The notes under the pieces: model-generated
Told to the model about the DNA's origin: nothing
Database searches by the model: none
Seen by the model: only the letters and a program-made list of their open reading frames with translations
Shown here: one piece after another, positions 1-64,000 of the stretch
How positions within the stretch are numbered: the first letter of the stretch is position 1
Layout: each line of letters starts with the position of its first letter
Source of the DNA: Patescibacteria group bacterium
Lineage (GTDB): Bacteria; Patescibacteriota; Patescibacteriia; UBA1558; UBA10009
NCBI GenBank assembly: GCA_041662565.1
Contig: JBAZSE010000005.1
Location: forward strand, 402-64,401
Direction: 5' to 3'
DNA: 64,000 nt
Program-made: the position numbers and the translations under genes

Positions 1-1602
1 GGCAAGTGGCTGGAAGGGGCGCGCGATTGGTCTATTTCTCGTCAGCGGTTTTGGGGTTCGGTAATGCCAATTTGGGTTTGCAAGGAGTGTGGTGAAAAAA
101 AAGTTTTTGGTTCGGTTGAGGAATTAGAGCATGCTTCCGGCAGGGAAGTTAATGATTTGCATAAGCACGTAGTTGATTTGATTACCGTGCCGTGCCCCAA
201 CTGTAAAAATAACATGAACAGAATTCCTGATGTATTGGATTGCTGGTTTGAATCCGGTTCTATGCCTTACGCCCAATTGCATTATCCTTTTGAAAATAAA
301 GAAAAATTTGAACATAATTTTCCAGCTGCTTTTATTGCCGAGGGCGCGGACCAAACCAGAGCTTGGTTTTATTATTTGCATGTTTTAGCCGTAGGCATCA
401 AGGGTAAAGCGGCTTTCAAAAATGTGGCGGTTAACGGTATTGTGTTGGCTGCTGATGGCAAAAAAATGTCCAAAAAGCTTAAAAATTATCCGGACCCAAT
501 GGAGATGATTAATAAATATGGCGCCGATGCCATGCGTTATTATTTAGCCACCTCGCCGGTTTTAAAAGCCGATGATTTGTGTTTTGCCGAACATGATTTA
601 GCCACTGTTTATAAAAAGGTTTTTATTATTTTGGGAAATGTTGTTTCGTTTTACAAAATGTATGAGCCGCAAACGGCAAATTCTTTATTCTCCGAACCCG
701 TCGAATCGGCGGGGAAGAGGGCTAAGATCCAAATTCCAAGATCCAAAAATATTTTGGACGAATGGATTTTAGTTAAGCTTGCTGTTTTGAATCAAGAAAT
801 TACAACTGCGTATAAAGGTTATGATTTGGTTGGGGCTGCGCGGCCACTGGGTGATTTTATTGATCAACTTTCTACTTGGTATTTAAGGCGTTCCCGCGAA
901 AGGTTTAAAGGAGAGGATGAAGATGATAAACAAAATGCCTTGGCAACTTTTAAATATGTTTTGTCAGAATTGTCGTTGTTAATGGCTCCGGTAATGCCGT
1001 TTACCGCCGATTGGCTTTATAAAGAAGCGGGCGGGGCTAAACAATCTGTCCATCTTGAAAGTTGGCCTGTTGATTTTATTAAACATGATGAAAAAGTTTT
1101 AGCTAATATGGAAGCAGTCAGAAAGATTGTGGAATTGGCTTTAGCTAAACGTGATGAAGTTGGTATTAAAGTCAGACAGGTTTTGGGTAGCTTAAAGCTC
1201 AAAACGCAAAGTTTAAAACTAAGGGATGAATATCTAAATTTAATCAAAGACGAGGTTAATGTCAGAGAAGTGAAATTCATCAAAGGAACGTCCGATAATC
1301 TTGAAGTTGAATTGGATACGGTTTTAACGGAAGAATTAAAAGCCGATGGTTTGTACCGGGAATTAATTAGAACCATCAACCAGTTGCGCAAAGAAGCCGG
1401 CCTAACCATTCAAGATAAAGTTAGCGTTTTTTATCAAACAAATTCTTTATTGGTTAAAAGCGCCATTACTCAATTTAATGCGGAGCTTTTAAAAAATACT
1501 TTAAGTTTAAGTTGGCAAGAAAGCAAAGCGGGGGATTGTTTAATTACCAAAGAGGCGGAAGTTAATGGCGAGATTGTTAATTTATCATTGGTTAAAGTTT
1601 AA
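1..1602 (+). CDS. ileS: Isoleucyl-tRNA synthetase, C-terminal part (5' end lies outside the window)
   Basis: The reading frame is open from base 1 (..WSISRQRFWG..). It contains the KMSKKL (KMSKS) class I motif, a Cys-X2-Cys..Cys-X2-Cys zinc knuckle and an anticodon-binding C-terminus. Confidence 0.85.
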   Translation, partial: GKWLEGARDWSISRQRFWGSVMPIWVCKECGEKKVFGSVEELEHASGREVNDLHKHVVDLITVPCPNCKNNMNRIPDVLDCWFESGSMPYAQLHYPFENKEKFEHNFPAAFIAEGADQTRAWFYYLHVLAVGIKGKAAFKNVAVNGIVLAADGKKMSKKLKNYPDPMEMINKYGADAMRYYLATSPVLKADDLCFAEHDLATVYKKVFIILGNVVSFYKMYEPQTANSLFSEPVESAGKRAKIQIPRSKNILDEWILVKLAVLNQEITTAYKGYDLVGAARPLGDFIDQLSTWYLRRSRERFKGEDEDDKQNALATFKYVLSELSLLMAPVMPFTADWLYKEAGGAKQSVHLESWPVDFIKHDEKVLANMEAVRKIVELALAKRDEVGIKVRQVLGSLKLKTQSLKLRDEYLNLIKDEVNVREVKFIKGTSDNLEVELDTVLTEELKADGLYRELIRTINQLRKEAGLTIQDKVSVFYQTNSLLVKSAITQFNAELLKNTLSLSWQESKAGDCLITKEAEVNGEIVNLSLVKV

Positions 1603-1647
1603 GTTTTTAGTTTTATCGAGCTAAGCTCGATTAAGTTTTGAATTTTT
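1602..1647. repeat. Palindromic mini-element (about 46 bp), intergenic copy between ileS and recO
   Basis: AGTTTTTAGTTTTATCGAGCTAAGCTCGATTAAGTTTTGAATTTTT with a perfect 17-bp core palindrome ATCGAGCTAAGCTCGAT. Confidence 0.75.
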
Positions 1648-1650
1648 GCC

Positions 1651-2328
1651 ATGTCCATTTTTTTAAATACCGAGGCCATTGTTTTAGCCAAATTGCCCCT
1701 TAAAGAGGCCGACCGTTTATACATTTTATTCACTCCCGAATTCGGCAAAATAGAAGCGCAAGTAAAATCGGCGGTTACCAGCAAAAGCAAATTAGCCGGA
1801 TCGTTAGAGCCGATTTCGCAAGCTAAAATAATGATTGTTAAGGGCCGGCACCTTGAAAGCGTAGCCGGTGCTCAGCTGTTACAGCGTTTTAATTTTAGCG
1901 AGCCCTTAATTTTTGGCCAAATCGGTTTGGTTAGGGAATTATTTATTAAATTGCTTAAGCCCGAAGTTAAAGAGCCCGTGTTGTATCAAAATTTATTAAG
2001 TTATCTTTCTGCCATGTCCGGAAGCGCCGAACTTGAAGCCAAAAGATTTTTAACACAAAGATTTATTTGGCAACTCCTTAATATCAGCGGTTTTAGCGGA
2101 ATAACTGATGATACCTTGTATTTGCATTCTGCCCATGGCCAAAATCAGGATATTTCCGGTTTGGATTTACCAACCCGGGAGTTGCTAAAAAACTGCCTCT
2201 TGCTCGAACCCCAACCTTTACAAGTGGCTGATAATTTGTTACAAAAACTAGAGAACTTTACGCGAACATATTTAAGGCAGATTTTAGAGCGGGATTTAAA
2301 TTCATTTTATTTTAATCTATCACTTTGA
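1651..2328 (+). CDS. recO: DNA repair protein RecO (no zinc-finger cysteines)
   Basis: The N-terminal OB-fold pattern (EAIVLAKLPLKEADRLYILFTPEFGKIEAQVKS) resembles RecO. It is 225 aa. The stop TGA overlaps the next start (TGATG). Confidence 0.6.
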   Translation: MSIFLNTEAIVLAKLPLKEADRLYILFTPEFGKIEAQVKSAVTSKSKLAGSLEPISQAKIMIVKGRHLESVAGAQLLQRFNFSEPLIFGQIGLVRELFIKLLKPEVKEPVLYQNLLSYLSAMSGSAELEAKRFLTQRFIWQLLNISGFSGITDDTLYLHSAHGQNQDISGLDLPTRELLKNCLLLEPQPLQVADNLLQKLENFTRTYLRQILERDLNSFYFNLSL

Positions 2329-4226
2329 TGTTTAACGATAATCGGAAAAAAAATCACGGGCTGGTTGATTTGCGATCAGCCAATGTGGTTAAAAAAGCTG
2401 CCACCTCTGCCCCAAAGCATGATGATTTTTTAAGCACGCCCCACGGCCCGGAACACCGTAAAATTACCCGCCGGCCGATTAAAAAGCGCTCGTCTTTTTT
2501 ATTGTTTTTAATCGTTTTACTGCTTGTTTTAGCCGGCGCTTCTATTGCCAGTTTTTTTATCTTTGATCAAGGAAAAGGCGATCAATCATTGCGCTTAACT
2601 TTAGCCGCCGCTAAAAGCGTTTCTTCGGGGGAAGAAGTAACCCTGGAAATCGGCTACGAAAATTTGGATACCATTGCTTTACAAAAAATGCAGGTGGTGG
2701 TGGAATATCCCAAGGGCTTTTATTTTAATTCCGCCTCACAGGAACCCGTTAATCAAGAGAGTAATATTTGGAATTTGCCGGATTTGGGAGTTGGACAAAA
2801 AGGTACGCTTTCTATTAATGGTCAGTTGATTGGCAAGGTAGAGGAAAATAAAGAATTTAAAATGACTTTTCAGTATCGCCCGAGTAATTTTAATTCCGAT
2901 TTCAGCGAAACTCTTGCCAAAGCCATTAAGATTAGCCAGACCTTGTTTCCTGTAAATTTAACGGCACCTGAAAAAATTGAAGAAGGCCAAACAGTAAATT
3001 TTAAAGGCGATTTTAAAAATGAAGCCAAGCAGGATTTAAATAATTTATTTTGGAGTTTTGATTTAGGCGAAGCTTTTATGCCTTTGTCTTTAACTCCAAC
3101 CACTTCCATAAACTACCAATGGTCTTTACCCGCATTGCCACCAGGTGAAAAAAAAGATATTTTGGTTGAAGGAAAAATAAATTCCGCAGTTGCCAACCCC
3201 TTGCCTTGGTATTTTAAAATCTGGCAGAAAGTTGATTTTAAAGGCAATCAGCAGGAACGTATTCTATACGAGCAATCAGGCCAAGTTGAAGTTGTTGCGC
3301 CGGTTTTAAAAGTTGGCTTGGAACTTTCTTCACCCGATAAAAAAATCAATTGGGGCGATGAAGTTGATTTAAAGCTGACTTACGAAAATATAGGCAAGAT
3401 TGATGTTAAGGAAGCGGTGTTAAAATTAGCTTTAAACCAGTATATTGATTGGCCAAGGTACAAAAACCAAACCAATGCCACCATAGATGGTAACACTTTA
3501 ATTTGGCTTTCCAAAAGCGGAAATGCCACTGTTGGCCTTTCAAATATCCCAGTTGGCACAAAAGGCGAACTTTTGATAACCGTACCGTTTGTTTTGGAAC
3601 CTAAGGATTTAATGGATTATTCGCCCGATGAAGCCAAGTTGGAGGCAACAGCTTCGGCTATGATTAAATATAATGATCAGGAGTTGAATTTTAACAGCGA
3701 AAAATTGCTTTTGCCTTTAATCAGTGCGGCGCGTTTGCAGGCCGAGGCCAGGTATTATTTGGATTCAACCCCGCTAAGCGGGGCAAGTACCAAAGTAGGC
3801 AGCGGTCCTTTGCCTCCGGTAGTTGGTCAAGAAACAAAATATCGGATTTACTGGAAGCTATTTACCGGCTCAAGCGGTTTAAGCAACGTGGCGGTTAAAG
3901 CCAGCTTGCCTTCTTATATTAATTTTGTTGGGGGCGCTGATAATCCCACCTTGGGCACACCTTTAAAATTTGATTCCGCCACGCGTGAAGTTTCGTGGGA
4001 AATTAATGAGGCAGCGCCTAACACCGGTTTAATGGCTAGTTTTGATGTTAGTGTTAAACCCTCAACCGATCAGGTTAATCAATTGCTAATCTTAAGCAAT
4101 CCCGCCATGCTTAACGCCCAGGAAAAAGATAGCAATAATTTTATTTCCAAAACCACAAATTTGTTAACTTCCGATTTAACAGCCGATTTGCAAGCCAAGG
4201 GCAAGGGCAGGGTAATGGTAAAATAA
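2328..4226 (+). CDS. Hypothetical membrane-anchored protein: basic cytoplasmic N-terminus, one TM helix, then repeated extracellular beta-sandwich-like (DUF11/CARDB-like) segments
   Basis: A hydrophobic helix (FLLFLIVLLLVLAGASIASFFIF) follows a Lys/Arg-rich N-terminus, and the extracellular part has recurring similar blocks. The ATG at 2328 is preferred over the TTG at 2325. Confidence 0.5.
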   Translation: MFNDNRKKNHGLVDLRSANVVKKAATSAPKHDDFLSTPHGPEHRKITRRPIKKRSSFLLFLIVLLLVLAGASIASFFIFDQGKGDQSLRLTLAAAKSVSSGEEVTLEIGYENLDTIALQKMQVVVEYPKGFYFNSASQEPVNQESNIWNLPDLGVGQKGTLSINGQLIGKVEENKEFKMTFQYRPSNFNSDFSETLAKAIKISQTLFPVNLTAPEKIEEGQTVNFKGDFKNEAKQDLNNLFWSFDLGEAFMPLSLTPTTSINYQWSLPALPPGEKKDILVEGKINSAVANPLPWYFKIWQKVDFKGNQQERILYEQSGQVEVVAPVLKVGLELSSPDKKINWGDEVDLKLTYENIGKIDVKEAVLKLALNQYIDWPRYKNQTNATIDGNTLIWLSKSGNATVGLSNIPVGTKGELLITVPFVLEPKDLMDYSPDEAKLEATASAMIKYNDQELNFNSEKLLLPLISAARLQAEARYYLDSTPLSGASTKVGSGPLPPVVGQETKYRIYWKLFTGSSGLSNVAVKASLPSYINFVGGADNPTLGTPLKFDSATREVSWEINEAAPNTGLMASFDVSVKPSTDQVNQLLILSNPAMLNAQEKDSNNFISKTTNLLTSDLTADLQAKGKGRVMVK

Positions 4227-4237
4227 GAAATTGTTCT

Positions 4238-4378
4238 TGCTTTGCTCCGGATGAAATTAAATTTTCCATACTCGCACCCTCCTTCGTCTCGCCAGGGTCT
4301 CGCCTGCAGCTCGCCCTGGCTCGCTTGGGGGCACCCGCTCGTATGAAGAAAATTTAATTTCATCCGTCGCTCGCAAAT
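4238..4378. repeat. GC-rich TIR-flanked palindromic intergenic element, family A copy 1
   Basis: Perfect 18-bp TIRs GGATGAAATTAAATTTTC / GAAAATTTAATTTCATCC. Core CCCTCCTTCGTCTCGCC, then stem GCCAGGG/CCCTGGC around loop TCTCGCCTGCAGCTCG. Confidence 0.8.
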
Positions 4379-4395
4379 CTTTTTAAAACATTGTT

Positions 4396-5538
4396 ATGTC
4401 TTTTAAACTTTTAAAAACCAGTAAACATTCCCAAGCCCGCTTGGGTGTTTTAAAAACCGCTCATGGCAATATCCAAACGCCTTTTTTTATGCCCATTGCA
4501 ACACGGGGCGCTGTTAAAACCTTAAGGGCTTCAGACATCAAAAAATTGAATGCCGAAATTGTTTTGGGCAACACTTATCATTTATTTTTTAAGCCGGGTT
4601 TAAAGATATTAAAAAAAGCGCAAGGGCTTCATAAATTTATGGATTGGACTGGCCCTATTTTAACCGATTCAGGCGGGTATCAGGTTTTTTCGCTCGGGGG
4701 CAATAAGGATTTTGGCTCGTCTCATAAAAATTTGGTTAAAATAACTTCAGCCGGCGTGGAATTCAGATCGGTTTACGATGGCAGTAAACATTTGTTTACG
4801 CCCAAAAAAGTTTTGGAAATCCAGGCCATGATCAATTCCGACATTAGAATGGTTTTGGATGTTTGTTCGCCATCCAATTGTTCGCGCGAGCAGGCCGAAA
4901 AGGATTTGGAAATTACATTAACTTGGGCAAAGATCAGCTCAAAACTAATAACAAAAAATTCAAAACATTTATTATTTGGCATTGTTCAGGGCGCTTTGTA
5001 TAAGGATTTACGCTTAAAATGCGTTCAAGAGTTGGTTAAATTGAATTTCGACGGCTATGCGTTGGGCGGTTTGGCGGTGGGCGAAACACCCCAAGAAATG
5101 TATAAAGTTTTGGATTACGCCTCACCTAAAATGCCAGCAGATAAACCCCGCTATTTAATGGGCGTTGGTTACCCCGAGCAGATTGTGGAGGCGGTAAAAA
5201 GAGGGATGGATATGTTTGATTGCGTTATTCCAACCAGAGAGGCTCGTCATGGTAGATTATATTATTTTAATTTAAAGCCAAAAGCTAAAAACTTAAAGTT
5301 GGATAAAGATTTTTATCAAACTATTAATATAAAGTCGGAAAAATTTTCTAACGACATGTCGGCGATAAATGTAAATTCCAAAATTCCCGAACTTAAAAAT
5401 TATACCAAGGCCTACTTAAGGCATTTGTTTAGCGTGGAAGAACCGCTTGCTTTGCAACTTGCCACTTTAAATAATGTGGAATTTTATCTTCAGCTTATGG
5501 CTGAGATTAGAAACAGCATTAAAATTAACCGATTATAA
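4396..5538 (+). CDS. tgt: Queuine tRNA-ribosyltransferase
   Basis: Hallmark Tgt motifs are present: TPFFMPIATRGAVK, LGNTYHL, DSGGYQVFSL. Confidence 0.9.
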   Translation: MSFKLLKTSKHSQARLGVLKTAHGNIQTPFFMPIATRGAVKTLRASDIKKLNAEIVLGNTYHLFFKPGLKILKKAQGLHKFMDWTGPILTDSGGYQVFSLGGNKDFGSSHKNLVKITSAGVEFRSVYDGSKHLFTPKKVLEIQAMINSDIRMVLDVCSPSNCSREQAEKDLEITLTWAKISSKLITKNSKHLLFGIVQGALYKDLRLKCVQELVKLNFDGYALGGLAVGETPQEMYKVLDYASPKMPADKPRYLMGVGYPEQIVEAVKRGMDMFDCVIPTREARHGRLYYFNLKPKAKNLKLDKDFYQTINIKSEKFSNDMSAINVNSKIPELKNYTKAYLRHLFSVEEPLALQLATLNNVEFYLQLMAEIRNSIKINRL

Positions 5539-5549
5539 AAAATAATTTT

Positions 5550-5792
5550 ATGAAAGAAAAATTATTTAGTTCCGGCGAAGCGCCGGAAGATGTAACTTTA
5601 AATCAAAGAGTTGCTAATCACGAAGGCCAAGAAGGCACAGTTACAGAAGTGATTACACCATTTTCAGTTCGAGTGGAATTTGATAATGGAGATACTTTTT
5701 TGTATAATCCGGCCCAATTGAAAAAAATTCTCAAGCACGGCGAAATTGTAGATGTTGATTTTAGCCAAAAATTAACGGGCACTAATAATTAA
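5550..5792 (+). CDS. Hypothetical small protein (80 aa)
   Basis: A compact ORF directly downstream of tgt with no recognisable motif. Confidence 0.35.
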   Translation: MKEKLFSSGEAPEDVTLNQRVANHEGQEGTVTEVITPFSVRVEFDNGDTFLYNPAQLKKILKHGEIVDVDFSQKLTGTNN

Positions 5793-5854
5793 AAGTAATG
5801 CCAAGATGCTTAAAATATGCTAAAATTTAAAATAATACTTAGCATTATAATATT

Positions 5855-6805
5855 ATGAAAATAACGGTTTTAGGTGCAGGCAGATGGGGTTCTTTGTTGG
5901 CTTGGGTTCAAAACCAGACCGGCCGGCAGGTAATTTTGTGGAATCGCCAGGATGAATTATTGGCCGAATGGCTAAAGATGGGCAAAAACAAGTATTTAAC
6001 TTTACCTTCGCAAGTTAAACTTACCGCCGATTTGGCTTTGGCTTTAAAAAACGACATTATTTTTATTGCCGTTAGGGCCCAGCATTTTAGGGATTTATGC
6101 CTGCAATTAAAAAAGCTTCAACCCAAAAATAAGTTGTTTATTTTAGCTATGAAGGGTTTAGAAGAAAAAACCGGCAAACGCTTATCCCAGATATTTTTTG
6201 AATATTTCCATCAGTCAAATTCACTTGGCGTTTTAGCCGGCCCGGGCCATCCTCAAGAAATTTCTCAAAATATTCCCACCATCATGACTTGCGCCGCTTT
6301 AGACCAAAAAGATTTGCCGGCTGTGGTTAAGGCCTGCCAAACTCCGCTGATGAAAATTTTTCCGCAAACCGATTTGTTGGGCGTGGAAGTTGGCGCGGCT
6401 TTAAAAAATGTCATCGGCTTGGCCGGGGGGTTGCTTGTTGGTTTGGAAAAAAAATCATTTAAAAGCTATTTATTGTCTCGCGGTCCGGTTGAGGTGGGTA
6501 ATTTAATTAAGGCCATGGGCGGAAAATATCAAACGGCTTTTGGCTTATCCCATTTGGGCGATTACGGCGCCACGGTTTTTTCGGGCTTTAGTTATAACCA
6601 TCAAGCCGGAGAATTATGGATTAAAGAACGCAAATTATCGTCCATAGCCGAAGGTTTGCCCACTTTAAAAGCCGTTAATTTGTTGGCAAAAAAATATAAA
6701 GTAAAAATGCCGATTTGCGAAGCAATTTATAAAATTTTTTACGGCAATATTTCCGCAAACAAATTTATTGATATTTTGCTGAAAAGAAAAACGGAATCTG
6801 ATTAA
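5855..6805 (+). CDS. gpsA: Glycerol-3-phosphate dehydrogenase [NAD(P)+]
   Basis: N-terminal Rossmann motif VLGAGRWGS and the GpsA signature GVEVGAALKNVIGLAGG. Confidence 0.85.
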   Translation: MKITVLGAGRWGSLLAWVQNQTGRQVILWNRQDELLAEWLKMGKNKYLTLPSQVKLTADLALALKNDIIFIAVRAQHFRDLCLQLKKLQPKNKLFILAMKGLEEKTGKRLSQIFFEYFHQSNSLGVLAGPGHPQEISQNIPTIMTCAALDQKDLPAVVKACQTPLMKIFPQTDLLGVEVGAALKNVIGLAGGLLVGLEKKSFKSYLLSRGPVEVGNLIKAMGGKYQTAFGLSHLGDYGATVFSGFSYNHQAGELWIKERKLSSIAEGLPTLKAVNLLAKKYKVKMPICEAIYKIFYGNISANKFIDILLKRKTESD

Positions 6806-6827
6806 TTTGGCGGAATTCTTACAGGGC

Positions 6828-6857
6828 TTGCCAAAGTGCCTATTTTTCTATTATAAT
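6828..6857 (+). promoter_or_regulatory. Candidate promoter TTGCCA-N18-TATAAT upstream of glyQS
   Basis: Near-consensus hexamers, immediately followed by a hairpin plus T-tract (6859-6890). Confidence 0.4.
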
Positions 6858-6901
6858 AAAGCTAATCTTTAACAGATTAGCTTAATTTTTTTTAAGACAT
6901 T

Positions 6902-8284
6902 ATGACTAAAAACATTCAAGAAGAAGGTGCTATGGATAAACTGGTTTCTTTGGCCAAAAGGCGGGGTTTTGTTTTTCAATCCTCCGAACTTTACGGAGGC
7001 ATCAATTCCATCTACGATTTCGGCCCCTTGGGCGTGGAATTAAAAAATAATATCAAGCGTGAATGGTGGAAAGCCATGGTTCAATGTCGGGATAATGTAG
7101 AGGGCCTGGATTCGGGCATTTTAATGCATCCCAAAATTTGGGAGGCCAGCGGGCATTTGGCCGGTTTTACCGATCCCTTGGTTGATTGTAAAGCTTGCAA
7201 AAAAAGATTTCGAGCCGATCATTTGCTGGAATCCAAAGGTTTAAAACCCGATTTTAGACCGGTTAGTTTTGCCCAAGAAGGCATTGCCTGTCCGGAATGC
7301 GATGGCGAGCTTACCAGTGTTAGGGATTTTAATTTAATGTTTAAAACCCAAATGGGTGCGGTTGAGGGCCAAACAGCCGAAATATATTTAAGGCCCGAAA
7401 CCGCACAGGGCATTTACGTTAATTTTTTGAACGTTTTAAATTCTTCCAGGCAAAAAGTGCCGTTTGGCATTGCCCAAATCGGTAAGGCCTTTAGAAATGA
7501 AATAACCCCGGGCAATTTTATTTTTAGGATGCGCGAATTTGAACAGATGGAAATGCAGTTTTTTGTTAAACCCGAAGATGCCACCAAGTGGTTTGAATAT
7601 TGGCAGCAGCAAAGAATGAATTGGTATCTGGATTTAGGGGTTAATAAGGATAAATTAAAATTCAGGCAGCACCGTAGCGATGAATTGGCTCATTACGCCA
7701 AAGCGGCGGTTGATGTGGAATATGATTTTCCGTTTGATCAGCGTGAAATGGAAGGCATCCATAACCGCGGAGAATGGGATTTATCGCGCCACCAACAATT
7801 TTCCGGCAAAGATCTTCATTACCAGGATTTGTTAACCAAAGAAAAATTCATTCCTTACGTGATTGAAACATCCGGCGGTGTTGACAGGGCCACTTTAATG
7901 TTTTTGCTTAATGCCTATACCGAGGTAGAAACCAGAAGCGGGGATGAAGAAGCCAAGCATGAAACCGAGGTGGTGTTAAAATTGGATAAAAGATTAGCCC
8001 CGATTAAAGTGGCTATTTTACCCTTGTCCAAAAAATTGTCCGAACCGGCCATGGAGATTTACAAAGATTTACGCCAAAATTATCGCTGTGATTTTGATGA
8101 TTCCGGCAGTGTGGGCAAAAGGTACCGCCGCCAAGATGAAATCGGTACGCCGTATTGCATAACTTTTGATTTTGATTCGGTAGAAGACCATAAAGTAACG
8201 GTCAGGGATCGCGATACCATGGCGCAAGAAAGAATCGCTATTGCCGAGTTAAAGGATTATTTAAGAGAAAAATTAGGGTTTTAA
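6902..8284 (+). CDS. glyQS: Glycyl-tRNA synthetase (dimeric alpha2 type)
   Basis: Class II aaRS of the GlyRS alpha2 type: FQSSELYGGINSIYDFGPLGVELKNNIKREWW. Confidence 0.9.
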   Translation: MTKNIQEEGAMDKLVSLAKRRGFVFQSSELYGGINSIYDFGPLGVELKNNIKREWWKAMVQCRDNVEGLDSGILMHPKIWEASGHLAGFTDPLVDCKACKKRFRADHLLESKGLKPDFRPVSFAQEGIACPECDGELTSVRDFNLMFKTQMGAVEGQTAEIYLRPETAQGIYVNFLNVLNSSRQKVPFGIAQIGKAFRNEITPGNFIFRMREFEQMEMQFFVKPEDATKWFEYWQQQRMNWYLDLGVNKDKLKFRQHRSDELAHYAKAAVDVEYDFPFDQREMEGIHNRGEWDLSRHQQFSGKDLHYQDLLTKEKFIPYVIETSGGVDRATLMFLLNAYTEVETRSGDEEAKHETEVVLKLDKRLAPIKVAILPLSKKLSEPAMEIYKDLRQNYRCDFDDSGSVGKRYRRQDEIGTPYCITFDFDSVEDHKVTVRDRDTMAQERIAIAELKDYLREKLGF

Positions 8285-8286
8285 TA

Positions 8287-8425
8287 TTGCGAGCGACGGG
8301 TGAAATTAAATTTTCTTCATACGAGCGGGGCCCGCGAGCGAGCCCGGGCGAGTTTCAAACGAGACCCGGGCGAGACGAAGGAGGGTTGCGAGCATGGAAA
8401 ATTTAATTTTACCTGGAGCAAAGCA
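8287..8425. repeat. GC-rich palindromic element, family A copy 2 (inverted orientation relative to copy 1)
   Basis: About 90% identical to the reverse complement of 4238-4378, including flanks. The internal stem is GCCCGGG/CCCGGGC, a compensatory change relative to copy 1. Confidence 0.8.
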
Positions 8426-8439
8426 ATGATTGCTAAATT

Positions 8440-9708
8440 ATGTTTAAACAAGAAAAGTTAGCTAATGGCATCCAATTAATTACCGCGCATCGGGCCGATA
8501 CCCAGGCGGTTACTGTCTTGGTTTTGGTTAAAATCGGTTCCAGATATGAATCATTGGATTTAAACGGAGTATCGCATTTTGTGGAGCATTTGCTGTTTAA
8601 AGGCACGCGCAAGCGGCCAAACAGTTTGGCCATTAGCCGAGCTTTGGATGGCATTGGCGCCGAATATAACGCTTTTACCGCCAAAGATCATACCGGCTAC
8701 TATATTAAAGCCAATAGCGAACATTTGGATCTGGCTTTGGATATGCTTTCCGATATGTTTTTTAATTCCGTTTTTGACGCGCGCGAAATGGATAAGGAAA
8801 GGGGAGTGATTGTTGAAGAAATCAACATGTATAACGATAATCCCTTAATGCTGATCAACGATATTTTTGAAGAAACGGTTTTTGCCGGGCATTCGTTGGG
8901 CAGGCGGATTAGCGGGCCCAAAGAAAATATTTTAAAAAAAATCAGCACCCCAGGTTTGGTAAAATTTTATCGCGACCACTATTTAAATAACCAAATCATT
9001 GTTGGCGTGGCCGGAAATTTTAATGAAGATTCAATTATTAAAAAAATCGGCGGTTATTTTAACAAGCCCCTAGCAAGCCACAAAGGCCATTCATTTGCCA
9101 AATTTTCTTCAACCCAAAAATCCCCCCGAGTTAATTTGCATTTTAAAGACACTTCACAAGTTCAGCTGGCTTTGGGTTTTCCGGGTTTTAAAAATACCGA
9201 TCCTCGAGTTTACGCTTTATCATTGCTGGCGGTTATTTTGGGCGGCAATATGAGTTCGCGTTTGTTTACGGAAATCAGAGAAAAAAGAGGTTTGGCTTAT
9301 TTTGTTAGGGCCAGTGATAGTTTTTACGAGGATTGCGGAAATTTTGTCATTCAAGCCGGCGTGGAACTTAACAGTTTGGAAAAAGCCATTAAAACAATTT
9401 TGGATCAGTTAAAAAAAGTTACTAAGCAACCGGTAGGAGAGGCCGAACTTAAGCGGGCTAAGGAATTTTTAAAAGGCAAGTTTGTTTTGCAGCTGGAAGA
9501 TAGCGCCGCTTTAATCAGTTGGCTAGGTGAGCAAAAATTATTAACCGGCCGTTTGGAAACAGTGCAAGAAAAATTGGCTAAGATCAATCGGGTTACAGCC
9601 CAGGAGATAAAAAAAGTAGCGGCCGAAGTTATTAATTTGGCCAAGATTAACTTGGCCTTAATCGGCCCGTTTAAAGATAAAGAAAAATTTTTAAAATTAC
9701 TAAAATAA
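8440..9708 (+). CDS. M16 family (insulinase/pitrilysin-like) zinc peptidase
   Basis: Inverted zinc motif HFVEHLLFKGT (HxxEH) and a two-domain M16 architecture. Confidence 0.8.
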   Translation: MFKQEKLANGIQLITAHRADTQAVTVLVLVKIGSRYESLDLNGVSHFVEHLLFKGTRKRPNSLAISRALDGIGAEYNAFTAKDHTGYYIKANSEHLDLALDMLSDMFFNSVFDAREMDKERGVIVEEINMYNDNPLMLINDIFEETVFAGHSLGRRISGPKENILKKISTPGLVKFYRDHYLNNQIIVGVAGNFNEDSIIKKIGGYFNKPLASHKGHSFAKFSSTQKSPRVNLHFKDTSQVQLALGFPGFKNTDPRVYALSLLAVILGGNMSSRLFTEIREKRGLAYFVRASDSFYEDCGNFVIQAGVELNSLEKAIKTILDQLKKVTKQPVGEAELKRAKEFLKGKFVLQLEDSAALISWLGEQKLLTGRLETVQEKLAKINRVTAQEIKKVAAEVINLAKINLALIGPFKDKEKFLKLLK

Positions 9709-9720
9709 TAAAATAATTTT

Positions 9721-10761
9721 ATGAATAACAACACAACCATCAATATTTCTACCGGCACTTTGATAAAAATTTTGATTTTTTTGGCAATCATTTCCTTTTT
9801 GTTTTTGATTAAGGAAGTACTGTTAATTTTATTGGTAGCTTTAATTTTAACCGCGGCCTTTAACCCCTCGGTGGATTGGCTGCACAAGCACAGGATCCCC
9901 AGGGGTTTGGGTATTTTAATAATTTACGCCGTGTTTTTTGCCACTTTAAGCACCGCCTTTATTTTAATTATTCCACCTATTTCTCGTGAAGTAACACAGT
10001 TATCCGAAAATTTCCCTTTTTATTACGAAAAAATCAGCGCCAGTTTCCAATCGTTCAGTTCTATTAGTAAATCCACGGCTACCGAACAGGTGCAAAACGG
10101 CTTAAATACTTTGGGTCAAAATTTGCCTCAGGCCTTATCCAACGTGGCTTCCACCATTTTTGATGTTTTTGGCGGTCTATTTTCCGCCATCCTGGTTTTG
10201 GTGATTACATTTTATTTAATCGTCCAAGAAGAGGCCATGAAGGGTTTTATCAAATTGCTCACCCCCGATAAAATTCAGCCCTACTTGGTTAGGATGCTTA
10301 ACCAGATTCAGCTAAAAATGGGTTTGTGGCTAAGGGGCCAGATTATTTTATCTTTGGTGATTTTTACCATGGTTTTTATCGGTCTAACTATTTTAGGCGT
10401 GCCTTATGCATTAGTGCTGGCTTTTTTGGCCGGTTTACTGGAAGTTGTGCCTTTCATTGGGCCTCTGGTTGCGGCCATTCCGGCGGTTTTCTTCGCTTTC
10501 ATGCAGTCGCCGATTATGGGCATTTCGGTTATTATTTTATTCGTTGTTGTTCAACAGTTGGAAAATAATTTAATCGTGCCTAAAATTATGAGCAAAGCCG
10601 TTGATCTTAATCCTTTGGTGGTGATCTTGGCGGTATTGGTTGGTGCCAAGTTGGGCGGTATTATCGGCGCTTTGCTGGCTGTTCCGGTTGCTGCCGGCTT
10701 ATCGGTGTTTATCAGGGATTTTATGGATAAAAGAATGGAAGAGGAAAATAAGCTGGCTTAG
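9721..10761 (+). CDS. AI-2E family transporter (PerM/YhhT-like permease)
   Basis: A multi-TM protein of 346 aa with the characteristic hydrophobic profile and a C-terminal conserved region (FIGPLVAAIPAV). Confidence 0.65.
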   Translation: MNNNTTINISTGTLIKILIFLAIISFLFLIKEVLLILLVALILTAAFNPSVDWLHKHRIPRGLGILIIYAVFFATLSTAFILIIPPISREVTQLSENFPFYYEKISASFQSFSSISKSTATEQVQNGLNTLGQNLPQALSNVASTIFDVFGGLFSAILVLVITFYLIVQEEAMKGFIKLLTPDKIQPYLVRMLNQIQLKMGLWLRGQIILSLVIFTMVFIGLTILGVPYALVLAFLAGLLEVVPFIGPLVAAIPAVFFAFMQSPIMGISVIILFVVVQQLENNLIVPKIMSKAVDLNPLVVILAVLVGAKLGGIIGALLAVPVAAGLSVFIRDFMDKRMEEENKLA

Positions 10762-10773
10762 AAAATAAATTGC

Positions 10774-11445
10774 ATGTCCACATTATATATAGTAGCTACC
10801 CCGATCGGTAATTTAGAAGATATCACCTTAAGAGCTCTTAGAATTCTTAAAGAAGTTGATTTTGTATTGTGCGAAGATACCAGGGTTACGAGGAATTTAT
10901 TGGCACATTACCAAATTAATACGCCTACCTTGTCTTTTCATCAGCATTCCACCGGATTGGAAGTAAATAAGTTGATTAATTTAATTAGAGAAGGAAAAAA
11001 TTTGTCTTTGGTGACGGATGCCGGTACTCCCGGTGTAAGCGATCCGGGCGGAGTATTGGTGGAAAAGGTAATTAAGGAATTTGGCGATCAGGTCAAAATT
11101 GAAGCCATTCCCGGGCCTTCGGCAATCACAGCGGCAATTTCCATTGCCGGGTTGCCATTGGATAAATTTTTATTTTTGGGTTTTTTGCCCCATAAAAAGG
11201 GTCGGCAAACATTGTTAAAAGAAATCGCTAATTCAAATTACCCCGTTATTTTATACGAATCGGTCCACCGCATTGAAAAATTATTGGATGAGTTGTCTGG
11301 TAATAACTATCAGTTGGTAGTTGCCAGAGAATTAACTAAAAAGTTTGAAACAATTTACCGGGGAACGGCGGAAGAAATTAAAATCCAGTTAAAGCCAGCA
11401 GAAGTGAAGGGGGAATTTGTTGTAATAATTTCAAAAAATGAGTAA
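10774..11445 (+). CDS. rsmI: 16S rRNA (cytidine1402-2'-O)-methyltransferase
   Basis: LYIVATPIGNLEDITLRALRILKEVDFVLCEDTR is the RsmI/tetrapyrrole-methylase-fold N-terminus. Confidence 0.85.
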   Translation: MSTLYIVATPIGNLEDITLRALRILKEVDFVLCEDTRVTRNLLAHYQINTPTLSFHQHSTGLEVNKLINLIREGKNLSLVTDAGTPGVSDPGGVLVEKVIKEFGDQVKIEAIPGPSAITAAISIAGLPLDKFLFLGFLPHKKGRQTLLKEIANSNYPVILYESVHRIEKLLDELSGNNYQLVVARELTKKFETIYRGTAEEIKIQLKPAEVKGEFVVIISKNE

Positions 11446-12880
11446 AAAATTTTATATTACCACCGCCATACCTTATGTTAATGCCCGTCCGCATATTGGC
11501 TTTGCTTTGGAAGCAGTGCAGGCCGATGCTTTGGCTAGATATCATCGCACTTTAGGCGAGGATGTATTCTTTTTAACCGGCACGGATGAAAACAGCTTAA
11601 AAAACGTTCAAGCCGCGGAAAAAGAAGGCATTAGCGCGCAAGAGCTGTGCGATCGCAACGCCAAAGTTTTTTTGGAATTAAAAAACGCCCTTAATTTGTC
11701 ATTTGATTCATTTATTAGAACAACCGAAGAACGCCATTTTAGCGGGGCGCAAAAATTATGGTCTGGGTGCCAGCCACAAGATATTTATAAAAAGAAGTAT
11801 CAGGGTTTTTATTGCGTTGGCGGCGAAGCTTTTTATCTGGAAAAAGATTTAATCGAAGGGTTATGCCCGGAGCATAAAACCGCGCCCGATTTGATTGAAG
11901 AAGAAAATTATTTTTTCAAGCTTTCAAATTATCAGGATAAATTATTAAAATTAATTGAATCAGACGAGTATAAAATTACGCCAGCCACCAAAAAAAATGA
12001 AATTACCAGCTTTATTAAAATGGGATTGGAAGATTTTAGCATTTCCCGCTCAACTGCTCGGGCTCATGGCTGGGGAGTAAGTGTTCCAGACGATGCCTCG
12101 CAAATAATGTATGTCTGGTTTGACGCTTTATCTAATTATATTACAGCTTTGGATTATTCATCCGAAGGCGACTTATTTAAAAAATATTGGCCGGCCGATG
12201 TGCATGTGGTAGGCAAGGGGATTATCCGGTTCCACGCTGTTTACTGGCCAGCCATGTTAATGAGCGCCGGTTTGGAAGTTCCTAAAGAATTGTTTGTTCA
12301 TGGATATGTTAATGTTGGTGGAGAAAAAATGAGCAAGAGTTTGGGTAATGTGATTGATCCTTTTGAATTGGTTTCCAAATACGGCACCGATGCCGTTCGT
12401 TATTATCTGCTCAAGCAAATTCATCCGGTAGAAGATTCCGATTTTACGATTGAAAAATTTGAAGAAGTTTATAACGCGGATTTGGCCAATGGGCTGGGGA
12501 ACCTCGTTTCCAGAACAGCTAATTTGATTGAAAAGAATTTTGATGGGAAACTTAAAGCTCAAAACTTAATTGAGCTCAGCTCGATAGAGCTAAAAACTAA
12601 TTTTGATAAATATATTAAAGAATATAGATTTGATTTGGCGCTTAAGGAAATTCAGGAAATGATTACGGCTACCGACCAGCTGATTGATCAACAAAAGCCC
12701 TGGGTTTTGGTTAAAACCGATTTAAAAAAAGCAGAAGAAGTTTTGGTTCAGGCAGTTAGCCAAATTTTATCCGTAGCCGAAAGTTTAAAGCCATTTTTAC
12801 CTCCTACAGCGGATAAAATCATCGTTCAGTTTACTGCCGAAAAGATAGTTAAAGGCGAATCGTTGTTTCCAAGAATTTAA
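11438..12880 (+). CDS. metG: Methionyl-tRNA synthetase; carries an in-frame palindromic mini-element insertion at 12554-12604
   Basis: YITTAIPYVNARPHIGFA (HIGH region) and KMSKSLGN. The inserted peptide is ..KAQNLIELSSIELKTNF.. Confidence 0.9.
   Translation: MSKKFYITTAIPYVNARPHIGFALEAVQADALARYHRTLGEDVFFLTGTDENSLKNVQAAEKEGISAQELCDRNAKVFLELKNALNLSFDSFIRTTEERHFSGAQKLWSGCQPQDIYKKKYQGFYCVGGEAFYLEKDLIEGLCPEHKTAPDLIEEENYFFKLSNYQDKLLKLIESDEYKITPATKKNEITSFIKMGLEDFSISRSTARAHGWGVSVPDDASQIMYVWFDALSNYITALDYSSEGDLFKKYWPADVHVVGKGIIRFHAVYWPAMLMSAGLEVPKELFVHGYVNVGGEKMSKSLGNVIDPFELVSKYGTDAVRYYLLKQIHPVEDSDFTIEKFEEVYNADLANGLGNLVSRTANLIEKNFDGKLKAQNLIELSSIELKTNFDKYIKEYRFDLALKEIQEMITATDQLIDQQKPWVLVKTDLKKAEEVLVQAVSQILSVAESLKPFLPPTADKIIVQFTAEKIVKGESLFPRI
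12554..12604. repeat. Palindromic mini-element copy inserted in-frame within metG
   Basis: AAAGCTCAAAACTTAATTGAGCTCAGCTCGATAGAGCTAAAAACTAATTTT; both arms match the reverse complement of the 1602-1647 copy. Confidence 0.75.
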
Positions 12881-12885
12881 GTTTT

Positions 12886-13032
12886 TAAAGCGAGCATGGG
12901 CAAGTAAAATTTTTTTCGGTCTGAGACGGGTCCCCCCGAACGAGCCTGGGCGAGCTACAAGCGAGACCCTGGCGAGTTGAGGGAGGGAGGCGAGGACAAA
13001 AAAATTTTTGCTTGGCCAGGCTAGCGTTCAAC
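12886..13032. repeat. GC-rich palindromic element, subfamily B
   Basis: Core GGCGAGTTGAGGGAGGGAGG; near reverse complement of the 18287-18421 copy. Confidence 0.75.
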
Positions 13033-13053
13033 TAATCATTAATTTATAATCAT

Positions 13054-13620
13054 ATGTCTACCATTGATATCATTATAATCATCATCTTGGCGCTGTTTAT
13101 CTGGAAAGGCGTTAAACTTGGCCTAATTGAAGCAGTGGGCGGTATTATCGGCCTATTTATGGGTGCTTGGCTGGCCGGCCGCTATTATGCCCAAGCCGCC
13201 GAAATGATTAAAGGTCTGTTGTTCGGTTCGGAAATTTTAGCCAATGTTTTAGGTTTTATTTTGGTGTTTATCGTTATTAACCGAGGTATTGCTTTGTTGT
13301 TTTGGATTGCCGATAGGGTATTTCATATTATTGCCATTATTCCGTTTTTAAAAAGCATTAATTATTTTTTGGGCGGAATATTTGGATTAATTGAGGGTGT
13401 TATTTTTATCGGCATTATTGTTTTCTTTTTAACTTTGGTGCCTTTTACAGAAAAGTTTCAGGAAAAAATAGCCAGTTCCAGATTTTCCGGAATTTTTGCC
13501 ACGGTTGGTAAAATTGCCGATCCGTTTATTCCCGATACTTTAATAGATTTGCCGTTTGATTTACCCAATGTTGGAGATACTTTAAAAGATATTAATTTAA
13601 GCATTCCTCAAATGAAGTAA
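13054..13620 (+). CDS. CvpA family membrane protein
   Basis: A four-TM small membrane protein; the N-terminus IDIIIIIILALFIWKGVKLGLI is typical of colicin V production protein CvpA. Confidence 0.55.
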   Translation: MSTIDIIIIIILALFIWKGVKLGLIEAVGGIIGLFMGAWLAGRYYAQAAEMIKGLLFGSEILANVLGFILVFIVINRGIALLFWIADRVFHIIAIIPFLKSINYFLGGIFGLIEGVIFIGIIVFFLTLVPFTEKFQEKIASSRFSGIFATVGKIADPFIPDTLIDLPFDLPNVGDTLKDINLSIPQMK

Positions 13621-13627
13621 TTTTTTT

Positions 13628-14986
13628 ATGCTCATAGACACTCACGCTCATCTAAATTTTAGGGCTTACGATATTGATAGGGAAGAGATTGTTACACGTT
13701 GTGCCAAAAAGGGCATGGCAGTTGTTAACGTTGGCGCGCAATACCAAACCAGCAAGAGCGCGGCCGCGTTGGCATTAAAGAATGAAAATTTTTACGCCAC
13801 AGTGGGCCTGCATCCAATCCATGCTTTTGATGAAATTTTTGACGCGGCCGCTTACGAATCATTGTTAAACCCTAAAGTAGTCGGAATCGGCGAATGTGGT
13901 TTGGATTATTGGTGGTTTAAATACCTTAAAGAGCCCTATAAAATAGTTTTGTTGCACGGTTGGGGCGGTAGTAAGGATGAAAGGTTTTTTATTTGGCTGG
14001 ATGAAGAGCTGACTAAACTTGGTCACACCGTCATTCGCTTTAATTTTCCCGATACCGATAATCCCAATCAAGAAGCGTGGTTAAAAGAAATTAGCAAGCA
14101 AGTGGGCTATGTTAATGGCAAAACATTGCTAGTAGGTTTTTCTTTGGGCGGGGTTTCCATTTTAAGATTTTTGGAACAGTTGGATGAAGATGCAACCATA
14201 GCTGGTGCTTACTTGTTAGGAACTCCGGCTCAAAATCCGGGCTATCCGGAAATAAAAGATTTTTTTAAAACCGATTTTGATTGGCAACACATTAATTCGG
14301 TTTGTAAAAATTTTAACATTTACAGTTCCACTAATGATGAGGTGGTGCCCGCGGAGCATGGCTTAAAATTGGCGGAAAAACTTAAAACCGAGGTTAAATC
14401 CATTAAAGACGCCTGGCATTTTAATCTAGAAACCATTCCAGAATTGCTGATAAATATCAATGAAGATATTATTGAGGTTGAAAAAAATTTACCGACCATA
14501 GAAGGAGTGATTAAAAAACAGGAAGAAATTTTTATCCAACAAATCAAATTTGCCCAAAAATACAACCTTGCCTTAATGTTGCATGGTCGCAATGGCTTAG
14601 AGGGCAGGGATGTTTACGCCGAAATGCTGGAGATCCTTAAAAAGGAAAAAATTGAGCGGGCTGTTTTTCATTGCTATGGCGGAACGCTGGCAATGGCTCA
14701 ACAAATTGTTAAGGCCGGTTATTATATCGGTATAGATGGCCCGGTTACTTATAAAAAGAAATCGGAAGAACTTCAGACGGTTGTCAAGGAAATTCCTTTG
14801 TCCAGTTTGTTATTGGAAACTGATGCTTGTGGTCCTTATTTGACTCCAGAGCCATATCGAGGACAGCGCAATGAACCGATTTATATTGAGCTCATTGCCA
14901 GTAAAGTCGCCGAATTAAAGGGTTTGTCAAAAGATGAAGTTATTGAACAAACCTGGCAAAACGCTAAAAAACTTTTTAAAATTTAA
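13628..14986 (+). CDS. TatD-family metal-dependent hydrolase with an internally inserted YdeN/RBBP9-type alpha/beta serine-hydrolase domain
   Basis: TatD N-terminus (DTHAHL ... GIGECGLDY) and TatD C-terminus (LMLHGRNG ... FHCYGG ... LLETDACGPYLTPEPYRG). These flank roughly 195 aa that match the YdeN family (IVLLHGWGGS, GFSLGG, RFLEQL, STNDEVVP, HF). Confidence 0.8.
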   Translation: MLIDTHAHLNFRAYDIDREEIVTRCAKKGMAVVNVGAQYQTSKSAAALALKNENFYATVGLHPIHAFDEIFDAAAYESLLNPKVVGIGECGLDYWWFKYLKEPYKIVLLHGWGGSKDERFFIWLDEELTKLGHTVIRFNFPDTDNPNQEAWLKEISKQVGYVNGKTLLVGFSLGGVSILRFLEQLDEDATIAGAYLLGTPAQNPGYPEIKDFFKTDFDWQHINSVCKNFNIYSSTNDEVVPAEHGLKLAEKLKTEVKSIKDAWHFNLETIPELLININEDIIEVEKNLPTIEGVIKKQEEIFIQQIKFAQKYNLALMLHGRNGLEGRDVYAEMLEILKKEKIERAVFHCYGGTLAMAQQIVKAGYYIGIDGPVTYKKKSEELQTVVKEIPLSSLLLETDACGPYLTPEPYRGQRNEPIYIELIASKVAELKGLSKDEVIEQTWQNAKKLFKI

Positions 14987-14992
14987 TTTTTT

Positions 14993-16048
14993 ATGGAAAT
15001 ACTATTAATTATAACTTTAGTAGTCATTGTTGCGGGCTTTGCCGTTGTCTTTGTTTTCTTAAATAAAAAACCGGTTGAATCGAATAAAAATGACCAATCC
15101 ATGTTAATGCTGCAAAACCAGCTTAACGAACTTAATAAAACGCTGGATAGCAAATTGCACCAATCATCGCAGGTTATGCAACAGCAGTTTTCACAATCCG
15201 CCAACATTATTCGTGATGTTACCGAGCGTTTAACAAAGCTGGATGAAACCAATAAGCAGGTGGTGGGTTTTGCCGATCAGTTAAAATCGCTTCAAGATAT
15301 TTTAAAAAATCCCAAACAGCGCGGGGTGGTAGGGGAGTATTATTTGGAAACTTTGCTAAAAAACGTTATGCCGCCCGGCAGTTACCAAATGCAATACGAT
15401 ATGGGTGAGGACGAAAAAGGAAATAAATTAATTGTTGATGCCATTGTGAGGGTTAAAGATAAAATTATTCCCATTGATTCAAAATTTTCTTTGGAAAATT
15501 ATAACCGTTTGGTGGTGGAGCATAATGAAGCCGAAAAAGATCGCTTGGAAAAATTGTTTGTCGGAGATTTAAAAATGAGGATTGTCGAAACTTCCAAATA
15601 TATCCAGCCAAGCAAGGGCACCATGGATTTTGCCTTCATGTTTATTCCGCACGAAGCCATTTATTATGATTTATTAATCAATAAAATCGGCGCGGTAACC
15701 GAAGATACCGAAAATTTAATTCAGCGGGCTGCGGGCAAATACAAAGTTATTATTGTTTCGCCAACTTCCTTTTTGGCCTATTTGCAAACTGTTCTGCAAG
15801 GTTTGCGGGCTATGCAGATAGAAGAATCCGCCAAAGAGATTCGCAAGCGAGTGGAGTTATTGGGCAAGCACTTATTAAGTTACGATACTTATTTGCAAAA
15901 ATTAGGCAGTAATTTGGGCACCACGGTAAATATGTACAACAGCGCTTATAAAGAATTCGGTAAAATAGAAAAAGATGTGGTTAAGATCGCCGGCGGAGAG
16001 GCCAAAATCGAGCCCTTAGAGATAGCCAAACCTAAATTAGACGAATGA
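14993..16048 (+). CDS. rmuC: DNA recombination protein RmuC
   Basis: An N-terminal TM helix, a long coiled coil and the RmuC C-terminal domain (FAFMFIPHEAIYYDLL). Confidence 0.75.
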   Translation: MEILLIITLVVIVAGFAVVFVFLNKKPVESNKNDQSMLMLQNQLNELNKTLDSKLHQSSQVMQQQFSQSANIIRDVTERLTKLDETNKQVVGFADQLKSLQDILKNPKQRGVVGEYYLETLLKNVMPPGSYQMQYDMGEDEKGNKLIVDAIVRVKDKIIPIDSKFSLENYNRLVVEHNEAEKDRLEKLFVGDLKMRIVETSKYIQPSKGTMDFAFMFIPHEAIYYDLLINKIGAVTEDTENLIQRAAGKYKVIIVSPTSFLAYLQTVLQGLRAMQIEESAKEIRKRVELLGKHLLSYDTYLQKLGSNLGTTVNMYNSAYKEFGKIEKDVVKIAGGEAKIEPLEIAKPKLDE

Positions 16049-16049
16049 T

Positions 16050-16598
16050 ATGAAAGAATATTTTGATATTGTTGATGCCAATAATCAGCCGACCGGTGAA
16101 AAACGATTGCGTTCGGAAGCGCATACTTTGGGTTTATGGCATCGCACTGTACATATTTATTTTTTTAGACAAGTGGCTGGTCATTTAGAATTTTTAGTAC
16201 ATTTAAGATCAAAAAACGTTGATTCGCATCCCGACAACTGGGATACGCGTTTTGGTGGACATCTTAAAGCCGGAGAAACTTATGAACAAGCGGCGTTGAG
16301 TGAGGTTGAAGATGAAGTCGGTTTAAAGATAAATGTAAGTTCTTTGATTAAAGGTTTGGTTCGTGTAAATAATAAAGAAAATAATCGAGAATTTTCACAG
16401 GTTTATTACTATGAGTTTCTTGGAGAACCTGATGATTTGTTATTTAAAGACGATGAAGTTCAATCGGTTAAATGGTTAAAAGCAAGCGAGATCATTGAAG
16501 GATTAACAAATAATTCTGAACAATGGGCAGGGGGTTTAGCGGGGTTTAAAGCAATTTTAGAATATCTAGAGGATTATTTGAATAATAAGAATTATTAA
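16050..16598 (+). CDS. NUDIX hydrolase
   Basis: Nudix box GGHLKAGETYEQAALSEVEDEVGL. Confidence 0.8.
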   Translation: MKEYFDIVDANNQPTGEKRLRSEAHTLGLWHRTVHIYFFRQVAGHLEFLVHLRSKNVDSHPDNWDTRFGGHLKAGETYEQAALSEVEDEVGLKINVSSLIKGLVRVNNKENNREFSQVYYYEFLGEPDDLLFKDDEVQSVKWLKASEIIEGLTNNSEQWAGGLAGFKAILEYLEDYLNNKNY

Positions 16599-16656
16599 TA
16601 TAGAAGATTATTTGGCTAAAATTAGCCATTTTTTTAAGTTGATATTTTTTAGGTAC

Positions 16657-16685
16657 TTGAAACTTTCAGTTAATTACTATATACT
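16657..16685 (+). promoter_or_regulatory. Candidate sigma70-type promoter of the ATP synthase operon (TTGAAA-N17-TATACT)
   Basis: A near-consensus -35 and -10 with 17-nt spacing, about 20 nt upstream of the atpZ-like ORF. Confidence 0.45.
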
Positions 16686-16705
16686 TTAGGCGCAAAATTC
16701 AATTT

Positions 16706-17014
16706 TTGTGGAAAAATATGCCAGAAAATAAGGGTAATGATGTTAAGTGGTATTCCCAGGCATTAGAGATATTTGCCGGAGTTTCCGGTTGGATCGCTGG
16801 TCCAATTATTGCCGCCTTATTTTTAGGCAAATGGCTGGATAAAAAGTACGATAGCGAGCCCTGGCTGTTCCTATTATGTATTGGTTTGGCATTTGCCATT
16901 TCTTCATTCGGTATTGTAAAAATCACTTTGACTTATATTAAAAAAATTGAAAAAGAGGCGAGCGATAATAAAGCAGCCCTTGAGCAAAATAAAAAGATTA
17001 ATAATCAATCATGA
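16706..17014 (+). CDS. AtpZ/AtpI-like small membrane protein preceding atpB
   Basis: A two-TM 102-aa protein in the position immediately upstream of atpB, with overlapping stop/start. Confidence 0.45.
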   Translation: MWKNMPENKGNDVKWYSQALEIFAGVSGWIAGPIIAALFLGKWLDKKYDSEPWLFLLCIGLAFAISSFGIVKITLTYIKKIEKEASDNKAALEQNKKINNQS

Positions 17015-17919
17015 GCCAAGCAACAGTTAAAAAAAATATAGACACTTCTTTGGAACAGGCCACCGAAGTTACTGGTCTGCCAGCAGCAGAAGAGCAAACA
17101 GCCGAGGAATCGGGTCAGGTTTCGCACGAGGCCACCCTTTTTGCCGAACCGATTTTTCATTTGGGAAATTTTACTGTTACTAATTCTTTGATAAATTCTT
17201 GGTTGGTAGTGATTATTTTGGTGGTTGTGGCCTTGGTTTTAAAAAGCAAAGTTAAAAAAATTCCCGGTCGGATGCAAAATTGCGCCGAAGTGGTTATAGA
17301 AGGTGCACTTAATATGGGCGATTCAGTAACGGGTGATAGAAAAAAAACCTTAAAAATTTTCCCTATTGTTTTTGCAATTTTTTTGTTTGTTTTGCTAAAT
17401 AACTGGCTGGGCTTATTGCCAGGCATAGGATCCATTGGCTTTATTGAAAACGGTGAGCATGGAGCGGTGTTTGTGCCTTTACTAAGAGGCGCTACGGCCG
17501 ATTTAAATACCACTTTGGCCTTAGCCATATTTGCGGTTATTGGTTCAAATATCTTTGGCGTTTTTGCGGTGGGTTTGTGGAGCCATATTAATAAGTATTT
17601 GAACTTTAAGGCCTTTTTGGCAATTCCCAAAAAAATCATTAAAGAACCCACGGTAATTTTTGTTAACCCCATTAAGGCCTTTGTGGGTTTAATTGAAATT
17701 GTCGGCGAGGCGGCTAAAGTGGCATCTTTATCATTCAGGTTATTCGGTAATATTTTTGCCGGGGAAGTTTTATTATCGGCTATGGCGGTAATTTTTGCCT
17801 TTGGTTTGCCCATACCTTTTATGTTTTTGGAAGTTATTGTTGGGTTGATTCAGGCCTTAATTTTTGCTATGCTGACGCTGGTTTACTTTACTATTGCCTC
17901 AACTGCCGAGGAGCATTAA
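17011..17919 (+). CDS. atpB: F0F1 ATP synthase subunit a
   Basis: Conserved a-subunit region LSFRLFGNIFAGEVLL with the essential Arg. Confidence 0.9.
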   Translation: MSQATVKKNIDTSLEQATEVTGLPAAEEQTAEESGQVSHEATLFAEPIFHLGNFTVTNSLINSWLVVIILVVVALVLKSKVKKIPGRMQNCAEVVIEGALNMGDSVTGDRKKTLKIFPIVFAIFLFVLLNNWLGLLPGIGSIGFIENGEHGAVFVPLLRGATADLNTTLALAIFAVIGSNIFGVFAVGLWSHINKYLNFKAFLAIPKKIIKEPTVIFVNPIKAFVGLIEIVGEAAKVASLSFRLFGNIFAGEVLLSAMAVIFAFGLPIPFMFLEVIVGLIQALIFAMLTLVYFTIASTAEEH

Positions 17920-17955
17920 TTTATTAATAAACATCTCTTAAAAGCGCGACTTTAA

Positions 17956-18219
<264 letters not shown>

Positions 18220-18286
18220 TCGATTTACACTCAGAAGGTTTAAATTTTTTGGCCTTCTGAAGTAAGAAGATTATTTAAAATTTAAA

Positions 18287-18421
18287 CTAGCGCAAGGTAA
18301 AAAAAATTTTTTGTCCTCGATTCCCTCCCTCAACTCGTCGGGGTCTCGTCTGGAACTCGCCCCGACTCGTTCGGGGGGATCCCGTCTCGGACCGAAAAAA
18401 TTTTTCTTACCTCGCGCTAGC
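18287..18421. repeat. GC-rich palindromic element, subfamily B, located inside the atp operon between atpE and atpF
   Basis: TIR CTAGCGCAAGGTAAAAAAAATTTTTT / AAAAAATTTTTCTTACCTCGCGCTAG. Internal stem GTCGGGG/CCCCGAC around loop TCTCGTCTGGAACTCG. Confidence 0.8.
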
Positions 18422-18441
18422 TATTATCTACATATAACATT

Positions 18442-18939
18442 ATGGAAGAACTTATAAAAACATTTCACATTGATTGGAAATTGTTAGTTGCTCAACTGGT
18501 AAATTTTGGCATTGTTTTGTTTGTCATTTGGCGTTTTGCGCTTAAACCTTTGTTAAAAATCATGGATAAGCGCACTAAGGAAATAGAAAAAAGCTTGGCT
18601 GATGCCCATACAATAGAAGATAATTTGGCTAAAAGCGAAAAAGCGCGGGAGGAAAAAATTTTAGCCGCTAAAAAAGAAGCTCAAGAAATTATCCAAGCCG
18701 CCCGAGAAATGGGCAAAACCCAAGGCCAAGATTTGGTGGATAGTGCTAAGAGGGAAGTGCAAACAGTGATTGCCGCGGCTAAAGAGCAAATTGCCGGCGA
18801 AAAAGATAAAATGCTTTTGGAAGTAAAAACAGAAGTCGGCCAGCTGGTTATTATGGGTGCTAAAAAGATTTTAAGCGAAGTAGTGGATGAAAAAACCAAT
18901 GGCCAGATTATTGATAATATTTTAAAGAAGATAAAATAA
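18442..18939 (+). CDS. atpF: F0F1 ATP synthase subunit b
   Basis: An N-terminal TM helix followed by a long charged helix, in operon position. Confidence 0.8.
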   Translation: MEELIKTFHIDWKLLVAQLVNFGIVLFVIWRFALKPLLKIMDKRTKEIEKSLADAHTIEDNLAKSEKAREEKILAAKKEAQEIIQAAREMGKTQGQDLVDSAKREVQTVIAAAKEQIAGEKDKMLLEVKTEVGQLVIMGAKKILSEVVDEKTNGQIIDNILKKIK

Positions 18940-18941
18940 AC

Positions 18942-19352
18942 ATGAGAAAGCTTAAGCCAAAACAATACGCCGCGGCTTTATATCAAGCCATTAAAGATCA
19001 GCCCATTGAGAAGTGCGGTCCGATTTTTCATGATTTTTTGGCTGTTGTTTGGCGCAACAAGGATTGGAAAAATTTAAGTAAAATTACCGGCAGTTTTTTA
19101 AAGTATTATTTGGAGCAAGAAAATGTTTTGGAAGCCACGGCTGTGTTTGCCAGCCAGCCGGCAAATGCTCTGGCTAAAAATTTACAAGTTTGGCTGGCTG
19201 AGTTTACCAAAAAAAATGTTAATTTAAAAACAGAAGTGGATCCCGCTTTACTTGGTGGGCTGGTTATTAAGTACGACGATTTGATTTTTGACGGCAGTTT
19301 GAATACCCAGTTATCTATTTTACAAAAACAGTTAATAAATAATAATCTATAA
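18942..19352 (+). CDS. atpH: F0F1 ATP synthase subunit delta (short, 136 aa)
   Basis: Sits between atpF and atpA and is shorter than the typical ~175 aa. Confidence 0.65.
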   Translation: MRKLKPKQYAAALYQAIKDQPIEKCGPIFHDFLAVVWRNKDWKNLSKITGSFLKYYLEQENVLEATAVFASQPANALAKNLQVWLAEFTKKNVNLKTEVDPALLGGLVIKYDDLIFDGSLNTQLSILQKQLINNNL

Positions 19353-19373
19353 TCTATAACCTATAATTAAAAT

Positions 19374-20879
19374 ATGTCTACCAAAGATCAGATTGTTGAA
19401 CAGCTAAAACAACAAATTCAAAATTTTAAAACCCAAGTAACCGTCGAAAAAGTGGGTACCGTGGCCGAAGTCGGCGATGGCATTGCCAGAATTTCAGGGC
19501 TAGCCGATTGTATGAGCCAAGAAATGTTGGAATTTGGCAATGGCCAATTTGGCGTGGCTTTAAACTTGGAAGAAGAAGCTATTGGCGCTATTATTTTAGG
19601 CGATTATTTGGGCATTAAAGAAGGCGATCAGGTAAAGTTAACAGGCAAAATTTTACAGGTTCCGGTTGGCGAAGCCGTTGTTGGCCGGGTTTTAAATCCG
19701 CTAGGCCAGCCCTTAGACGGTAAAGGGGAGATTAAAACCGATCAATACTATCCGGTAGAAAAAATCGCTCCTCGCGTAATTAATCGTGAATCGGTTAAAA
19801 TTCCTTTGCAAACAGGTATTAAAGCTATTGATTCCATGATTCCAATCGGCAGGGGCCAAAGAGAATTGATAATCGGCGATAGGCAAACCGGCAAAACCGC
19901 TTTGGCTATAGATACCATTATCAACCAAGCCGGGCAAAATGTTAAGTGTATTTACGTAGCTATCGGCCAAAAGCAATCCAAAATTGCCAAAATTGTGGCT
20001 AAGCTGGAAGAGCACGGCGCCATGAAATATACTACAGTGGTTTTGGCTGGTGCTTCGGATCCGGCTTCTTTATCTTACATTGCCCCTTACTCCGGTTGTG
20101 CTATGGGTGAATATTTCATGGATAAAGGCGAAGATGTTTTAATTATTTACGATGATCTTTCTAAGCACGCGGTGGCCTATCGTGAAATTTCTTTGTTGTT
20201 AAGAAGGCCCCCGGGCAGAGAGGCCTACCCAGGAGATATTTTTTATTTGCATTCCAGATTATTGGAGCGTGCCGCCAAGCTTTCCAAAGAATACGGCGGG
20301 GGATCATTAACCGCTTTGCCGATTATTGAAACCCAGGCCGGCGATGTTTCGGCTTATATTCCCACCAACGTTATTTCCATTACCGATGGGCAAATCTTTT
20401 TGGAATCTGATTTATTCTACAAAGGCGTGCGTCCGGCTTTAAATACCGGTATTTCCGTTTCCCGTGTGGGTAGTGCCGCTCAAATCAAGGCCATGAAAAA
20501 GGTGGCCGGCAAACTTAAATTATCCATGGCTCAATACCGCGAGTTAGAGGCCTTTGCCCAATTTGGTAGCGATTTGGATGAAACCACTCAACAACAACTT
20601 AAATTGGGTGTTCGCTTGAGTGAAATATTAAAACAGGGCCAATACGAACCCATGAGCGTGGCTCATCAAGTGGTTATTTTGTACGCCGCCATTAACGGTT
20701 TCTTAAATGATATTCCGGTGGAAAATATCCAAAAGTTTGAAAGCGATTTTCATAAATATTTGGATTCGAACGGCAAAGCGATTTTGGATAAAATTACCGA
20801 AGTTAAGGAAATTAATGAAGATGTTGAGCCAAAGTTAAAAGCAATAATTGAAGAATTTAAAAAGCAATTTGTTAACTAA
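19374..20879 (+). CDS. atpA: F0F1 ATP synthase subunit alpha
   Basis: Walker A GDRQTGKT and extensive alpha-subunit similarity. Confidence 0.95.
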
Positions 20880-20882
20880 ACC

Positions 20883-21797
20883 ATGCCCCAGGCAACACGA
20901 GACATTAAAAGAAGAATCAAATCCGTAGGCAACACCAAAAAGGTGACAAAAGCCATGGAAATGGTTTCGGCCGCCAAGATGCGTAAAAGCGTGGCGAATG
21001 TTTTGGCATCTCGCAGTTATGCTTCGCTCGCCGGCGATTTAATTATGCATTTATCCGCTAGAACCGATTCTAAATACCATCCTTTATTGCGCGCAAATCA
21101 CGGTGCTGGAAAAATAGGTTTGATTTTAGTCACTTCCAATCGTGGTCTTTGCGGGGGCTTTAATAACCAAATTATCAATCAAGCCATTAAGTTTATAAAA
21201 CTCCAGCATCAAGGAGAAGCTCAAGTTGAAGTGGTGGCTATGGGTAAAAAGGGGCGCGAAGCCATGGTTAAAACCAAGCAAAATATGGTTGCGGATTTTA
21301 ATAAAATGGATATTACCACCGATATGACTGTTATTGCTCCTTTGGCCAAATTGGTGATTAACGATTATTTAGCCGGCAAATATGATAAAGTAATGGTTGC
21401 TTATACCGATTTTATTTCCGCCCTGGTGCAAAAGCCCAGAATTTTACAGTTACTGCCTTTATCAGGTTTGGCGGAAGATAAGTATTTAGGGCAGGCAGGA
21501 TCGGTAAATAAAGAAATCACTAATGAGCCAATAATGAAGTACGAGTATTTATTTGAACCATCAGCTGATAAGGTTTTGGATCAATTATTGCCCAGAATGT
21601 TGGAAACCCAAATTTACCAAACGATTTTAGAATCAGATGCCGCCGAACACAGTGCCCGTATGGTAGCTATGCGCAACGCTACCGATGCCGCTTCGGATAT
21701 GATTGCCGAATTAACTTTGGTCTTTAATAAAGCCAGACAAGGTTCCATTACGGCCGAGTTAGCGGATATTTCCGGCGGTCGGGCGGCTTTGGAATAG
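20883..21797 (+). CDS. atpG: F0F1 ATP synthase subunit gamma
   Basis: RIKSVGNTKKVTKAMEMVSAAKMRK N-terminus and ITAELADISGG C-terminus. Confidence 0.9.
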   Translation: MPQATRDIKRRIKSVGNTKKVTKAMEMVSAAKMRKSVANVLASRSYASLAGDLIMHLSARTDSKYHPLLRANHGAGKIGLILVTSNRGLCGGFNNQIINQAIKFIKLQHQGEAQVEVVAMGKKGREAMVKTKQNMVADFNKMDITTDMTVIAPLAKLVINDYLAGKYDKVMVAYTDFISALVQKPRILQLLPLSGLAEDKYLGQAGSVNKEITNEPIMKYEYLFEPSADKVLDQLLPRMLETQIYQTILESDAAEHSARMVAMRNATDAASDMIAELTLVFNKARQGSITAELADISGGRAALE

Positions 21798-22106
21798 TTC
21801 TTTTTAAAAAAAGAGCGCTCTCAAAGATTTGAGAGCGCCTGATCCAAGATTGTGTCTGTATGAGACACGTTAGCCGCTAAGGAAGCGCCTGAATGTTTGT
21901 AATTGAAGCTTGGCTCTATGTTGGCCTGGTTTCAATTTTACTAAAACAACAGGATCTCCCAGCCGATCATTGGCCCATGTTACGGGTGGGCCTTTGGGAA
22001 CTGCGGGTGGTTCAGGATTTCTGTCATTGGACATGGCTTTTCCAATATTGGATTGTTGGGTGATACAGATTACTTTATATTAAAACATAAAATTTTACAT
22101 TAATAA

Positions 22107-23504
<1,398 letters not shown>

Positions 23505-23507
23505 TAT

Positions 23508-23951
23508 ATGAAAATCAAATTCAAAATAGCCACGCCCGAGCGGGTGGTTTACGAATCCGAAGTTGATCAAGTAACCTTGTCCACGCAAATGGGCGAGATT
23601 ACTGTTTTGCCAAACCATATTCCTTTAGTTAGTTCTCTTAAGCCCGGCGAAATAACGGTTAAAATCGGCAAAGAAGATTTACCCATGGCTATTTCGGGCG
23701 GTTTTGTGGAATTTGCCGAAAATAACATGGTGATTTTAGCCGATACAGCCGAAAGGGTAGAAGAAATTAATGAAGAACGCGCCGAAGCCGGCAGAGCTCG
23801 CGCCAAGGAATTATTGGAAAAACAGGGCTTTGCGGAAAATGTTGATTACACCGCTTTGGCCGCTAAAATGGAAAAAGAATTGGCTCGTTTGCGGGTAGCT
23901 AAAAAATATAAAAATATCCGTAAAGGCCCTCAAATTAAAATTGAGGAATAG
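23508..23951 (+). CDS. atpC: F0F1 ATP synthase subunit epsilon
   Basis: N-terminal beta-sandwich (KIATPERVVYESEVDQVTL) plus a C-terminal helical hairpin. Confidence 0.85.
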   Translation: MKIKFKIATPERVVYESEVDQVTLSTQMGEITVLPNHIPLVSSLKPGEITVKIGKEDLPMAISGGFVEFAENNMVILADTAERVEEINEERAEAGRARAKELLEKQGFAENVDYTALAAKMEKELARLRVAKKYKNIRKGPQIKIEE

Positions 23952-23978
23952 GGTTACGCGGATTATATTGATTTTATT

Positions 23979-24018
23979 ACAGATTACACGGATGCTCTAT
24001 CTGTGTAATCTGTTTTTT
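23979..24018 (+). terminator. Rho-independent terminator ending the atp operon
   Basis: Hairpin CAGATTACACGG/CTGTGTAATCTG followed by TTTTTT. Confidence 0.75.
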
Positions 24019-24039
24019 ATATCCGTAAAATCCGTGAAT

Positions 24040-24640
24040 AAAAAAAGACCGCCGAGAACGAGATGGTCTAAGTCAGAGTGGTTGATTTTCTGACTGACTT
24101 CTCGCTCAAGGCGGTGTGGGAGTTCGGCCCCCTCTAGCCGAACAAAGGGTTCGGCGCCGCGTGAATCCACGGTGTGCTTAAGACCGCTTTGTCTTTCTGG
24201 TTTGAAAGACAAAATACGCGGCGCCGAAAAATGAGGCGCTACCAAACCTCTGAACCAGCTTCCTCTCCACCAAGAAAGGGGGTAAGGTAGCGCCGAAAAA
24301 TCCTAAGGCAAGGGGTAGAAACTGTTCAATCTGCACTAACTATAATTGATGCGTTGCCGCGGGCCTCCGAGGGAGGGTGGGAGGTGCCGATTACATCAAT
24401 CATGTTTAAGCATGCTAACCCTTGCCTTATTGAAGGCAGTTAATTACTTGGTCGCGTTCGGTGAGGATGCCGAACTCAATTAACTGCCTGAAACTCCAGG
24501 CGTTTTTTGCAGAATGGGCGAAACATTGCATAAACGCCTTTAGAGGCGGCTTGCCGGGGTGCTGGCGCAGGCAGGAGTATGAACCTAAGCCAACCAAGCC
24601 GCAAACAAAAAGTACACCTACACTTTTACCTTAACATATT
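24040..24640. ncRNA. GC-rich ORF-free structured region. It is a candidate structured ncRNA; RNase P RNA-like motif fragments were noted, but its identity is unresolved.
   Basis: About 600 bp at well above local GC with no credible ORF and many nested hairpins (for example GGCAGTTAATT...AATTAACTGCC and AAGGCAAGGG...CCCTTGCCTT). Weak resemblance to RNase P CR-II (GAAAGGGGGTAAGGTAGCGCC) and to a CR-V-like segment (TATGAACCTAAGCC). Confidence 0.3.
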
Positions 24641-24744
24641 GGAAAAATTCGTCAAATTTTCGGCCTTTTTCAACATCAATTATATGTGCTAAACCCCGCA
24701 CCGCATTTCTTGCCAAGAAAAGCGGTGCGGGGTAAAATACCAGC

Positions 24745-27700
24745 ATGACTTACGCTGATTCTCTTAATCCGGAGCAAAAAAAGGCCGTAGAATACACCAA
24801 GGGCCCGCTATTAATCGTGGCCGGCGCCGGTACCGGTAAAACAACGGTTATCTGCGAACGGATCAATTTTTTAATTACCAAAAAAAATTTACAGCCCAAT
24901 CAAATTTTAGCCCTAACTTTTACCGAAAAAGCCGCCGCCGAAATGGAAGAAAGGGTGGATAAAGCCCTGCCTTACGGTTATATCGATTTATGGATTTCCA
25001 CCTTCCACAGTTTTGCCGAAAGATTATTACATGAGCATGGTTTGGATATCGGCTTAAGCGATGATTTTAAATTATTGGATCAAACCGCTTCCTGGCTGTT
25101 GGTGCGCAATAATTTGGATAAATTCAATTTGGATTATTACCGACCGCTGGGCAATCCCAATAAATTCATCCATGCGTTGTTAAAGCATTTTTCCAAATGC
25201 AAAGATGAACTTATCAAACCAAAAGATTATTTGGACTACGCTGAATCATACCGTTTGGATAATGATTTAAGAAAAGATGAATCCGCCTTCGCCAAGGCTT
25301 CGTCGGACCAAGGGGATGCCGCCATGGAAGTTAAGCGTTTGGAAGAACTAGCTAATGCTTATCATGTTTATCAGCAGTTGTTGCTGGATAATAATTATTT
25401 GGATTTTGGCGACTTAATTAATTATGTGTATGAGCTTTTTTTAAAGCGTCCGCAAATTTTAAAAAAATACCAAGAGCAGTTTAAATACATTTTGGTTGAT
25501 GAATTTCAGGATACCAATTACGCCCAGTACCAATTAATCAAGCTTTTGGCCGGAACAAAAAATAACGTCACGGTAGTGGGGGATGACGACCAATCAATTT
25601 ATAAATTCCGCGGGGCTTCTATTTCTAATATTTTGGAATTTAAAAAAGATAACCCCAAATGCTTGGAAATTTATTTAACCACCAATTACCGGACCAAGCA
25701 GAATATTTTGGATGTTGCCTATAAGTTTATCCAGCTTAATAATCCCAATCGGTTGGAAGCGCAGTTAAAAATCAAAAATAAATCGAGCTCAGCTCGACAA
25801 AGCTCAAAGCTCAAGACTCCAGCCAAAAGTTCAAGATCAAAATTTACCAAAGAGTTAATCGCTTCCAGAACAGGGCAGGGGATTATTGAGCATTTGCACG
25901 CGCCAACGCTGGATGACGAGGTGGCAATGGTGATCAATAAAATCGGCCAGCTTTATCAAAAAGAACAGGGTCTTTCGTGGTCCAATTTTGCCATTTTAGT
26001 TAGAGCTAACGATCAGGCCAGGCCGTTTATCGAGGCCCTGGAAAGAGCGGCTGTGCCTTACCAATTTGTGGCTTCCCGCGGGCTTTATGCCAAACCCTTG
26101 GTGTTAAATTTAATTGCTTTTCTGCGCTTGTTGGATAACTACCATGAATCCGATGCTATGTACCGCTATTTAACTTTACCGATTTTTGCCTTACCTCAAG
26201 CGGAATTGATTAAAATCACCCACGAAGCCAATAAAAAAAGATGGACTTTATACGAAACCGTTAAACAGGTTCGTTACTTATTGCATCTATCGCCTGATGC
26301 GCAAAAAGGTCTGGATGTGGCTTTAAATTTTTTGGAAAAATATCTGGCCCGCGCCAAAACGGAAAAATGCAGCCGTTTGGTTTTTGATTTTTTAAACGAA
26401 TCAAATTATTTAAAATATATCGATACCTTACCCGAAGGCAAAAAGCGCCAAGAATTTTCTTATCTTTCCCAGTTTTACAAGCGCATTAAAACTTTTGAAG
26501 AAATCAATGATGATAAATCGGTTAAAAATTTCCTCAACCAGTTGGGTTTGGAATTGGAATCAGGCGAGCAGGGTGATCTGGCGGCCTTAAACGAAGATGA
26601 AGGTCCGGAAATGGTTAAAGTGATGACGGTGCACAGTGCCAAGGGTTTGGAATTTAAATATGTTTTTATCGTTAATTTGGTGGATATGCGCTTTCCCACT
26701 CGTGAGCGGCACGATCCTATCCAATTGCCCGATAAATTAATTAAAGAAATTGTGCCGGAAGGGGATATTCATTTGCAGGAAGAAAGACGATTGTTTTACG
26801 TTGGTTTAACCCGTGCTCGCGACGGTTTGTTTTTAACTTCGGCCGAAGATTACGGCGGGGTTAAAAAGAAAAAGATTTCCGTTTTTTTAACCGACCTTGG
26901 GTTCAAGCAGCCGGAGCATTTAACTTTTGTTAAAGAAAAATTGGAAACAGTGGAACAAGTGCAAGGTACTGCCAAAGAAACGATTAAAGAATTTTTGCCA
27001 GCCAAATTTTCTTTCACCCAAATCAAGGATTTTCTTGCTTGTCCTCGGTCGTATTATTACAAATACATATTAAAAGTCCCTATGCAGGGTAATAATTATT
27101 TTAGCTTTGGTTCTTCCATTCACCTGTCTTTGCAAAAATTTTACGAAGAAGTCAAAAGAAGAAAGGGAAGCGCGCAAACCGGTTTGTTTGGTCCGGTTTC
27201 GCAACCGAATTTGTTTGGCCAGAGTAATGTTTTAACTCAAGGGGACCCCTCGACGCGGCTCGGGGCAGTTCTCAAATCCTCTAGCCCAAAGTTAATTCGC
27301 GATTTAATTAGTTTAGAGGAGTTAATTAAATTTTACCAAGAGAACTGGATCGAGGACTGGTATGCTTCAAAAGAGCAGAAAGAAAAATATTTCAAATTAG
27401 GCAAGGAAATTTTAAAAAACTTTTACCATAGCGATTATTTGGAGCAATCCAATCCGGTTTATTTGGAAAAAGGTTTTGGTATTAAAGTGGGTGAATTTAG
27501 TTTAACCGGTAAAATTGATAGAATAGACCGCGTGCAAAACGGTTTAAAGATTATTGATTATAAAACCGGCCAACCCAAGGAAAAATTGGAAGCCGATGAT
27601 AAAGACCAGTTGTTAATTTACCAAATGGCTGCTGCGCAATTGTTTAACGAACCAATAGGTGAGCTGGCTTATTATTATTTGGAAAACGATACTCAAGTGG

Positions 27701-27837
27701 TTTTTTTGGGTAAGGAAAAGGATATGGAAAAATTGCAAGAAAAAATTATCACCACCATCAATCAAATCAGAGATTTTGACTTTTTGGCCTTTGTAGAGAG
27801 CCACGGACAGTGTGATTATTGCAAAGAGATTATTTAA
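24745..27837 (+). CDS. UvrD/PcrA-type SF1 helicase fused to a C-terminal RecB-family PD-(D/E)XK nuclease (AddA-like). It carries an in-frame palindromic mini-element insertion at about 25775-25830.
   Basis: Walker A AGAGTGKTT, helicase motifs, a nuclease motif GKIDRIDRV...IIDYKTG, and Cys residues (CPRSYYY, CDYC) suggesting an Fe-S-type nuclease domain. Confidence 0.8.
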   Translation: MTYADSLNPEQKKAVEYTKGPLLIVAGAGTGKTTVICERINFLITKKNLQPNQILALTFTEKAAAEMEERVDKALPYGYIDLWISTFHSFAERLLHEHGLDIGLSDDFKLLDQTASWLLVRNNLDKFNLDYYRPLGNPNKFIHALLKHFSKCKDELIKPKDYLDYAESYRLDNDLRKDESAFAKASSDQGDAAMEVKRLEELANAYHVYQQLLLDNNYLDFGDLINYVYELFLKRPQILKKYQEQFKYILVDEFQDTNYAQYQLIKLLAGTKNNVTVVGDDDQSIYKFRGASISNILEFKKDNPKCLEIYLTTNYRTKQNILDVAYKFIQLNNPNRLEAQLKIKNKSSSARQSSKLKTPAKSSRSKFTKELIASRTGQGIIEHLHAPTLDDEVAMVINKIGQLYQKEQGLSWSNFAILVRANDQARPFIEALERAAVPYQFVASRGLYAKPLVLNLIAFLRLLDNYHESDAMYRYLTLPIFALPQAELIKITHEANKKRWTLYETVKQVRYLLHLSPDAQKGLDVALNFLEKYLARAKTEKCSRLVFDFLNESNYLKYIDTLPEGKKRQEFSYLSQFYKRIKTFEEINDDKSVKNFLNQLGLELESGEQGDLAALNEDEGPEMVKVMTVHSAKGLEFKYVFIVNLVDMRFPTRERHDPIQLPDKLIKEIVPEGDIHLQEERRLFYVGLTRARDGLFLTSAEDYGGVKKKKISVFLTDLGFKQPEHLTFVKEKLETVEQVQGTAKETIKEFLPAKFSFTQIKDFLACPRSYYYKYILKVPMQGNNYFSFGSSIHLSLQKFYEEVKRRKGSAQTGLFGPVSQPNLFGQSNVLTQGDPSTRLGAVLKSSSPKLIRDLISLEELIKFYQENWIEDWYASKEQKEKYFKLGKEILKNFYHSDYLEQSNPVYLEKGFGIKVGEFSLTGKIDRIDRVQNGLKIIDYKTGQPKEKLEADDKDQLLIYQMAAAQLFNEPIGELAYYYLENDTQVVFLGKEKDMEKLQEKIITTINQIRDFDFLAFVESHGQCDYCKEII
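25775..25830. repeat. Palindromic mini-element copy inserted in-frame within the helicase-nuclease gene
   Basis: AAATCGAGCTCAGCTCGACAAAGCTCAAAGCTCAAG; core TCGAGCTCAGCTCGA is a perfect palindrome. It encodes the low-complexity peptide NKSSSARQSSKLKT. Confidence 0.7.
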
Positions 27838-27889
27838 TAAAAAAAGCCCGGGAAAATCCAGGCTTAACAATCAGTCAATAAACTTTTCG

Positions 27890-28225
27890 CTATTCGTAAT
27901 AGGCAAAGCCACTGATTGTGTAGCAAAATTGAGATTTAGTATTATTCATCCCTTTTCTGCCATCTGTAATTCGTGTCGTCGGAAATTGTTCCAAAAGTCT
28001 GACTGCAGTCGCTTTCATTTTTAGAAGTTTTACGACCATAGTGCATTCGGCATCAATTTTTGCTGACTCCGAAGCATCAGGTTCATCCTCTGGCCGTTGA
28101 CTTGAGGAATAACCCGCAACTTTAAATTTAATGCCTCCTTCTCGGGCTGTTGTGATTAACAATATCCCATTCTTTTGGAGTAATTCTGCCAAAGTCGATT
28201 TTGATGAATTCATTAACGAATTCAT
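27890..28225 (-). CDS. Hypothetical protein (111 aa), possibly a gene remnant
   Basis: A minus-strand ORF ending at a bidirectional hairpin+T terminator (27842-27870). Its composition is atypical and no motif was recognised. Confidence 0.3.
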   Translation of the reverse strand: MNSLMNSSKSTLAELLQKNGILLITTAREGGIKFKVAGYSSSQRPEDEPDASESAKIDAECTMVVKLLKMKATAVRLLEQFPTTRITDGRKGMNNTKSQFCYTISGFAYYE

Positions 28226-28376
28226 GGTTGATTCTCCTGATTTTTTCTTTTGTTGTGTTAAGAATGTAAGTTATTTGTCCGATTTATTGGTACTTTATGT
28301 TGATTTAAAACAATTGTCAAGAGGTTGATAATTTTAAGCCTTGCCATAAATCCCAAAAGTTAGTAAAATAATCCAT

Positions 28377-28766
28377 ATGACTATCAAGCAATATCTCTGG
28401 TTAATGTTGATGGGCACGGCTCTGTGTTTGGGTGGATTTGTTTTAGTCCTGTTTTTTATTAATCCGGAAACGGTCGGCAACTTGGGTTTGATTTTGTTTT
28501 ATGCCAGCTTGTTTTTGTCTTTAACGGGCTTGCTGGCTTTATTAAGTTATTTTTTTCGACTGATTTTTAATCGGATCTACACTAAAACCGAAAAAGTCCA
28601 GGTTTCCTTTCGTCAGTCGGTTTTTTTTGCCTTTGTGATTGTGGGTTCGTTATTTTTGCAATCCCATGGCTTAATGACTTGGCTTAATAGTTTACTTTTG
28701 GTAGCTTTGGTAACTTTTTTGGAATTTATCATTTTGTCTTTAAAAAAAGAAAGTGTTTCTCAGTAA
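28377..28766 (+). CDS. Hypothetical small membrane protein (4 predicted TM helices)
   Basis: A hydrophobic profile directly upstream of pheS. Confidence 0.45.
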   Translation: MTIKQYLWLMLMGTALCLGGFVLVLFFINPETVGNLGLILFYASLFLSLTGLLALLSYFFRLIFNRIYTKTEKVQVSFRQSVFFAFVIVGSLFLQSHGLMTWLNSLLLVALVTFLEFIILSLKKESVSQ

Positions 28767-28775
28767 TAAATCTTT

Positions 28776-29822
28776 ATGGAAGATAAGTTAAAAAAACTTA
28801 AAAATCAGGCCTTGGCAGAAATCAAAAAACTCGGTCTTAATAAAGTTGAAGGGTCCAAAATTTTGGCCGAGCTGAAAAAATTAGAAACCAAATATTTGGG
28901 CCGAAAAGGCGAATTAACCTTTATGTTAAGGGGGGTTAAGGATTTGGCTTTGCAAGAAAAACCCAAACTGGGTCAATTGGCCAATGAAATCAAACTGGAA
29001 CTGGAAAAAGTTATCAAAGAGGTGGAGCAAGGATTAAAAAGCCAAAAAAACGATGAATCTTTAAGCCATTGGCTGGATGTTACTTTGCCCGGTGTTAAAA
29101 CAACGCTCGGGCATTTGCACCCCATTACGATAGTAACCCGACAGTTGGAAGATATTTTTATCAAAATGGGTTTTATGGTGTTGGAAGGCCCGGAATTGGA
29201 ATCGGAGTATTATAATTTTGAAACTCTTAATATTCCGGCCACTCATCCGGCGCGCGATATTCAGGATACTTTTTACATTAAAGATAATCCGGGCTGGCTT
29301 TTGCGCACGCAAACTTCCAACCAGCAAGTTAGGGCAATGGAAAAATATGGTGCACCTTTGCGCGCTATTTTTCCCGGCCGGGTTTTTAGATGCGAAGCCA
29401 CCGATGTTAGGCATGATCATACTTTTTATCAGTTGGAAGGTTTAATGATCGGCAAGGATATTTCCATTGCCCATTTGATTACTTCCATGAAAATCATGTT
29501 AAAGGGCATTTTTAAAAAAGAAGTAAAAGTCCGCTTGCGCCCCGGTTATTTTCCTTTTGTCGAACCGGGCTTTGAAGTGGATGTTAGTTGTTTGTTATGC
29601 GATGGCGAGGGTTGCGGCGTTTGTAAAAAAACCGGCTGGGTGGAAATGATCGGCGCAGGCCTAGTTCATCCGCGTGTTTTGGAAGCCGGCGGATTAGACC
29701 CCAAAATTTGGTCGGGCTTTGCTTTTGGCATGGGCATAAACAGGTTGGTGATGATGAAATACGGCATAGACGATATTAGATTGTTTATGTCCGGCGATTT
29801 AAGATTTTTAGAACAATTTTAA
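28776..29822 (+). CDS. pheS: Phenylalanyl-tRNA synthetase alpha subunit
   Basis: Class II motifs (FRCEATDVRHDHTFYQLEG; GFAFGMGINRL). Confidence 0.9.
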   Translation: MEDKLKKLKNQALAEIKKLGLNKVEGSKILAELKKLETKYLGRKGELTFMLRGVKDLALQEKPKLGQLANEIKLELEKVIKEVEQGLKSQKNDESLSHWLDVTLPGVKTTLGHLHPITIVTRQLEDIFIKMGFMVLEGPELESEYYNFETLNIPATHPARDIQDTFYIKDNPGWLLRTQTSNQQVRAMEKYGAPLRAIFPGRVFRCEATDVRHDHTFYQLEGLMIGKDISIAHLITSMKIMLKGIFKKEVKVRLRPGYFPFVEPGFEVDVSCLLCDGEGCGVCKKTGWVEMIGAGLVHPRVLEAGGLDPKIWSGFAFGMGINRLVMMKYGIDDIRLFMSGDLRFLEQF

Positions 29823-29832
29823 CTGCTGAAAA

Positions 29833-32265
29833 ATGAAAATTTCCTTAAATTGGTTAAAAGAATACATTGATTTGCCCAAAGGCGTGGCTCCCGAGGACAT
29901 TGCTTTAAAGTTGACCATGGCCACGGTGGAAGTGGAAGAAATTATTGATCAGCAGCGTGATTACGCCAATATGGTGGTAGGCGAGATCGTGGATATCATT
30001 GATCATCCCCAAGCCGATCGCCTTAAGGTTTGCAAAGTTAAGGCAGGTAAAAATTCTTACCAAATTGTTTGCGGCGGCAATAATATTTATAAGGGCTTAA
30101 AAGGAATTTTGGCTTTGCCTGGAGCGCGTGTTAAATGGCACGGCCAAGGTGCTCCGGTTATTTTGGAAAAAACCGCAATCAGAGGAATTGAAAGCGAAGG
30201 CATGCTGTGCGCCGCCGAAGAAGTTGGTTTGCCTGCCGATACTCATCCAAGTGGCGGAGTGGTGGATTTGCCAGGCGCCAAAGCCGGTCAAAGCGCTGCC
30301 GAGGCCTTGGGATTAAATGATGTTATTTTTGAAGTTGATAACAAATCCGTTACCAACCGGCCTGATTTATGGGGACACTATGGCGTAGCGCGGGAAATTG
30401 CCGCTTTGTATAATTTAAAGTTAAAAGATTTAAAAATAGATAAGATTAAAGAGGGTAGCGCAGCAGATTTAAAAATCGAAATTAACGATGCCGAAAATTG
30501 CAGTCGCTATATGGGCGCTATTGTTGGTGGGATAAAAATCGCTCCTTCGCCCGCTTGGATGCAATTGGTTTTAGGCGCAGTTGGGGTGAGGCCGATTAAT
30601 AACATTGTTGATATTACCAATTTTGTCATGTTGGAATTGGGCCGTCCTTCCCATGCTTTTGATAGGCGCGAGATAGCCAATGATACCATTATTGTTCGGC
30701 GCGCTCAGGCAGGTGAAAAATTTAAAACTTTGGACGGGCAAGAAAGGCAGTTAACAAGCCAAATGTGTTTGGTTTGCGATGCAACTCGCCCGGTTGATTT
30801 GGCCGGCATTATGGGCGGAGAAAATTCGGAAATAAAAACCGATACCGCCGAAGTTATTTTTGAACTGGCTAATTTTAATCCGGTTAATATCCGTAAAACC
30901 GCCCAGGCCTTAAATTTAAGAACAGAAGCGGCCGCTCGTTTTGAAAAAGGGCTGGATCCGGATTTGGCAGAACTTGGATTAAAGCGGATTCTTACTTTGG
31001 TTCATCAACTTTTGCCCGAAGCAACTGTTATCAGTAAGATTGTTGATGTTAATTTGGTAAAGGCGGAAGAGCGTTTAATCGAGCTTAATCTGGATTTTTT
31101 ACATAAGCGCATTGGCCAAGAAATTCCCAAAAAAGAAGTGATAGGAATTTTGGAACGCTTGTCTTTTGCCGTTAAAGATAAAGGCGAAACATTGTTGGTT
31201 ACTCCGCCGTCATTTCGGGTGGTTAAGGATATTAGCTGCCCCGAAGATCTGGTAGAAGAAGTAGCCAGGATTTACGGTTACGGCAATATTGTGCCGCAAT
31301 TGCCCATAGTGGATATGACGCCGCCGGAAGAAAATCTTAATTTTTTGGTGAACCGGAAAGTTAGGGATATTTTATCGGGCACTCTTGGCCAAACCGAAGT
31401 TTATAATTATTCTTTTGCCCCGCTTAAAAGCCAGCAGTTACTGGGTTTTAAAGCGGATGAACATTTGGAAGTGGCCAATTATTTATCCGATGATTCGCGC
31501 TATTTAAAAGTTTCTTTATTTGAAAATTTGATCAGGAATTTGGAAAGCAATTTGCGTTTTTGCGAAAATGTGCGGATTTTTGAGCTTGCTCGGGCGTATC
31601 TTAAAACCGAAGGCAGTTTTAGCGTTGATGCCGGCCAAAAGTTGTTTTTAGCCAAGCAAGATAGAATGCTGGCAGGTATATATTTTGAGGCCAAAAGTTC
31701 CAATTCTTTTTTAAAGACCAAGGGTTTGCTGGAAATTATGTTATCTCGTTTGGAAATAGATTATCACTATGCCGAAACATCTTCCGCCAAAAGTATTCCG
31801 GCTTTTATAGCCAAAGAAAGCTATTTGGCTATTAAAACCGGTGATGTTACTTTGGGCTGGATAGGGGAGTTAAATACCGAATTAGCCCAAAGTTTGGGTG
31901 CTAAAAACAGTGTTGGCGTTTGGCAATTATCTTTTGAATTATTGGTTAAGTTTTTTCAGGATAAGAAAAAGTATCAAACTTTGTCCAAATATCCCAGTAT
32001 GGTTTACGATTTTTCCATCATTGTTGATAAAGAGGTCGCCTGGGCGCAAATAAAGCAAGAAGTTATAGAGTCAAACAATTTGGTTAAAAGAGTGGAATTA
32101 TTTGATGTGTTTAATTTGGAAAAATTGGGGCCCGACAGTCGGTCGTTGGCTTTTCATGTCACATTGCTGGATGAAAATAAAACTTTAACTTCGGCCGAGG
32201 GGGATGAAATAAAAAATAAAATCATTAATTTGTTAAAAACTAAGTTTAAGGCGGAGGTCAGATAA
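29833..32265 (+). CDS. pheT: Phenylalanyl-tRNA synthetase beta subunit
   Basis: MKISLNWLKEYIDL N-terminus, B3/4 and B5 domains and an FDX-ACB C-terminus; 810 aa. Confidence 0.9.
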   Translation: MKISLNWLKEYIDLPKGVAPEDIALKLTMATVEVEEIIDQQRDYANMVVGEIVDIIDHPQADRLKVCKVKAGKNSYQIVCGGNNIYKGLKGILALPGARVKWHGQGAPVILEKTAIRGIESEGMLCAAEEVGLPADTHPSGGVVDLPGAKAGQSAAEALGLNDVIFEVDNKSVTNRPDLWGHYGVAREIAALYNLKLKDLKIDKIKEGSAADLKIEINDAENCSRYMGAIVGGIKIAPSPAWMQLVLGAVGVRPINNIVDITNFVMLELGRPSHAFDRREIANDTIIVRRAQAGEKFKTLDGQERQLTSQMCLVCDATRPVDLAGIMGGENSEIKTDTAEVIFELANFNPVNIRKTAQALNLRTEAAARFEKGLDPDLAELGLKRILTLVHQLLPEATVISKIVDVNLVKAEERLIELNLDFLHKRIGQEIPKKEVIGILERLSFAVKDKGETLLVTPPSFRVVKDISCPEDLVEEVARIYGYGNIVPQLPIVDMTPPEENLNFLVNRKVRDILSGTLGQTEVYNYSFAPLKSQQLLGFKADEHLEVANYLSDDSRYLKVSLFENLIRNLESNLRFCENVRIFELARAYLKTEGSFSVDAGQKLFLAKQDRMLAGIYFEAKSSNSFLKTKGLLEIMLSRLEIDYHYAETSSAKSIPAFIAKESYLAIKTGDVTLGWIGELNTELAQSLGAKNSVGVWQLSFELLVKFFQDKKKYQTLSKYPSMVYDFSIIVDKEVAWAQIKQEVIESNNLVKRVELFDVFNLEKLGPDSRSLAFHVTLLDENKTLTSAEGDEIKNKIINLLKTKFKAEVR

Positions 32266-32317
32266 CCGCGCCATTATCCCTAAAAAGAGCTACGATCTCT
32301 TTGGGGCAAGAAAAAAT

Positions 32318-32722
32318 ATGAAAACCATAAAAAAATTCAATATTTTATCTGTTGCAAAAGTTGCCGGTATTTTAAACGGCGGGTTATATTTTGTTATCGG
32401 ATTGGTGGTTAATTTTGGCGTTTTGGTTATTGGTATCCCTGCCTTAAATTCCGTTGATTTGCTGGGCTTTGGCTCCGGCATTTTGGCTGTGTTGTTGCTT
32501 TCTTTGTTAATCGGAGCCGTTAGTTCCTTAATCGGAGCGATGATGGCTTGGTTATATAACATTTCAGCCAATTTGGTCGGCGGGATTATGTGGGAAGAAG
32601 AGGAAGTTAAAAAGCCCTTTCCGGCCTTTGATTTACCTGCCAAGCATTCGCCCGAGCATTTGGCAACTAATCCACAACCCCAAAACGAAGCCAATAATAT
32701 TATTGATCATTTTGATCAATAA
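32318..32722 (+). CDS. Hypothetical small membrane protein
   Basis: The plus-strand ORF has a TM-rich profile; the overlapping minus-strand ORF has junk composition. Confidence 0.4.
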   Translation: MKTIKKFNILSVAKVAGILNGGLYFVIGLVVNFGVLVIGIPALNSVDLLGFGSGILAVLLLSLLIGAVSSLIGAMMAWLYNISANLVGGIMWEEEEVKKPFPAFDLPAKHSPEHLATNPQPQNEANNIIDHFDQ

Positions 32723-32743
32723 GTAAGGCCTTTTCGCAGATAA

Positions 32744-34844
<2,101 letters not shown>

Positions 34845-34846
<2 letters not shown>

Positions 34847-34968
34847 AAATTCTTAGATTTTTGGTTGCGACATCGTCAGATTTCATAAAAATATTTTCAC
34901 CGTAACTTATTACGCCTCAAATATTTTTATTCATCTTCCTCGTCTCACCTAAAAATTTAAGAATTTCT
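34845..34968. repeat. AT-rich TIR-flanked ~125-bp element downstream of gyrB
   Basis: 18-bp TIRs AGAAATTCTTAGATTTTT / AAAAATTTAAGAATTTCT. The inner CTTCCTCGTCTCACC resembles the family A core. Confidence 0.55.
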
Positions 34969-35000
34969 ATAAAATCGCAAATATAAAAATTATTAAAAAT

Positions 35001-35918
35001 ATGCCAATCCAAACTACCAAGCATAAAAATGTTACTTGGGTAAATATTGAAGAACCCAATGATGAAGATATAAATTATTTAGCCAAAAATTTTCATTTTC
35101 ATCTTTTGGATTTGGAGGATTTGGGCCACGAGGCCCAGAGGAGCAAGCTGGATATTTATCCCGATTACGCTTTTATTATTTTGCGTTTTCCCGTAACTTA
35201 TAAGGATACAAATTTAATCGGATCGCATGAGCTGGGTATTTTTTTGGGCAAAGATTATTTAATAACTATTCAAAAAAAGAAGATTACTTCTTTGCAGGAT
35301 TATTATAAAAAAGTTTTGGCCGATCCAAAACTTATGGAAGAGGTTTTTGGTGGCCGTCCTGCCCTGCTTTTGTATAATGTTTTGGATGAAATGTATCATG
35401 CCACCTTATCTTTAACCGATTGGCTTTTAGCAGAAATTAACCAGGTTGAAAAAGAAGTTTACGATGAAGAAACTAAAACCGTGGTTAAAACGCTCGCTTT
35501 GCTTAGGCGCAATGTTTTGACCTTTAAAAGCATCATGGAACCCCAGCGTTTGGTTATCAGGACTTTGGTAAATTTACAAAAAGATTATTTAAGCAAGGAA
35601 TTTGAATCATATTTTGACGATATTGCCGACTATGTAGAAAGAATCAATAATTTGTTGGAAAACAGCAAAGAACTGGTAGATGGCTTGCATGCCACCAACG
35701 AATCCTTAACTTCTTACCGTTTAAACAGAGTTATGAGGATTTTAACCATTTTTTCTGTTTCCTTGCTGCCCTTAACTTTGCTAACGGGCATTTGGGGTAT
35801 GAATTTGCAATCACTGCCTTTAATTCATGACGAGACATTTATTTGGTATATTTTTGGCGGTTTAGCCATTGTTATTATCAGTATTTTTATTTGGATGAAG
35901 AAAAAGAATATTATTTAG
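35001..35918 (+). CDS. corA: Magnesium/cobalt transporter CorA
   Basis: GMN motif (GIWGMNL) before the two C-terminal TM helices. Confidence 0.85.
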   Translation: MPIQTTKHKNVTWVNIEEPNDEDINYLAKNFHFHLLDLEDLGHEAQRSKLDIYPDYAFIILRFPVTYKDTNLIGSHELGIFLGKDYLITIQKKKITSLQDYYKKVLADPKLMEEVFGGRPALLLYNVLDEMYHATLSLTDWLLAEINQVEKEVYDEETKTVVKTLALLRRNVLTFKSIMEPQRLVIRTLVNLQKDYLSKEFESYFDDIADYVERINNLLENSKELVDGLHATNESLTSYRLNRVMRILTIFSVSLLPLTLLTGIWGMNLQSLPLIHDETFIWYIFGGLAIVIISIFIWMKKKNII

Positions 35919-36030
35919 CCCTTGCCAGTTTTTTAATTTAAAAATTTCAATAAACGATGTAGGGATTGGTTTTAAACCTGTCCCTACATTTTGTTTTACG
36001 AAAAATGTTGTAAAAAAACTGGCAAGGGCT
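35917..36030. repeat. AT-rich TIR-flanked ~115-bp element downstream of corA
   Basis: Perfect 17-bp TIRs GCCCTTGCCAGTTTTTT / AAAAAACTGGCAAGGGC enclosing the hairpin TGTAGGGA...TCCCTACA. Confidence 0.6.
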
Positions 36031-36077
36031 AAATATTTGTGTTAAACTGGTATAAGTAACACATAATTAAAGGAAAA

Positions 36078-36419
36078 ATGAAGGAAATATTATCTTCAAA
36101 AATACACCAGGCAATAGTGACTGAGGCTGATTTAAGCTATATTGGCAGTATTACTATTGATCAGGATTTGCTTGAAAAAGCCGATCTGTGGCCGGGGCAA
36201 AAAGTAATGGTAGTCAGTAACACTACCGGCGTGCGTTTGGAAACATACGTTATTTTGGGGGAGAGGGGCAGTGGCATCATCTGTATGAATGGCGCTTGCG
36301 CCCATTTAATAAAAAAAGGCGAAGAAATAATTATCATCGGTTTTATCTTTAGCGACCGGCCAAAGCCAGCTAAATCCATTTTGGTTGATAAGCAAAACCG
36401 TTTTATAAAGTATTTATGA
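36078..36419 (+). CDS. panD: Aspartate 1-decarboxylase (pyruvoyl-dependent)
   Basis: MKEILSSKIHQAIVTEADLSYIGSITID with the Gly-Ser self-cleavage site. Confidence 0.8.
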   Translation: MKEILSSKIHQAIVTEADLSYIGSITIDQDLLEKADLWPGQKVMVVSNTTGVRLETYVILGERGSGIICMNGACAHLIKKGEEIIIIGFIFSDRPKPAKSILVDKQNRFIKYL

Positions 36420-37249
36420 GCTTTACCCTTATTGCCATCGGTTCGGCCTTGCTGGCTTCGGTAGCCAATATTTTAGCCCGAACGCTTTTGCGCCAAGTTA
36501 AGGCGCGGGAAATTTTAGGCATAAATTTTTTAACCATGGGCGCTACCTTGGTTTTATTATCGCCGTTTTTTTATTTTTTTAAAGCCGATCTTGTTTCTTT
36601 TGCTTTAGTGGTGGCGATTGCTTTAATTGACACGGTTGCGAATTATTTTTATTTTAAAACTTTTGAAAAAACCGAGGCCAGCGTAGCTACGCCTTTGCTG
36701 TCTTTGGCGCCGGCTTTCGCGTTTTTATTCGGCTGGCTGATTATTGCAGACGTGGTTAATCGACAAACTTACGTTTTGGCCTTTGCCATTATTGCTTTAG
36801 TGGTAATTTTTTCAGCTGATTTTAAGGATTTTAAAAATTTTAAAACAAGCACTTTGATTCCGGCCTTGGTTTCCTCTATTTTATTCGGATTGTCGGCAAT
36901 TCCTTCAAAATATTTGCTTTCCGATTTGCAGGCGATTAACGCGCCAACCTTGTACATGTTTAGGGCTGGATTTATCGCTCTTTTTTCCTTATTGTTTTTT
37001 AGGTTTCCCATCAACGCTTTGTCTTTTTCACAGTTCCGCACTATTTTTATCAGAGGTCTTTTTGTGATCGGCCAGTGGATTTTGCTGTATTACGCCTTAA
37101 CCGTAGGCAGCGTCGGCGTTACCATTACTTTGGCCAACATTACCCCGATTTTCGTTTTTATTTTAGGCATAGTTTTTTTGCGCGAAAAGGTAATGGCCAA
37201 AAAAATCATTGCCGCCCTACTAATATTATTTTTGTCTTTAATTATTTAA
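36416..37249 (+). CDS. EamA/DMT family transporter
   Basis: A ten-TM profile with two repeated halves. Confidence 0.6.
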   Translation: MSFTLIAIGSALLASVANILARTLLRQVKAREILGINFLTMGATLVLLSPFFYFFKADLVSFALVVAIALIDTVANYFYFKTFEKTEASVATPLLSLAPAFAFLFGWLIIADVVNRQTYVLAFAIIALVVIFSADFKDFKNFKTSTLIPALVSSILFGLSAIPSKYLLSDLQAINAPTLYMFRAGFIALFSLLFFRFPINALSFSQFRTIFIRGLFVIGQWILLYYALTVGSVGVTITLANITPIFVFILGIVFLREKVMAKKIIAALLILFLSLII

Positions 37250-37258
37250 TAAAATTTT

Positions 37259-38305
37259 ATGGCAATCGGAAGATTAAAATCAACCAAAAAACTTAAAAAT
37301 ATTTTGTTGTTATTTTGCGGCGGCACGATTTCCATGCATAAAAACGAATCAACCGGAGCATTGGATGTGGCTCATGGCATTGACCAGTTTTTCAAACTTG
37401 AGCCAAGGATAAAAAATTTAGCCAATATCACGCCTAAGTTTATCGCCAATATAGACAGCACTAATGTTGATCGGGCGATTTGGGAAAAAATCATTATCGC
37501 CATTAAGCTTAATTACAAAAAGTATGACGGATTTGTGGTAACTTTTGGCACCAATACCATGGCCTACGCTTCGGCCGCCTTGTCTTTTGCTTTAACCAAT
37601 ATTGGCAAGCCGGTTGTTTTTACGGGCGCCCAAATTCCAGCTGAAGCCACTTTTACTGATTCCAGGAACAATCTAGTTAACGCTCTTAGGCTGGCTAACA
37701 TGAACTTGGGCGGAGTCTTTGTGGTTTTTGGCAGTAAAATTATTTTGGGCTGCCGCGCTAAAAAGGTGAGCGAATCGCGCTTGGACGCGTTTGATACTTT
37801 TAACGACAGGGATTTTGGAGAAATCGGCATTGGCATTAAAATTAATAAATCTTCCAATCAGGGACATGCCGAAGCTTTGGTTGTTAAAAACGGTTTTGAG
37901 GATAATATAGTTTGCTTAACTTTAGTGCCGGGCTTAAATGCCAGCTTTATTGTTAATTTAATTAACCAGGGAGCCAAGGGTTTGGTGTTAAGGGCTTATG
38001 GTTCCGGAGATATTCCTTATGCTTTATTGCCGGCTTTAAAATACGCCCAAAAGAAAAAAGTGCCGGTAGTGGTAACCACCCAGTGCCCGGGCGGAGCTAC
38101 GGTAATGGGCTTAAATGATGTTGGCTTAAGAGCTTTGGAATTTGGGGTAATCCAGGCTTTTGATATGTGCATGGAAGCCATGACCACTAAGCTGATGTGG
38201 CTGTTAAAGCAAAAAACGCCTTACTTTAAAATTAAGGAGTTGATGCATAAAAACATGCAGGGCGAAGTTAATACCGAAACAGCTAAGGTTTACTTGGGCA
38301 AATAA
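37259..38305 (+). CDS. L-asparaginase (type I-like)
   Basis: N-terminal CGGTISM (TGGTIAG-type) motif and the overall asparaginase fold. Confidence 0.75.
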   Translation: MAIGRLKSTKKLKNILLLFCGGTISMHKNESTGALDVAHGIDQFFKLEPRIKNLANITPKFIANIDSTNVDRAIWEKIIIAIKLNYKKYDGFVVTFGTNTMAYASAALSFALTNIGKPVVFTGAQIPAEATFTDSRNNLVNALRLANMNLGGVFVVFGSKIILGCRAKKVSESRLDAFDTFNDRDFGEIGIGIKINKSSNQGHAEALVVKNGFEDNIVCLTLVPGLNASFIVNLINQGAKGLVLRAYGSGDIPYALLPALKYAQKKKVPVVVTTQCPGGATVMGLNDVGLRALEFGVIQAFDMCMEAMTTKLMWLLKQKTPYFKIKELMHKNMQGEVNTETAKVYLGK

Positions 38306-38317
38306 TTAAAATCAAAA

Positions 38318-38346
38318 ACAGCCTGGTTTAAACCCGGCTGTTTTTT
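38318..38346. terminator. Bidirectional intrinsic terminator between convergent genes
   Basis: ACAGCC...GGCTGT hairpin flanked by A-run and T-run. Confidence 0.65.
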
Positions 38347-38352
38347 GTTTAA

Positions 38353-39009
38353 TTATGGATTTGATTTTTTAATTTTCCTGAAAATAATATAGGAATAAAG
38401 AGTGGTTCCCAAAATCAGCAGAACAAGTAAAGTTATCATCCCAACAAAAATTACTTTTGGAGGCAACAAGGGGGAGAGCAGCATAAACAGCCCAAGCAGC
38501 ATAAACAATTTTCCGCCCAAGCGGTGAGTTTTGTTCCAAACCTCATCATTGGATAAAGTCCAGGGAGTTCTAATGCCCATAAACCAGTTGGGTTTTATTT
38601 TTCCCATGTAGTTGCCCATAATAACAAAGAGCAGGCCAATGATAATTGGAATCCAAAGTTCAACTCTCACTGGATAGCCAAGGCCGGAGAGCGAGGCGAT
38701 AATGTAAACTCCCAGCATGACCAGCATTAAAATCAGACGCATCATCCTAAAAATTTTGGTAAACTGTTCGTATTTTTCCTTTTTAGGGTCAATCAGCGGA
38801 ATGATTAAAAACAACAAATACATGCCCACAACCATGGCCGGCCCGATAATAGCGCCGGCAAAACGAGAGCCATAACTATCCACCTCTCCGTACATATTCC
38901 AGTGCATCGGGACTGTTTCGGGAAAGTTGGCATAAAAATAAAAGCCCAAGGCAATAGAAATAATTGCCAAGAGCAAAGGAACAATTTCGCTTTTAAATGT
39001 ATATTTCAT
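38353..39009 (-). CDS. SdpI/YhfL-family membrane protein (DUF1648 + SdpI immunity-protein-like)
   Basis: Six TM helices and the motif MGIRTPWTLSNDEVWNKTH typical of SdpI. It lies immediately downstream of an ArsR-family gene. Confidence 0.6.
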   Translation of the reverse strand: MKYTFKSEIVPLLLAIISIALGFYFYANFPETVPMHWNMYGEVDSYGSRFAGAIIGPAMVVGMYLLFLIIPLIDPKKEKYEQFTKIFRMMRLILMLVMLGVYIIASLSGLGYPVRVELWIPIIIGLLFVIMGNYMGKIKPNWFMGIRTPWTLSNDEVWNKTHRLGGKLFMLLGLFMLLSPLLPPKVIFVGMITLLVLLILGTTLYSYIIFRKIKKSNP

Positions 39010-39020
39010 ATTTTTTTAAA

Positions 39021-39284
39021 TTATCTTTTAAAAATTTTAAAATAACTTTCCATTAATTCTTCCATAACGCTTAGATTAATGGAATAAATAATTTGCTGGC
39101 CGGCTCGCTCCTGCGAAATCAAATCGGCTTCTTTAAGAATGTTAAAGTGGTGAGTTAAGGAGGGGAGGGTAATGCTAAAATTTTCGGCAATTTCTCCGGC
39201 ACTTTGCGAGTGTATTTTAAGCAGTTCCAAAATTTTTCTTCTGGTTGGGTCCGAGAGGGCTTTGAAAGTTTTATTGAGTGTCAT
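39021..39284 (-). CDS. ArsR/SmtB-family HTH transcriptional regulator (SdpR-like)
   Basis: LSDPTRRKILELL...AGEIAENFSITLPSLTHHFNILKEADLI. Confidence 0.8.
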   Translation of the reverse strand: MTLNKTFKALSDPTRRKILELLKIHSQSAGEIAENFSITLPSLTHHFNILKEADLISQERAGQQIIYSINLSVMEELMESYFKIFKR

Positions 39285-39289
39285 AAGTT

Positions 39290-39345
39290 AGATATTTAGC
39301 CAACTATCTAAATATATCATATCTAAATTTTTTTACAAGTGGATA
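39290..39345. promoter_or_regulatory. Operator-like direct/inverted repeats (ATCTAAAT / TTAGATAT) upstream of the ArsR gene
   Basis: TTAGATATTTAG...CTATCTAAATATATCATATCTAAAT: repeated half-sites in the divergent promoter region. Confidence 0.4.
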
Positions 39346-39431
39346 AGTTTTTATATATTGGTGCCTGCACCGTAGACCCGCAAAAGCGCGAAGCGCTGAG
39401 CGGGTTCTACGGTGTGGATAACTTTAAACTA

Positions 39432-39460
39432 TTGCCAATCAGCCAAGCATATGCTATATT
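39432..39460 (+). promoter_or_regulatory. Candidate promoter for secE-nusG-rplKA (TTGCCA-N17-TATATT)
   Basis: Good -35/-10 spacing. It is preceded by a GC hairpin plus a TGTGGATAA motif that is also found upstream of the AsnRS-like gene. Confidence 0.4.
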
Positions 39461-39521
39461 GTTAGTAATAGCCCCAAAGGGGCTTTTAAAAAACTTTAAA
39501 TTTGGCTAATATTAAACAAAT

Positions 39522-39713
39522 ATGAGCAACAAAATTGTTGAATATATTAAGCAATCCAGGGCAGAACTTAAAAAGGTTGTTTGGCCGACCAAAAAGCAGA
39601 CCCGTAACCATACTTTAATGGTTATTGGAGTTTCTTTGGGTCTGGCGATTTTTTTAGGCGCTGTTGACTTTGGTTTAAATAAGCTCTTGGAACTTTTTGT
39701 TTATAAAGTTTAA
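39522..39713 (+). CDS. secE: Preprotein translocase subunit SecE
   Basis: A single-TM 63-aa protein immediately upstream of nusG. Confidence 0.8.
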   Translation: MSNKIVEYIKQSRAELKKVVWPTKKQTRNHTLMVIGVSLGLAIFLGAVDFGLNKLLELFVYKV

Positions 39714-39741
39714 TTTCAGAATTCATTCATAATTCATTTAT

Positions 39742-40287
39742 ATGCCTAAGCAAACATTACAACAGGGAAGAAGATGGTACGTTTTGCATACTTATTCCGG
39801 CTACGAGGAAAACGTAACCCGAAACCTAAAACAGCGTATTGAATCCATGGATATGGAAGATAAGATTTTTGATGTTTTAGTTCCGACCGAAACCAAAATT
39901 AAAATCCGTAACAGTAAAAGAACCACTACCAGGGAAAAAATTTTTCCCGGCTATGTTTTGGTTAACATGATTGTGACCGATGATTCGTGGTACGTGGTGC
40001 GTAATACGCCCAACGTGACGGGTTTTGTGGGTTCGGGTACTACCCCGACTCCGGTTTCGGAAGAAGAAATCAAGGAATTGCAAAGAAGAATGGGCGTGGA
40101 AGAACCAACTTACAAAGTAGATGTAGCCGTGGGTACTTCTGTTAAAATTTCCGATGGTCCTTTTAAGGATTTTGAAGGCAAGATTTCCGAAATTGACGAA
40201 GCCAAGGGCAAGGTTAAAGTTCTTATTTCCTTGTTTGGCCGTGAAACCCCGGTAGAATTGGATTCTTTACAGATTAAAAAAATATAA
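39742..40287 (+). CDS. nusG: Transcription termination/antitermination factor NusG
   Basis: NGN domain (WYVLHTYSGYE) and a KOW C-terminus. Confidence 0.9.
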   Translation: MPKQTLQQGRRWYVLHTYSGYEENVTRNLKQRIESMDMEDKIFDVLVPTETKIKIRNSKRTTTREKIFPGYVLVNMIVTDDSWYVVRNTPNVTGFVGSGTTPTPVSEEEIKELQRRMGVEEPTYKVDVAVGTSVKISDGPFKDFEGKISEIDEAKGKVKVLISLFGRETPVELDSLQIKKI

Positions 40288-40346
40288 ATCGTTAATCCGA
40301 ATGTTAGCTTCTAAACGTTCGGAACTAATTTGAATTAAAATATTAT

Positions 40347-40772
40347 ATGGCTAAAAAAATAAAGACAATCATCAAATTGCAGATTAAAGCCGCTGCCGCT
40401 AATCCAGCGCCTCCAGTAGGACCAGCTTTGGGTCAGCATGGTTTGAATATTCAGGAATTTTGTATGAAATTCAACGAGGCCACTAAGGCCAATGCCGGCG
40501 AAGTGACTCCGGTAGAAATTACCGTTTACGAAGACAGGACTTATACTTTTGTGCTTAAAACCTCACCGGCCGCCGAGCTGATTAAAAAAGCCGCTGGCAT
40601 CCAAAAAGGTTCCGGTAAACCCTTAACCGAAAAAGTGGGCAAGGTTACTCGCTCCCAGGTTAAAGAAATCGCCTTAAAAAAAATGTCTGACCTTAATTCC
40701 AACACTATTGAAGGCGCTATGAGGATTATTGAGGGTACGGCCAGGCAAATGGGCGTGGAAGTTGTTGATTAA
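40347..40772 (+). CDS. rplK: 50S ribosomal protein L11
   Basis: [31 protein letters not shown]. Confidence 0.95.
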
Positions 40773-40844
40773 TATTTAATAAATTCATTAATTGAGGGAG
40801 CGTGCAACAACATGCGCCATTACCTCATCAAGAAAGAAAAAATA

Positions 40845-41528
40845 ATGTCTCACGTTTCTAAAAGATTAAAGGAAGCCAAGGGCTTGCTTGATAAAACCAA
40901 GGTTTATACTTTGGCCGAAGCCATTAAGTTGGTTAAAGATACTTCCAAAGTTAAATTTGACGCTTCGGTGGAAGTGCACCTTAAATTAGGCATTGATCCT
41001 AAAAAGGGCGAGCAAGGCGTTAGGGCATCGATTGTTTTGCCTTTTGGTACCGGTAAAATCAAAAAAGTCGCCGTGTTTGTTACGCCAACTTATGAAAAAG
41101 AAGCCAAAACGGCTGGAGCGGATATTGTGGGCGGCAAAGATTTAATTGAACAAATTAAAAAAGACGGCAAGTGCGATTTTGAAGTGGCCGTAGCCGTACC
41201 CGAAATTATGAGAGATTTGGCAGCCATTGCCAAAACTTTGGGTCAAAAGGGTTTAATGCCAAATCCCAAAACGGGCACTGTAACAACCGATATTACCAAA
41301 GCGGTGGAAGAAATTAAAAAAGGTAAGGTTGATTTTAAAAATGATGATACGGCCAATATTCACGCCATGGTCGGCAAGGTTTCATTTACGGATGAACAGA
41401 TCAAAGCCAATATTGATGCCTTGATCAATGCCGTAAAAAAAGCCAAGCCCGATGCGGTTAAAGGTATTTACCTTAAAACCATGACGATTTGTTCTTCTAT
41501 GGGCCCTGGTATCAAAGTTCAGTTGTAA
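40845..41528 (+). CDS. rplA: 50S ribosomal protein L1
   Basis: The L1 fold is conserved; the start at MSHVSKRLKE is preferred over the upstream ATG at 40812. Confidence 0.9.
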   Translation: MSHVSKRLKEAKGLLDKTKVYTLAEAIKLVKDTSKVKFDASVEVHLKLGIDPKKGEQGVRASIVLPFGTGKIKKVAVFVTPTYEKEAKTAGADIVGGKDLIEQIKKDGKCDFEVAVAVPEIMRDLAAIAKTLGQKGLMPNPKTGTVTTDITKAVEEIKKGKVDFKNDDTANIHAMVGKVSFTDEQIKANIDALINAVKKAKPDAVKGIYLKTMTICSSMGPGIKVQL

Positions 41529-41548
41529 ATTTACTTTTATTTGGTTTA

Positions 41549-41578
41549 CCCAGCCCTTCGCAAAGGGCTGGGTTTTTT
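41549..41578 (+). terminator. Rho-independent terminator after rplA
   Basis: CCCAGCCCTT-CGCAA-AGGGCTGGG followed by TTTTTT. Confidence 0.8.
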
Positions 41579-41636
41579 GTTTGCCCAAATACCGCCTTTT
41601 TGCTAGAATGAATTTATTAAATTAATCCATTAACTT

Positions 41637-42110
41637 ATGCCAAAACGAGAAGATTACATTTCCTGGGATGAATGTTTTATGCAAATGGCCCATTTGATCG
41701 CCATGAGATCCAAGGATCCATCATCCCAAGTAGGGGCAGTGATTGTTGATGATCAAAATGTTATTGTGGGTATGGGCTATAATGGCTGGCCTAGGGGCAT
41801 AAAAGATGATGAATTGCCGTGGGATCGGTCTGGCGGTTTTTTGGGATCAAAGTACGCCTTTGTTGTTCATGCGGAAGAAAACGCCGTTTATAACGCCAAT
41901 AAAGAAGTTAAAGGTTGTAAAGTTTATTGCACGCTTTTTCCTTGTAATGAATGTGCCAAAACTTTAATTCAAAACAACATTAAAGAGATAGTTTATTCTT
42001 CCGATAAGTATCATGATGAAGAAATTTGGATCGCCTCCAGAAAATTACTGGATTTAGCCGGAGTTAAGTATCAAAAGTACTCGCCTAAATTTAAATTAAA
42101 ATTAGAATGA
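41637..42110 (+). CDS. dCMP deaminase (ComEB-like)
   Basis: Zinc-binding HAEENAV and PCNECAK motifs. Confidence 0.85.
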   Translation: MPKREDYISWDECFMQMAHLIAMRSKDPSSQVGAVIVDDQNVIVGMGYNGWPRGIKDDELPWDRSGGFLGSKYAFVVHAEENAVYNANKEVKGCKVYCTLFPCNECAKTLIQNNIKEIVYSSDKYHDEEIWIASRKLLDLAGVKYQKYSPKFKLKLE

Positions 42111-42670
42111 CTAAAAAAATAATTTTGGGTTTTGTTGGAAAATTAGCTAGTGGTAAAGGCACGATCGCTAAATATCTCTCCGAGCATCATCAAGCGGAGG
42201 TTTTAATGTTTTCCCAACCCCTCCGCGATGTGCTTGATCGTTTTTATTTGCCCCAAACCAGGGGTAACATGCAGGGCGTTTCCAAAAGTTTGCGCGAGGC
42301 ATTGGGCCAGGATGTGATTGCCAAAGTTATTGCCGAGGATGCCAAAAAATCAGCGGCAAGTTTGTTGGCAGTTGACGGAGTAAGGCGCCCGATGGATATT
42401 GTTTTTTTAAGAGAATTGCCCGGTTTTTATTTAATCAAAGTGGAAACCGATCAAAAGATTCGCTACACCCGCATGACCAAGCGCGGGCAAAACCCTGATG
42501 ATCATACAACCACTTTTGAGGAATTTCAAAAAAAAGATATTGCCGAAGCCGAAAGTTTGATTGATGAAGTGGCCAAAGATGCCAAGTTTGCTATTGATAA
42601 TAACGGAACTTTTGAAGAATTATATAAACAGCTTGAAGAAATTTTAATCAATATCCAAAGTGAAAGTTAA
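42107..42670 (+). CDS. P-loop deoxynucleoside-monophosphate kinase resembling phage T4 gene 1 dNMP kinase
   Basis: P-loop GKLASGKGT. The C-terminus IDNNGTFEELYKQLEEIL resembles the T4 dNMP kinase C-terminus NDGSLEELFSKIKNTL (T4 sequence recalled from memory). It is embedded between dCMP deaminase and dut. Confidence 0.5.
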   Translation: MTKKIILGFVGKLASGKGTIAKYLSEHHQAEVLMFSQPLRDVLDRFYLPQTRGNMQGVSKSLREALGQDVIAKVIAEDAKKSAASLLAVDGVRRPMDIVFLRELPGFYLIKVETDQKIRYTRMTKRGQNPDDHTTTFEEFQKKDIAEAESLIDEVAKDAKFAIDNNGTFEELYKQLEEILINIQSES

Positions 42671-43082
42671 AATAAAAAAATTAAATCTTGCTGCCAAACT
42701 GCCTACCTATGCCAACCCGGGTGATGCCGGATTGGATTTGTATTCTTTGGAAGATTATCTACTGACGCCGGGGGAGAGGCATAATTTTTTTGTCGGCTTT
42801 GCTTTGGAATTCTCCAATGGCTTTGTGGCCATAGTTAAGGATAAAAGCGGTTTGCCTAAAAATTTTGGTTTGCATGTGTTGGGCGGGGTGTTTGATGCTC
42901 CTTATCGCGGAGAATACAATGTTACTATGGTAAATTTGGGCCAAGAGGCCTATCAAATTAAAACAGGCGATAAGATTGCCCAATTGCTGATCATACCTTG
43001 TGAGCGGGCTGAATTTGAAGAAACAGAGGAATTATCGGGCACAGTTAGGGGAGAGGGTAGGTTTGGGTCGAGTGGAAGATAA
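42660..43082 (+). CDS. dut: dUTP diphosphatase
   Basis: Motifs GDAGLDLYS, GVFDAPYRGE and RGEGRFGSSG. Confidence 0.9.
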   Translation: MKVKIKKLNLAAKLPTYANPGDAGLDLYSLEDYLLTPGERHNFFVGFALEFSNGFVAIVKDKSGLPKNFGLHVLGGVFDAPYRGEYNVTMVNLGQEAYQIKTGDKIAQLLIIPCERAEFEETEELSGTVRGEGRFGSSGR

Positions 43083-43141
43083 TATGAAACATTAATTCCC
43101 TAAAATCCTTTAAAGTTTAAGGATTTTTTTATTTTTTAATT

Positions 43142-43648
43142 TTATTTTTGATAAATGCAGAAGCGGAATTTGATGTCGTTTTCTTCGTTAATTTCACTTG
43201 TTTCAATTTTTTTAAAGTCAGTTGGAATTTTTGGAAAAAAAGCATCGCATTCAAATATGCCCTCAACTTCGGTCAAATATATTTTATGACAAGCGGGATG
43301 AGTAATTGAAAAAGCATATAACATGCCGCCGCCGATAATAAATACTTCTTCTGGATTTTTTTGTCCCAAATAATTAAGAGCTTCATCCAATGATTGGAAA
43401 TTTAAAACCTCGGAAGGCAAATCGTCGTACTTTTCTTTGGATAAAACAATATTCAATCTATCGCGCAAAGGGCGATATTTTTCCGGCAAAGATTTCCAGG
43501 TATTTAAGCCCATTATTACGACATTGTTTTTATTACCAATAGTAATAGAGCTGAAATGTTTTAAATCAGTTTTTAAATCCCAGGGTAGGCGATTGTTGAT
43601 GCCAATGCCCAGCTTTTCGTCAGCGGCAGCAATGATAGAAAAATTCAT
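43142..43648 (-). CDS. folA: Dihydrofolate reductase
   Basis: IIAAADEKLGIGINNRLPWDLKTDLKHF. Confidence 0.9.
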   Translation of the reverse strand: MNFSIIAAADEKLGIGINNRLPWDLKTDLKHFSSITIGNKNNVVIMGLNTWKSLPEKYRPLRDRLNIVLSKEKYDDLPSEVLNFQSLDEALNYLGQKNPEEVFIIGGGMLYAFSITHPACHKIYLTEVEGIFECDAFFPKIPTDFKKIETSEINEENDIKFRFCIYQK

Positions 43649-43664
43649 AGTTATTATGAGTTAC

Positions 43665-43743
43665 GAGGCCTTGCAAGTAAAAATTTATTTGCGGGACGCT
43701 CGATTACTCGCGAAAGCAAATAAATTTTTCTTGCTCGGCCTCG
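43665..43743. repeat. Short (about 80 bp) palindromic element between thyA and folA
   Basis: GAGGCC TTGCAAGTAAAAATTTATTTGC ... GCAAATAAATTTTTCTTGC TCGGCCTC: nested inverted repeats around a GC core. Confidence 0.65.
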
Positions 43744-43746
43744 CTA

Positions 43747-44565
43747 TTAAATAGCTATCGGGGCTTTAATGCCCGGATCAGGATTATAATTTTCTAAAGT
43801 AAAATCTTCAAACTTAAAATCAAAAATATTTTTAATTTCCGGATTGATTTTCATAGTTGGCAATGCCTTTGGCGTTCTGGATAGCTGTAATTTGACCTGG
43901 TCCAGATGATTGCTGTAAATATGCACGTCGCCAAAAGTATGCACAAAATCACCAAGTTCTTTGTTAGTTACTTGCGCCATCATCATAGTTAATAAAGCGT
44001 ATGAAGCAATGTTAAAAGGTACGCCCAAAAATACATCGGCACTACGCTGGTATAATTGGCAGGATAATTTATTGTTGGCCACATAAAATTGGAACATGGT
44101 GTGGCAAGGAGGGGGAGCGGTTTTTTTGCCGCTAATCAATTGCTGCAAATCAGCCACATTCCAGCCCGAAACAATCAATCTGCGGTCATTGGGATTCTTT
44201 TTGATCCTTTCCACTACATCGGCAATTTGGTTGATTTTTAGGCCATCTTTGCCTTCCCAGGCAGTCCATTGTTTGCCATAAATCGGGCCAAGATCGCCAT
44301 TTTCATCAGCCCATTCATCCCAAATGCCCACACCGTTATCATTTAGGTATTGAATATTGGTATCGCCGCGCAAAAACCACAGCAATTCATAAATAATTGA
44401 TTTTAAATGGACTTTTTTGGTGGTCATTAGTGGAAAACCCTCGGCTAAATTATAGCGCCGTTGCGCGCCAAATAGGGAAATGGTGCCCGTACCTGTGCGG
44501 TCGGCCTTTTCCACGCCTTTCTCCAAAATTTCCTGCAATAAAGAAAGGTATTGTTGCATAAACAA
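43747..44565 (-). CDS. thyA: Thymidylate synthase
   Basis: [31 protein letters not shown], and the active-site region [11 protein letters not shown]. Confidence 0.95.
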
Positions 44566-44687
44566 TATGTATTTATAAAATTAGATATTAAGAGACAGAT
44601 AAAATCTGCCCTAGCTTTTAGTATATGGGAAATTTTAAAAATTGTAAAATGCTTGCATTTAAGGTAAAATAATAGCATACATCGCTT

Positions 44688-45293
44688 ATGAAAGAAGGTT
44701 TATTCATCGTTATTTACGGCATTAATAACCTGGGCAAATCAACTCAGGCCGAGTTTTTGGTGGAGTCGTTTGATAAAGCGGGTTTACCGGCGCAATATCT
44801 AAAATATCCCGTTTATGAACTTGCCCCAACCGGCCCTAAAATAAATCAGGTTTTAAGGGGAGAAAATGGCCAGCAAATGTCCGAGGAAGAACTGCAGGCA
44901 ATGTACACTCAAAACAGGCGTGATTTTCAACCCCAGCTCATTAAACTTATTGCCGAAGGAATAAATGTTGTAGCCGAAGATTATATTGGCACCGGTTTGG
45001 CTTGGGGCAGTGCCAAGGGCGCTGATTTGGAAAAATTAATTGCCAGCAATAAGGGTTTACTAAAACCGGATATAGAAATTTTGCTTGACGGCGAAAGATT
45101 TATTCAAGCCAAAGAAGTTGGTCATTTGCATGAATCAAATGATGAGTTGGTGGAAAGGTGTCGAAATATTCATTTGGAATTGGCTGCCAAGTTTGGTTGG
45201 GCAATTGTTGATGCCAATCAAAAAGTAGAAGAAGTTCATGAAGATATTTTGAAAGCAATAGAGAAAAAAATAAAAGAATTAAATACTATTTAA
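44688..45293 (+). CDS. tmk: Thymidylate kinase
   Basis: P-loop GINNLGKST, a DRY-equivalent region EDYIGTGLAWG and lid similarity to Tmk. Confidence 0.75.
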   Translation: MKEGLFIVIYGINNLGKSTQAEFLVESFDKAGLPAQYLKYPVYELAPTGPKINQVLRGENGQQMSEEELQAMYTQNRRDFQPQLIKLIAEGINVVAEDYIGTGLAWGSAKGADLEKLIASNKGLLKPDIEILLDGERFIQAKEVGHLHESNDELVERCRNIHLELAAKFGWAIVDANQKVEEVHEDILKAIEKKIKELNTI

Positions 45294-45314
45294 TTTTAAT
45301 AAATTAATTTCACA

Positions 45315-46154
45315 ATGCAGGGCTTTACTCGCTTTGTGGCAAGAAAACATATGAGAAAAATTTTTCTCTTGTTGGCTTTGTTGGCTACGGCTATCTGGCC
45401 AGCCGGCAGTGTTATGGCCTGGAGTAATCCCAGCCACCCTTTTATGGTGGATAAAGCCGCCATTATTTTACAAAAAGATTTGGCAGCGTATATTAAAAAG
45501 TATCCTGATTTTAACAAGTATTTAAACACCTATCTGCCAAAAATTAAACAAGGTGCATCCGATGCCGATGCTTTTTCCACTACTGTTGGCAAAGAGGTTT
45601 ATAAATTTAAGGTCTTAGGCAAAAGTTATGAAATTTACATGCCAACCAGTGAACATTATTATGATGTGGCAACCGGCAAAGGAGCTTTAAAATATTTTAG
45701 ATCAGCCAGGCAAAAAGCCGATGAATATTATGCAACTGCCAAACAGAAATTTACCGAAAAAAAATATGATGACGCCTTTTTGTTTTTAGGCAGAGCAATT
45801 CATATGGTTCAGGATACTACCAATCCGCACCACACTCAAATCGGCGCCAGTGCCATTCTTAACTGGGAGGGTTTTTCCAATCACGCTTTTTCCAACCGGG
45901 AAAAATACAGCGTTGCTTCGGGCGGGATTTATACCGAGCCCAATATAGGCACCATGGTCCACAATAACGCCAATCTTTGCTCGGGTTATTTTAAGTATGT
46001 TGATGGCTTAAACAGATTGATTAAATGGATTAATTGGCCGGTTGATGATGATTATCCCAAGGCCGGTAACGCCTGTTTTTCCAGAGGCGAAAAAACAACA
46101 GCTGGTGCTGTTTACATGTTTTTAAAGGATGTTCTTAAGTTGCCAGCCAAGTAA
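45315..46154 (+). CDS. Secreted zinc-dependent phospholipase C / P1-nuclease-fold protein
   Basis: Signal peptide, then mature N-terminal WSNPSHPF (Trp1 zinc ligand), EHYYD, and FLFLGRAIHMVQDTTNPHHT matching the B. cereus PLC zinc-site pattern. Confidence 0.65.
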   Translation: MQGFTRFVARKHMRKIFLLLALLATAIWPAGSVMAWSNPSHPFMVDKAAIILQKDLAAYIKKYPDFNKYLNTYLPKIKQGASDADAFSTTVGKEVYKFKVLGKSYEIYMPTSEHYYDVATGKGALKYFRSARQKADEYYATAKQKFTEKKYDDAFLFLGRAIHMVQDTTNPHHTQIGASAILNWEGFSNHAFSNREKYSVASGGIYTEPNIGTMVHNNANLCSGYFKYVDGLNRLIKWINWPVDDDYPKAGNACFSRGEKTTAGAVYMFLKDVLKLPAK

Positions 46155-46184
46155 ATATATCATATGATTACATATAAACTCCTC

Positions 46185-46210
46185 GGCTCGTCGAGCTAAG
46201 CTCGATCTCG
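46185..46210. repeat. Core-only copy of the mini-element palindrome upstream of gatB
   Basis: GGCTCGTCGAGCTAAGCTCGATCTCGCC contains the perfect TCGAGCTAAGCTCGA. Confidence 0.55.
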
Positions 46211-46223
46211 CCTTACGTCGTTT

Positions 46224-47726
46224 ATGAATCTAGAAACAATTATCGGCCTAGAAATACACATTCAACTTAAAACTAAGTCGAAAATGTTTTGTAGTTGTTC
46301 CAATGTAGGCGAGAACCAACCGCCTAACACCACGGTTTGTCAGATTTGTTTGGGGCACCCCGGTACTTTGCCTTTTGCAAATCAGGAAGCAATTACCATG
46401 GGCGCCATGCTGGCCTTGGCTTTGGATGGCAAAATTAACCCTGTTTCAATTTGGGCCAGGAAAAATTATTTTTATCCGGATTTGCCCAAAGGTTATCAAA
46501 TTTCCCAGTTTGATAAACCCTTGTCCACAGAAGGCCATTTAACCATTCATGTTTTAGGTGAAGAAAAACGAATTAATATTGAACGTTTGCATTTGGAAGA
46601 AGACGCGGCTAAAAATTTTCATTCTCCTGAAGCTACTCTAATTGATTATAATCGGGCCGGCACGCCTTTGGCAGAAATTGTTACCAAGCCGGATTTTCGG
46701 TCACCTTTGGAAGCCAAGATTTTTTTAACGCAATTGCGATTGTTGGCACGTTATTTGCATGTTTCCGATGCCGATATGGAAAAAGGGCATTTACGATGTG
46801 ATGCCAATATTTCACTCAAGCAAGTGGGCGAAGAAAAATTGCATCCCAAAACAGAAATTAAAAATTTGAACTCATTTAGGTCGGTCGAACGGGCTTTGGA
46901 ATATGAAATGAAAAGGCAATTGGAATTATGGCAGCTGGGTACGCCGCCAAGTAAAGAAACAACCAGGGGCTGGGATGAAAATAAATTAATTACCGTAGAA
47001 CAGCGTTCTAAGGAAGATTCGGCCGATTACCGTTACTTTCCGGAACCGGATTTGCCGCCTTTGGTTTTTTCGGAGGCACAAGTTACCGAAATTAAAAATA
47101 GCTTGCCCGAATTGCCAAAAGCCAAGATTTTAAGATTCATTAAAGAATATCAGCTTAATGCCACCGATGCCATTACTCTGGTTGATGATGAAACCGTAGC
47201 CGATTATTTTGAAAAAGTAATGACCGAAGCAAGGGGCTGGCTGGAAGCAAGCGGCGACCCGATAGGCACTAGCGAAGAAATTTGGGAACTTAATAAAAAA
47301 AGGTTAACCAAATTGGTTTCCGGCTGGCTGTTATCGGAATTATTTAAATTGATGAATGAAGCCAAAACAACGATTTATGATTTAAAAATTACGCCGGAAA
47401 ATTTTGCCGAATTTATCGCCCTTATTTATGAAAGGAAAGTAAACAGTACCACAGCCCAAGCTGTTTTAAGAAAGATGTTTGTTACCGGCGCGGATCCTAG
47501 CCACATTATTGAAGAAGAGGATTTGGGCCAGATAAGCGATGAGCCGGCTTTAATCCAAGCGGTGGAAAAAATTATTGCCGGAAATTTAGAACAAGTAGCA
47601 GAGTACCGCCAAGGCAAAACGCCGTTACTTAAATATTTTATCGGCTTGAGCATGAAAGAAATGAAAGGTAAAGCCGATCCCGAAAAATTAGCCGAACTAT
47701 TTAAGAGTAAACTGGACGATGTTTAA
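46224..47726 (+). CDS. gatB: Asp-tRNA(Asn)/Glu-tRNA(Gln) amidotransferase subunit B
   Basis: ETIIGLEIHIQLKTKSKMFCSCS. Confidence 0.9.
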   Translation: MNLETIIGLEIHIQLKTKSKMFCSCSNVGENQPPNTTVCQICLGHPGTLPFANQEAITMGAMLALALDGKINPVSIWARKNYFYPDLPKGYQISQFDKPLSTEGHLTIHVLGEEKRINIERLHLEEDAAKNFHSPEATLIDYNRAGTPLAEIVTKPDFRSPLEAKIFLTQLRLLARYLHVSDADMEKGHLRCDANISLKQVGEEKLHPKTEIKNLNSFRSVERALEYEMKRQLELWQLGTPPSKETTRGWDENKLITVEQRSKEDSADYRYFPEPDLPPLVFSEAQVTEIKNSLPELPKAKILRFIKEYQLNATDAITLVDDETVADYFEKVMTEARGWLEASGDPIGTSEEIWELNKKRLTKLVSGWLLSELFKLMNEAKTTIYDLKITPENFAEFIALIYERKVNSTTAQAVLRKMFVTGADPSHIIEEEDLGQISDEPALIQAVEKIIAGNLEQVAEYRQGKTPLLKYFIGLSMKEMKGKADPEKLAELFKSKLDDV

Positions 47727-48489
47727 AAAATTTTTTGTTATTGCAATAAAACCGGCTTTGGTTTTGTTTTTGTTATCTTTTATTTTTTTTGGACAGCAGG
47801 CGTTGGCTCAAACCATGGATAGCGATAACGACGGTTTAACCGATGATCAAGAGATTAATATTTATCATACCGATCCTTTTAGATCCGATACCGATAAAGA
47901 CAGTTATTTTGATAAAGCGGAATTGGACAAAGGTTTTTCACCGCATCGGCCAGGGTATAAATTAAGCCAGTTGGATTGGGATAAAGATGGTTTGTCGGAT
48001 GAATTGGAGCTAAAATTTGGCACTGATTTAAAAAATTCCGATAGCGATGCAGACGGTTATACGGATGGCGATGAAGTAAAAAAGGGATTTAATCCCAAAA
48101 GCTCTGATAAAACCAAGCTGTTTAAAAAAATAGAAATTAATTTGGCCAAACAGGAATTAAACTATTATTTGGGCTCTGTAAGTTTAGCTACTTTTAAAGT
48201 ATCTTCCGGCAAACCGGGCTGGGATACGCCAAAGGGTAATTTTAAGATAGAAATCAAAACACCTTTAGCTTGGTCTAAAGCCGCCGGCTTGTGGATGCCT
48301 TATTGGATGGCTTTTGTGCCAACCGGAAAATTCGGCCTGCATGAACTGCCTTATTGGCCAAATGGTTATAGGGAAGGGGAGAACCATTTGGGTATGCCGG
48401 CTTCGCATGGCTGTGTTAGATTGGGCATTGGCTTTGCTAAAATTTTATATGATTGGGCAGAAATTGGTACGCCAGTGATGATTTATTGA
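47719..48489 (+). CDS. L,D-transpeptidase (YkuD domain) with N-terminal thrombospondin type-3-like Ca-binding repeats
   Basis: Repeats DSDNDGLTDDQE, DWDKDGLSDELE and DSDADGYTDGDE, then the catalytic HGCVRL motif. Confidence 0.8.
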   Translation: MFKKFFVIAIKPALVLFLLSFIFFGQQALAQTMDSDNDGLTDDQEINIYHTDPFRSDTDKDSYFDKAELDKGFSPHRPGYKLSQLDWDKDGLSDELELKFGTDLKNSDSDADGYTDGDEVKKGFNPKSSDKTKLFKKIEINLAKQELNYYLGSVSLATFKVSSGKPGWDTPKGNFKIEIKTPLAWSKAAGLWMPYWMAFVPTGKFGLHELPYWPNGYREGENHLGMPASHGCVRLGIGFAKILYDWAEIGTPVMIY

Positions 48490-48726
48490 ATCAGACGGCG
48501 CTAACGTAAAAATAAAAAAATTTGTAGCCGAGGACCGTTTAAGCCTTATCAAACGTGGCTTGAGAAAATTCAGAACGGCGGGGATAACTTAAATGAAAAA
48601 ATCGCAATTGATTGGCGCGTTCCGCAGGCAAGAATTTTTTTATTTTTACGATTAGCTATACCTAATTTAACGATGTGTGGCGCTTAGCGCCACAACCCCA
48701 GCGCTAAGCGCTGTGGATAAATACTA

Positions 48727-48755
48727 TTGACGGTCAATTTTTGAAAGAGTATTAT
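48727..48755 (+). promoter_or_regulatory. Candidate promoter TTGACG-N17-TATTAT driving a ~110-nt leader/sRNA that ends at a strong terminator
   Basis: Near-consensus hexamers. Upstream is a GC hairpin plus TGTGGATAA; downstream is the terminator at 48842-48870. Confidence 0.4.
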
Positions 48756-48841
48756 TATCCACAGTATGTTAAAACAAAACTTTAAATGGAAAGATAGGTT
48801 GAGCGTTACTCCAGGTTTAAGTTTTTCAAATTTTATCAATT

Positions 48842-48870
48842 ACACCCGTCAATAAGACGGGTGTTTTTTT
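48842..48870 (+). terminator. Rho-independent terminator (or attenuator) 30 nt upstream of the AsnRS-like gene
   Basis: ACACCCGTC-AATAA-GACGGGTGT followed by TTTTTTT. Confidence 0.75.
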
Positions 48871-48898
48871 AACTTAATTATTAACTAAGCTTTAATTT

Positions 48899-49891
48899 AT
48901 GCACAAAAATGTTCTCCTGATTTCGGAGATTTTAAAAGCCGGCAGAGCAACGCTGGAAAATCGCGGTTTTATCGAGGTGGTTACCCCAAGAGTAGTAAGG
49001 GCAACAGGCGCCTGCGAAAACGTCAACACTTTGTTTGAAGTTTCTGTTGGCCAGGATTTTAAGTGGTTTGGTTCAAGTAGTTATTTGGCTCAAACAGGTC
49101 AGTTGTATTTGGAGGCCTTGGTGCCGGAATATAAAAAGGTTTATTGTTCCGGACCTTCATTTAGAGCCGAAGCCACAGTTGATGCCAGGCATTTAACCGA
49201 GTTTTTGATGATGGAAATTGAATTTGCCGGCGGTTTTGACCAATTGTTGATGGAAATTGAGGCCTTTGTTTCGGGTATTGCCAAAACGCTTGTAAACATC
49301 AGCCAAACGCAGGATTTGGGCTTAGGCGAGGAGAATTTAAAACGGCTAGCCACTTGCCCGGATGTTTTTACTAAATTAACTTATGATCAAGCCATTATTA
49401 AGTTGCAGGAATTAGGCGAATCAATTGCCTGGGGCGATGATATTAATTCGGCTAGAGAAAAGATTTTAGTGGAAAGCTTCGGCAACCAGCCAATGTTTAT
49501 TACCCGCTATCCCGATCCAATGGTGGATCATGGCAAAGAAATTGAAGTGGAAAAGTTTTTTAACATGTTGCCTGATGCCGAAAATCCCGGCCGAGTGCTT
49601 TCTAGCGATTTGATTTTGCCGTTTGCCGGTGAAGCGGTTGGATCGGCGGCTCGCGTTCATATTGCCGAAGAAATGGTTAGAAGATTGGAACATTCCAAAA
49701 TGTTTAAACGCTTGGAAGAAATGGGTGGCAGTTTAGCGGACTTTTCCTGGTATATTGATCGCCTTAAAGAAGGTAGCGTGCCCCATGCCGGCTGTGGTTT
49801 TGGCATGTCGCGCATTATCCAGTGGATTATGGGTACCAGAGACATTAGAGAAGCCGTTACCTTCCCATCAAACAAGGGGGGAATTATTTAG
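48899..49891 (+). CDS. Class IIb aaRS catalytic-core-only protein (AsnRS/AspRS paralog; candidate archaeal-type asparagine synthetase AsnA)
   Basis: Class II motifs 2 (FRAE...RHLTEFLMMEIEFA) and 3 (GCGFGMSRIIQWIMGTRDIREAVTFP), but no N-terminal anticodon-binding OB domain; 330 aa. Confidence 0.55.
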   Translation: MHKNVLLISEILKAGRATLENRGFIEVVTPRVVRATGACENVNTLFEVSVGQDFKWFGSSSYLAQTGQLYLEALVPEYKKVYCSGPSFRAEATVDARHLTEFLMMEIEFAGGFDQLLMEIEAFVSGIAKTLVNISQTQDLGLGEENLKRLATCPDVFTKLTYDQAIIKLQELGESIAWGDDINSAREKILVESFGNQPMFITRYPDPMVDHGKEIEVEKFFNMLPDAENPGRVLSSDLILPFAGEAVGSAARVHIAEEMVRRLEHSKMFKRLEEMGGSLADFSWYIDRLKEGSVPHAGCGFGMSRIIQWIMGTRDIREAVTFPSNKGGII

Positions 49892-50034
49892 AACAGTTTT
49901 TAGCTGGTTAGTTTGAATTAAAAAAGCCCAGCCCTTTTTAAAGGGTTGGGCTTTTAATTAATATATTTGAATTTGTATTTTAGACCTGAATTTGCTATTA
50001 TTACTCTAAATTTAGAGGTTATCGGTAAGAGCAC

Positions 50035-53000
50035 ATGAATAATATTTTGGAAGCAAATCAGGGGCAAACAAACTGCCAACAGCAATTGTTTTATTGGCTT
50101 AATTTATCAATTAGGGCTTCTATTTTTTTAGCCGCATTTTTTGTTTTGGGTTTTTTTCTTGTTCCCTGTAAAACTTTTGCCACTACATATTATGTTGACG
50201 CAGTCGATGGAGCAAATGCAAATAACGGAACTTCGGAAGGCACTGCTTGGAAAGATATAGGCAACGCTAGTGGCGTAAATGCTCGAATGTCTGGAGGAAC
50301 TATCCAAGCAGGTGATACCATTCTTTTTAAGCGCGGACAAACCTTTACTAATGGCGCCTCCGGTTTGGTTATTACTGTTAATGGCACGGCCGGCAATATT
50401 ATAACTTTTGACGCTTACGGTACAGGTGCTAATCCAATTATTAACGGCGGAACTAGGTCTATAGATTCACGTAATAGAAGTTACCTTACTTTTAACAATC
50501 TTACGCTTACTAATGCCACCCAATATGGACTTTTATTTGGTGTTACTGCACAAAACTATGTAACTTTTAATAATATTTCGGTATCAGCCACTCCTAAAGC
50601 TATGAGCTGGGGTGGCGTAACCTATACAAATATTACTATTAGCAATTCTTCTTTTGACGCCACTACCACGCTTTGGGAGCAGGCTGCAGCATCTGTATTT
50701 GTCAATTTAACGATTACCAATAGCACTTTTGCCAAAAACGTGTTTATGAATACTGCTGTTGCTAATCCTAATACCAATATTGATATTGATGGTTGCACTT
50801 TTACTTCTGGTATTTATATATATGCTACTAATGATTTAACAATTACCGATACAACTGCCAGTGGTTCCGGTATTGATCTTCGCGGCGTTACGGATGTAAC
50901 AATGGATAATATAACGGTTACCAATACCACCACGGCTAGCGGCATGGCCATTAGCAATAGCGGAGCCATGAGCTCCAGCGATATTACTTTGAGTAATTCG
51001 CATTTAGACAATAACAGCACAGGAGGAATCAACGGTAATGGATTAACCTTAACCGGAGATGGTAGTAATTTTACTGCCACAAATGTAACCGCTTCCAATA
51101 ACGGTGGCGATGGATTTAATGTTCACAATACTTGGAGCAATGTTGTTTTTGATAAATGCTTGGCCGAAAATAACGGCACCACGGCAGAAACAACCGATGG
51201 CGATGGTTTTACTTTTCACGAAACCTCTTCAGGAACAATTAAAAATAGTGTGGCTAAAAATAACAAAAAATTCGGCATTGGCCATGTAAGTAGTTCCGTA
51301 GTGGATATGTACAATAACATTATATATAGCACTTTGGATAATGCCAGACAATTGGTTTACCTGTACGATACCGGAACATATACATTTCAAAATAATACCG
51401 TTTATAGCGGAACGCAGGGCAGGGATACAGTTTTATTGGGCGGAACTGTAACCATGAAAAACAATATCATTTATGGCGGCGATAGCGGTTTAACCACCAG
51501 CGGTGGCACAGCCACCATGGATTATAATTTGGTTTATGGAGCTAATACGGGTTACGATGGCGTTTCAGCCGGTGCTCATGATTTATCCAGTAATCCGTTA
51601 TTTTTAAACAGCACTGGTAGCTATTCCACCACTACCGATTTTTTACTGGCCGCTACTTCTCCGGCTATTGATGCCGGTACAACCTTAAGCGCCACCTATG
51701 ATGATGCTAATCTCTATGGTTCTTCTTGGCCCAGCGTGGTTACCACCGCAGATCAGGATCTAAGCGGTTATGGCTGGGAAATGGGAGCTTTTATTTATCC
51801 CTACCCTCAAAAGCCAACAATTGGCACTCCTTCGGCAATATCTGCCACCTCTATCCGCTGGAATTTTACCGATGCTGCCAATGATGAAACAGGTTTTAGG
51901 ATTTACAATAATTCCTATGCTTTGGCGGTTTCTTCGGCTACTGCGGGCCTAACCTATCTTGACGAAACCGGCTTATCGGAAAATACCCAATATACAGGCA
52001 GATTTGCCACGGCTTACAATAGCTATGGCAATTCGGCTTCATCTTCTATTGCTACATCCAAGTATACCCTGGCTAATGCACCCTCTGATTTAGCCGCTAC
52101 TTGGGATAGTGACGGCAATATTATCTTAACCGTTGATTCTTTTCCCAATGATACCCTGGGTACCTCCGGCTACTATTTTGAAAATACCACCCGTGGCAGT
52201 AATTCTGGTTGGCTGCAAACAAATACCTGGCAGGATAATAATCTGGCTTGTGGCACCAATAATTACACTGTTAAATACAGAAACGGCAACAGTGTAGAAA
52301 CAACCACCGCTACTGCTTCTCAAACCAGAAGTTGCGGTGGAGGATTTGGTTCTATTGGTTCCTCATCTGGTTCCTCATCACCCAGTGACCCCCCTCAAAC
52401 AAATATTCCAGCTACAATTCCTACAGACACAGTTGTACCTACACCTAATGCGGAAGTAACCCCAAATCCCAATCTGCCTGAATCTAGTATAATCATGCAA
52501 ACAACAGTGGAATTTTTGGCTGATTCTTTTAATGAAGTTAGGAACATTGCTCAAGAACAGGAAGCTTTTCAAAATATTGCCAAGCGTTTGCCGGAAGCAA
52601 ATTTATTTACCCCAATCCAGCAACAAGCCCTCTCCAATTTTATCGTTTACGGCACTCTGGAAACTAAAAAACTGGGCTCAGGAGAGCGAGCCGGCAGTAT
52701 TTACTCCTTTCAATCGGCTTTTAACAAACTGCCTCAAACCGAACAAGATTGGAGTGATGTGCTTAAAATATCTTTGGGTAGATGGCCATCGCAAACTTCA
52801 TCAACCAAAGAAAACGCGGTTAAAATAGATTTTAAAACCATTTATCAACGAGAACCTCAAGATAGTAATTCTCAGGATCAAGTTGCTATTGATATTATGG
52901 CTTATGGTATTAGGCCACTAATTCGCAATCTTAACTCTGAAAAAATCGCATTTAAATACTTTAAAGCTATCTACGGCAAAATTCCTCAAAGTACCCTTGA

Positions 53001-53046
53001 TTGGGATATTATCCGGGCCATTGCTTACAGCGGTGCTAAAAGATAA
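50035..53046 (+). CDS. Large (1003 aa) secreted/membrane-anchored right-handed parallel beta-helix (pectate-lyase-fold) repeat protein with FN3-like and C-terminal domains
   Basis: N-terminal hydrophobic anchor, then dozens of NxT/NxS-rich beta-helix repeats (TFNNLTLTNAT, TITNSTFAKN, VTASNNGGDGF), a Ser/Gly linker and a Pro/Thr-rich segment. Confidence 0.7.
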   Translation: MNNILEANQGQTNCQQQLFYWLNLSIRASIFLAAFFVLGFFLVPCKTFATTYYVDAVDGANANNGTSEGTAWKDIGNASGVNARMSGGTIQAGDTILFKRGQTFTNGASGLVITVNGTAGNIITFDAYGTGANPIINGGTRSIDSRNRSYLTFNNLTLTNATQYGLLFGVTAQNYVTFNNISVSATPKAMSWGGVTYTNITISNSSFDATTTLWEQAAASVFVNLTITNSTFAKNVFMNTAVANPNTNIDIDGCTFTSGIYIYATNDLTITDTTASGSGIDLRGVTDVTMDNITVTNTTTASGMAISNSGAMSSSDITLSNSHLDNNSTGGINGNGLTLTGDGSNFTATNVTASNNGGDGFNVHNTWSNVVFDKCLAENNGTTAETTDGDGFTFHETSSGTIKNSVAKNNKKFGIGHVSSSVVDMYNNIIYSTLDNARQLVYLYDTGTYTFQNNTVYSGTQGRDTVLLGGTVTMKNNIIYGGDSGLTTSGGTATMDYNLVYGANTGYDGVSAGAHDLSSNPLFLNSTGSYSTTTDFLLAATSPAIDAGTTLSATYDDANLYGSSWPSVVTTADQDLSGYGWEMGAFIYPYPQKPTIGTPSAISATSIRWNFTDAANDETGFRIYNNSYALAVSSATAGLTYLDETGLSENTQYTGRFATAYNSYGNSASSSIATSKYTLANAPSDLAATWDSDGNIILTVDSFPNDTLGTSGYYFENTTRGSNSGWLQTNTWQDNNLACGTNNYTVKYRNGNSVETTTATASQTRSCGGGFGSIGSSSGSSSPSDPPQTNIPATIPTDTVVPTPNAEVTPNPNLPESSIIMQTTVEFLADSFNEVRNIAQEQEAFQNIAKRLPEANLFTPIQQQALSNFIVYGTLETKKLGSGERAGSIYSFQSAFNKLPQTEQDWSDVLKISLGRWPSQTSSTKENAVKIDFKTIYQREPQDSNSQDQVAIDIMAYGIRPLIRNLNSEKIAFKYFKAIYGKIPQSTLDWDIIRAIAYSGAKR

Positions 53047-53103
53047 AAGGCATGTTTTTCAAAATCAAATAGTGATTAAATGGCCTAAAATTATTTTATA
53101 ACT

Positions 53104-53139
53104 AAAAAACAGCATTTATCATTTAAGTGCTGTTTTTTT
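53104..53139. terminator. Bidirectional intrinsic terminator after the beta-helix protein gene
   Basis: ACAGCAT...GTGCTGT hairpin flanked by an A-run and a T-run. Confidence 0.75.
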
Positions 53140-53222
53140 GGTGTCCCCGGCAAGACCCCGAAGAAATTTCGCTAACGCTCAATTTTTCAGGGCAGGGTTT
53201 AAACTTTTCAAATTATATAAGA

Positions 53223-53299
53223 TGGTACGCCCAAGAGGATTTGAACCTCTAACCTTCAGCACCGGATTCTGACGCCCTATCCAGTTGAGCTATGGGCGC
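53223..53299 (-). tRNA. tRNA-Arg (anticodon CCG), CCA encoded
   Basis: Manual fold: acceptor GCGCCCA/TGGGCGT, D-arm GCTC-AACTGGATA-GGGC, anticodon loop ATCCGGT, T-arm AGAGG-TTCAAAT-CCTCT, and a 3' ACCA. Close to the E. coli tRNA-Arg(CCG) recalled from memory. Confidence 0.8.
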
Positions 53300-54197
53300 G
53301 TATTAGTTTTTTTGCCTGATTTTTGTTCTTCAGCCAAATTATCTTTTTATCTTTCTTAAACCAAGTCATCTGTCGTTTGGCAAATTGGCTAAGGGCAATA
53401 AGCAGTTTATTAAACATTTCATCATAAGTCAACTTGTTTTGCAAATATTGGGCCACAAAGCGGTATTCTAAACCAAAGGACTCCAATTTTTTCCACAATA
53501 ATCCGTTTTGGCGAAGTTTTTTAACCTCTTTAACCAGTCCATCCGTTAATTCCTTTTTTAACCTTAATTTTATTCTTTTAATTAATTTTTCCTTAGGCAA
53601 GGTTAACCCTAAAATTAAGCAATCATATTTTGGGGCATTAACTTTTAATTTTTGACTTTTAACTTTTAAGTTTATGCTTATTTCAATTTTTCTAACCAAC
53701 CTGACTTTATTCTGCCAATCCGATTGATTTAGAGTGATCTTATATTTTTTTGCCAATGTTTGCAGTTGAGCCAACGATTTTTTATTTAACTTTTTTCGTA
53801 ATTTAATATTTGGTTTACTTTGGGGCAAATTGTAACCATCAACAATTGCTTGAATATATAAGCCGGTGCCGCCAACCAAAAAGGGGAGCTTGCCTTTGCG
53901 CAAAACATCATCAATCGCCTTATAAGCTAATTTTTGATAGTTGGCCAAAGTAAATTGTTTTTTTGGACTAATAACATCAATTAGATGATAGGAAATTGGT
54001 TTTTTGGTTTTGTACTCTTGTAAATCCTTACCAGTTCCAATATCCATGCCTTGATAAACCTGGCGCGAATCAGCCGAAACAATTTCGCCATTAAAAGCCC
54101 TTGCCATTTTTACTGCCAGTTTGGTTTTGCCGGTTGCCGTTGGCCCTAGTATTACAATTAGTTTATTATTTGGCATTTTTAATCCGCTCGGGTGCAA
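53277..54197 (-). CDS. miaA: tRNA dimethylallyltransferase
   Basis: P-loop ILGPTATGKTKLAV. The likely true start is MPNNK at 54176. The 3' end of the ORF overlaps the tRNA-Arg gene by about 23 nt. Confidence 0.85.
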   Translation of the reverse strand: MHPSGLKMPNNKLIVILGPTATGKTKLAVKMARAFNGEIVSADSRQVYQGMDIGTGKDLQEYKTKKPISYHLIDVISPKKQFTLANYQKLAYKAIDDVLRKGKLPFLVGGTGLYIQAIVDGYNLPQSKPNIKLRKKLNKKSLAQLQTLAKKYKITLNQSDWQNKVRLVRKIEISINLKVKSQKLKVNAPKYDCLILGLTLPKEKLIKRIKLRLKKELTDGLVKEVKKLRQNGLLWKKLESFGLEYRFVAQYLQNKLTYDEMFNKLLIALSQFAKRQMTWFKKDKKIIWLKNKNQAKKLIRAHSSTG

Positions 54198-54300
54198 AAA
54201 AAATTTTCCTCGGACCCTCGACTCGTCGTCGGGGTACCCCCTCGGTAAAATTTTTTTTCACCCTCGCGTATTTAATAAAATTTTTTTACCCGCGTTCGTT
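54190..54300. repeat. GC-rich palindromic element (shorter variant) between miaA and thrS
   Basis: TIR GGGTGCAAAAAAAATTTT / AAAATTTTTTTTCACCC; core CCTCGGACCCTCGACTCGTCGTCGGGG. Followed by the CCCGCGTTCG motif shared with the 61786-61936 copy. Confidence 0.6.
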
Positions 54301-54462
54301 AAATATAAACTAAAATTTTATCGTTTTCTTTCTTTTAGCGTAACCCTTGCTGGTTTGCGCTTTGGCAATTTGCCCGGCCAGCGTTGCTCCTTTGGGAGCG
54401 CTTTTGGCTTTATCCAATATTTTTTGCCTTTTTTCCGCTTTGGTCAACATATTTTTAATATA

Positions 54463-56217
54463 TTATTTCAATTCAGCGGATCGTTTGGCTATCAGTTGTT
54501 GAATTTGGGTGATAAATTCCTTTGAATCAACTTCCCATAATTCTTCAAAACCCCTAACCCTGACGCTCAAATTTTTTGAATTCATTTCTTTATCGCCGAT
54601 AACCAAAGTGTAGGGGATTTTTTCGGCGCTCGATTTGCGGATCTTTTTGCCTACAGTTTCGCTGGTTAAATCCAATTCCACGCGAATATTTTGGGCTTTA
54701 AATTGAGCGGCCAAATTTTGGCAAAACTTTTCGTGCGCTTCGCCAACATTAAGAATTTTAATTTGCACAGGCGAGAGCCACAAGGGGAATGCTCCGGTGT
54801 AGTGTTCAATCAGCACGCCTAAAAATCTTTCCAATGAGCCCAAAATTGCCACATGCAATACGGCCGGACGGTGTTTTTGCCCATCTTCGGCGATGTAATG
54901 CAAATCAAAATTTTCCGGCTGATTAAAGTCCAATTGAACGGTGGTTAACTGCCAACTTCGCCCAATTGCATCTTTAACCATGATATCAATTTTGGGGCCA
55001 TAAAAAGCCGCCTCGCCCTTTTCTACTATATACGGTTTGCCCCAATCCTTAGCCGCCTGAATCAAAATGTTTTCCGATTTTTCCCATAACTCATCCGAAC
55101 CAAAGTATTTACTTTTGTTTTCTTGATCGCGAACAGAAATTTGAACCAAAAAATTGGTAAAGCCAAAGGCTTTGTAAACAGTATCCATTAAACCTAAAAT
55201 CATGGTAATTTCGGAATTGATTTGATCGTGCCGTACAAAATGATGGGTATCATCTTGTGTTAGGGCTTTAACCCGAAGTAGGCCCGAAAGTTCGCCGGAT
55301 TTTTCATTGCGGTAAACGGTAGTATTTTCGGCATAACGGATTGGTAAATCTCGGTAACTATGAGGAGTGGCATTAAATAGTTCAAAATGATGCGGGCAGT
55401 TCATGGCTTTAAGGGCAAATTCATCGCCCTCGGCATCTTTCATTAGTGGCATCATGGCATCATATTTGCCTAAGTGACCGCTTTTTTTGTAAAGTTCAGC
55501 TTTGGCAATATGGGGAATGCTAACAAAATTGTAACCACGGTTGATTTTTTCGGCTCTCACAAATTCAGCTAATTCTCTTAGCAGAAGAGCTCCTTTGGGT
55601 AAAAACATGGGCAAGCCAGGCCCAACTAGTGGGCTAAATGCAAATAACTCTAAAGCCGGCCCTAATTTTTTGTGGTCGCGTTTTTCCGCTTCAGAAAGCA
55701 TTTTTAAATAGTCGGCCAATTCATCTTTTGATTCAAATGCCAAACCGTAAATGCGGGTCAGCATTTTATTTTTTTCATCGCCTCGCCAGTAAGCGCCGGC
55801 TAATTTATGCAAACAAAAACTTTCTGGATCGATTTTGTTAAAATTTTCCGTGTGTCCGCCGCGGCACAAATCCCTAAAATCACCGGATTGGTAAACGGTT
55901 AATGTTTGCCCCTCACCGGAAAATTCTTCAATCAGTTCCAACTTGTAAGGATTATCGGAAAATTCTTTTTTAACTTCGCTTGCCGAAAGTTCGTGTCGGT
56001 CAAAGCTTTTCCAGGTGGTTAGCAGTTTTTTCATCCGCTTTTCTATTTTTGGCAGATCCGCTTCGGTAATGGGCGAAGCAAATTCAAAATCATAATAAAA
56101 GCCGTTATCAATGGCCGGGCCAATAGTTCTTTTGGCATCGGGCCAAATGCTTAAAACGGCCGCCGCCAGTAAGTGGGCGAGCGAATGGCGTTGTTGGGAT
56201 AATTGTTCTTGGGTCAT
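54463..56217 (-). CDS. thrS: Threonyl-tRNA synthetase (lacks the N-terminal TGS domain)
   Basis: Editing domain RHSLAHLLAAAV...GPAIDNGFYYDFEF, class II motifs and an anticodon-binding C-terminus. Confidence 0.9.
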   Translation of the reverse strand: MTQEQLSQQRHSLAHLLAAAVLSIWPDAKRTIGPAIDNGFYYDFEFASPITEADLPKIEKRMKKLLTTWKSFDRHELSASEVKKEFSDNPYKLELIEEFSGEGQTLTVYQSGDFRDLCRGGHTENFNKIDPESFCLHKLAGAYWRGDEKNKMLTRIYGLAFESKDELADYLKMLSEAEKRDHKKLGPALELFAFSPLVGPGLPMFLPKGALLLRELAEFVRAEKINRGYNFVSIPHIAKAELYKKSGHLGKYDAMMPLMKDAEGDEFALKAMNCPHHFELFNATPHSYRDLPIRYAENTTVYRNEKSGELSGLLRVKALTQDDTHHFVRHDQINSEITMILGLMDTVYKAFGFTNFLVQISVRDQENKSKYFGSDELWEKSENILIQAAKDWGKPYIVEKGEAAFYGPKIDIMVKDAIGRSWQLTTVQLDFNQPENFDLHYIAEDGQKHRPAVLHVAILGSLERFLGVLIEHYTGAFPLWLSPVQIKILNVGEAHEKFCQNLAAQFKAQNIRVELDLTSETVGKKIRKSSAEKIPYTLVIGDKEMNSKNLSVRVRGFEELWEVDSKEFITQIQQLIAKRSAELK

Positions 56218-56452
56218 AGGTTTTTTGTTAGGTTAAGGTTATAAATTAAAAAAATTCCTTCGTCCAATAAATCTACTAAAAAATAAGTAAATTCAGGACG
56301 AAGGAATTTATTCCCCCGCGGTTCCACCTGTTTTATCCCGCTAAGCAGGATCTCTCAGAGATTGTCTTTAAACTTAGCCCCGCTTAGCGGGGTTTCCATT
56401 TTTATGGACGCAGGGTTGGTAGCCCTGCCAATCGTTTAGTATGCTAAATATA

Positions 56453-56728
56453 TTATATTTTTGGTTCAGTGTCAAGATGATTTACTATATCAAGATTGTC
56501 AATTTTAATTCCCATGTGCAGTAATTCATCTCTTTTTTCTTCCAATCTTTTTAAATCCCCGCTGATGTAATCAAGAATTTCCCCAGTCAGAGTTTTGGTA
56601 AACATGCCGATTATTTGATTTTTTTTATTATATTCAATTTCAACAATTAGAGGAACGCCATTTATTTCAACTTCATTTTTAGTAATTAACTTGCCATCCG
56701 GTTCAAATTTTATTTTTTCATGCAACAT
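56453..56728 (-). CDS. Hypothetical small protein (91 aa)
   Basis: An ORF tightly packed between thrS and the next gene; no motif recognised. Confidence 0.4.
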   Translation of the reverse strand: MLHEKIKFEPDGKLITKNEVEINGVPLIVEIEYNKKNQIIGMFTKTLTGEILDYISGDLKRLEEKRDELLHMGIKIDNLDIVNHLDTEPKI

Positions 56729-56730
56729 AA

Positions 56731-57900
56731 TTATTGTTTTATTTGAATACTGATTTTATCAGCCAAAGCCGGCAGATATTTGGTCCAAAAGGGGAGCATA
56801 ATGGAAACCTCTTTAACATCGCTTAAATTGCGTAATTTTTTTAAGGCCTCGGCTTTGGACATTTTAACCAGTTCGTCCGGATTGATTTTGATATTGGCGA
56901 TTTTAATATTGTAAGCGCCTTTGATTTGGGCGATTAAGTGTTCGGAATTATCATCCAAAGGAGTGATTTCGTATTTAAAGCTATTTGGGTTGATTGTTAA
57001 ATAAGCGCCTTCTTCTTTATAACTGGCCGGTAGAGTGCCGGCGGCAATGGTTTTAAATTTTTGCTCATCAAAAATTAGGGCCTTAACCCCCAAGCCCAGC
57101 GTGATGGTAAATTCTTTTTGTTGGCTGCCTATTTTGGCGTTGGTGGAGTATTTAATCGTTTCGGTAATGGCGGAATTTGGCGATAAAGTTTGCCCCTCTG
57201 GCAGATCTTTTTGGATTTGTTCCAGACCCTTGGCGATTAAAGAGTTTTTAAGATCATCCTTGGCTTGATCAATAGCGCTTTGGGTGATTTCGTATTTGGT
57301 TAACTGTTGGATTAAAAAGCCTTTAGTGTTTTCGGCGTAAATTTTATCCCGCAGGCCATCCCACAGGCCGGGGATAGTAAGTTTAGTGGCAGGTAATTCA
57401 AACTCTTTACCTGGTTGATCGGCCACGGCAGACGCGGTTATTTTACCGCCGGCCGGCACCACCACCGTTTCAGTTAGACGGTACAGCTTATTATCCGGTG
57501 AAAGCAAGCGGGTAGTGGCAATTAAAGTTTGGTTTTTGGAATAATTATTTATTAAAGTAACTTCGCCTCCGGCTTTATCGGTGGCGATTGTTGAAATTTG
57601 CGCCGGATAGGTTTTGCTTTCTTCAACCACCGTATTTTTTAATGAGCCGAAAAGTTTTTCCGCGCTGCCTGCCAGCAATTTTTGATCCGCCAAGGGATTA
57701 TTTTCCGTAACTTGCACGGCAAAACCAACTTCTTGGGTTTTGTAATTTGGAGTTATGTAAATAGTGGCCTGGGAAAGGGCAAAGTAAAGAATAGCCACCA
57801 CCAAAACAATGGCCACTAATGAAAAAATTATGGTAAAAAAGCGGTAGCTGGGAGTAATGGTATTAAGCGGGCTTTTGCGGATTGGTTCTAACTTATCCAT
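56731..57900 (-). CDS. Hypothetical membrane-anchored protein (389 aa)
   Basis: N-terminal TM helix (FFTIIFSLVAIVLVVAILYFAL) followed by a predicted extracytoplasmic domain. Confidence 0.5.
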   Translation of the reverse strand: MDKLEPIRKSPLNTITPSYRFFTIIFSLVAIVLVVAILYFALSQATIYITPNYKTQEVGFAVQVTENNPLADQKLLAGSAEKLFGSLKNTVVEESKTYPAQISTIATDKAGGEVTLINNYSKNQTLIATTRLLSPDNKLYRLTETVVVPAGGKITASAVADQPGKEFELPATKLTIPGLWDGLRDKIYAENTKGFLIQQLTKYEITQSAIDQAKDDLKNSLIAKGLEQIQKDLPEGQTLSPNSAITETIKYSTNAKIGSQQKEFTITLGLGVKALIFDEQKFKTIAAGTLPASYKEEGAYLTINPNSFKYEITPLDDNSEHLIAQIKGAYNIKIANIKINPDELVKMSKAEALKKLRNLSDVKEVSIMLPFWTKYLPALADKISIQIKQ

Positions 57901-57943
57901 ATAAGAATATTATAATAGGAAAATCAAAGCTTGTCTAGTTTGT

Positions 57944-60900
57944 TTATCTTAAAATAATATTTTCGCGGCCAATAAGAGTGATTAATTTTTCTATCAGTTC
58001 TCCTGTAACTTTAACGGTTTGACCGGTTTTAATCGTTTTATTGTCTATTTTTAAGAAAACTACGGCTTGGCCAGGAAAGTTTGGCAGAATATTTTTTAGT
58101 TCCAGCAAATATTTTTCCTGTTGTTCGGCATTAAGCTTGATTTCCAAACTGGAAAATTTTAAATTTTTATCAATCGGCCGAACACTGTCGCAAATCATTT
58201 TCATGGAGCCGTCTTTATCGGTTGTTTTGCCTTCTACCACTACGATTTCATCTTCCAGCCAGGCATCCTTGGTGCTTTCCAAAATTTTGGGAAAAACCAA
58301 AACTTCCGTACTGCCGGTTTCATCGGCTAAAGTCACAAAATACATGGCCTGGTTGTTTTTGGTCATCACGCGGTGGATATTATGGATTATGCCTGCCACC
58401 CTGGCCATTTTGCCGTTGCCCAAAGGCATTAATTGGCAAATATTGGTCCTGCCTTCCGGCAATAAATGCTTTACGCTGTTCATGGGATGATCTGATAAAT
58501 AAATGCCCAGCAATTCTTTTTCCCATTTTAGTTTAAGAACCTCATCTTCTTCCGGCGCGTTTTCCAGTTTTAAAACGGGTTTGGCCAAAGCGGAATTGGC
58601 AAATAAATTAACCTGCCCGTTGGAGTCATTATTTTTTTTGCCGAATTTTAAAAGTTTTTCTATGTTAAACAACAATTCATTGCGTAAACCGAATTTATCC
58701 AGTGCGCCCGATTTAATCAGCGATTCCAAAGATTTTTTATTCAAATCCTTATCTTGGGTTCTTAGCAAAAAATCTTGCAAATCTATAAACGGCCCGTTGG
58801 CTTTTCTTTCCTTGATAATCGCCTTGGTTAAATGCTCGCCAACGTTTTTAATGGCCGAAAGCCCAAAGCGGATGCGTGGTTGATCCTTGGTATCTTCGGC
58901 CACCACCATAGTAAAAATAGTATAGCTTTCGTTAATATCGGGCGGAAGCACCTTAATGCCCATTTTTTCGCACTCTTCTATTTCCAAGGCCACGCGATCG
59001 ATGTTTTCATTATCGGCAGTTAAAAGAGCCGCCATAAACTGGGTAGGAAAATTGGCTTTAAGGTAAGCGGTTTGGTAAGAAATCATAGCGTACGAAGCGG
59101 CATGAGCGCGGTTAAAGCCGTATCGGGCAAAAGGCAAAATGTATTCCCAGATTTTTTTAGCCACCCGCTTATCAACTTTATTGGCAATCATGCCCTTAAT
59201 CATTTTTTCTTCCTGCTCTACCATCAGTGATTTGATTTTTTTGCCAACGGCTTTTCTTAACACATCGGCTTCGCCGTAGGTAAAGCCGGCCAGCGCTTGG
59301 GCAATTTCGGTAATTTGTTCCTGATAAACGGCAATGCCGAATGTTCTTTTTAAAATCGGCTCCAACTTGGGATGCAGATAGGTAATGGTGGTTTGGCCCT
59401 TTTTACCGGCAATGTAATCGGGAATAAGTTCCATGGGGCCCGGACGGTATAAAGAAATCATCACAATAATATCTTCAATATCAGTTGGTTCCAGCTGGAT
59501 TAAATATCTTCTCATGCCCGATGATTCCAATTGGAATACGCCGGTGGTGTGTCCGCGTTGCAATAGCTTAAATGTTTTTTCGTCATTTAAAGGCAGTTTA
59601 TCAATATCGATTTTTTCTCCCGTGGTTTTGTGGATGATTTCCAAAGCGGTTTCAATAATCGTTAGGTTTTTTAAACCCAAAAAGTCCATTTTTAACAAAC
59701 CCAAAGCCACTACCGGATGCAAAGAATATTGGGAAACAATGGTTTTGTCGTCGCTGGAGGCGTATTGCAGGGGTACATGGTTATCCAGCGCATCGGGTGT
59801 AATTAAAACACCGCAAGCATGAGTGGAGGCGTGCCTGGCCACACCTTCCAATTTTTTGGAAAAATCGATTAAGTTTTTGGCTTGCGGATCGTTTTGGTAA
59901 ATTTCTTTAATTTCCGGAACCTTGGTCACTGCTTCCGTTAAGCCCATAAACATAGGGATCAGCTTGGCAATTTTATCGCAGTAAGAATAAGAGATGCCTA
60001 AAACCCGGCCCACATCTCTAATCGCGGCCCGGGCCGCCATAGTACCAAAGGTGATAATTTGCGAAACTTGCCCCGCACCGTATTTTTGGGTTACGTAGGC
60101 CAAAACCTCGTCGCGCCGGGTATCAGCAAAATCCAAATCAATATCGGGCATGCTGACTCTTTCGGGATTTAAAAAACGTTCAAAAATCAAATTAAATTTA
60201 ATCGGGTCAATATTGGTGATATTGATTAAATAGGAAACTAAACTGCCCGGCGCGCTGCCGCGGCCTGGGCCGACCACAATGCCATTGTTTTTGGCCCAAT
60301 TAACAAAATCTTGGACAATTAAAAAGTATGAGGCAAAGCCGGTTTTGGCGATTATTCCCAATTCATAATCCAACCGCGTTCTAATAATTTCGTTGATGCC
60401 TTCGGGGTAGCGCTTGTTTAACCCTTGCTCGCATAAATTTTTTAAATAACTGTTATCGGTTTGGCCACTTGGCACGGCAAAAAACGGCAAAAGCGTTTTA
60501 TCCAATTCAATTTCTAGTTCGCACATGTCGGCGATTTTTTGGGTATTGGCCAGGGCTTCGGGGATATGGGCAAAAGCATTGCTCATTTTTTCCGGCGAAG
60601 CAAAAGAGGCATCCAACCCCATCATATTCATCCGATCGGTATCGGCTTGCTTACGTTTGGTTTGAATGCAGAGCAAAATATCCTGGGCTTCGGCATCTTC
60701 CGGATTAAGATAATGAACATCATTGGTGGCCACCAAAGGAATATCCAGCTCTTGAGAAAATTTAATCAATTGTTCATTAACCACGGCTTGTTCATCCACA
60801 TTAGGATGATGCTGAAGTTCCAAATAAAAATTATTTTGGCCAAAAACACGTAAATATTTTAGAGCTAATTCTTTGGCGCCTTTAATATCGCCGGATGTTA

Positions 60901-61333
60901 TGGCCCGAGGAATTTCTCCGGCTAAGCAAGCTGATAAGGCAATTAGACCATCATGGTATTTTTCCAACAGTTCCCAATCTAAGCGGGGTTTGTAATAAAA
61001 ACCTTCCAAATGGGCCAGGGTGTTAAGTTTTAATAAATTTTTATAGCCCTGTTGGTTTTTTGCCAGCAAAATCAAATGAAACGGGTGGGTATCTGCCTTG
61101 CCTTCTTTGCTTAAGCGGCTGCCAGGCGCCAGGTACGCTTCCATGCCCACAATCGGCTTAATGCCAGCTTTTTTGCATTGCTCGTAAAATTCAATAATCC
61201 CGTACATGGAACCATGATCAGTTAAAGCCAGGGCGGGCATTTTAAATTCCTTGGCTTTTTTTACCAGTTCGGGAATTTTAGGTAAGCCGTCTAGTAGGGA
61301 ATAATGGCTATGAGTATGAAGGTGAATAAACAT
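57944..61333 (-). CDS. dnaE: DNA polymerase III alpha subunit
   Basis: PHP domain HLHTHSHYSLLDG, polymerase core and OB fold; 1129 aa. Confidence 0.95.
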   Translation of the reverse strand: MFIHLHTHSHYSLLDGLPKIPELVKKAKEFKMPALALTDHGSMYGIIEFYEQCKKAGIKPIVGMEAYLAPGSRLSKEGKADTHPFHLILLAKNQQGYKNLLKLNTLAHLEGFYYKPRLDWELLEKYHDGLIALSACLAGEIPRAITSGDIKGAKELALKYLRVFGQNNFYLELQHHPNVDEQAVVNEQLIKFSQELDIPLVATNDVHYLNPEDAEAQDILLCIQTKRKQADTDRMNMMGLDASFASPEKMSNAFAHIPEALANTQKIADMCELEIELDKTLLPFFAVPSGQTDNSYLKNLCEQGLNKRYPEGINEIIRTRLDYELGIIAKTGFASYFLIVQDFVNWAKNNGIVVGPGRGSAPGSLVSYLINITNIDPIKFNLIFERFLNPERVSMPDIDLDFADTRRDEVLAYVTQKYGAGQVSQIITFGTMAARAAIRDVGRVLGISYSYCDKIAKLIPMFMGLTEAVTKVPEIKEIYQNDPQAKNLIDFSKKLEGVARHASTHACGVLITPDALDNHVPLQYASSDDKTIVSQYSLHPVVALGLLKMDFLGLKNLTIIETALEIIHKTTGEKIDIDKLPLNDEKTFKLLQRGHTTGVFQLESSGMRRYLIQLEPTDIEDIIVMISLYRPGPMELIPDYIAGKKGQTTITYLHPKLEPILKRTFGIAVYQEQITEIAQALAGFTYGEADVLRKAVGKKIKSLMVEQEEKMIKGMIANKVDKRVAKKIWEYILPFARYGFNRAHAASYAMISYQTAYLKANFPTQFMAALLTADNENIDRVALEIEECEKMGIKVLPPDINESYTIFTMVVAEDTKDQPRIRFGLSAIKNVGEHLTKAIIKERKANGPFIDLQDFLLRTQDKDLNKKSLESLIKSGALDKFGLRNELLFNIEKLLKFGKKNNDSNGQVNLFANSALAKPVLKLENAPEEDEVLKLKWEKELLGIYLSDHPMNSVKHLLPEGRTNICQLMPLGNGKMARVAGIIHNIHRVMTKNNQAMYFVTLADETGSTEVLVFPKILESTKDAWLEDEIVVVEGKTTDKDGSMKMICDSVRPIDKNLKFSSLEIKLNAEQQEKYLLELKNILPNFPGQAVVFLKIDNKTIKTGQTVKVTGELIEKLITLIGRENIILR

Positions 61334-61454
61334 ATTTGTATTTTACCTGCAAAAAATGGCTTTAGCAACCCGTGTTTCAGGCCAAAAAAACCGTTGTAAA
61401 TAAAAAGTAGAGACGCGCAATTGTGCGTCTCTACCATGAAATTGAAAAAATTGT

Positions 61455-61760
61455 TTAATTATCCGATTTGTTTTTTTTGGCAGCGGTTTTTTTGGCCTTT
61501 TTTTCCGCCACGTAATCAGCTACTTTTTTGCCTACTTCCATAACCGCGGCAAAAGTAGTGCCAAAATTAGCCACTTTTTCTTTGGATTTATCAAAAAAAT
61601 CTTTAATAGCATTTAAAGTGCCGGTAAATGTTTCCATGACCGAATTTATTTTTTTTAAAATCATGGCAAAATAATAAATCACCCAGCACAAAAAAATGGT
61701 AAACCATAAAACGCAGAAGGCGATTACTATATTTAATAGATCCTGGGAATTTTCTAACAT
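61455..61760 (-). CDS. Hypothetical small membrane protein with a Lys-rich C-terminal tail
   Basis: A single TM helix (VIAFCVLWFTIFLCWVIYYFAMIL), then an amphipathic region ending KKAKKTAAKKNKSDN. Confidence 0.45.
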   Translation of the reverse strand: MLENSQDLLNIVIAFCVLWFTIFLCWVIYYFAMILKKINSVMETFTGTLNAIKDFFDKSKEKVANFGTTFAAVMEVGKKVADYVAEKKAKKTAAKKNKSDN

Positions 61761-61785
61761 AGGTTTTTATTTTTAATTTATTAAT

Positions 61786-61936
61786 GCTCACTCGGTCAAG
61801 AAAAATTTTTCTATCCTCGGCACCCTCCTTCGTCTCGGCCTAGTCTCGTCTAAAACTCGCTAGGCGGGCGCATCATGTTGCGCCCCTACGGGTCCCGCCT
61901 CGGACAAAGAAAAATTTTTTCTTGTCCCGCGTTCGC
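61786..61936. repeat. GC-rich palindromic element, family A, between dnaE and a small minus-strand gene
   Basis: Core CACCCTCCTTCGTCTCGGCC. Stem GCCTAG/CTAGGC around loop TCTCGTCTAAAACTCG, i.e. the same architecture with a covarying stem. Flank AAAAATTTTT TIRs. Confidence 0.75.
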
Positions 61937-62009
61937 ATTTGATGTTCATTAATTTATTTTATTATACCACAATTCACCAAAAACAAAAAATGTGGTAAAA
62001 TAAAGCCAT

Positions 62010-62864
62010 ATGGTTGACTATCAAATCCATGATTTATCAGAAAGGCAGCTAAAATTTGGCTACTGGCTGTTAAATTATAAAGACCGCTTAAAAAAGATTT
62101 TACTCGGTTTTATAATTGCTTTAGGAGCAATCTTTTGGGGGCTGGCTATTTACGGCTTAGTTGTCTATTTGTCTTTTGGCGCCTCGGATCAGCAAATTGT
62201 TTTAGGCATTGTTAATAACAATATTGATTGGCAGAGTTTTAGAGAACGCAATAAACCTTTGGATTTAGTTTTTTCGGCTCCCGAACTTATTTATACCGGC
62301 AAGGGCAATTACGATATTGTGGCCCAGGCCTACAACCCCAATACCAGGAGGGGAATGGCTAAGCTGACTTATCAATTTATTGCGGATAATTTTACTTCGG
62401 CCACCGGTACCATTGTTATTTTACCTCAACAAAAAGTTTATTTATTAAGTTTGGCCAATCAAACAACCGGCCGGCTGGAAGCTCCGCAATTAAGCGTGCT
62501 GGGTCTGGCTTGGCAAAGGATCGGCGAACAGCCACAGGATCCTAATCTTCAACCTATTGGGCTGGATCAGATTAATTTTACAGCCGGCGATCTTAAAGAG
62601 CGGTCAGCGGTTTTATTTTCCGCGCGCAATAATACGTTAAAGAATTTTTGGACAGTTGGTTTTGAAGCCGTTTTATTTAACAATAACCGGATAGTCGGAG
62701 CCAACATTATTTTTGTTAATGAATTTTTAAGCGAAGAAACCAGGAATTTGGAAATGAGCTGGTTTGAATCATTGCCTGCGGTTACGCGGGTAGAAATTGT
62801 TCCGTTGGTGGATATTTACGACCCAACTGCCGTTTATTCTGTACCCGGGAAAGTCAATAAGTAG
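62010..62864 (+). CDS. Hypothetical membrane-anchored protein (284 aa) upstream of the SEDS gene
   Basis: One N-terminal TM helix and an extracytoplasmic domain. Confidence 0.45.
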   Translation: MVDYQIHDLSERQLKFGYWLLNYKDRLKKILLGFIIALGAIFWGLAIYGLVVYLSFGASDQQIVLGIVNNNIDWQSFRERNKPLDLVFSAPELIYTGKGNYDIVAQAYNPNTRRGMAKLTYQFIADNFTSATGTIVILPQQKVYLLSLANQTTGRLEAPQLSVLGLAWQRIGEQPQDPNLQPIGLDQINFTAGDLKERSAVLFSARNNTLKNFWTVGFEAVLFNNNRIVGANIIFVNEFLSEETRNLEMSWFESLPAVTRVEIVPLVDIYDPTAVYSVPGKVNK

Positions 62865-62869
62865 AATTT

Positions 62870-63988
62870 ATGTTAAAAAGGATTTTTGTTTGGCTAGAAT
62901 ACTACGATTGGTATTTAATCATCAATATAAGCTTATTGATGATTTTCGGTTTAGCTACTTTGTACAGTTTACAGCTTAATGTTGACGTGCCCAATTTTAC
63001 GATTTTTAACCACCAGCTAACTTTGGCCCTGTTTGGCTTGGCGATATTTTTATTGGTCAGTTCAATTAACTTTAAGGTTTGGAGCGATTACTACAAAATT
63101 ATTTACCTAATTGCTTTGGCCTTATTGATTTTGGTTTTAGCGGTCGGATCCCATATCCGGGGCACGACCGGCTGGCTGTATTTTTTTGGCCAGGGTTTTC
63201 AACCGGTGGAACTGGTTAAAATCGCTTTAATTATTTTTTTGGCCAGATTTTTTGCCTTGGGAAATTATCAAAATAATTTATTAAAGGGTTTGATTGTTTC
63301 GGGTTTTGGCGTTTTGCTTTTAATCGTTTTGGTTTTGCTGCAGCCGGATTTTGGTTCCAGCATGCTATTGTTTGCCACTTGGCTGGCCATGTATTTTTTA
63401 CTTCCGGTTAAACGCAAAACCATTGTGGGCCTTTTTTTGATTTTACTGGTTTTAGCTTCGGCTTTTTGGCTGTTTTTTTTGCAGGATTACCAACAAAAGC
63501 GCTTGCTGACTTTTTTAAATCCTCAAGCGGATCCTTTAGGTTCTGGTTATAATGTAAGGCAAGCCATTGTGGCGGTGGGCTCGGGCAGTTTTATTGGCCG
63601 GGGATTGGGCCTGGGCTCGCAAAGTCAGCTTAATTTTTTACCCGAACAGCAAACAGATTTTATTTTTGCCGTGATTGCGGAGGAATTGGGCTTTATTGGT
63701 GCCGGCTTGGTGCTGGTTTTGTTTTTCAGTTTGCTTTACAGAATTTATGCCATTGCCAAATTGGCCAAGGATAATTTTGCCCATTTTTTTGCTTTGGGGT
63801 TGGTCATAACTCTGGCTATCCAAATTTTTGTCAATATTGGGATGAATTTGGGTATGGCCCCGGTAACGGGCGTGCCCTTGCCTTTAATCAGCTACGGGGG
63901 CAGTTCATTAATCTCTTTACTTATCGCTTTGGGCATAATCCACAATATCCATATTAGAAACAAGAGGTCTTTATTTGCCAGGTATTAA
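62870..63988 (+). CDS. ftsW: SEDS-family peptidoglycan glycosyltransferase (FtsW/RodA)
   Basis: Ten-TM SEDS profile; conserved region PLPLISYGGSSLI. Confidence 0.8.
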   Translation: MLKRIFVWLEYYDWYLIINISLLMIFGLATLYSLQLNVDVPNFTIFNHQLTLALFGLAIFLLVSSINFKVWSDYYKIIYLIALALLILVLAVGSHIRGTTGWLYFFGQGFQPVELVKIALIIFLARFFALGNYQNNLLKGLIVSGFGVLLLIVLVLLQPDFGSSMLLFATWLAMYFLLPVKRKTIVGLFLILLVLASAFWLFFLQDYQQKRLLTFLNPQADPLGSGYNVRQAIVAVGSGSFIGRGLGLGSQSQLNFLPEQQTDFIFAVIAEELGFIGAGLVLVLFFSLLYRIYAIAKLAKDNFAHFFALGLVITLAIQIFVNIGMNLGMAPVTGVPLPLISYGGSSLISLLIALGIIHNIHIRNKRSLFARY

Positions 63989-64000
63989 GTTGGCCACTCT

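What the first reader, a model, noticed from the sequence alone, without database searches (positions are those of the whole stretch)
24040..24640. 600-bp GC-rich, ORF-free, highly structured island between atpC and the helicase gene (unassigned ncRNA candidate)
In a genome with almost no intergenic space, about 790 bp separate atpC from the helicase gene. The central 600 bp are strikingly GC-rich, have no credible ORF on either strand, and are full of nested helices: an 11-bp stem GGCAGTTAATT/AATTAACTGCC, AAGGCAAGGG/CCCTTGCCTT long-range pairing, and CCTCCGAGGGAGG. A 12-bp stem CCCCGCACCGC/GCGGTGCGGGG sits just before the helicase start. Fragments resemble RNase P RNA conserved regions (GAAAGGGGGTAAGGTAGCGCC, TATGAACCTAAGCC), but the canonical GGAAAGUCCGG box was not found. 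tmRNA, SRP RNA or an unusual ribozyme remain possible.
Basis: partly seen in the sequence, partly recalled or inferred. Interest (0 to 1): 0.65.

Follow-up and report, generated by a model that had tools for sequence, protein, structure and literature searches.

The report
New structured RNA gene, opposite strand
The GC-rich gap between atpC and the helicase gene holds a separately transcribed, roughly 580-base folded non-coding RNA gene on the opposite strand; it matches no known RNA family and was found in only a few close relatives of this small-genome (Patescibacteria) bacterium, and its function is unknown.

Summary
The 793-bp atpC–helicase gap is the only long ORF-free gap in the window. 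It reaches GC 0.49–0.56 against 0.40 for the window, and it folds far better than shuffles (z about −8).

It is a non-coding RNA gene, but on the minus strand, at about 24622→24040. Two relatives with full-length copies, L084 and L085, keep a σ70-type promoter (TTGACT-17-TAAAGT; TTGACG-16-TGnTAAGGT in the window). They also keep a hairpin plus U7–8 terminator that faces the terminator of the upstream + strand gene.

The RNA is a chain of hairpins, P1 to P7 plus the terminator. P1–P4 form the conserved core, and L106 keeps only P4 and the terminator. In P1–P3, 15 of 57 pairs show compensatory changes; in P4, 12 of 30 do. No shuffle out of 500 reached these values. Sequence blocks stay invariant although 4-fold codon sites are only 37–52% identical.

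Rfam 15 gives no real or consistent hit in three homologs. ARAGORN finds no tmRNA, and the RNase P core boxes are absent.

I found no homolog in more distant relatives, phages or plasmids.

Verdict: a candidate new, narrow-clade, large RNA family. I infer that it acts in trans as a modular hairpin array.

The parts
24040..24622 (-). Whole predicted RNA gene, about 583 nt, running from the inferred start near 24621-24623 to the U-tract. The start is placed 6-8 nt after the -10 box and has not been mapped.
   Evidence: A homologous region was found by nhmmer in L084 (E 1e-30) and by profile in L084 and L085. Promoter and terminator are conserved. Fold z = -7.8.
24650..24655 (-). -35 box, TTGACG
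   Evidence: It aligns with the TTGACT of L084 and L085 (A2). The scan tool calls TTGACT-17-TAAAGT on the minus strand in L084 (4953..4925) and L085 (4403..4375).
24628..24636 (-). Extended -10 box, TGtTAAGGT, 16 nt after the -35 box
   Evidence: Read from the sequence. It aligns with the TAAAGT of L084 and L085. The hexamer alone matches the consensus at 3 of 6 positions, so the scan tool did not list it.
24546..24602 (-). P1 hairpin. The outer 8 bp (GCGGCUUG/CAAGCCGC) are invariant. The inner stem covaries.
   Evidence: Model R2 alignment A9: helix 1 has 8 of 8 invariant pairs; helix 2 has 3 pairs with changes on both sides.
24494..24545 (-). P2 hairpin, abutting P1 with no linker. The outer 12 pairs (CUCU..AGGCGUUU/AAACGCCU.GAG) are invariant and the tip is variable.
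   Evidence: A9: helix 3 has 12 of 12 pairs that never vary; helix 4 has 2 compensatory pairs.
24434..24489 (-). P3 hairpin (GGCAGUUAAUUG.../...UAAUUAACUGCC) with the C-rich loop CAUCCUCA
   Evidence: A9: helices 5 and 6 have 10 of 19 pairs with compensatory changes. Loop.
24304..24429 (-). P4 domain. Invariant outer stem AAGGCAAGG/CCUUGCCUU, inner stem P4b (UUGAUG/CAUCAA), apical hairpin with the C-rich loop CACCCUCCCUC, and a conserved unpaired GCGGCAAC. This is the only domain also kept in L106.
   Evidence: Model R1 finds it in the window, L084, L106 and L085. A10: 12 of 30 pairs compensatory, 96% of cells paired, 0 of 500 shuffles as high.
24295..24303 (-). Conserved U-rich linker, GGAUUUUUC, leading into GGCGC
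   Evidence: The UUUUUCGGC block is invariant in all four sequences (A3).
24235..24294 (-). P5 hairpin (GGCGCUACC.../...GGUAGCGCC), followed by a second copy of AUUUUUCGGCGC
   Evidence: Minimum-energy folds. Its position is shared with L084 and L085, but its sequence is poorly conserved.
24150..24228 (-). P6, a branched hairpin with a 13-bp closing stem. It belongs to the variable 3' part of the RNA.
   Evidence: Minimum-energy fold. It does not align with L084 or L085, which instead share GGAAAGAUGGCAUCUCUCC there.
24122..24143 (-). P7, a small hairpin with a G-rich loop (GUUCGGCU-AGAGGG-GGCCGAAC)
   Evidence: Minimum-energy fold. It is specific to this window.
24040..24115 (-). Intrinsic terminator: a long hairpin at 24047-24115 ending in GGCGGUC, then U7 at 24046-24040
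   Evidence: Read from the sequence and the fold. L084 and L085 end in GGCGGGUC plus U7-8 at the same place, and the scan tool calls the L085 site (3881..3864, minus).
23979..24019 (+). atpC's own terminator (16-bp hairpin plus T6). It is not part of the RNA. It faces the RNA's terminator, so the two units converge.
   Evidence: terminator-like site on the + strand, 23979-24013.
24694..24738 (+). A 12-bp hairpin overlapping the helicase promoter (TTGCCA-17-TAAAAT). It is not part of the RNA.
   Evidence: The hairpin is not conserved in L084, L085 or L086, whereas the TAAAAT box 6-7 nt before the ATG is.

Best explanation
The island is a stand-alone gene for a structured non-coding RNA of about 580 nt. 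It is transcribed from the minus strand, opposite to atpC and the helicase gene.

Supported by sequence and comparison:
- It has its own σ70-type promoter (TTGACG-16-TGnTAAGGT) and ends at a long hairpin plus U7 terminator that faces atpC's terminator.
- The RNA is a string of hairpins: P1, P2, P3, P4, P5, P6, P7 and the terminator.
- P1-P4 (about 300 nt) and the U-rich linker after P4 form the conserved core. The 3' arms differ between genomes.
- It founds a small family seen only in three or four closely related Komeilibacteria-like Patescibacteria. It matches no Rfam family.

Inferred, not shown:
- The conserved core has no multi-helix junction. Its hairpin stems covary, its tip loops stay C-rich and G-poor, and one relative keeps the P4 module alone.
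- I therefore think it most likely works in trans as a modular hairpin array. It would present its loops, and its three sequence-invariant helices, to a partner.
- The partner would be either G-rich RNA targets, in the manner of Staphylococcus RNAIII and the Rsa RNAs, or a bound protein, in the manner of CsrB or of an RNA-protein scaffold. I do not think it is a ribozyme.

I put about 0.8 on 'real minus-strand RNA gene of a new family' and about 0.35 on the hairpin-array mechanism. The confidence value of 0.7 given for this explanation refers to the identity claim (a real minus-strand RNA gene of a new family), not to the mechanism.
For: Strand and transcription unit:
- The -35 and -10 boxes and the hairpin-plus-U terminator align in the window, L084 and L085 (A2). 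The scan tool calls both promoters and one terminator.
- In L085 the upstream HEAT-like gene has its own terminator just before the RNA promoter. The RNA is therefore an independent unit.
- G-U pairs outnumber A-C oppositions 17 to 3 in the helices.

Structure:
- Fold z is about -8.
- P1-P3: 93% of cells paired and 15 of 57 pairs with changes on both sides. No shuffle out of 500 reached this, and slid controls gave 0-5.
- P4: 96% of cells paired and 12 of 30 pairs with changes on both sides. No shuffle out of 500 reached this.

Selection:
- RNA identity is 0.57-0.68, with invariant blocks of 8-24 nt. Four-fold degenerate sites in atpC, atpD and the helicase gene are only 0.37-0.52 identical between the window and these relatives.

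Not coding: no ORF is shared by the three genomes.

Not a known family:
- Rfam at gathering thresholds and at E<=10 gives nothing real or consistent.
- ARAGORN finds no tmRNA.

Modularity: L106 keeps only P4, the linker and a terminator, directly after a protein gene.

Loops: apical loops are 35-48% C and 0-17% G in all four sequences.

Precedent for C-rich-loop regulators: PMC2790875 and PMC2837412.
Against: - There is no transcription data.
- Only three full-length sequences and one partial one exist, so the covariation counts are suggestive and not statistically rigorous. The alignments were also fitted to the model structure.
- Folding energy does not favour the minus strand. The + strand is equal or better in L084 and L085.
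- The window's -10 hexamer is weak (3 of 6 positions) and relies on a TGn extension.
- Against an RNAIII-like mode aimed at ribosome-binding sites: 50 of 55 ORFs in the window lack a Shine-Dalgarno-like motif. The loops also pair no better with start regions than with gene interiors.
- G-poor loops are partly an artefact of minimum-energy folding. Unrelated structured regions in L094 and L107 show similar loop composition.
- The invariant helices could reflect a constraint other than partner binding.
Confidence: 0.7

Rival explanations
1. It is a highly diverged housekeeping RNA that Rfam models miss: RNase P RNA, tmRNA, SRP RNA or 6S RNA. This is known to happen for RNase P RNA in bacteria of this group (CPR, the candidate phyla radiation).
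For: Lui et al. 2021 (PMC8172020) report diverged RNase P RNAs in these bacteria. The RNAs have extended or missing helices and needed bit thresholds far below Rfam's cut-offs. No RNase P, tmRNA or SRP RNA was detected anywhere in the 64-kb window. The conserved GCGGCUUGnUUGG loosely resembles the CGGCUUA of RNase P CR-V.
Against: - No RNase P, tmRNA, SRP or 6S model appears even at E<=10 in any of the three homologs.
- CR-I (GGAAAGUCC) and CR-V are not conserved on either strand, so there is no P4.
- The 5' and 3' ends do not pair. The 3' end is a terminator hairpin.
- ARAGORN finds no tmRNA, including permuted forms.
- The family is absent from relatives whose helicase is 57-71% identical. 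An essential universal RNA would not be.
Confidence: 0.03
2. The functional strand is the + strand. The region would be a structured 3' UTR of the atp operon, a long 5' leader or riboswitch of the helicase gene, or a + strand RNA.
For: The flanking genes are on the + strand. Folding energy on the + strand is as good or better. One terminator-like site exists on the + strand inside P2.
Against: - atpC has its own strong terminator before the island.
- The helicase has a conserved TAAAAT box 6-7 nt before its ATG, so it appears leaderless.
- No + strand promoter or terminator brackets the island.
- An A7-8 run conserved in three genomes precedes the first hairpin on the + strand. This only makes sense as a U-tract on the minus strand.
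- The conserved G-U pairs would become A-C mismatches on the + strand.
- In L085 the element is separated from atpC by a Na+/H+ exchanger gene and from the helicase by a HEAT-like gene.
Confidence: 0.05
3. It is a large architectural RNA of the OLE, ROOL or GOLLD kind. It would be a protein-binding scaffold or a self-assembling RNA whose loops make tertiary or intermolecular contacts, and not a base-pairing regulator.
For: The size (about 580 nt) is like OLE or ROOL. Three helices are sequence-invariant on both strands despite near-saturated neutral divergence, which suggests sequence-specific recognition. C-rich loops and G-rich loops (P7 AGAGGG; GGAGG in the P1 tip of L084 and L085) could form kissing contacts. 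Self-assembly of ROOL, GOLLD and OLE is reported in 10.1101/2024.12.08.627333 (listed).
Against: No Rfam hit to OLE, ROOL, GOLLD or raiA. The conserved core is a linear series of hairpins with no multi-way junction and no supported pseudoknot. I found no loop-loop pairing that is kept in all homologs. The 3' third is not conserved.
Confidence: 0.2
4. It has no RNA function. The region would be a decaying or selfish hairpin-rich DNA insert, such as a mobile-element remnant, or a DNA-level element between two operons.
For: It is found in only a few close relatives. The same intergenic position holds unrelated structured sequences in other relatives (L089, L094, L107), which suggests fast turnover. 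L106 holds a truncated copy. The window's 3' part carries an internal duplication of AUUUUUCGGCGC.
Against: Compensatory changes keep the helices intact. Conservation is above that of synonymous sites. The promoter and terminator are conserved. The window holds a single copy. There is no similarity to phages or plasmids, and no transposase or terminal repeats flank it.
Confidence: 0.07

Closest known systems
Staphylococcus aureus RNAIII and the Rsa family of RNAs with C-rich loops (PMC2837412, PMC2790875)
   Same: RNAIII is a stand-alone RNA gene restricted to one lineage, about 0.5 kb long, with its own promoter and a terminator hairpin. It is a modular series of hairpins. C-rich, G-poor apical loops could serve as pairing seeds.
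   Different: There is no sequence or model similarity, and Rfam gives no hit. This genome seems to use few Shine-Dalgarno sites, so the classical targets are lacking. No encoded peptide is conserved. No targets or expression data are known.
OLE, ROOL and GOLLD large bacterial RNAs of unknown or scaffold function (Rfam RF01071, RF03087, RF01998; accession numbers recalled from memory)
   Same: Similar size class (about 600 nt), GC-rich relative to the genome, narrow phylogenetic range and no assigned biochemical function.
   Different: No match to their models. The architecture is much simpler, a linear set of hairpins with no ornate junctions. The linked genes typical of those RNAs (oapA for OLE, tRNA or prophage context for ROOL and GOLLD; recalled from memory) were not seen next to it. 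Its distribution is far smaller.
Diverged RNase P RNA of CPR (candidate phyla radiation) bacteria (PMC8172020)
   Same: It is a GC-rich structured RNA in a Patescibacteria genome that standard Rfam thresholds do not annotate.
   Different: It lacks the CR-I and CR-V boxes and therefore P4. Its ends do not pair into a P1. It scores nothing at E<=10 and is missing from sister lineages.
CsrB/RsmZ-type protein-sponge RNAs
   Same: It is a tandem array of hairpins with a compositional theme repeated in the loops.
   Different: The loops are C-rich and lack the GGA motif that CsrA binds. No csrA link was examined.

Membership tests
Bacterial RNase P RNA (RF00010/RF00011) | Match to the covariance model | tested here: not met
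   No RNase P hit at E<=10 on either strand in the window (23900-24800), L084 or L085, and none at gathering thresholds. A hit below roughly 14 bits would not have been shown.
Bacterial RNase P RNA (RF00010/RF00011) | Conserved regions CR-I (GGAAAGUCC) and CR-V (ACAGAAnCCGGCUUA) that form helix P4 | tested here: not met
   Approximate pattern search on both strands of three homologs. The only 1-mismatch matches to CR-I lie in the variable P1 tip of L084 and L085 and are absent from the window. CR-V is absent everywhere.
Bacterial RNase P RNA (RF00010/RF00011) | The 5' and 3' ends pair (P1) to close a multi-domain fold | tested here: not met
   The folds show a linear series of local hairpins, and the 3' end is an intrinsic terminator.
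tmRNA | tRNA-like domain, tag reading frame and model match | tested here: not met
   ARAGORN finds no tmRNA in the window. Rfam gives none. No T-arm motif is present.
SRP RNA / 6S RNA | Match to the covariance model | tested here: not met
   No hit at E<=10 in three homologs.
Known large bacterial RNAs (OLE, ROOL, GOLLD, raiA, HEARO) | Match to the covariance model | tested here: not met
   Rfam 15 scans.
Self-cleaving ribozymes, group I/II introns, riboswitches | Match to the covariance model | tested here: not met
   Rfam scans. The RNA is also antisense to both neighbours and has no gene downstream on its own strand.
Stand-alone bacterial non-coding RNA gene (generic) | Own promoter and intrinsic terminator, conserved in homologs | tested here: met
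   A2 alignment. Promoter scans of L084 and L085, and a terminator call in L085. In the window both are read from the sequence. Transcription itself has not been shown.
Stand-alone bacterial non-coding RNA gene (generic) | Secondary structure maintained by compensatory substitutions | tested here: met
   15 of 57 pairs (P1-P3) and 12 of 30 pairs (P4) have changes on both sides. No shuffle out of 500 reached these values, and slid controls were far lower. Caveat: only 3-4 sequences, and the alignment was fitted to the model.
Stand-alone bacterial non-coding RNA gene (generic) | Not protein-coding | tested here: met
   No ORF is conserved across the three genomes. Indels shift the reading frame. 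The gene callers behind the contig records placed no gene there.
RNAIII/Rsa-type regulators with C-rich loops (working analogy, not homology) | Unpaired C-rich motifs in apical loops | tested here: met
   Apical loops are 35-48% C and 0-17% G. CCUC, CUCC or CCCU lie in the P3 and P4 loops of most homologs. This is partly expected from minimum-energy folding.
RNAIII/Rsa-type regulators with C-rich loops (working analogy, not homology) | Complementarity to ribosome-binding sites of target mRNAs | tested here: inconclusive
   50 of 55 ORFs lack a Shine-Dalgarno-like motif. Start regions pair less well with the loops than gene interiors do (mean -5.0 against -7.1 kcal/mol). Only 64 kb of the genome could be examined.

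The most novel reading that the evidence does not exclude
The site just upstream of the AddA-like helicase gene in Komeilibacteria-like Patescibacteria may host a large structured RNA gene. That gene would be kept in position and orientation while evolving so fast that its sequence is unrecognisable between sister clades. Candidates are this ~580-nt RNA and the unrelated-looking units of about 310, 470 and 880 nt in L107, L089 and L094. If so, this is a new class of large RNA with a sophisticated role, as a protein-binding scaffold or a catalyst, in bacteria with minimal genomes.
Probability: 0.12. Interest if true: 0.8.

Novelty: new variant of a known kind. Interest (0 to 1): 0.5.

Why it matters
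Structured bacterial RNAs longer than about 500 nt with no assigned family are rare, and known ones have tended to have complex roles. Patescibacteria have genomes of about 1 Mb with very little non-coding DNA (general knowledge of the group). A 0.6-kb non-coding gene kept under selection is therefore a real cost, and probably does something useful for the cell. Their RNA repertoire is poorly charted; even RNase P RNA is often missed (PMC8172020).

If confirmed, this adds a new RNA family. It also points to a fast-evolving RNA locus next to a recombination and repair helicase gene.

Its very narrow distribution, its simple hairpin-chain architecture and the lack of expression data limit the impact for now.

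Tried and rejected
**Known families**
- Rfam 15 at gathering thresholds on the whole window gave only tRNA-Arg at 53226-53299.
- Rfam at E<=10 on the region and on the L084 and L085 homologs gave only hairpin-type noise (miRNA models and similar) and nothing consistent across the three.
- ARAGORN found no tmRNA.
- Pattern tests for RNase P CR-I and CR-V, the tmRNA T-arm and an SRP motif were negative.

**Search for more family members**
- The 80 species-representative loci found with AtpD (about 45 of them Patescibacteria, the rest mostly Firmicutes): no homolog by nhmmer or blastn or by the covariance models.
- One metagenome pattern scan with CCTTGCCTTNNNNTTTTTCGGCGC returned only the L084 contig again plus chance matches.
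- Two pattern scans of viral contigs gave none or chance matches.
Relatives whose helicase is 57-71% identical (L089, L091, L094, L107, L108) and L109-L111 (found through a 76%-identical AtpC) lack it. This held even for the four-sequence P4 model with filters off.
- L112 ended at atpC, and L086-L088 ended just upstream of the helicase gene.
- blastn against the phage and plasmid collections found no match.

**Other tests**
- Folding energy as a test of strand was uninformative.
- I looked by eye for a consistent P1-tip to P4-tip kissing interaction and did not find one in all homologs.
- I considered targeting of ribosome-binding sites by the C-rich loops and marked it down because Shine-Dalgarno-like motifs are scarce here.
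- A link to the HEAT-like gene that sits next to the RNA in L085 and L106 fails: the gene is absent from the window and L084.
- A replication origin is unlikely, because cumulative GC skew does not change sign here.
- Literature searches found no description of this RNA.
Full report
**1. The observation**

atpC (23508-23951, +) and a 1030-aa UvrD-type helicase with a PD-(D/E)XK nuclease domain (24745-27837, +) are separated by 793 bp. The gene identities come from Pfam hits on the identical contig L081. This is the largest gap in the window. The other gaps over 400 bp mostly hold small genes that my 100-aa filter missed: atpE, an ArsR-like regulator, a SecE-like protein and a 91-aa ORF. The one exception is 48490-48898, which has no convincing ORF.

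GC in 200-nt windows reaches 0.485-0.555 between 24000 and 24600, against 0.399 for the window. Both strands fold about eight standard deviations better than dinucleotide shuffles, at -239.9 and -242.8 kcal/mol with z of -8.1 and -7.8.

**2. Organism and relatives**

The best named helicase homologs are from Candidatus Komeilibacteria and unclassified Patescibacteria. AtpD neighbours point the same way. Three other contigs (L081-L083) carry the same strain, 100% identical across the region.

Using helicase and AtpC homologs to fetch contigs, I found homologs of the island in three genomes:
- L084 (GCA_900218215; helicase 76% identical; same atpC–gap–helicase layout; nhmmer E 1e-30).
- L085 (GCA_030688315; helicase 74% identical). 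Here the island lies between a Na+/H+ exchanger gene and a HEAT-like gene.
- L106 (GCA_040960315; a 660-aa helicase fragment, 81% identical). This copy is truncated.

**3. Strand and transcription unit**

The three-way alignment (A2) shows a σ70-type promoter at one end of the island on the minus strand. It reads TTGACT-17-TAAAGT in L084 and L085, both called by the scan tool. In the window it reads TTGACG-16-TAAGGT with a TGn extension (read).

At the other end there is a GC-rich hairpin that finishes in GGCGG(G)UC and is followed by U7-8 (called by the tool in L085). This terminator faces the terminator of the upstream + strand gene. For atpC in the window that is the site at 23979-24013 plus T6. 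In L085 the HEAT-like gene upstream on the minus strand has its own terminator immediately before the RNA promoter.

On the + strand, no promoter or terminator brackets the island. The helicase gene carries a conserved TAAAAT box only 6-7 nt before its ATG in the window and seven relatives. It therefore has essentially no leader.

In the conserved helices, G-U pairs outnumber A-C oppositions 17 to 3. On the + strand those G-U pairs would be mismatches. Folding energy alone does not discriminate the strands.

I conclude that the gene is on the minus strand, about 24622→24040 and about 583 nt long. The start is inferred from the -10 box and has not been mapped.

**4. Anatomy (minus strand, 5' to 3')**

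- P1, 24602-24546.
- P2, 24545-24494, abutting P1 with no linker.
- P3, 24489-24434.
- P4, 24429-24304. This is a long arm with an inner stem (P4b), an apical hairpin and a conserved unpaired GCGGCAAC.
- A conserved linker, GGAUUUUUC.
- P5, 24294-24235.
- P6, 24228-24150.
- P7, 24143-24122.
- The terminator, 24115-24040.

P1-P4 and the linker are shared by the window, L084 and L085. The 3' arms are not alignable between the window and the other two, which share a different 3' module. The window also carries a second copy of AUUUUUCGGCGC. L106 retains only P4, the linker and a terminator, placed directly after the stop codon of its HEAT-like ORF. P4 therefore behaves as a separable module.

**5. 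Is the structure selected?**

I built covariance models from the window alone (R2 for P1-P3, R1 for P4) and used them to realign the homologs.

| Domain | Cells paired | Pairs changed on both sides | Shuffles as high | Slid controls |
|---|---|---|---|---|
| P1-P3 (3 sequences) | 93% | 15 of 57 | 0 of 500 | 0-5 pairs |
| P4 (4 sequences) | 96% | 12 of 30 | 0 of 500 | 0-4 pairs |

The compensatory changes cluster in the inner stem of P1, in P3, in P4b and in the P4 apical hairpin. The outer stems of P1 (8 bp), P2 (12 pairs) and P4 (9-10 bp) never vary.

Four-fold degenerate sites in atpC, atpD and the helicase gene are only 0.37-0.52 identical between the window and these relatives. The aligned RNA is 0.57-0.68 identical and has blocks of 8-24 invariant bases. 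No ORF is conserved in all three genomes, and the indels break reading frames.

Caveats: only three or four sequences exist, the alignments were fitted to the model, and the shuffle control ignores phylogeny. The evidence is good but not statistically rigorous.

**6. Known families**

- Rfam 15 finds only one tRNA in the whole window.
- At E<=10 the island and its two full-length homologs hit only unrelated hairpin-type models, and no family recurs across the three.
- Nine related loci have no gathering-level hit.
- ARAGORN finds no tmRNA.

RNase P RNAs of this bacterial group (CPR, the candidate phyla radiation) are known to be diverged and missed by Rfam (PMC8172020). I therefore tested that idea directly.
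- The universal CR-I and CR-V boxes that form P4 are not conserved on either strand in the three homologs.
- The ends of the RNA do not pair.
- The element is missing from sister lineages, which an essential RNA would not be.

I reject RNase P, tmRNA and SRP RNA.

**7. Distribution**

I found no homolog in any of the following:
- the 80 AtpD-anchored species-representative loci, about 45 of them Patescibacteria;
- relatives whose helicase is 57-71% identical (L089, L091, L094, L107, L108) and L109-L111, found through a 76%-identical AtpC. This held even with a four-sequence P4 model with filters off;
- one metagenome pattern scan and two viral pattern scans, beyond chance matches;
- phage and plasmid collections.

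The window holds a single copy. The family as currently seen is therefore confined to one narrow clade.

L089, L094 and L107 carry other strongly structured units on the minus strand at the same position upstream of the helicase gene. Each runs from a promoter-like site to a terminator-like site, and they are about 470, 880 and 310 nt long. They show no detectable similarity to this RNA and no Rfam hit.

**8. How it probably works (inference)**

The conserved core is a linear array of hairpins with no multi-way junction and no supported pseudoknot. The stems covary while the tip loops remain C-rich (35-48% C) and G-poor in every homolog. CCUC, CUCC or CCCU motifs lie in the P3 and P4 loops. 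One relative keeps a single module. This looks more like a modular trans-acting regulator or protein-binding array than a ribozyme. RNAIII and the Rsa RNAs with C-rich loops are the nearest analogy for a regulator (PMC2837412, PMC2790875), and CsrB is the nearest for a sponge.

Classical targeting of ribosome-binding sites is doubtful. 50 of 55 ORFs in the window lack a Shine-Dalgarno-like motif, and the loops pair no better with start regions than with gene interiors. G-poor loops are also partly a folding artefact.

The three helices that are invariant on both strands suggest sequence-specific recognition by a protein or by tertiary contacts. That keeps an OLE-like scaffold role open.

My estimates are:
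- about 0.8 that this is a real minus-strand RNA gene of a new family;
- about 0.35 for the hairpin-array, trans-acting mechanism;
- about 0.2 for a scaffold or self-assembling role;
- under 0.1 each for a + strand element, a non-functional remnant or a diverged housekeeping RNA.

**9. Verdict**

The general reading, an unassigned non-coding RNA, is right. The strand and the specific candidates were wrong.

This is a candidate new family of large structured RNA in a bacterium with a minimal genome. It is interesting but of narrow distribution, simple in architecture and without expression data. Interest is 0.5.

Noticed in passing
window 24710-24747, and the 130 nt before the helicase start in L084, L085, L086, L089, L091, L107 and L108: The helicase gene appears to be expressed as a leaderless mRNA. 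A TAAAAT -10 box ends 6-7 nt before the ATG in the window and seven relatives.
   Followed up: partly
window 24694-24732: A 12-bp perfect hairpin (CCCCGCACCGC...GCGGTGCGGGG) sits between the RNA promoter and the helicase start, with the helicase -35 box (TTGCCA) in its loop. It is not conserved in L084, L085 or L086, and L107 has only a partial resemblance. Its role is unknown.
   Followed up: partly
window, all 55 ORFs of at least 100 aa: 50 of 55 ORFs have no Shine-Dalgarno-like motif within -20..-3 of the longest-ORF start. This suggests that the organism relies little on such sites. Start codons were not curated.
   Followed up: no
L089 4455-4925 (-), L094 75-950 (-), L107 452-762 (-): Related genomes carry other strongly structured, ORF-poor units upstream of the helicase gene, each running from a promoter-like site to a terminator-like site. 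They have no similarity to this RNA and no Rfam hit. L094's is about 880 nt with GC 0.52.
   Followed up: partly
window 48490-48898 and 18220-18441: Two further intergenic stretches without a convincing ORF. The 409-nt stretch at 48490-48898 has a rough fold z of about -8. The 222 nt after atpE were not assessed on their own.
   Followed up: no
window 21798-22124: A 327-bp gap lies between atpG and atpD, where L084 has only about 53 bp. It is not notably structured (z about -2).
   Followed up: no
helicase homologs P0003, P0010, P0016, P0020 and P0090; L085 5001-9104: Several close homologs of the helicase are 1326-1367 aa long and carry intein domains (PF14890, and PF01079 in some). The window's copy (1030 aa) is intein-free.
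   Followed up: no
L089 3520-3867: A gene of the bAvd / 23S-rRNA-intervening-sequence protein family is inserted between atpD and atpC in a relative. It may be an accessory gene of a diversity-generating retroelement.
   Followed up: no
L106 4497-4973 (-): The HEAT-like ORF next to the truncated RNA copy is only 31% identical to its L085 counterpart. The contig's gene caller placed a + strand gene over it instead.
   Followed up: partly
window 53223-53299 (-): tRNA-Arg (CCG) is the only RNA gene in the 64-kb window that Rfam and ARAGORN recognise.
   Followed up: yes

What the first reader, a model, noticed from the sequence alone, without database searches (positions are those of the whole stretch)
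25775..25830. Second in-frame copy of the palindromic mini-element, inside the UvrD/RecB-type helicase-nuclease gene
The core TCGAGCTCAGCTCGA plus flanking AAAGCTCAAAGCTCAAG sits in the helicase-nuclease gene, in a different reading frame from the metG copy. It yields a Ser/Lys-rich low-complexity insert (IKNKSSSARQSSKLKTPAKSS) between the helicase and nuclease modules. The same element tolerated in two frames in two unrelated essential genes argues for a mobile DNA-level element rather than a conserved protein motif.
Basis: partly seen in the sequence, partly recalled or inferred. Interest (0 to 1): 0.65.

Follow-up and report, generated by a model that had tools for sequence, protein, structure and literature searches.

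The report
Tiny hairpin repeat inside helicase gene
A 15-base perfect palindrome that recurs around this uncultured bacterium's genome also sits in frame, as six extra codons, in a floppy surface loop of a DNA-repair helicase; small palindromic repeats inside repair genes are already known, but this one is unusually short and comes from a little-studied lineage.

Summary
TCGAGCTCAGCTCGA lies at 25783-25797 inside the UvrD/PcrA-type helicase-nuclease gene (24745-27837). It is one of four copies (at most one mismatch) in the window, where none is expected; a fifth lies 7 kb beyond the window. The metG and helicase copies are read in different frames (ELSS versus SSSAR). Three copies share about 47 nt. 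Relatives at 57-81% identity lack the palindrome. Against the best-aligning ortholog it is one clean 18-nt, six-codon gap.

One claim is wrong. The insert is not between the helicase and nuclease modules. It sits just after helicase motif IV, in a disordered loop that varies from 6 to 77 residues among 120 homologs.

The family belongs to a wider class. Seven of the eight G+C-rich perfect odd palindromes in the window are centred on GCT-N-AGC, including two stems of a T-box-like leader, and close relatives carry the class too.

Best reading: a REP-like dispersed hairpin repeat, copied at the DNA level and tolerated in a permissive loop. How it spreads is unknown, and no transposase was seen in 74 kb. 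Intragenic REPs in UvrD, RecB and tRNA-synthetase genes are already published, so this is a new variant of a known kind.

The parts
25783..25797 (+). Perfect 15-nt palindrome TCGAGCTCAGCTCGA in the helicase-nuclease gene. It encodes S347-S-S-A-R351.
   Evidence: In this frame a central A or G would create a TAA or TGA stop; the centre is C (read directly from the sequence).
25783..25800 (+). 18-nt, six-codon (SSSARQ) segment that is absent from the best-aligning ortholog L003.
   Evidence: Global alignment of the window against L003 gives one contiguous 18-nt gap over the palindrome plus CAA in two of three gap-penalty settings, with conserved flanks. The gap position is ambiguous by 1-2 nt.
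25765..25811 (+). Extended 47-nt repeat unit of the helicase copy: an A-rich AAARCTN heptamer context around the palindrome.
   Evidence: family D1: 81% identity to the metG copy; flanks alone match 24/32 to metG and 23/32 to the reverse complement of the 1616 copy, with P below about 3e-4 even among A-rich sequence.
24745..27837 (+). Host gene, a UvrD/PcrA-type SF1 helicase fused to a C-terminal PD-(D/E)XK (AddB/Cas4-like) nuclease.
   Evidence: Pfam; PcrA 1pjr, E 2e-89; homologs across Patescibacteria.
25759..25851 (+). Hypervariable loop between invariant E338 and K369. It is 30 residues here.
   Evidence: 6-77 residues across 120 homologs, median 11; pLDDT below 50 for residues 349-367, modelled as coil; the PcrA alignment breaks between query residues 341 and 386.
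12570..12584 (+). metG copy TTGAGCTCAGCTCGA (one mismatch, synonymous ATT versus ATC). It is read as (I)ELSS(I). The extended unit is 12552-12598.
   Evidence: It lies in a variable segment of MetRS; the nearest relative L006 (73% identity) is 4 residues shorter there and cannot be aligned across it.
1615..1631 (+). Intergenic copy ATCGAGCTAAGCTCGAT between ileS and recO. The 15-nt core ends 20 nt upstream of the recO ATG. It is terminator-like on the + strand. The extended unit is 1598-1646.
   Evidence: pair I6: 87% complementary to the metG unit over 45 nt; 36/40 match, E 4e-8.
46190..46206 (+). Intergenic copy GTCGAGCTAAGCTCGAT whose 15-nt core ends 18 nt upstream of the gatB ATG. Only the core is shared; the flanks are CTCG-rich.
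   Evidence: A promoter-like TTGCCA-17-TATGAT lies at 46140-46168.
3769..3783 (+). Class member CCCCGCTAAGCGGGG inside ORF 2325-4226, in frame as TPLSGA.
48676..48713 (+). Two adjacent class members, TGTGGCGCTTAGCGCCACA and CAGCGCTAAGCGCTG, in the spacer between the YkuD gene and the class II tRNA-synthetase gene.
56336..56392 (-). Two class members, CCCCGCUAAGCGGGG and AUCCUGCUUAGCGGGAU, inside a sub-threshold T-box-like leader upstream of thrS.
   Evidence: Rfam RF00230 scores 34 bits, E 4e-6, below the gathering score of 93. The hairpins align to model stem positions.

Best explanation
The helicase copy belongs to a genome-specific dispersed repeat, a 15-17-nt perfect palindrome (A)TCGAGCT-N-AGCTCGA(T). 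As single-stranded DNA or RNA it folds into a 6-7-bp hairpin with a 3-nt loop. This repeat is one sub-family of a wider class of hairpins, seen across this lineage, whose apex is GCT-W-AGC and whose outer arms differ between sub-families.

Most copies are non-coding and end 15-20 nt upstream of start codons. Now and then a copy is placed by a DNA-level copying event into an open reading frame. It survives only under three conditions: its length is a multiple of three (here 18 nt), the frame is free of stop codons, and the site is a structurally permissive loop. The helicase site meets all three. It is a disordered, hypervariable loop after motif IV in domain 2A, and the centre base C avoids TAA or TGA.

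Shown: the repeat family, the frame difference, absence from orthologs, the 18-nt gap, the loop context, and the wider class.

Inferred: the direction of the event (insertion here rather than precise loss in the relative) and the copying mechanism. My preferred mechanism is short-patch templated copying, by gene conversion or template switching, between sites that share A-rich AAARCTN heptamer flanks. A hairpin-specific transposase of the REP/RAYT or IS200 type, encoded elsewhere in the genome, remains possible. The six extra residues are most likely neutral passengers.
For: - Copy number: four copies in 64 kb against zero expected. A fifth lies 15 nt upstream of rpsB on the same contig, beyond the window.
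- No copy with up to 1 mismatch occurs in 1.38 Mb of loci from relatives and other taxa. None with up to 2 mismatches occurs in the closest helicase loci.
- The frames differ between metG and the helicase.
- The family is the top direct-repeat family of the whole window: 47 nt at 81%. Flank identity of 23-26 out of 32 is beyond an A-rich null.
- Three of the four AAARCTNAAARCT double heptamers in the window abut palindrome copies.
- There is a clean 18-nt gap against L003. The orthologous loops in L002, L196, L197 and L198 lack the palindrome.
- The loop spans 6-77 residues in 120 homologs and has pLDDT below 50.
- All three stop codons that the metG and 1616 versions would carry in the helicase frame are absent from the helicase copy.
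- Wider class: 7 of 8 G+C-rich odd palindromes are centred on GCT-N-AGC, against 0.04 expected. The class is also present in close relatives L002 and L197 at non-orthologous places.
- Published precedent: REPs inside UvrD/Rep, RecB and tRNA-synthetase genes (PMC3733652).
Against: - No transposase, RAYT or IS gene lies in the 74 kb examined.
- There are no degenerate copies with 2-3 mismatches. This fits very recent spread, but it fits purifying selection on a functional site equally well.
- The helicase flanks are ancestral, being shared with L003. The 47-nt similarity may therefore reflect site preference, or copying out of the helicase gene, rather than a 47-nt element.
- The only informative 'empty site' comes from an ortholog at 74% protein identity. 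No strain-level presence/absence polymorphism was found.
- For metG, no clean insertion boundary can be drawn.
- Only about 7% of a roughly 1-Mb genome was seen.
Confidence: 0.65

Rival explanations
1. The palindrome is a selected cis-acting signal rather than a spreading repeat. It could be an RNA hairpin (a 5'-UTR or intercistronic stabiliser, a terminator, or a protein-binding stem-loop) or a dimeric DNA-binding site. On this view even the genic copies are maintained for function, for example as terminators of antisense transcription.
For: - All three non-coding copies end 15-20 nt upstream of a start codon: recO, gatB and rpsB.
- The copy at 1616 scores as an intrinsic terminator on the + strand, and the helicase copy scores as one on the minus (antisense) strand.
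- No decayed copies exist.
- The apex GCT-W-AGC is conserved while the arms covary between sub-families. Two class members form stems of a T-box-like leader, where an RNA hairpin is expected.
- Imperfect members keep pairing through G-U on the transcribed strand in 3 of 4 cases (read directly).
Against: - A binding site or a hairpin does not explain 23-26 out of 32 flank identity among three copies.
- It does not explain creation by a discrete 18-nt insertion in a protein loop.
- The metG copy is not terminator-like on either strand.
- The centre base shows no consistent orientation relative to transcription (UAA and UUA both occur).
- The downstream genes are functionally unrelated.
- This reading is not exclusive of the best explanation, since REPs are both dispersed and functional.
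Confidence: 0.25
2. The palindrome arose locally in the helicase loop by slippage or duplication of the AGCTC and AAAGCTC short repeats that make up this low-complexity loop. Its identity to the other copies is then coincidental.
For: - The loop is built from short repeats: AGCTC occurs four times within 30 nt.
- The L003 loop is a tandem heptamer array.
- The L196 loop carries AGCT-rich quasi-palindromes.
Against: - Four to five identical 15-mers, three of them outside any such loop, cannot arise independently: zero are expected.
- Period-7 repeats do not produce the TCG...CGA arms.
Confidence: 0.03
3. The Ser/Lys/Arg-rich insert is a selected protein feature, a basic disordered loop that helps DNA binding. 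The DNA palindrome would then be a by-product of codon choice.
For: - Many homologs carry Lys/Ser-rich loops at this position.
- An unrelated metagenomic protein on L189 has a tail of five tandem KSSSAR units.
Against: - SSSAR uses three different Ser codons (TCG, AGC, TCA), exactly as the palindrome requires. The same DNA encodes ELSS in metG and nothing at all in three non-coding copies.
- The closest orthologs lack these residues.
- L189 was found by a search for the DNA pattern itself, so it is not independent evidence.
Confidence: 0.04
4. The feature is an assembly chimera or artefact.
For: The source is a metagenome assembly.
Against: - The exact protein is on record from four collection blocks, two contigs and two NCBI accessions.
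- The reading frame is intact.
- Independent Logan assemblies reproduce other parts of the window at 99.99-100% identity, including a sister copy.
Confidence: 0.01

Closest known systems
Intragenic REPs (repetitive extragenic palindromes found inside genes; Di Nocera et al. 2013, PMC3733652)
   Same: Both are small palindromic dispersed repeats that are mostly intergenic and probably transcribed, with a minority of copies lying in frame inside ORFs. The published host genes include UvrD/Rep helicases, RecB and tRNA synthetases, which are the same gene classes as here.
   Different: REPs are 20-40 bp, usually imperfect, and carry an unpaired GTAG or CGTC tag. GTAG REPs are linked to RAYT transposases. 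This element is a 15-17-nt perfect palindrome with no consistent tag. No RAYT was seen, only 5 copies occur in 74 kb, and the host is a Patescibacteria (CPR) bacterium.
Rickettsia palindromic elements (RPE; summarised in PMC10969869)
   Same: Palindromic repeats inserted in frame into unrelated housekeeping genes, at positions compatible with protein folding.
   Different: RPEs are about 100-150 bp and encode a conserved peptide of their own. This insert is 18 nt, and the same DNA is read in different frames in different genes.
Small dispersed repeats (SDR) and HIP1 of cyanobacteria
   Same: Both are very short palindromic repeats found in coding and non-coding DNA. HIP1 (PMC5861425, PMC4390886) occurs within genes. 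SDRs are, from my own recollection of Elhai et al. 2008, about 21-27 nt and inserted at varied sites; that paper is not in the library.
   Different: HIP1 is an 8-mer present roughly once per gene. Here the bare core GCTNAGC is not enriched (14 observed against 10.6 expected); only its long palindromic versions are. No homology to either was tested or is expected.
Intrinsic (Rho-independent) terminators
   Same: The 1616 copy (+ strand) and the helicase copy (minus strand) match the pattern of a G+C-rich stem followed by a T-run.
   Different: The metG, gatB and rpsB copies lack a proper T-run in the direction of transcription. Ordinary terminators in this window use other, unrelated stems, for example 41548-41573.

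Membership tests
REP / REPIN (RAYT-associated repetitive extragenic palindromes) | A 20-40-bp imperfect palindrome repeated many times, predominantly extragenic | tested here: inconclusive
   The palindrome is 15-17 nt and perfect. Five copies occur in 74 kb, three of them intergenic even though most of the sequence is coding. Only about 7% of the genome was seen.
REP / REPIN (RAYT-associated repetitive extragenic palindromes) | An unpaired GTAG or CGTC tag at one end of the palindrome (PMC3733652) | tested here: not met
   The flanks show no GTAG. CGTC occurs only at the 46191 copy, where it overlaps the stem.
REP / REPIN (RAYT-associated repetitive extragenic palindromes) | A cognate RAYT (Y1 / IS200-like) transposase gene flanked by the repeats | not testable with these tools
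   No such gene lies in the window or in the 10 kb of extra flank. The rest of the genome could not be fetched.
Rickettsia palindromic elements (RPE) | An element of about 100-150 bp encoding a conserved peptide, inserted in frame in ORFs | tested here: not met
   The in-frame insertion is met. The size (18-47 nt) and the conserved peptide are not: the frames differ between genes.
MITE | Terminal inverted repeats, a target-site duplication, and a size of roughly 50-500 bp | tested here: not met
   The whole unit consists of two 7-8-nt arms around one base. Flanking trinucleotides (TTA..TTA at 1616; TAA..TAG in metG; AAA..CAA in the helicase; TCG..TCT at 46191) repeat exactly only at 1616.
Highly iterated palindrome (HIP1-like) | A short palindrome over-represented many-fold throughout the genome, about once per gene | tested here: not met
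   GCTNAGC occurs 14 times against 10.6 expected. The 15-mer occurs about once per 15 kb.
Intrinsic terminator | A G+C-rich stem-loop followed directly by a U-run on the transcribed strand, at a gene end | tested here: inconclusive
   Met for the 1616 copy after ileS. The helicase copy meets it only on the antisense strand. The metG copy does not meet it. The 46191 copy was not flagged, and the rpsB copy has no U-run on the transcribed strand.
UvrD/PcrA-type SF1 helicase fused to a PD-(D/E)XK nuclease (host gene) | UvrD N- and C-terminal helicase domains with motif IV, plus a C-terminal PD-(D/E)XK nuclease with conserved Cys residues | tested here: met
   Pfam PF00580 (E 1.6e-82), PF13361 (E 2.4e-47) and PF12705 (E 5e-34). 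PcrA 1pjr matches at E 2e-89. C766 and C1023 are invariant among 60 homologs and C1026 is nearly so.

The most novel reading that the evidence does not exclude
Hairpins with a GCT-W-AGC apex may be a previously undescribed modular element of Komeilibacteria-like Patescibacteria. A dedicated protein, either a hairpin-specific nuclease or transposase or an RNA-binding protein, would recognise the conserved apex. Copies of the same 15-19-nt module would then be recruited as stems of regulatory RNAs (a T-box-like leader and 5' UTRs next to ribosome-binding sites) and, in frame, as new loop residues in housekeeping proteins.
Probability: 0.15. Interest if true: 0.7.

Novelty: new variant of a known kind. 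Interest (0 to 1): 0.42.

Why it matters
If the reading is right, dispersed-repeat turnover reaches into essential and repair genes even in the tiny, streamlined genomes of Patescibacteria, and it does so with units as short as 18 nt. That would give a concrete DNA-level source for the lineage-specific low-complexity loops often seen in proteins of these bacteria.

The wider class of hairpins with a GCT-N-AGC apex has covarying arms and appears in T-box-like stems, in 5' UTRs and in coding loops. This gives a testable handle on an unknown factor that recognises hairpins.

For genome annotation there are two practical lessons. Such inserts should not be read as functional protein motifs, and this loop of the helicase tolerates insertions.

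Tried and rejected
Searches that led nowhere:
- The single genome-contig scan (metG protein) returned no genome of this species; the best hit is 73% identical. It therefore gave no genome-wide census and no close empty sites.
- The single metagenome-contig scan used AAANTNAATYGAGCTNAGCTCGA. It returned 9 loci, none from this organism, so that collection evidently lacks this contig.
- A peptide search with KSSSAR repeats found nothing, probably because of the low-complexity filter.
- The viral-contig scan gave 98 stretches, almost all with a single site and no locus enriched in the motif, so it was not informative.
- Rfam at gathering threshold found only a tRNA in the window.
- No relative with an ileS-recO or a gatB upstream spacer was available for comparison.
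- The 90%-identity clusters contain no variant lacking the inserts.

Ideas considered and set aside:
- A parS, NBS or matS-type chromosome-organisation site. Flank homology and origin by insertion are not expected for these.
- A BlpI-type restriction site, GCTNAGC. This is from memory, and the bare site is neither avoided nor enriched.
- The IS10 target hot-spot NGCTNAGCN (PMC4574204). No IS is present and no 9-bp duplications are seen, so this is probably coincidence.
- A link between the 46191 copy and the ~140-nt G+C-rich intergenic repeat family. The alignment is weak.
Full report
**1. What is in the sequence**

The 15-nt perfect palindrome TCGAGCTCAGCTCGA is at 25783-25797, followed by AAAGCTCAAAGCTCAAG. 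It lies in the ORF 24745-27837, which encodes 1030 aa.

Pfam assigns three domains:
- UvrD-helicase, residues 7-303
- UvrD_C, residues 309-701
- PDDEXK_1, residues 755-1026

The best solved relative is PcrA (1pjr, E 2e-89). The palindrome encodes S347-S-S-A-R351.

With up to two mismatches the 15-mer has four sites in the window: 1616, 12570, 25783 and 46191. No match appeared in 100 dinucleotide-preserving shuffles. The 17-mer ATCGAGCTNAGCTCGAT has the same four sites at one mismatch or fewer, and none at two or three.

The window comes from a 223,853-bp metagenome contig of a Patescibacteria bacterium related to Komeilibacteria. About 7 kb further along that contig lies a fifth copy, ATCGAGCTAAGCTCGAT, whose 15-nt core ends 15 nt upstream of the rpsB start codon, just before its Shine-Dalgarno sequence.

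**2. The assembly is sound**

- The identical helicase protein is on record from four collection blocks, on two contigs, under two NCBI accessions.
- A second MAG has a MetRS that differs at one residue elsewhere and keeps the palindrome-encoded IELSSIE.
- Independent Logan assemblies are 99.99-100% identical to 27 kb of the window, including the copy at 1616.

**3. The repeat is longer than the core and is read in two frames**

The top direct-repeat family of the whole window is this one. The metG unit 12552-12598 matches the helicase unit 25765-25811 at 81% over 47 nt. The 1602-1646 unit is 87% complementary to the metG unit over 45 nt (blastn-short 36/40, E 4e-8).

With the core excluded, the 32 flank bases match as follows:

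| Pair | Flank identity |
|---|---|
| metG vs helicase | 24/32 |
| metG vs 1616 (reverse complement) | 26/32 |
| helicase vs 1616 (reverse complement) | 23/32 |

In an empirical null restricted to A-rich sequence, P(22 or more matches) is about 3e-4. The fourth copy (46191) shares only the core.

The flanks are AAARCTN heptamer repeats. Of the four AAARCTNAAARCT double heptamers in the window, three abut a palindrome copy.

In metG the core starts at codon position 2 (GAG CTC AGC TCG, giving ELSS). In the helicase it starts at position 1 (TCG AGC TCA GCT CGA, giving SSSAR). SSSAR uses three different Ser codons, exactly as the palindrome requires.

Read in the helicase frame, the metG and 1616 versions each contain three stop codons, and a central A or G would add another. 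The helicase copy differs at exactly those places. The similarity therefore lies in the nucleic acid, filtered by the need to stay open.

**4. Orthologs**

Among 120 homologs, the segment between invariant E338 and K369 ranges from 6 to 77 residues, with a median of 11. It is 30 residues here, longer than in 113 of the 120 (alignment view).

I read the DNA of the orthologous loops from five relatives. None has the palindrome:

| Locus | Protein | Identity to query |
|---|---|---|
| L197 | P0026 | 81% |
| L002 | P0002 | 76% |
| L003 | P0004 | 74% |
| L198 | P0015 | 64% |
| L196 | P0024 | 57% |

L003 aligns well. Its loop, (AAAACTCAAAGCTA)n, shares both flanks with the window. A global alignment puts one contiguous 18-nt gap exactly over TCGAGCTCAGCTCGA plus CAA in two of three gap-penalty settings.

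The helicase event is therefore a six-codon in-frame gain, or a precise loss in L003, within a pre-existing heptamer tract. Gain is the more parsimonious reading, because three other relatives also lack the palindrome.

For metG the copy also sits in a variable segment. The nearest relative (L006, 73%) is four residues shorter there but cannot be aligned across it, so no boundary can be drawn.

No copy with one mismatch or fewer occurs in 1.38 Mb of loci from relatives and other taxa.

**5. Structure**

That is wrong. It lies about 30 residues after motif IV (NYRT), inside the UvrD_C match, roughly 400 residues before the nuclease domain.

The PcrA alignment stops at query residue 341 and resumes at 386, which corresponds to PcrA 311-326. 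By my recollection of the PcrA structure papers, that segment belongs to domain 2A.

An AlphaFold2 model built on 60 homologs has mean pLDDT 79.8. It gives pLDDT below 50 and coil for residues 349-367, with 10-residue block means of 53, 40 and 47 across 341-370. The expectation that the insert is a loop is met.

**6. The family is part of a wider class**

I listed every perfect palindrome in the window with a single central base and arms of 7 nt or more. Eight of them have G+C-rich arms, and seven of those eight are centred on GCT-N-AGC:
- the three perfect TCGA-arm copies (the metG copy has an imperfect arm and is not counted)
- CCCCGCTAAGCGGGG at 3769, inside ORF 2325-4226 and in frame
- CCCCGCTTAGCGGGG at 56378
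- TGTGGCGCTTAGCGCCACA at 48676
- CAGCGCTAAGCGCTG at 48699

Markov-1 resampling gives 1.26 G+C-rich palindromes per window and 0.04 with that centre, with a maximum of 1 in 300 resamplings. The bare 7-mer is not enriched: 14 observed against 10.6 expected.

Close relatives carry the class at non-orthologous places:
- L002 has three (G)CCCCGCTAAGCGGGG(C) copies in G+C-rich intergenic repeats.
- L197 has ATCCCGCTTAGCGGGAT 60 nt upstream of its helicase gene.

The copy at 56378 and an imperfect one at 56336-56352 lie in the leader of thrS. That leader gives a sub-threshold Rfam T-box match (34 bits, E 4e-6, against a gathering score of 93) with a recognisable GGUGGAACCGCGGG box and a terminator. 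The two hairpins align to model stem positions.

The centre base is A or T in all eleven non-coding class members. It is C only in metG and the helicase.

Conserved apex, arms that differ between sub-families but always pair, and use as RNA stems all point to a hairpin, in RNA or single-stranded DNA, as the relevant form.

**7. Position and possible function of the non-coding copies**

The three non-coding TCGA-arm copies end 20, 18 and 15 nt upstream of the recO, gatB and rpsB start codons. Promoter-like TTGCCA-17-TATGAT or TATCAT sequences further upstream would place the gatB and rpsB copies in 5' UTRs (read directly).

Terminator scans gave mixed results:
- The 1616 copy scores as terminator-like after ileS.
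- The helicase copy scores only on the antisense strand.
- The metG copy does not score on either strand.

A cis-acting role for the non-coding copies is therefore plausible but untested. It does not conflict with a dispersed-repeat origin.

**8. Mechanism**

No transposase, RAYT, methyltransferase or restriction gene lies in the 74 kb seen; all identifiable genes are housekeeping. Flanking trinucleotides repeat exactly only at the 1616 copy, so a target-site duplication is not established.

The helicase flanks pre-exist in L003 and resemble the flanks of the other copies. I therefore favour short-patch templated copying between similar A-rich heptamer tracts, either ectopic gene conversion or template switching nucleated by the hairpin. 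This is inference. A hairpin-specific transposase encoded elsewhere is the main alternative.

**9. Comparison with known systems**

The closest published phenomenon is intragenic REPs. Di Nocera et al. (PMC3733652) list REPs inside UvrD/Rep helicase, recB, uvrA/B, dnaE and tRNA-synthetase genes in several phyla. Rickettsia RPEs are the classic in-frame palindromic inserts (PMC10969869).

This element fails the REP definition on size and on the GTAG/CGTC tag, and fails the RPE and MITE definitions on size. It works like them but is not a member of any of these families. I found no paper on such repeats in Patescibacteria in the held library.

**10. Verdict**

- The 'DNA-level element, not protein motif' reading is supported.
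- 'Mobile' is plausible but unproven.
- The stated position in the protein is wrong.

This is a new, unusually short variant of a known kind. The more interesting lead is the wider class of GCT-N-AGC-apex hairpins.

Noticed in passing
window 4237-4376, 8287-8426, 12889-13009, 18287-18422, 61804-61860: A second, larger repeat family of about 140 nt, entirely intergenic. It has a G+C-rich CTCG-repeat core and A/T-rich ends; for example 18287-18312 pairs with 18395-18420 (26 nt, 92%). Two copies are 89% identical over 141 nt in inverted orientation. Similar G+C-rich intergenic inserts ending in TCGCTCGCAA occur in relative L002. It is either MITE-like or a structured RNA. It has no Rfam match.
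   Followed up: partly
window 56230-56440, minus strand (upstream of thrS 54463-56217): A T-box-like leader. It has a GGUGGAACCGCGGG box, a terminator with the alternative antiterminator pairing, and an upstream hairpin GCAGGG-CUACCAA-CCCUGC whose loop holds a Thr codon ACC. Rfam RF00230 scores only 34 bits (gathering score 93) because the canonical Stem I is missing. It may be a short-Stem-I T-box variant in a CPR bacterium.
   Followed up: partly
window about 24030-24640, minus strand (790-nt gap between atpC and the helicase gene): An unannotated, G+C-richer segment that folds very strongly as RNA: 611 nt, MFE -240.7 kcal/mol, z = -9.9 against shuffles. It ends in a terminator-like hairpin and is partly conserved at the syntenic place in L002 (70% over 145 nt, plus a 24-nt perfect block). 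Rfam gives only sub-threshold chance hits to eukaryotic miRNA families, and ARAGORN finds no tmRNA. It is a candidate large non-coding RNA.
   Followed up: partly
L189 1000-1090 (JGI contig Ga0299912_10372041): In an unrelated low-G+C metagenomic contig, the ORF at 529-1149 ends in five tandem 18-nt units, AAA-TCGAGCTCAGCTCGA (KSSSAR, KSGSAR, and so on). The codons and frame are the same as in the helicase insert. The locus was found by a DNA-pattern search, so ascertainment is biased.
   Followed up: partly
window 5281-5300 (tgt), 1191-1230 (ileS), L003 1221-1262: AAARCTN heptamer tracts, encoding K-L-K-x-K-N-L-K-like peptides, recur without the palindrome in loops of other proteins. There is a 15/15 identity between ileS 1191-1205 and metG 12551-12565. 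This may be a recurrent low-complexity coding module of the lineage.
   Followed up: no
homologs P0003, P0010, P0016, P0020, P0090: Several orthologs of this helicase-nuclease are about 330 residues longer and carry Pfam intein or Hint domains (PF14890, PF01079). The same helicase family therefore also hosts inteins in some Patescibacteria.
   Followed up: no
window 13628-14986: A TatD-type DNase ORF with a serine-hydrolase (alpha/beta hydrolase) domain at residues 105-268. Pfam reports two TatD_DNase stretches, the best at residues 293-451, which suggests a domain insertion. The arrangement is conserved in relative L002.
   Followed up: no
window about 50000-62000: Gene orientation and GC skew switch sign around 50-53 kb: + strand genes and positive skew before, minus-strand genes and negative skew after. 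This could be a replication terminus or a local inversion.
   Followed up: no
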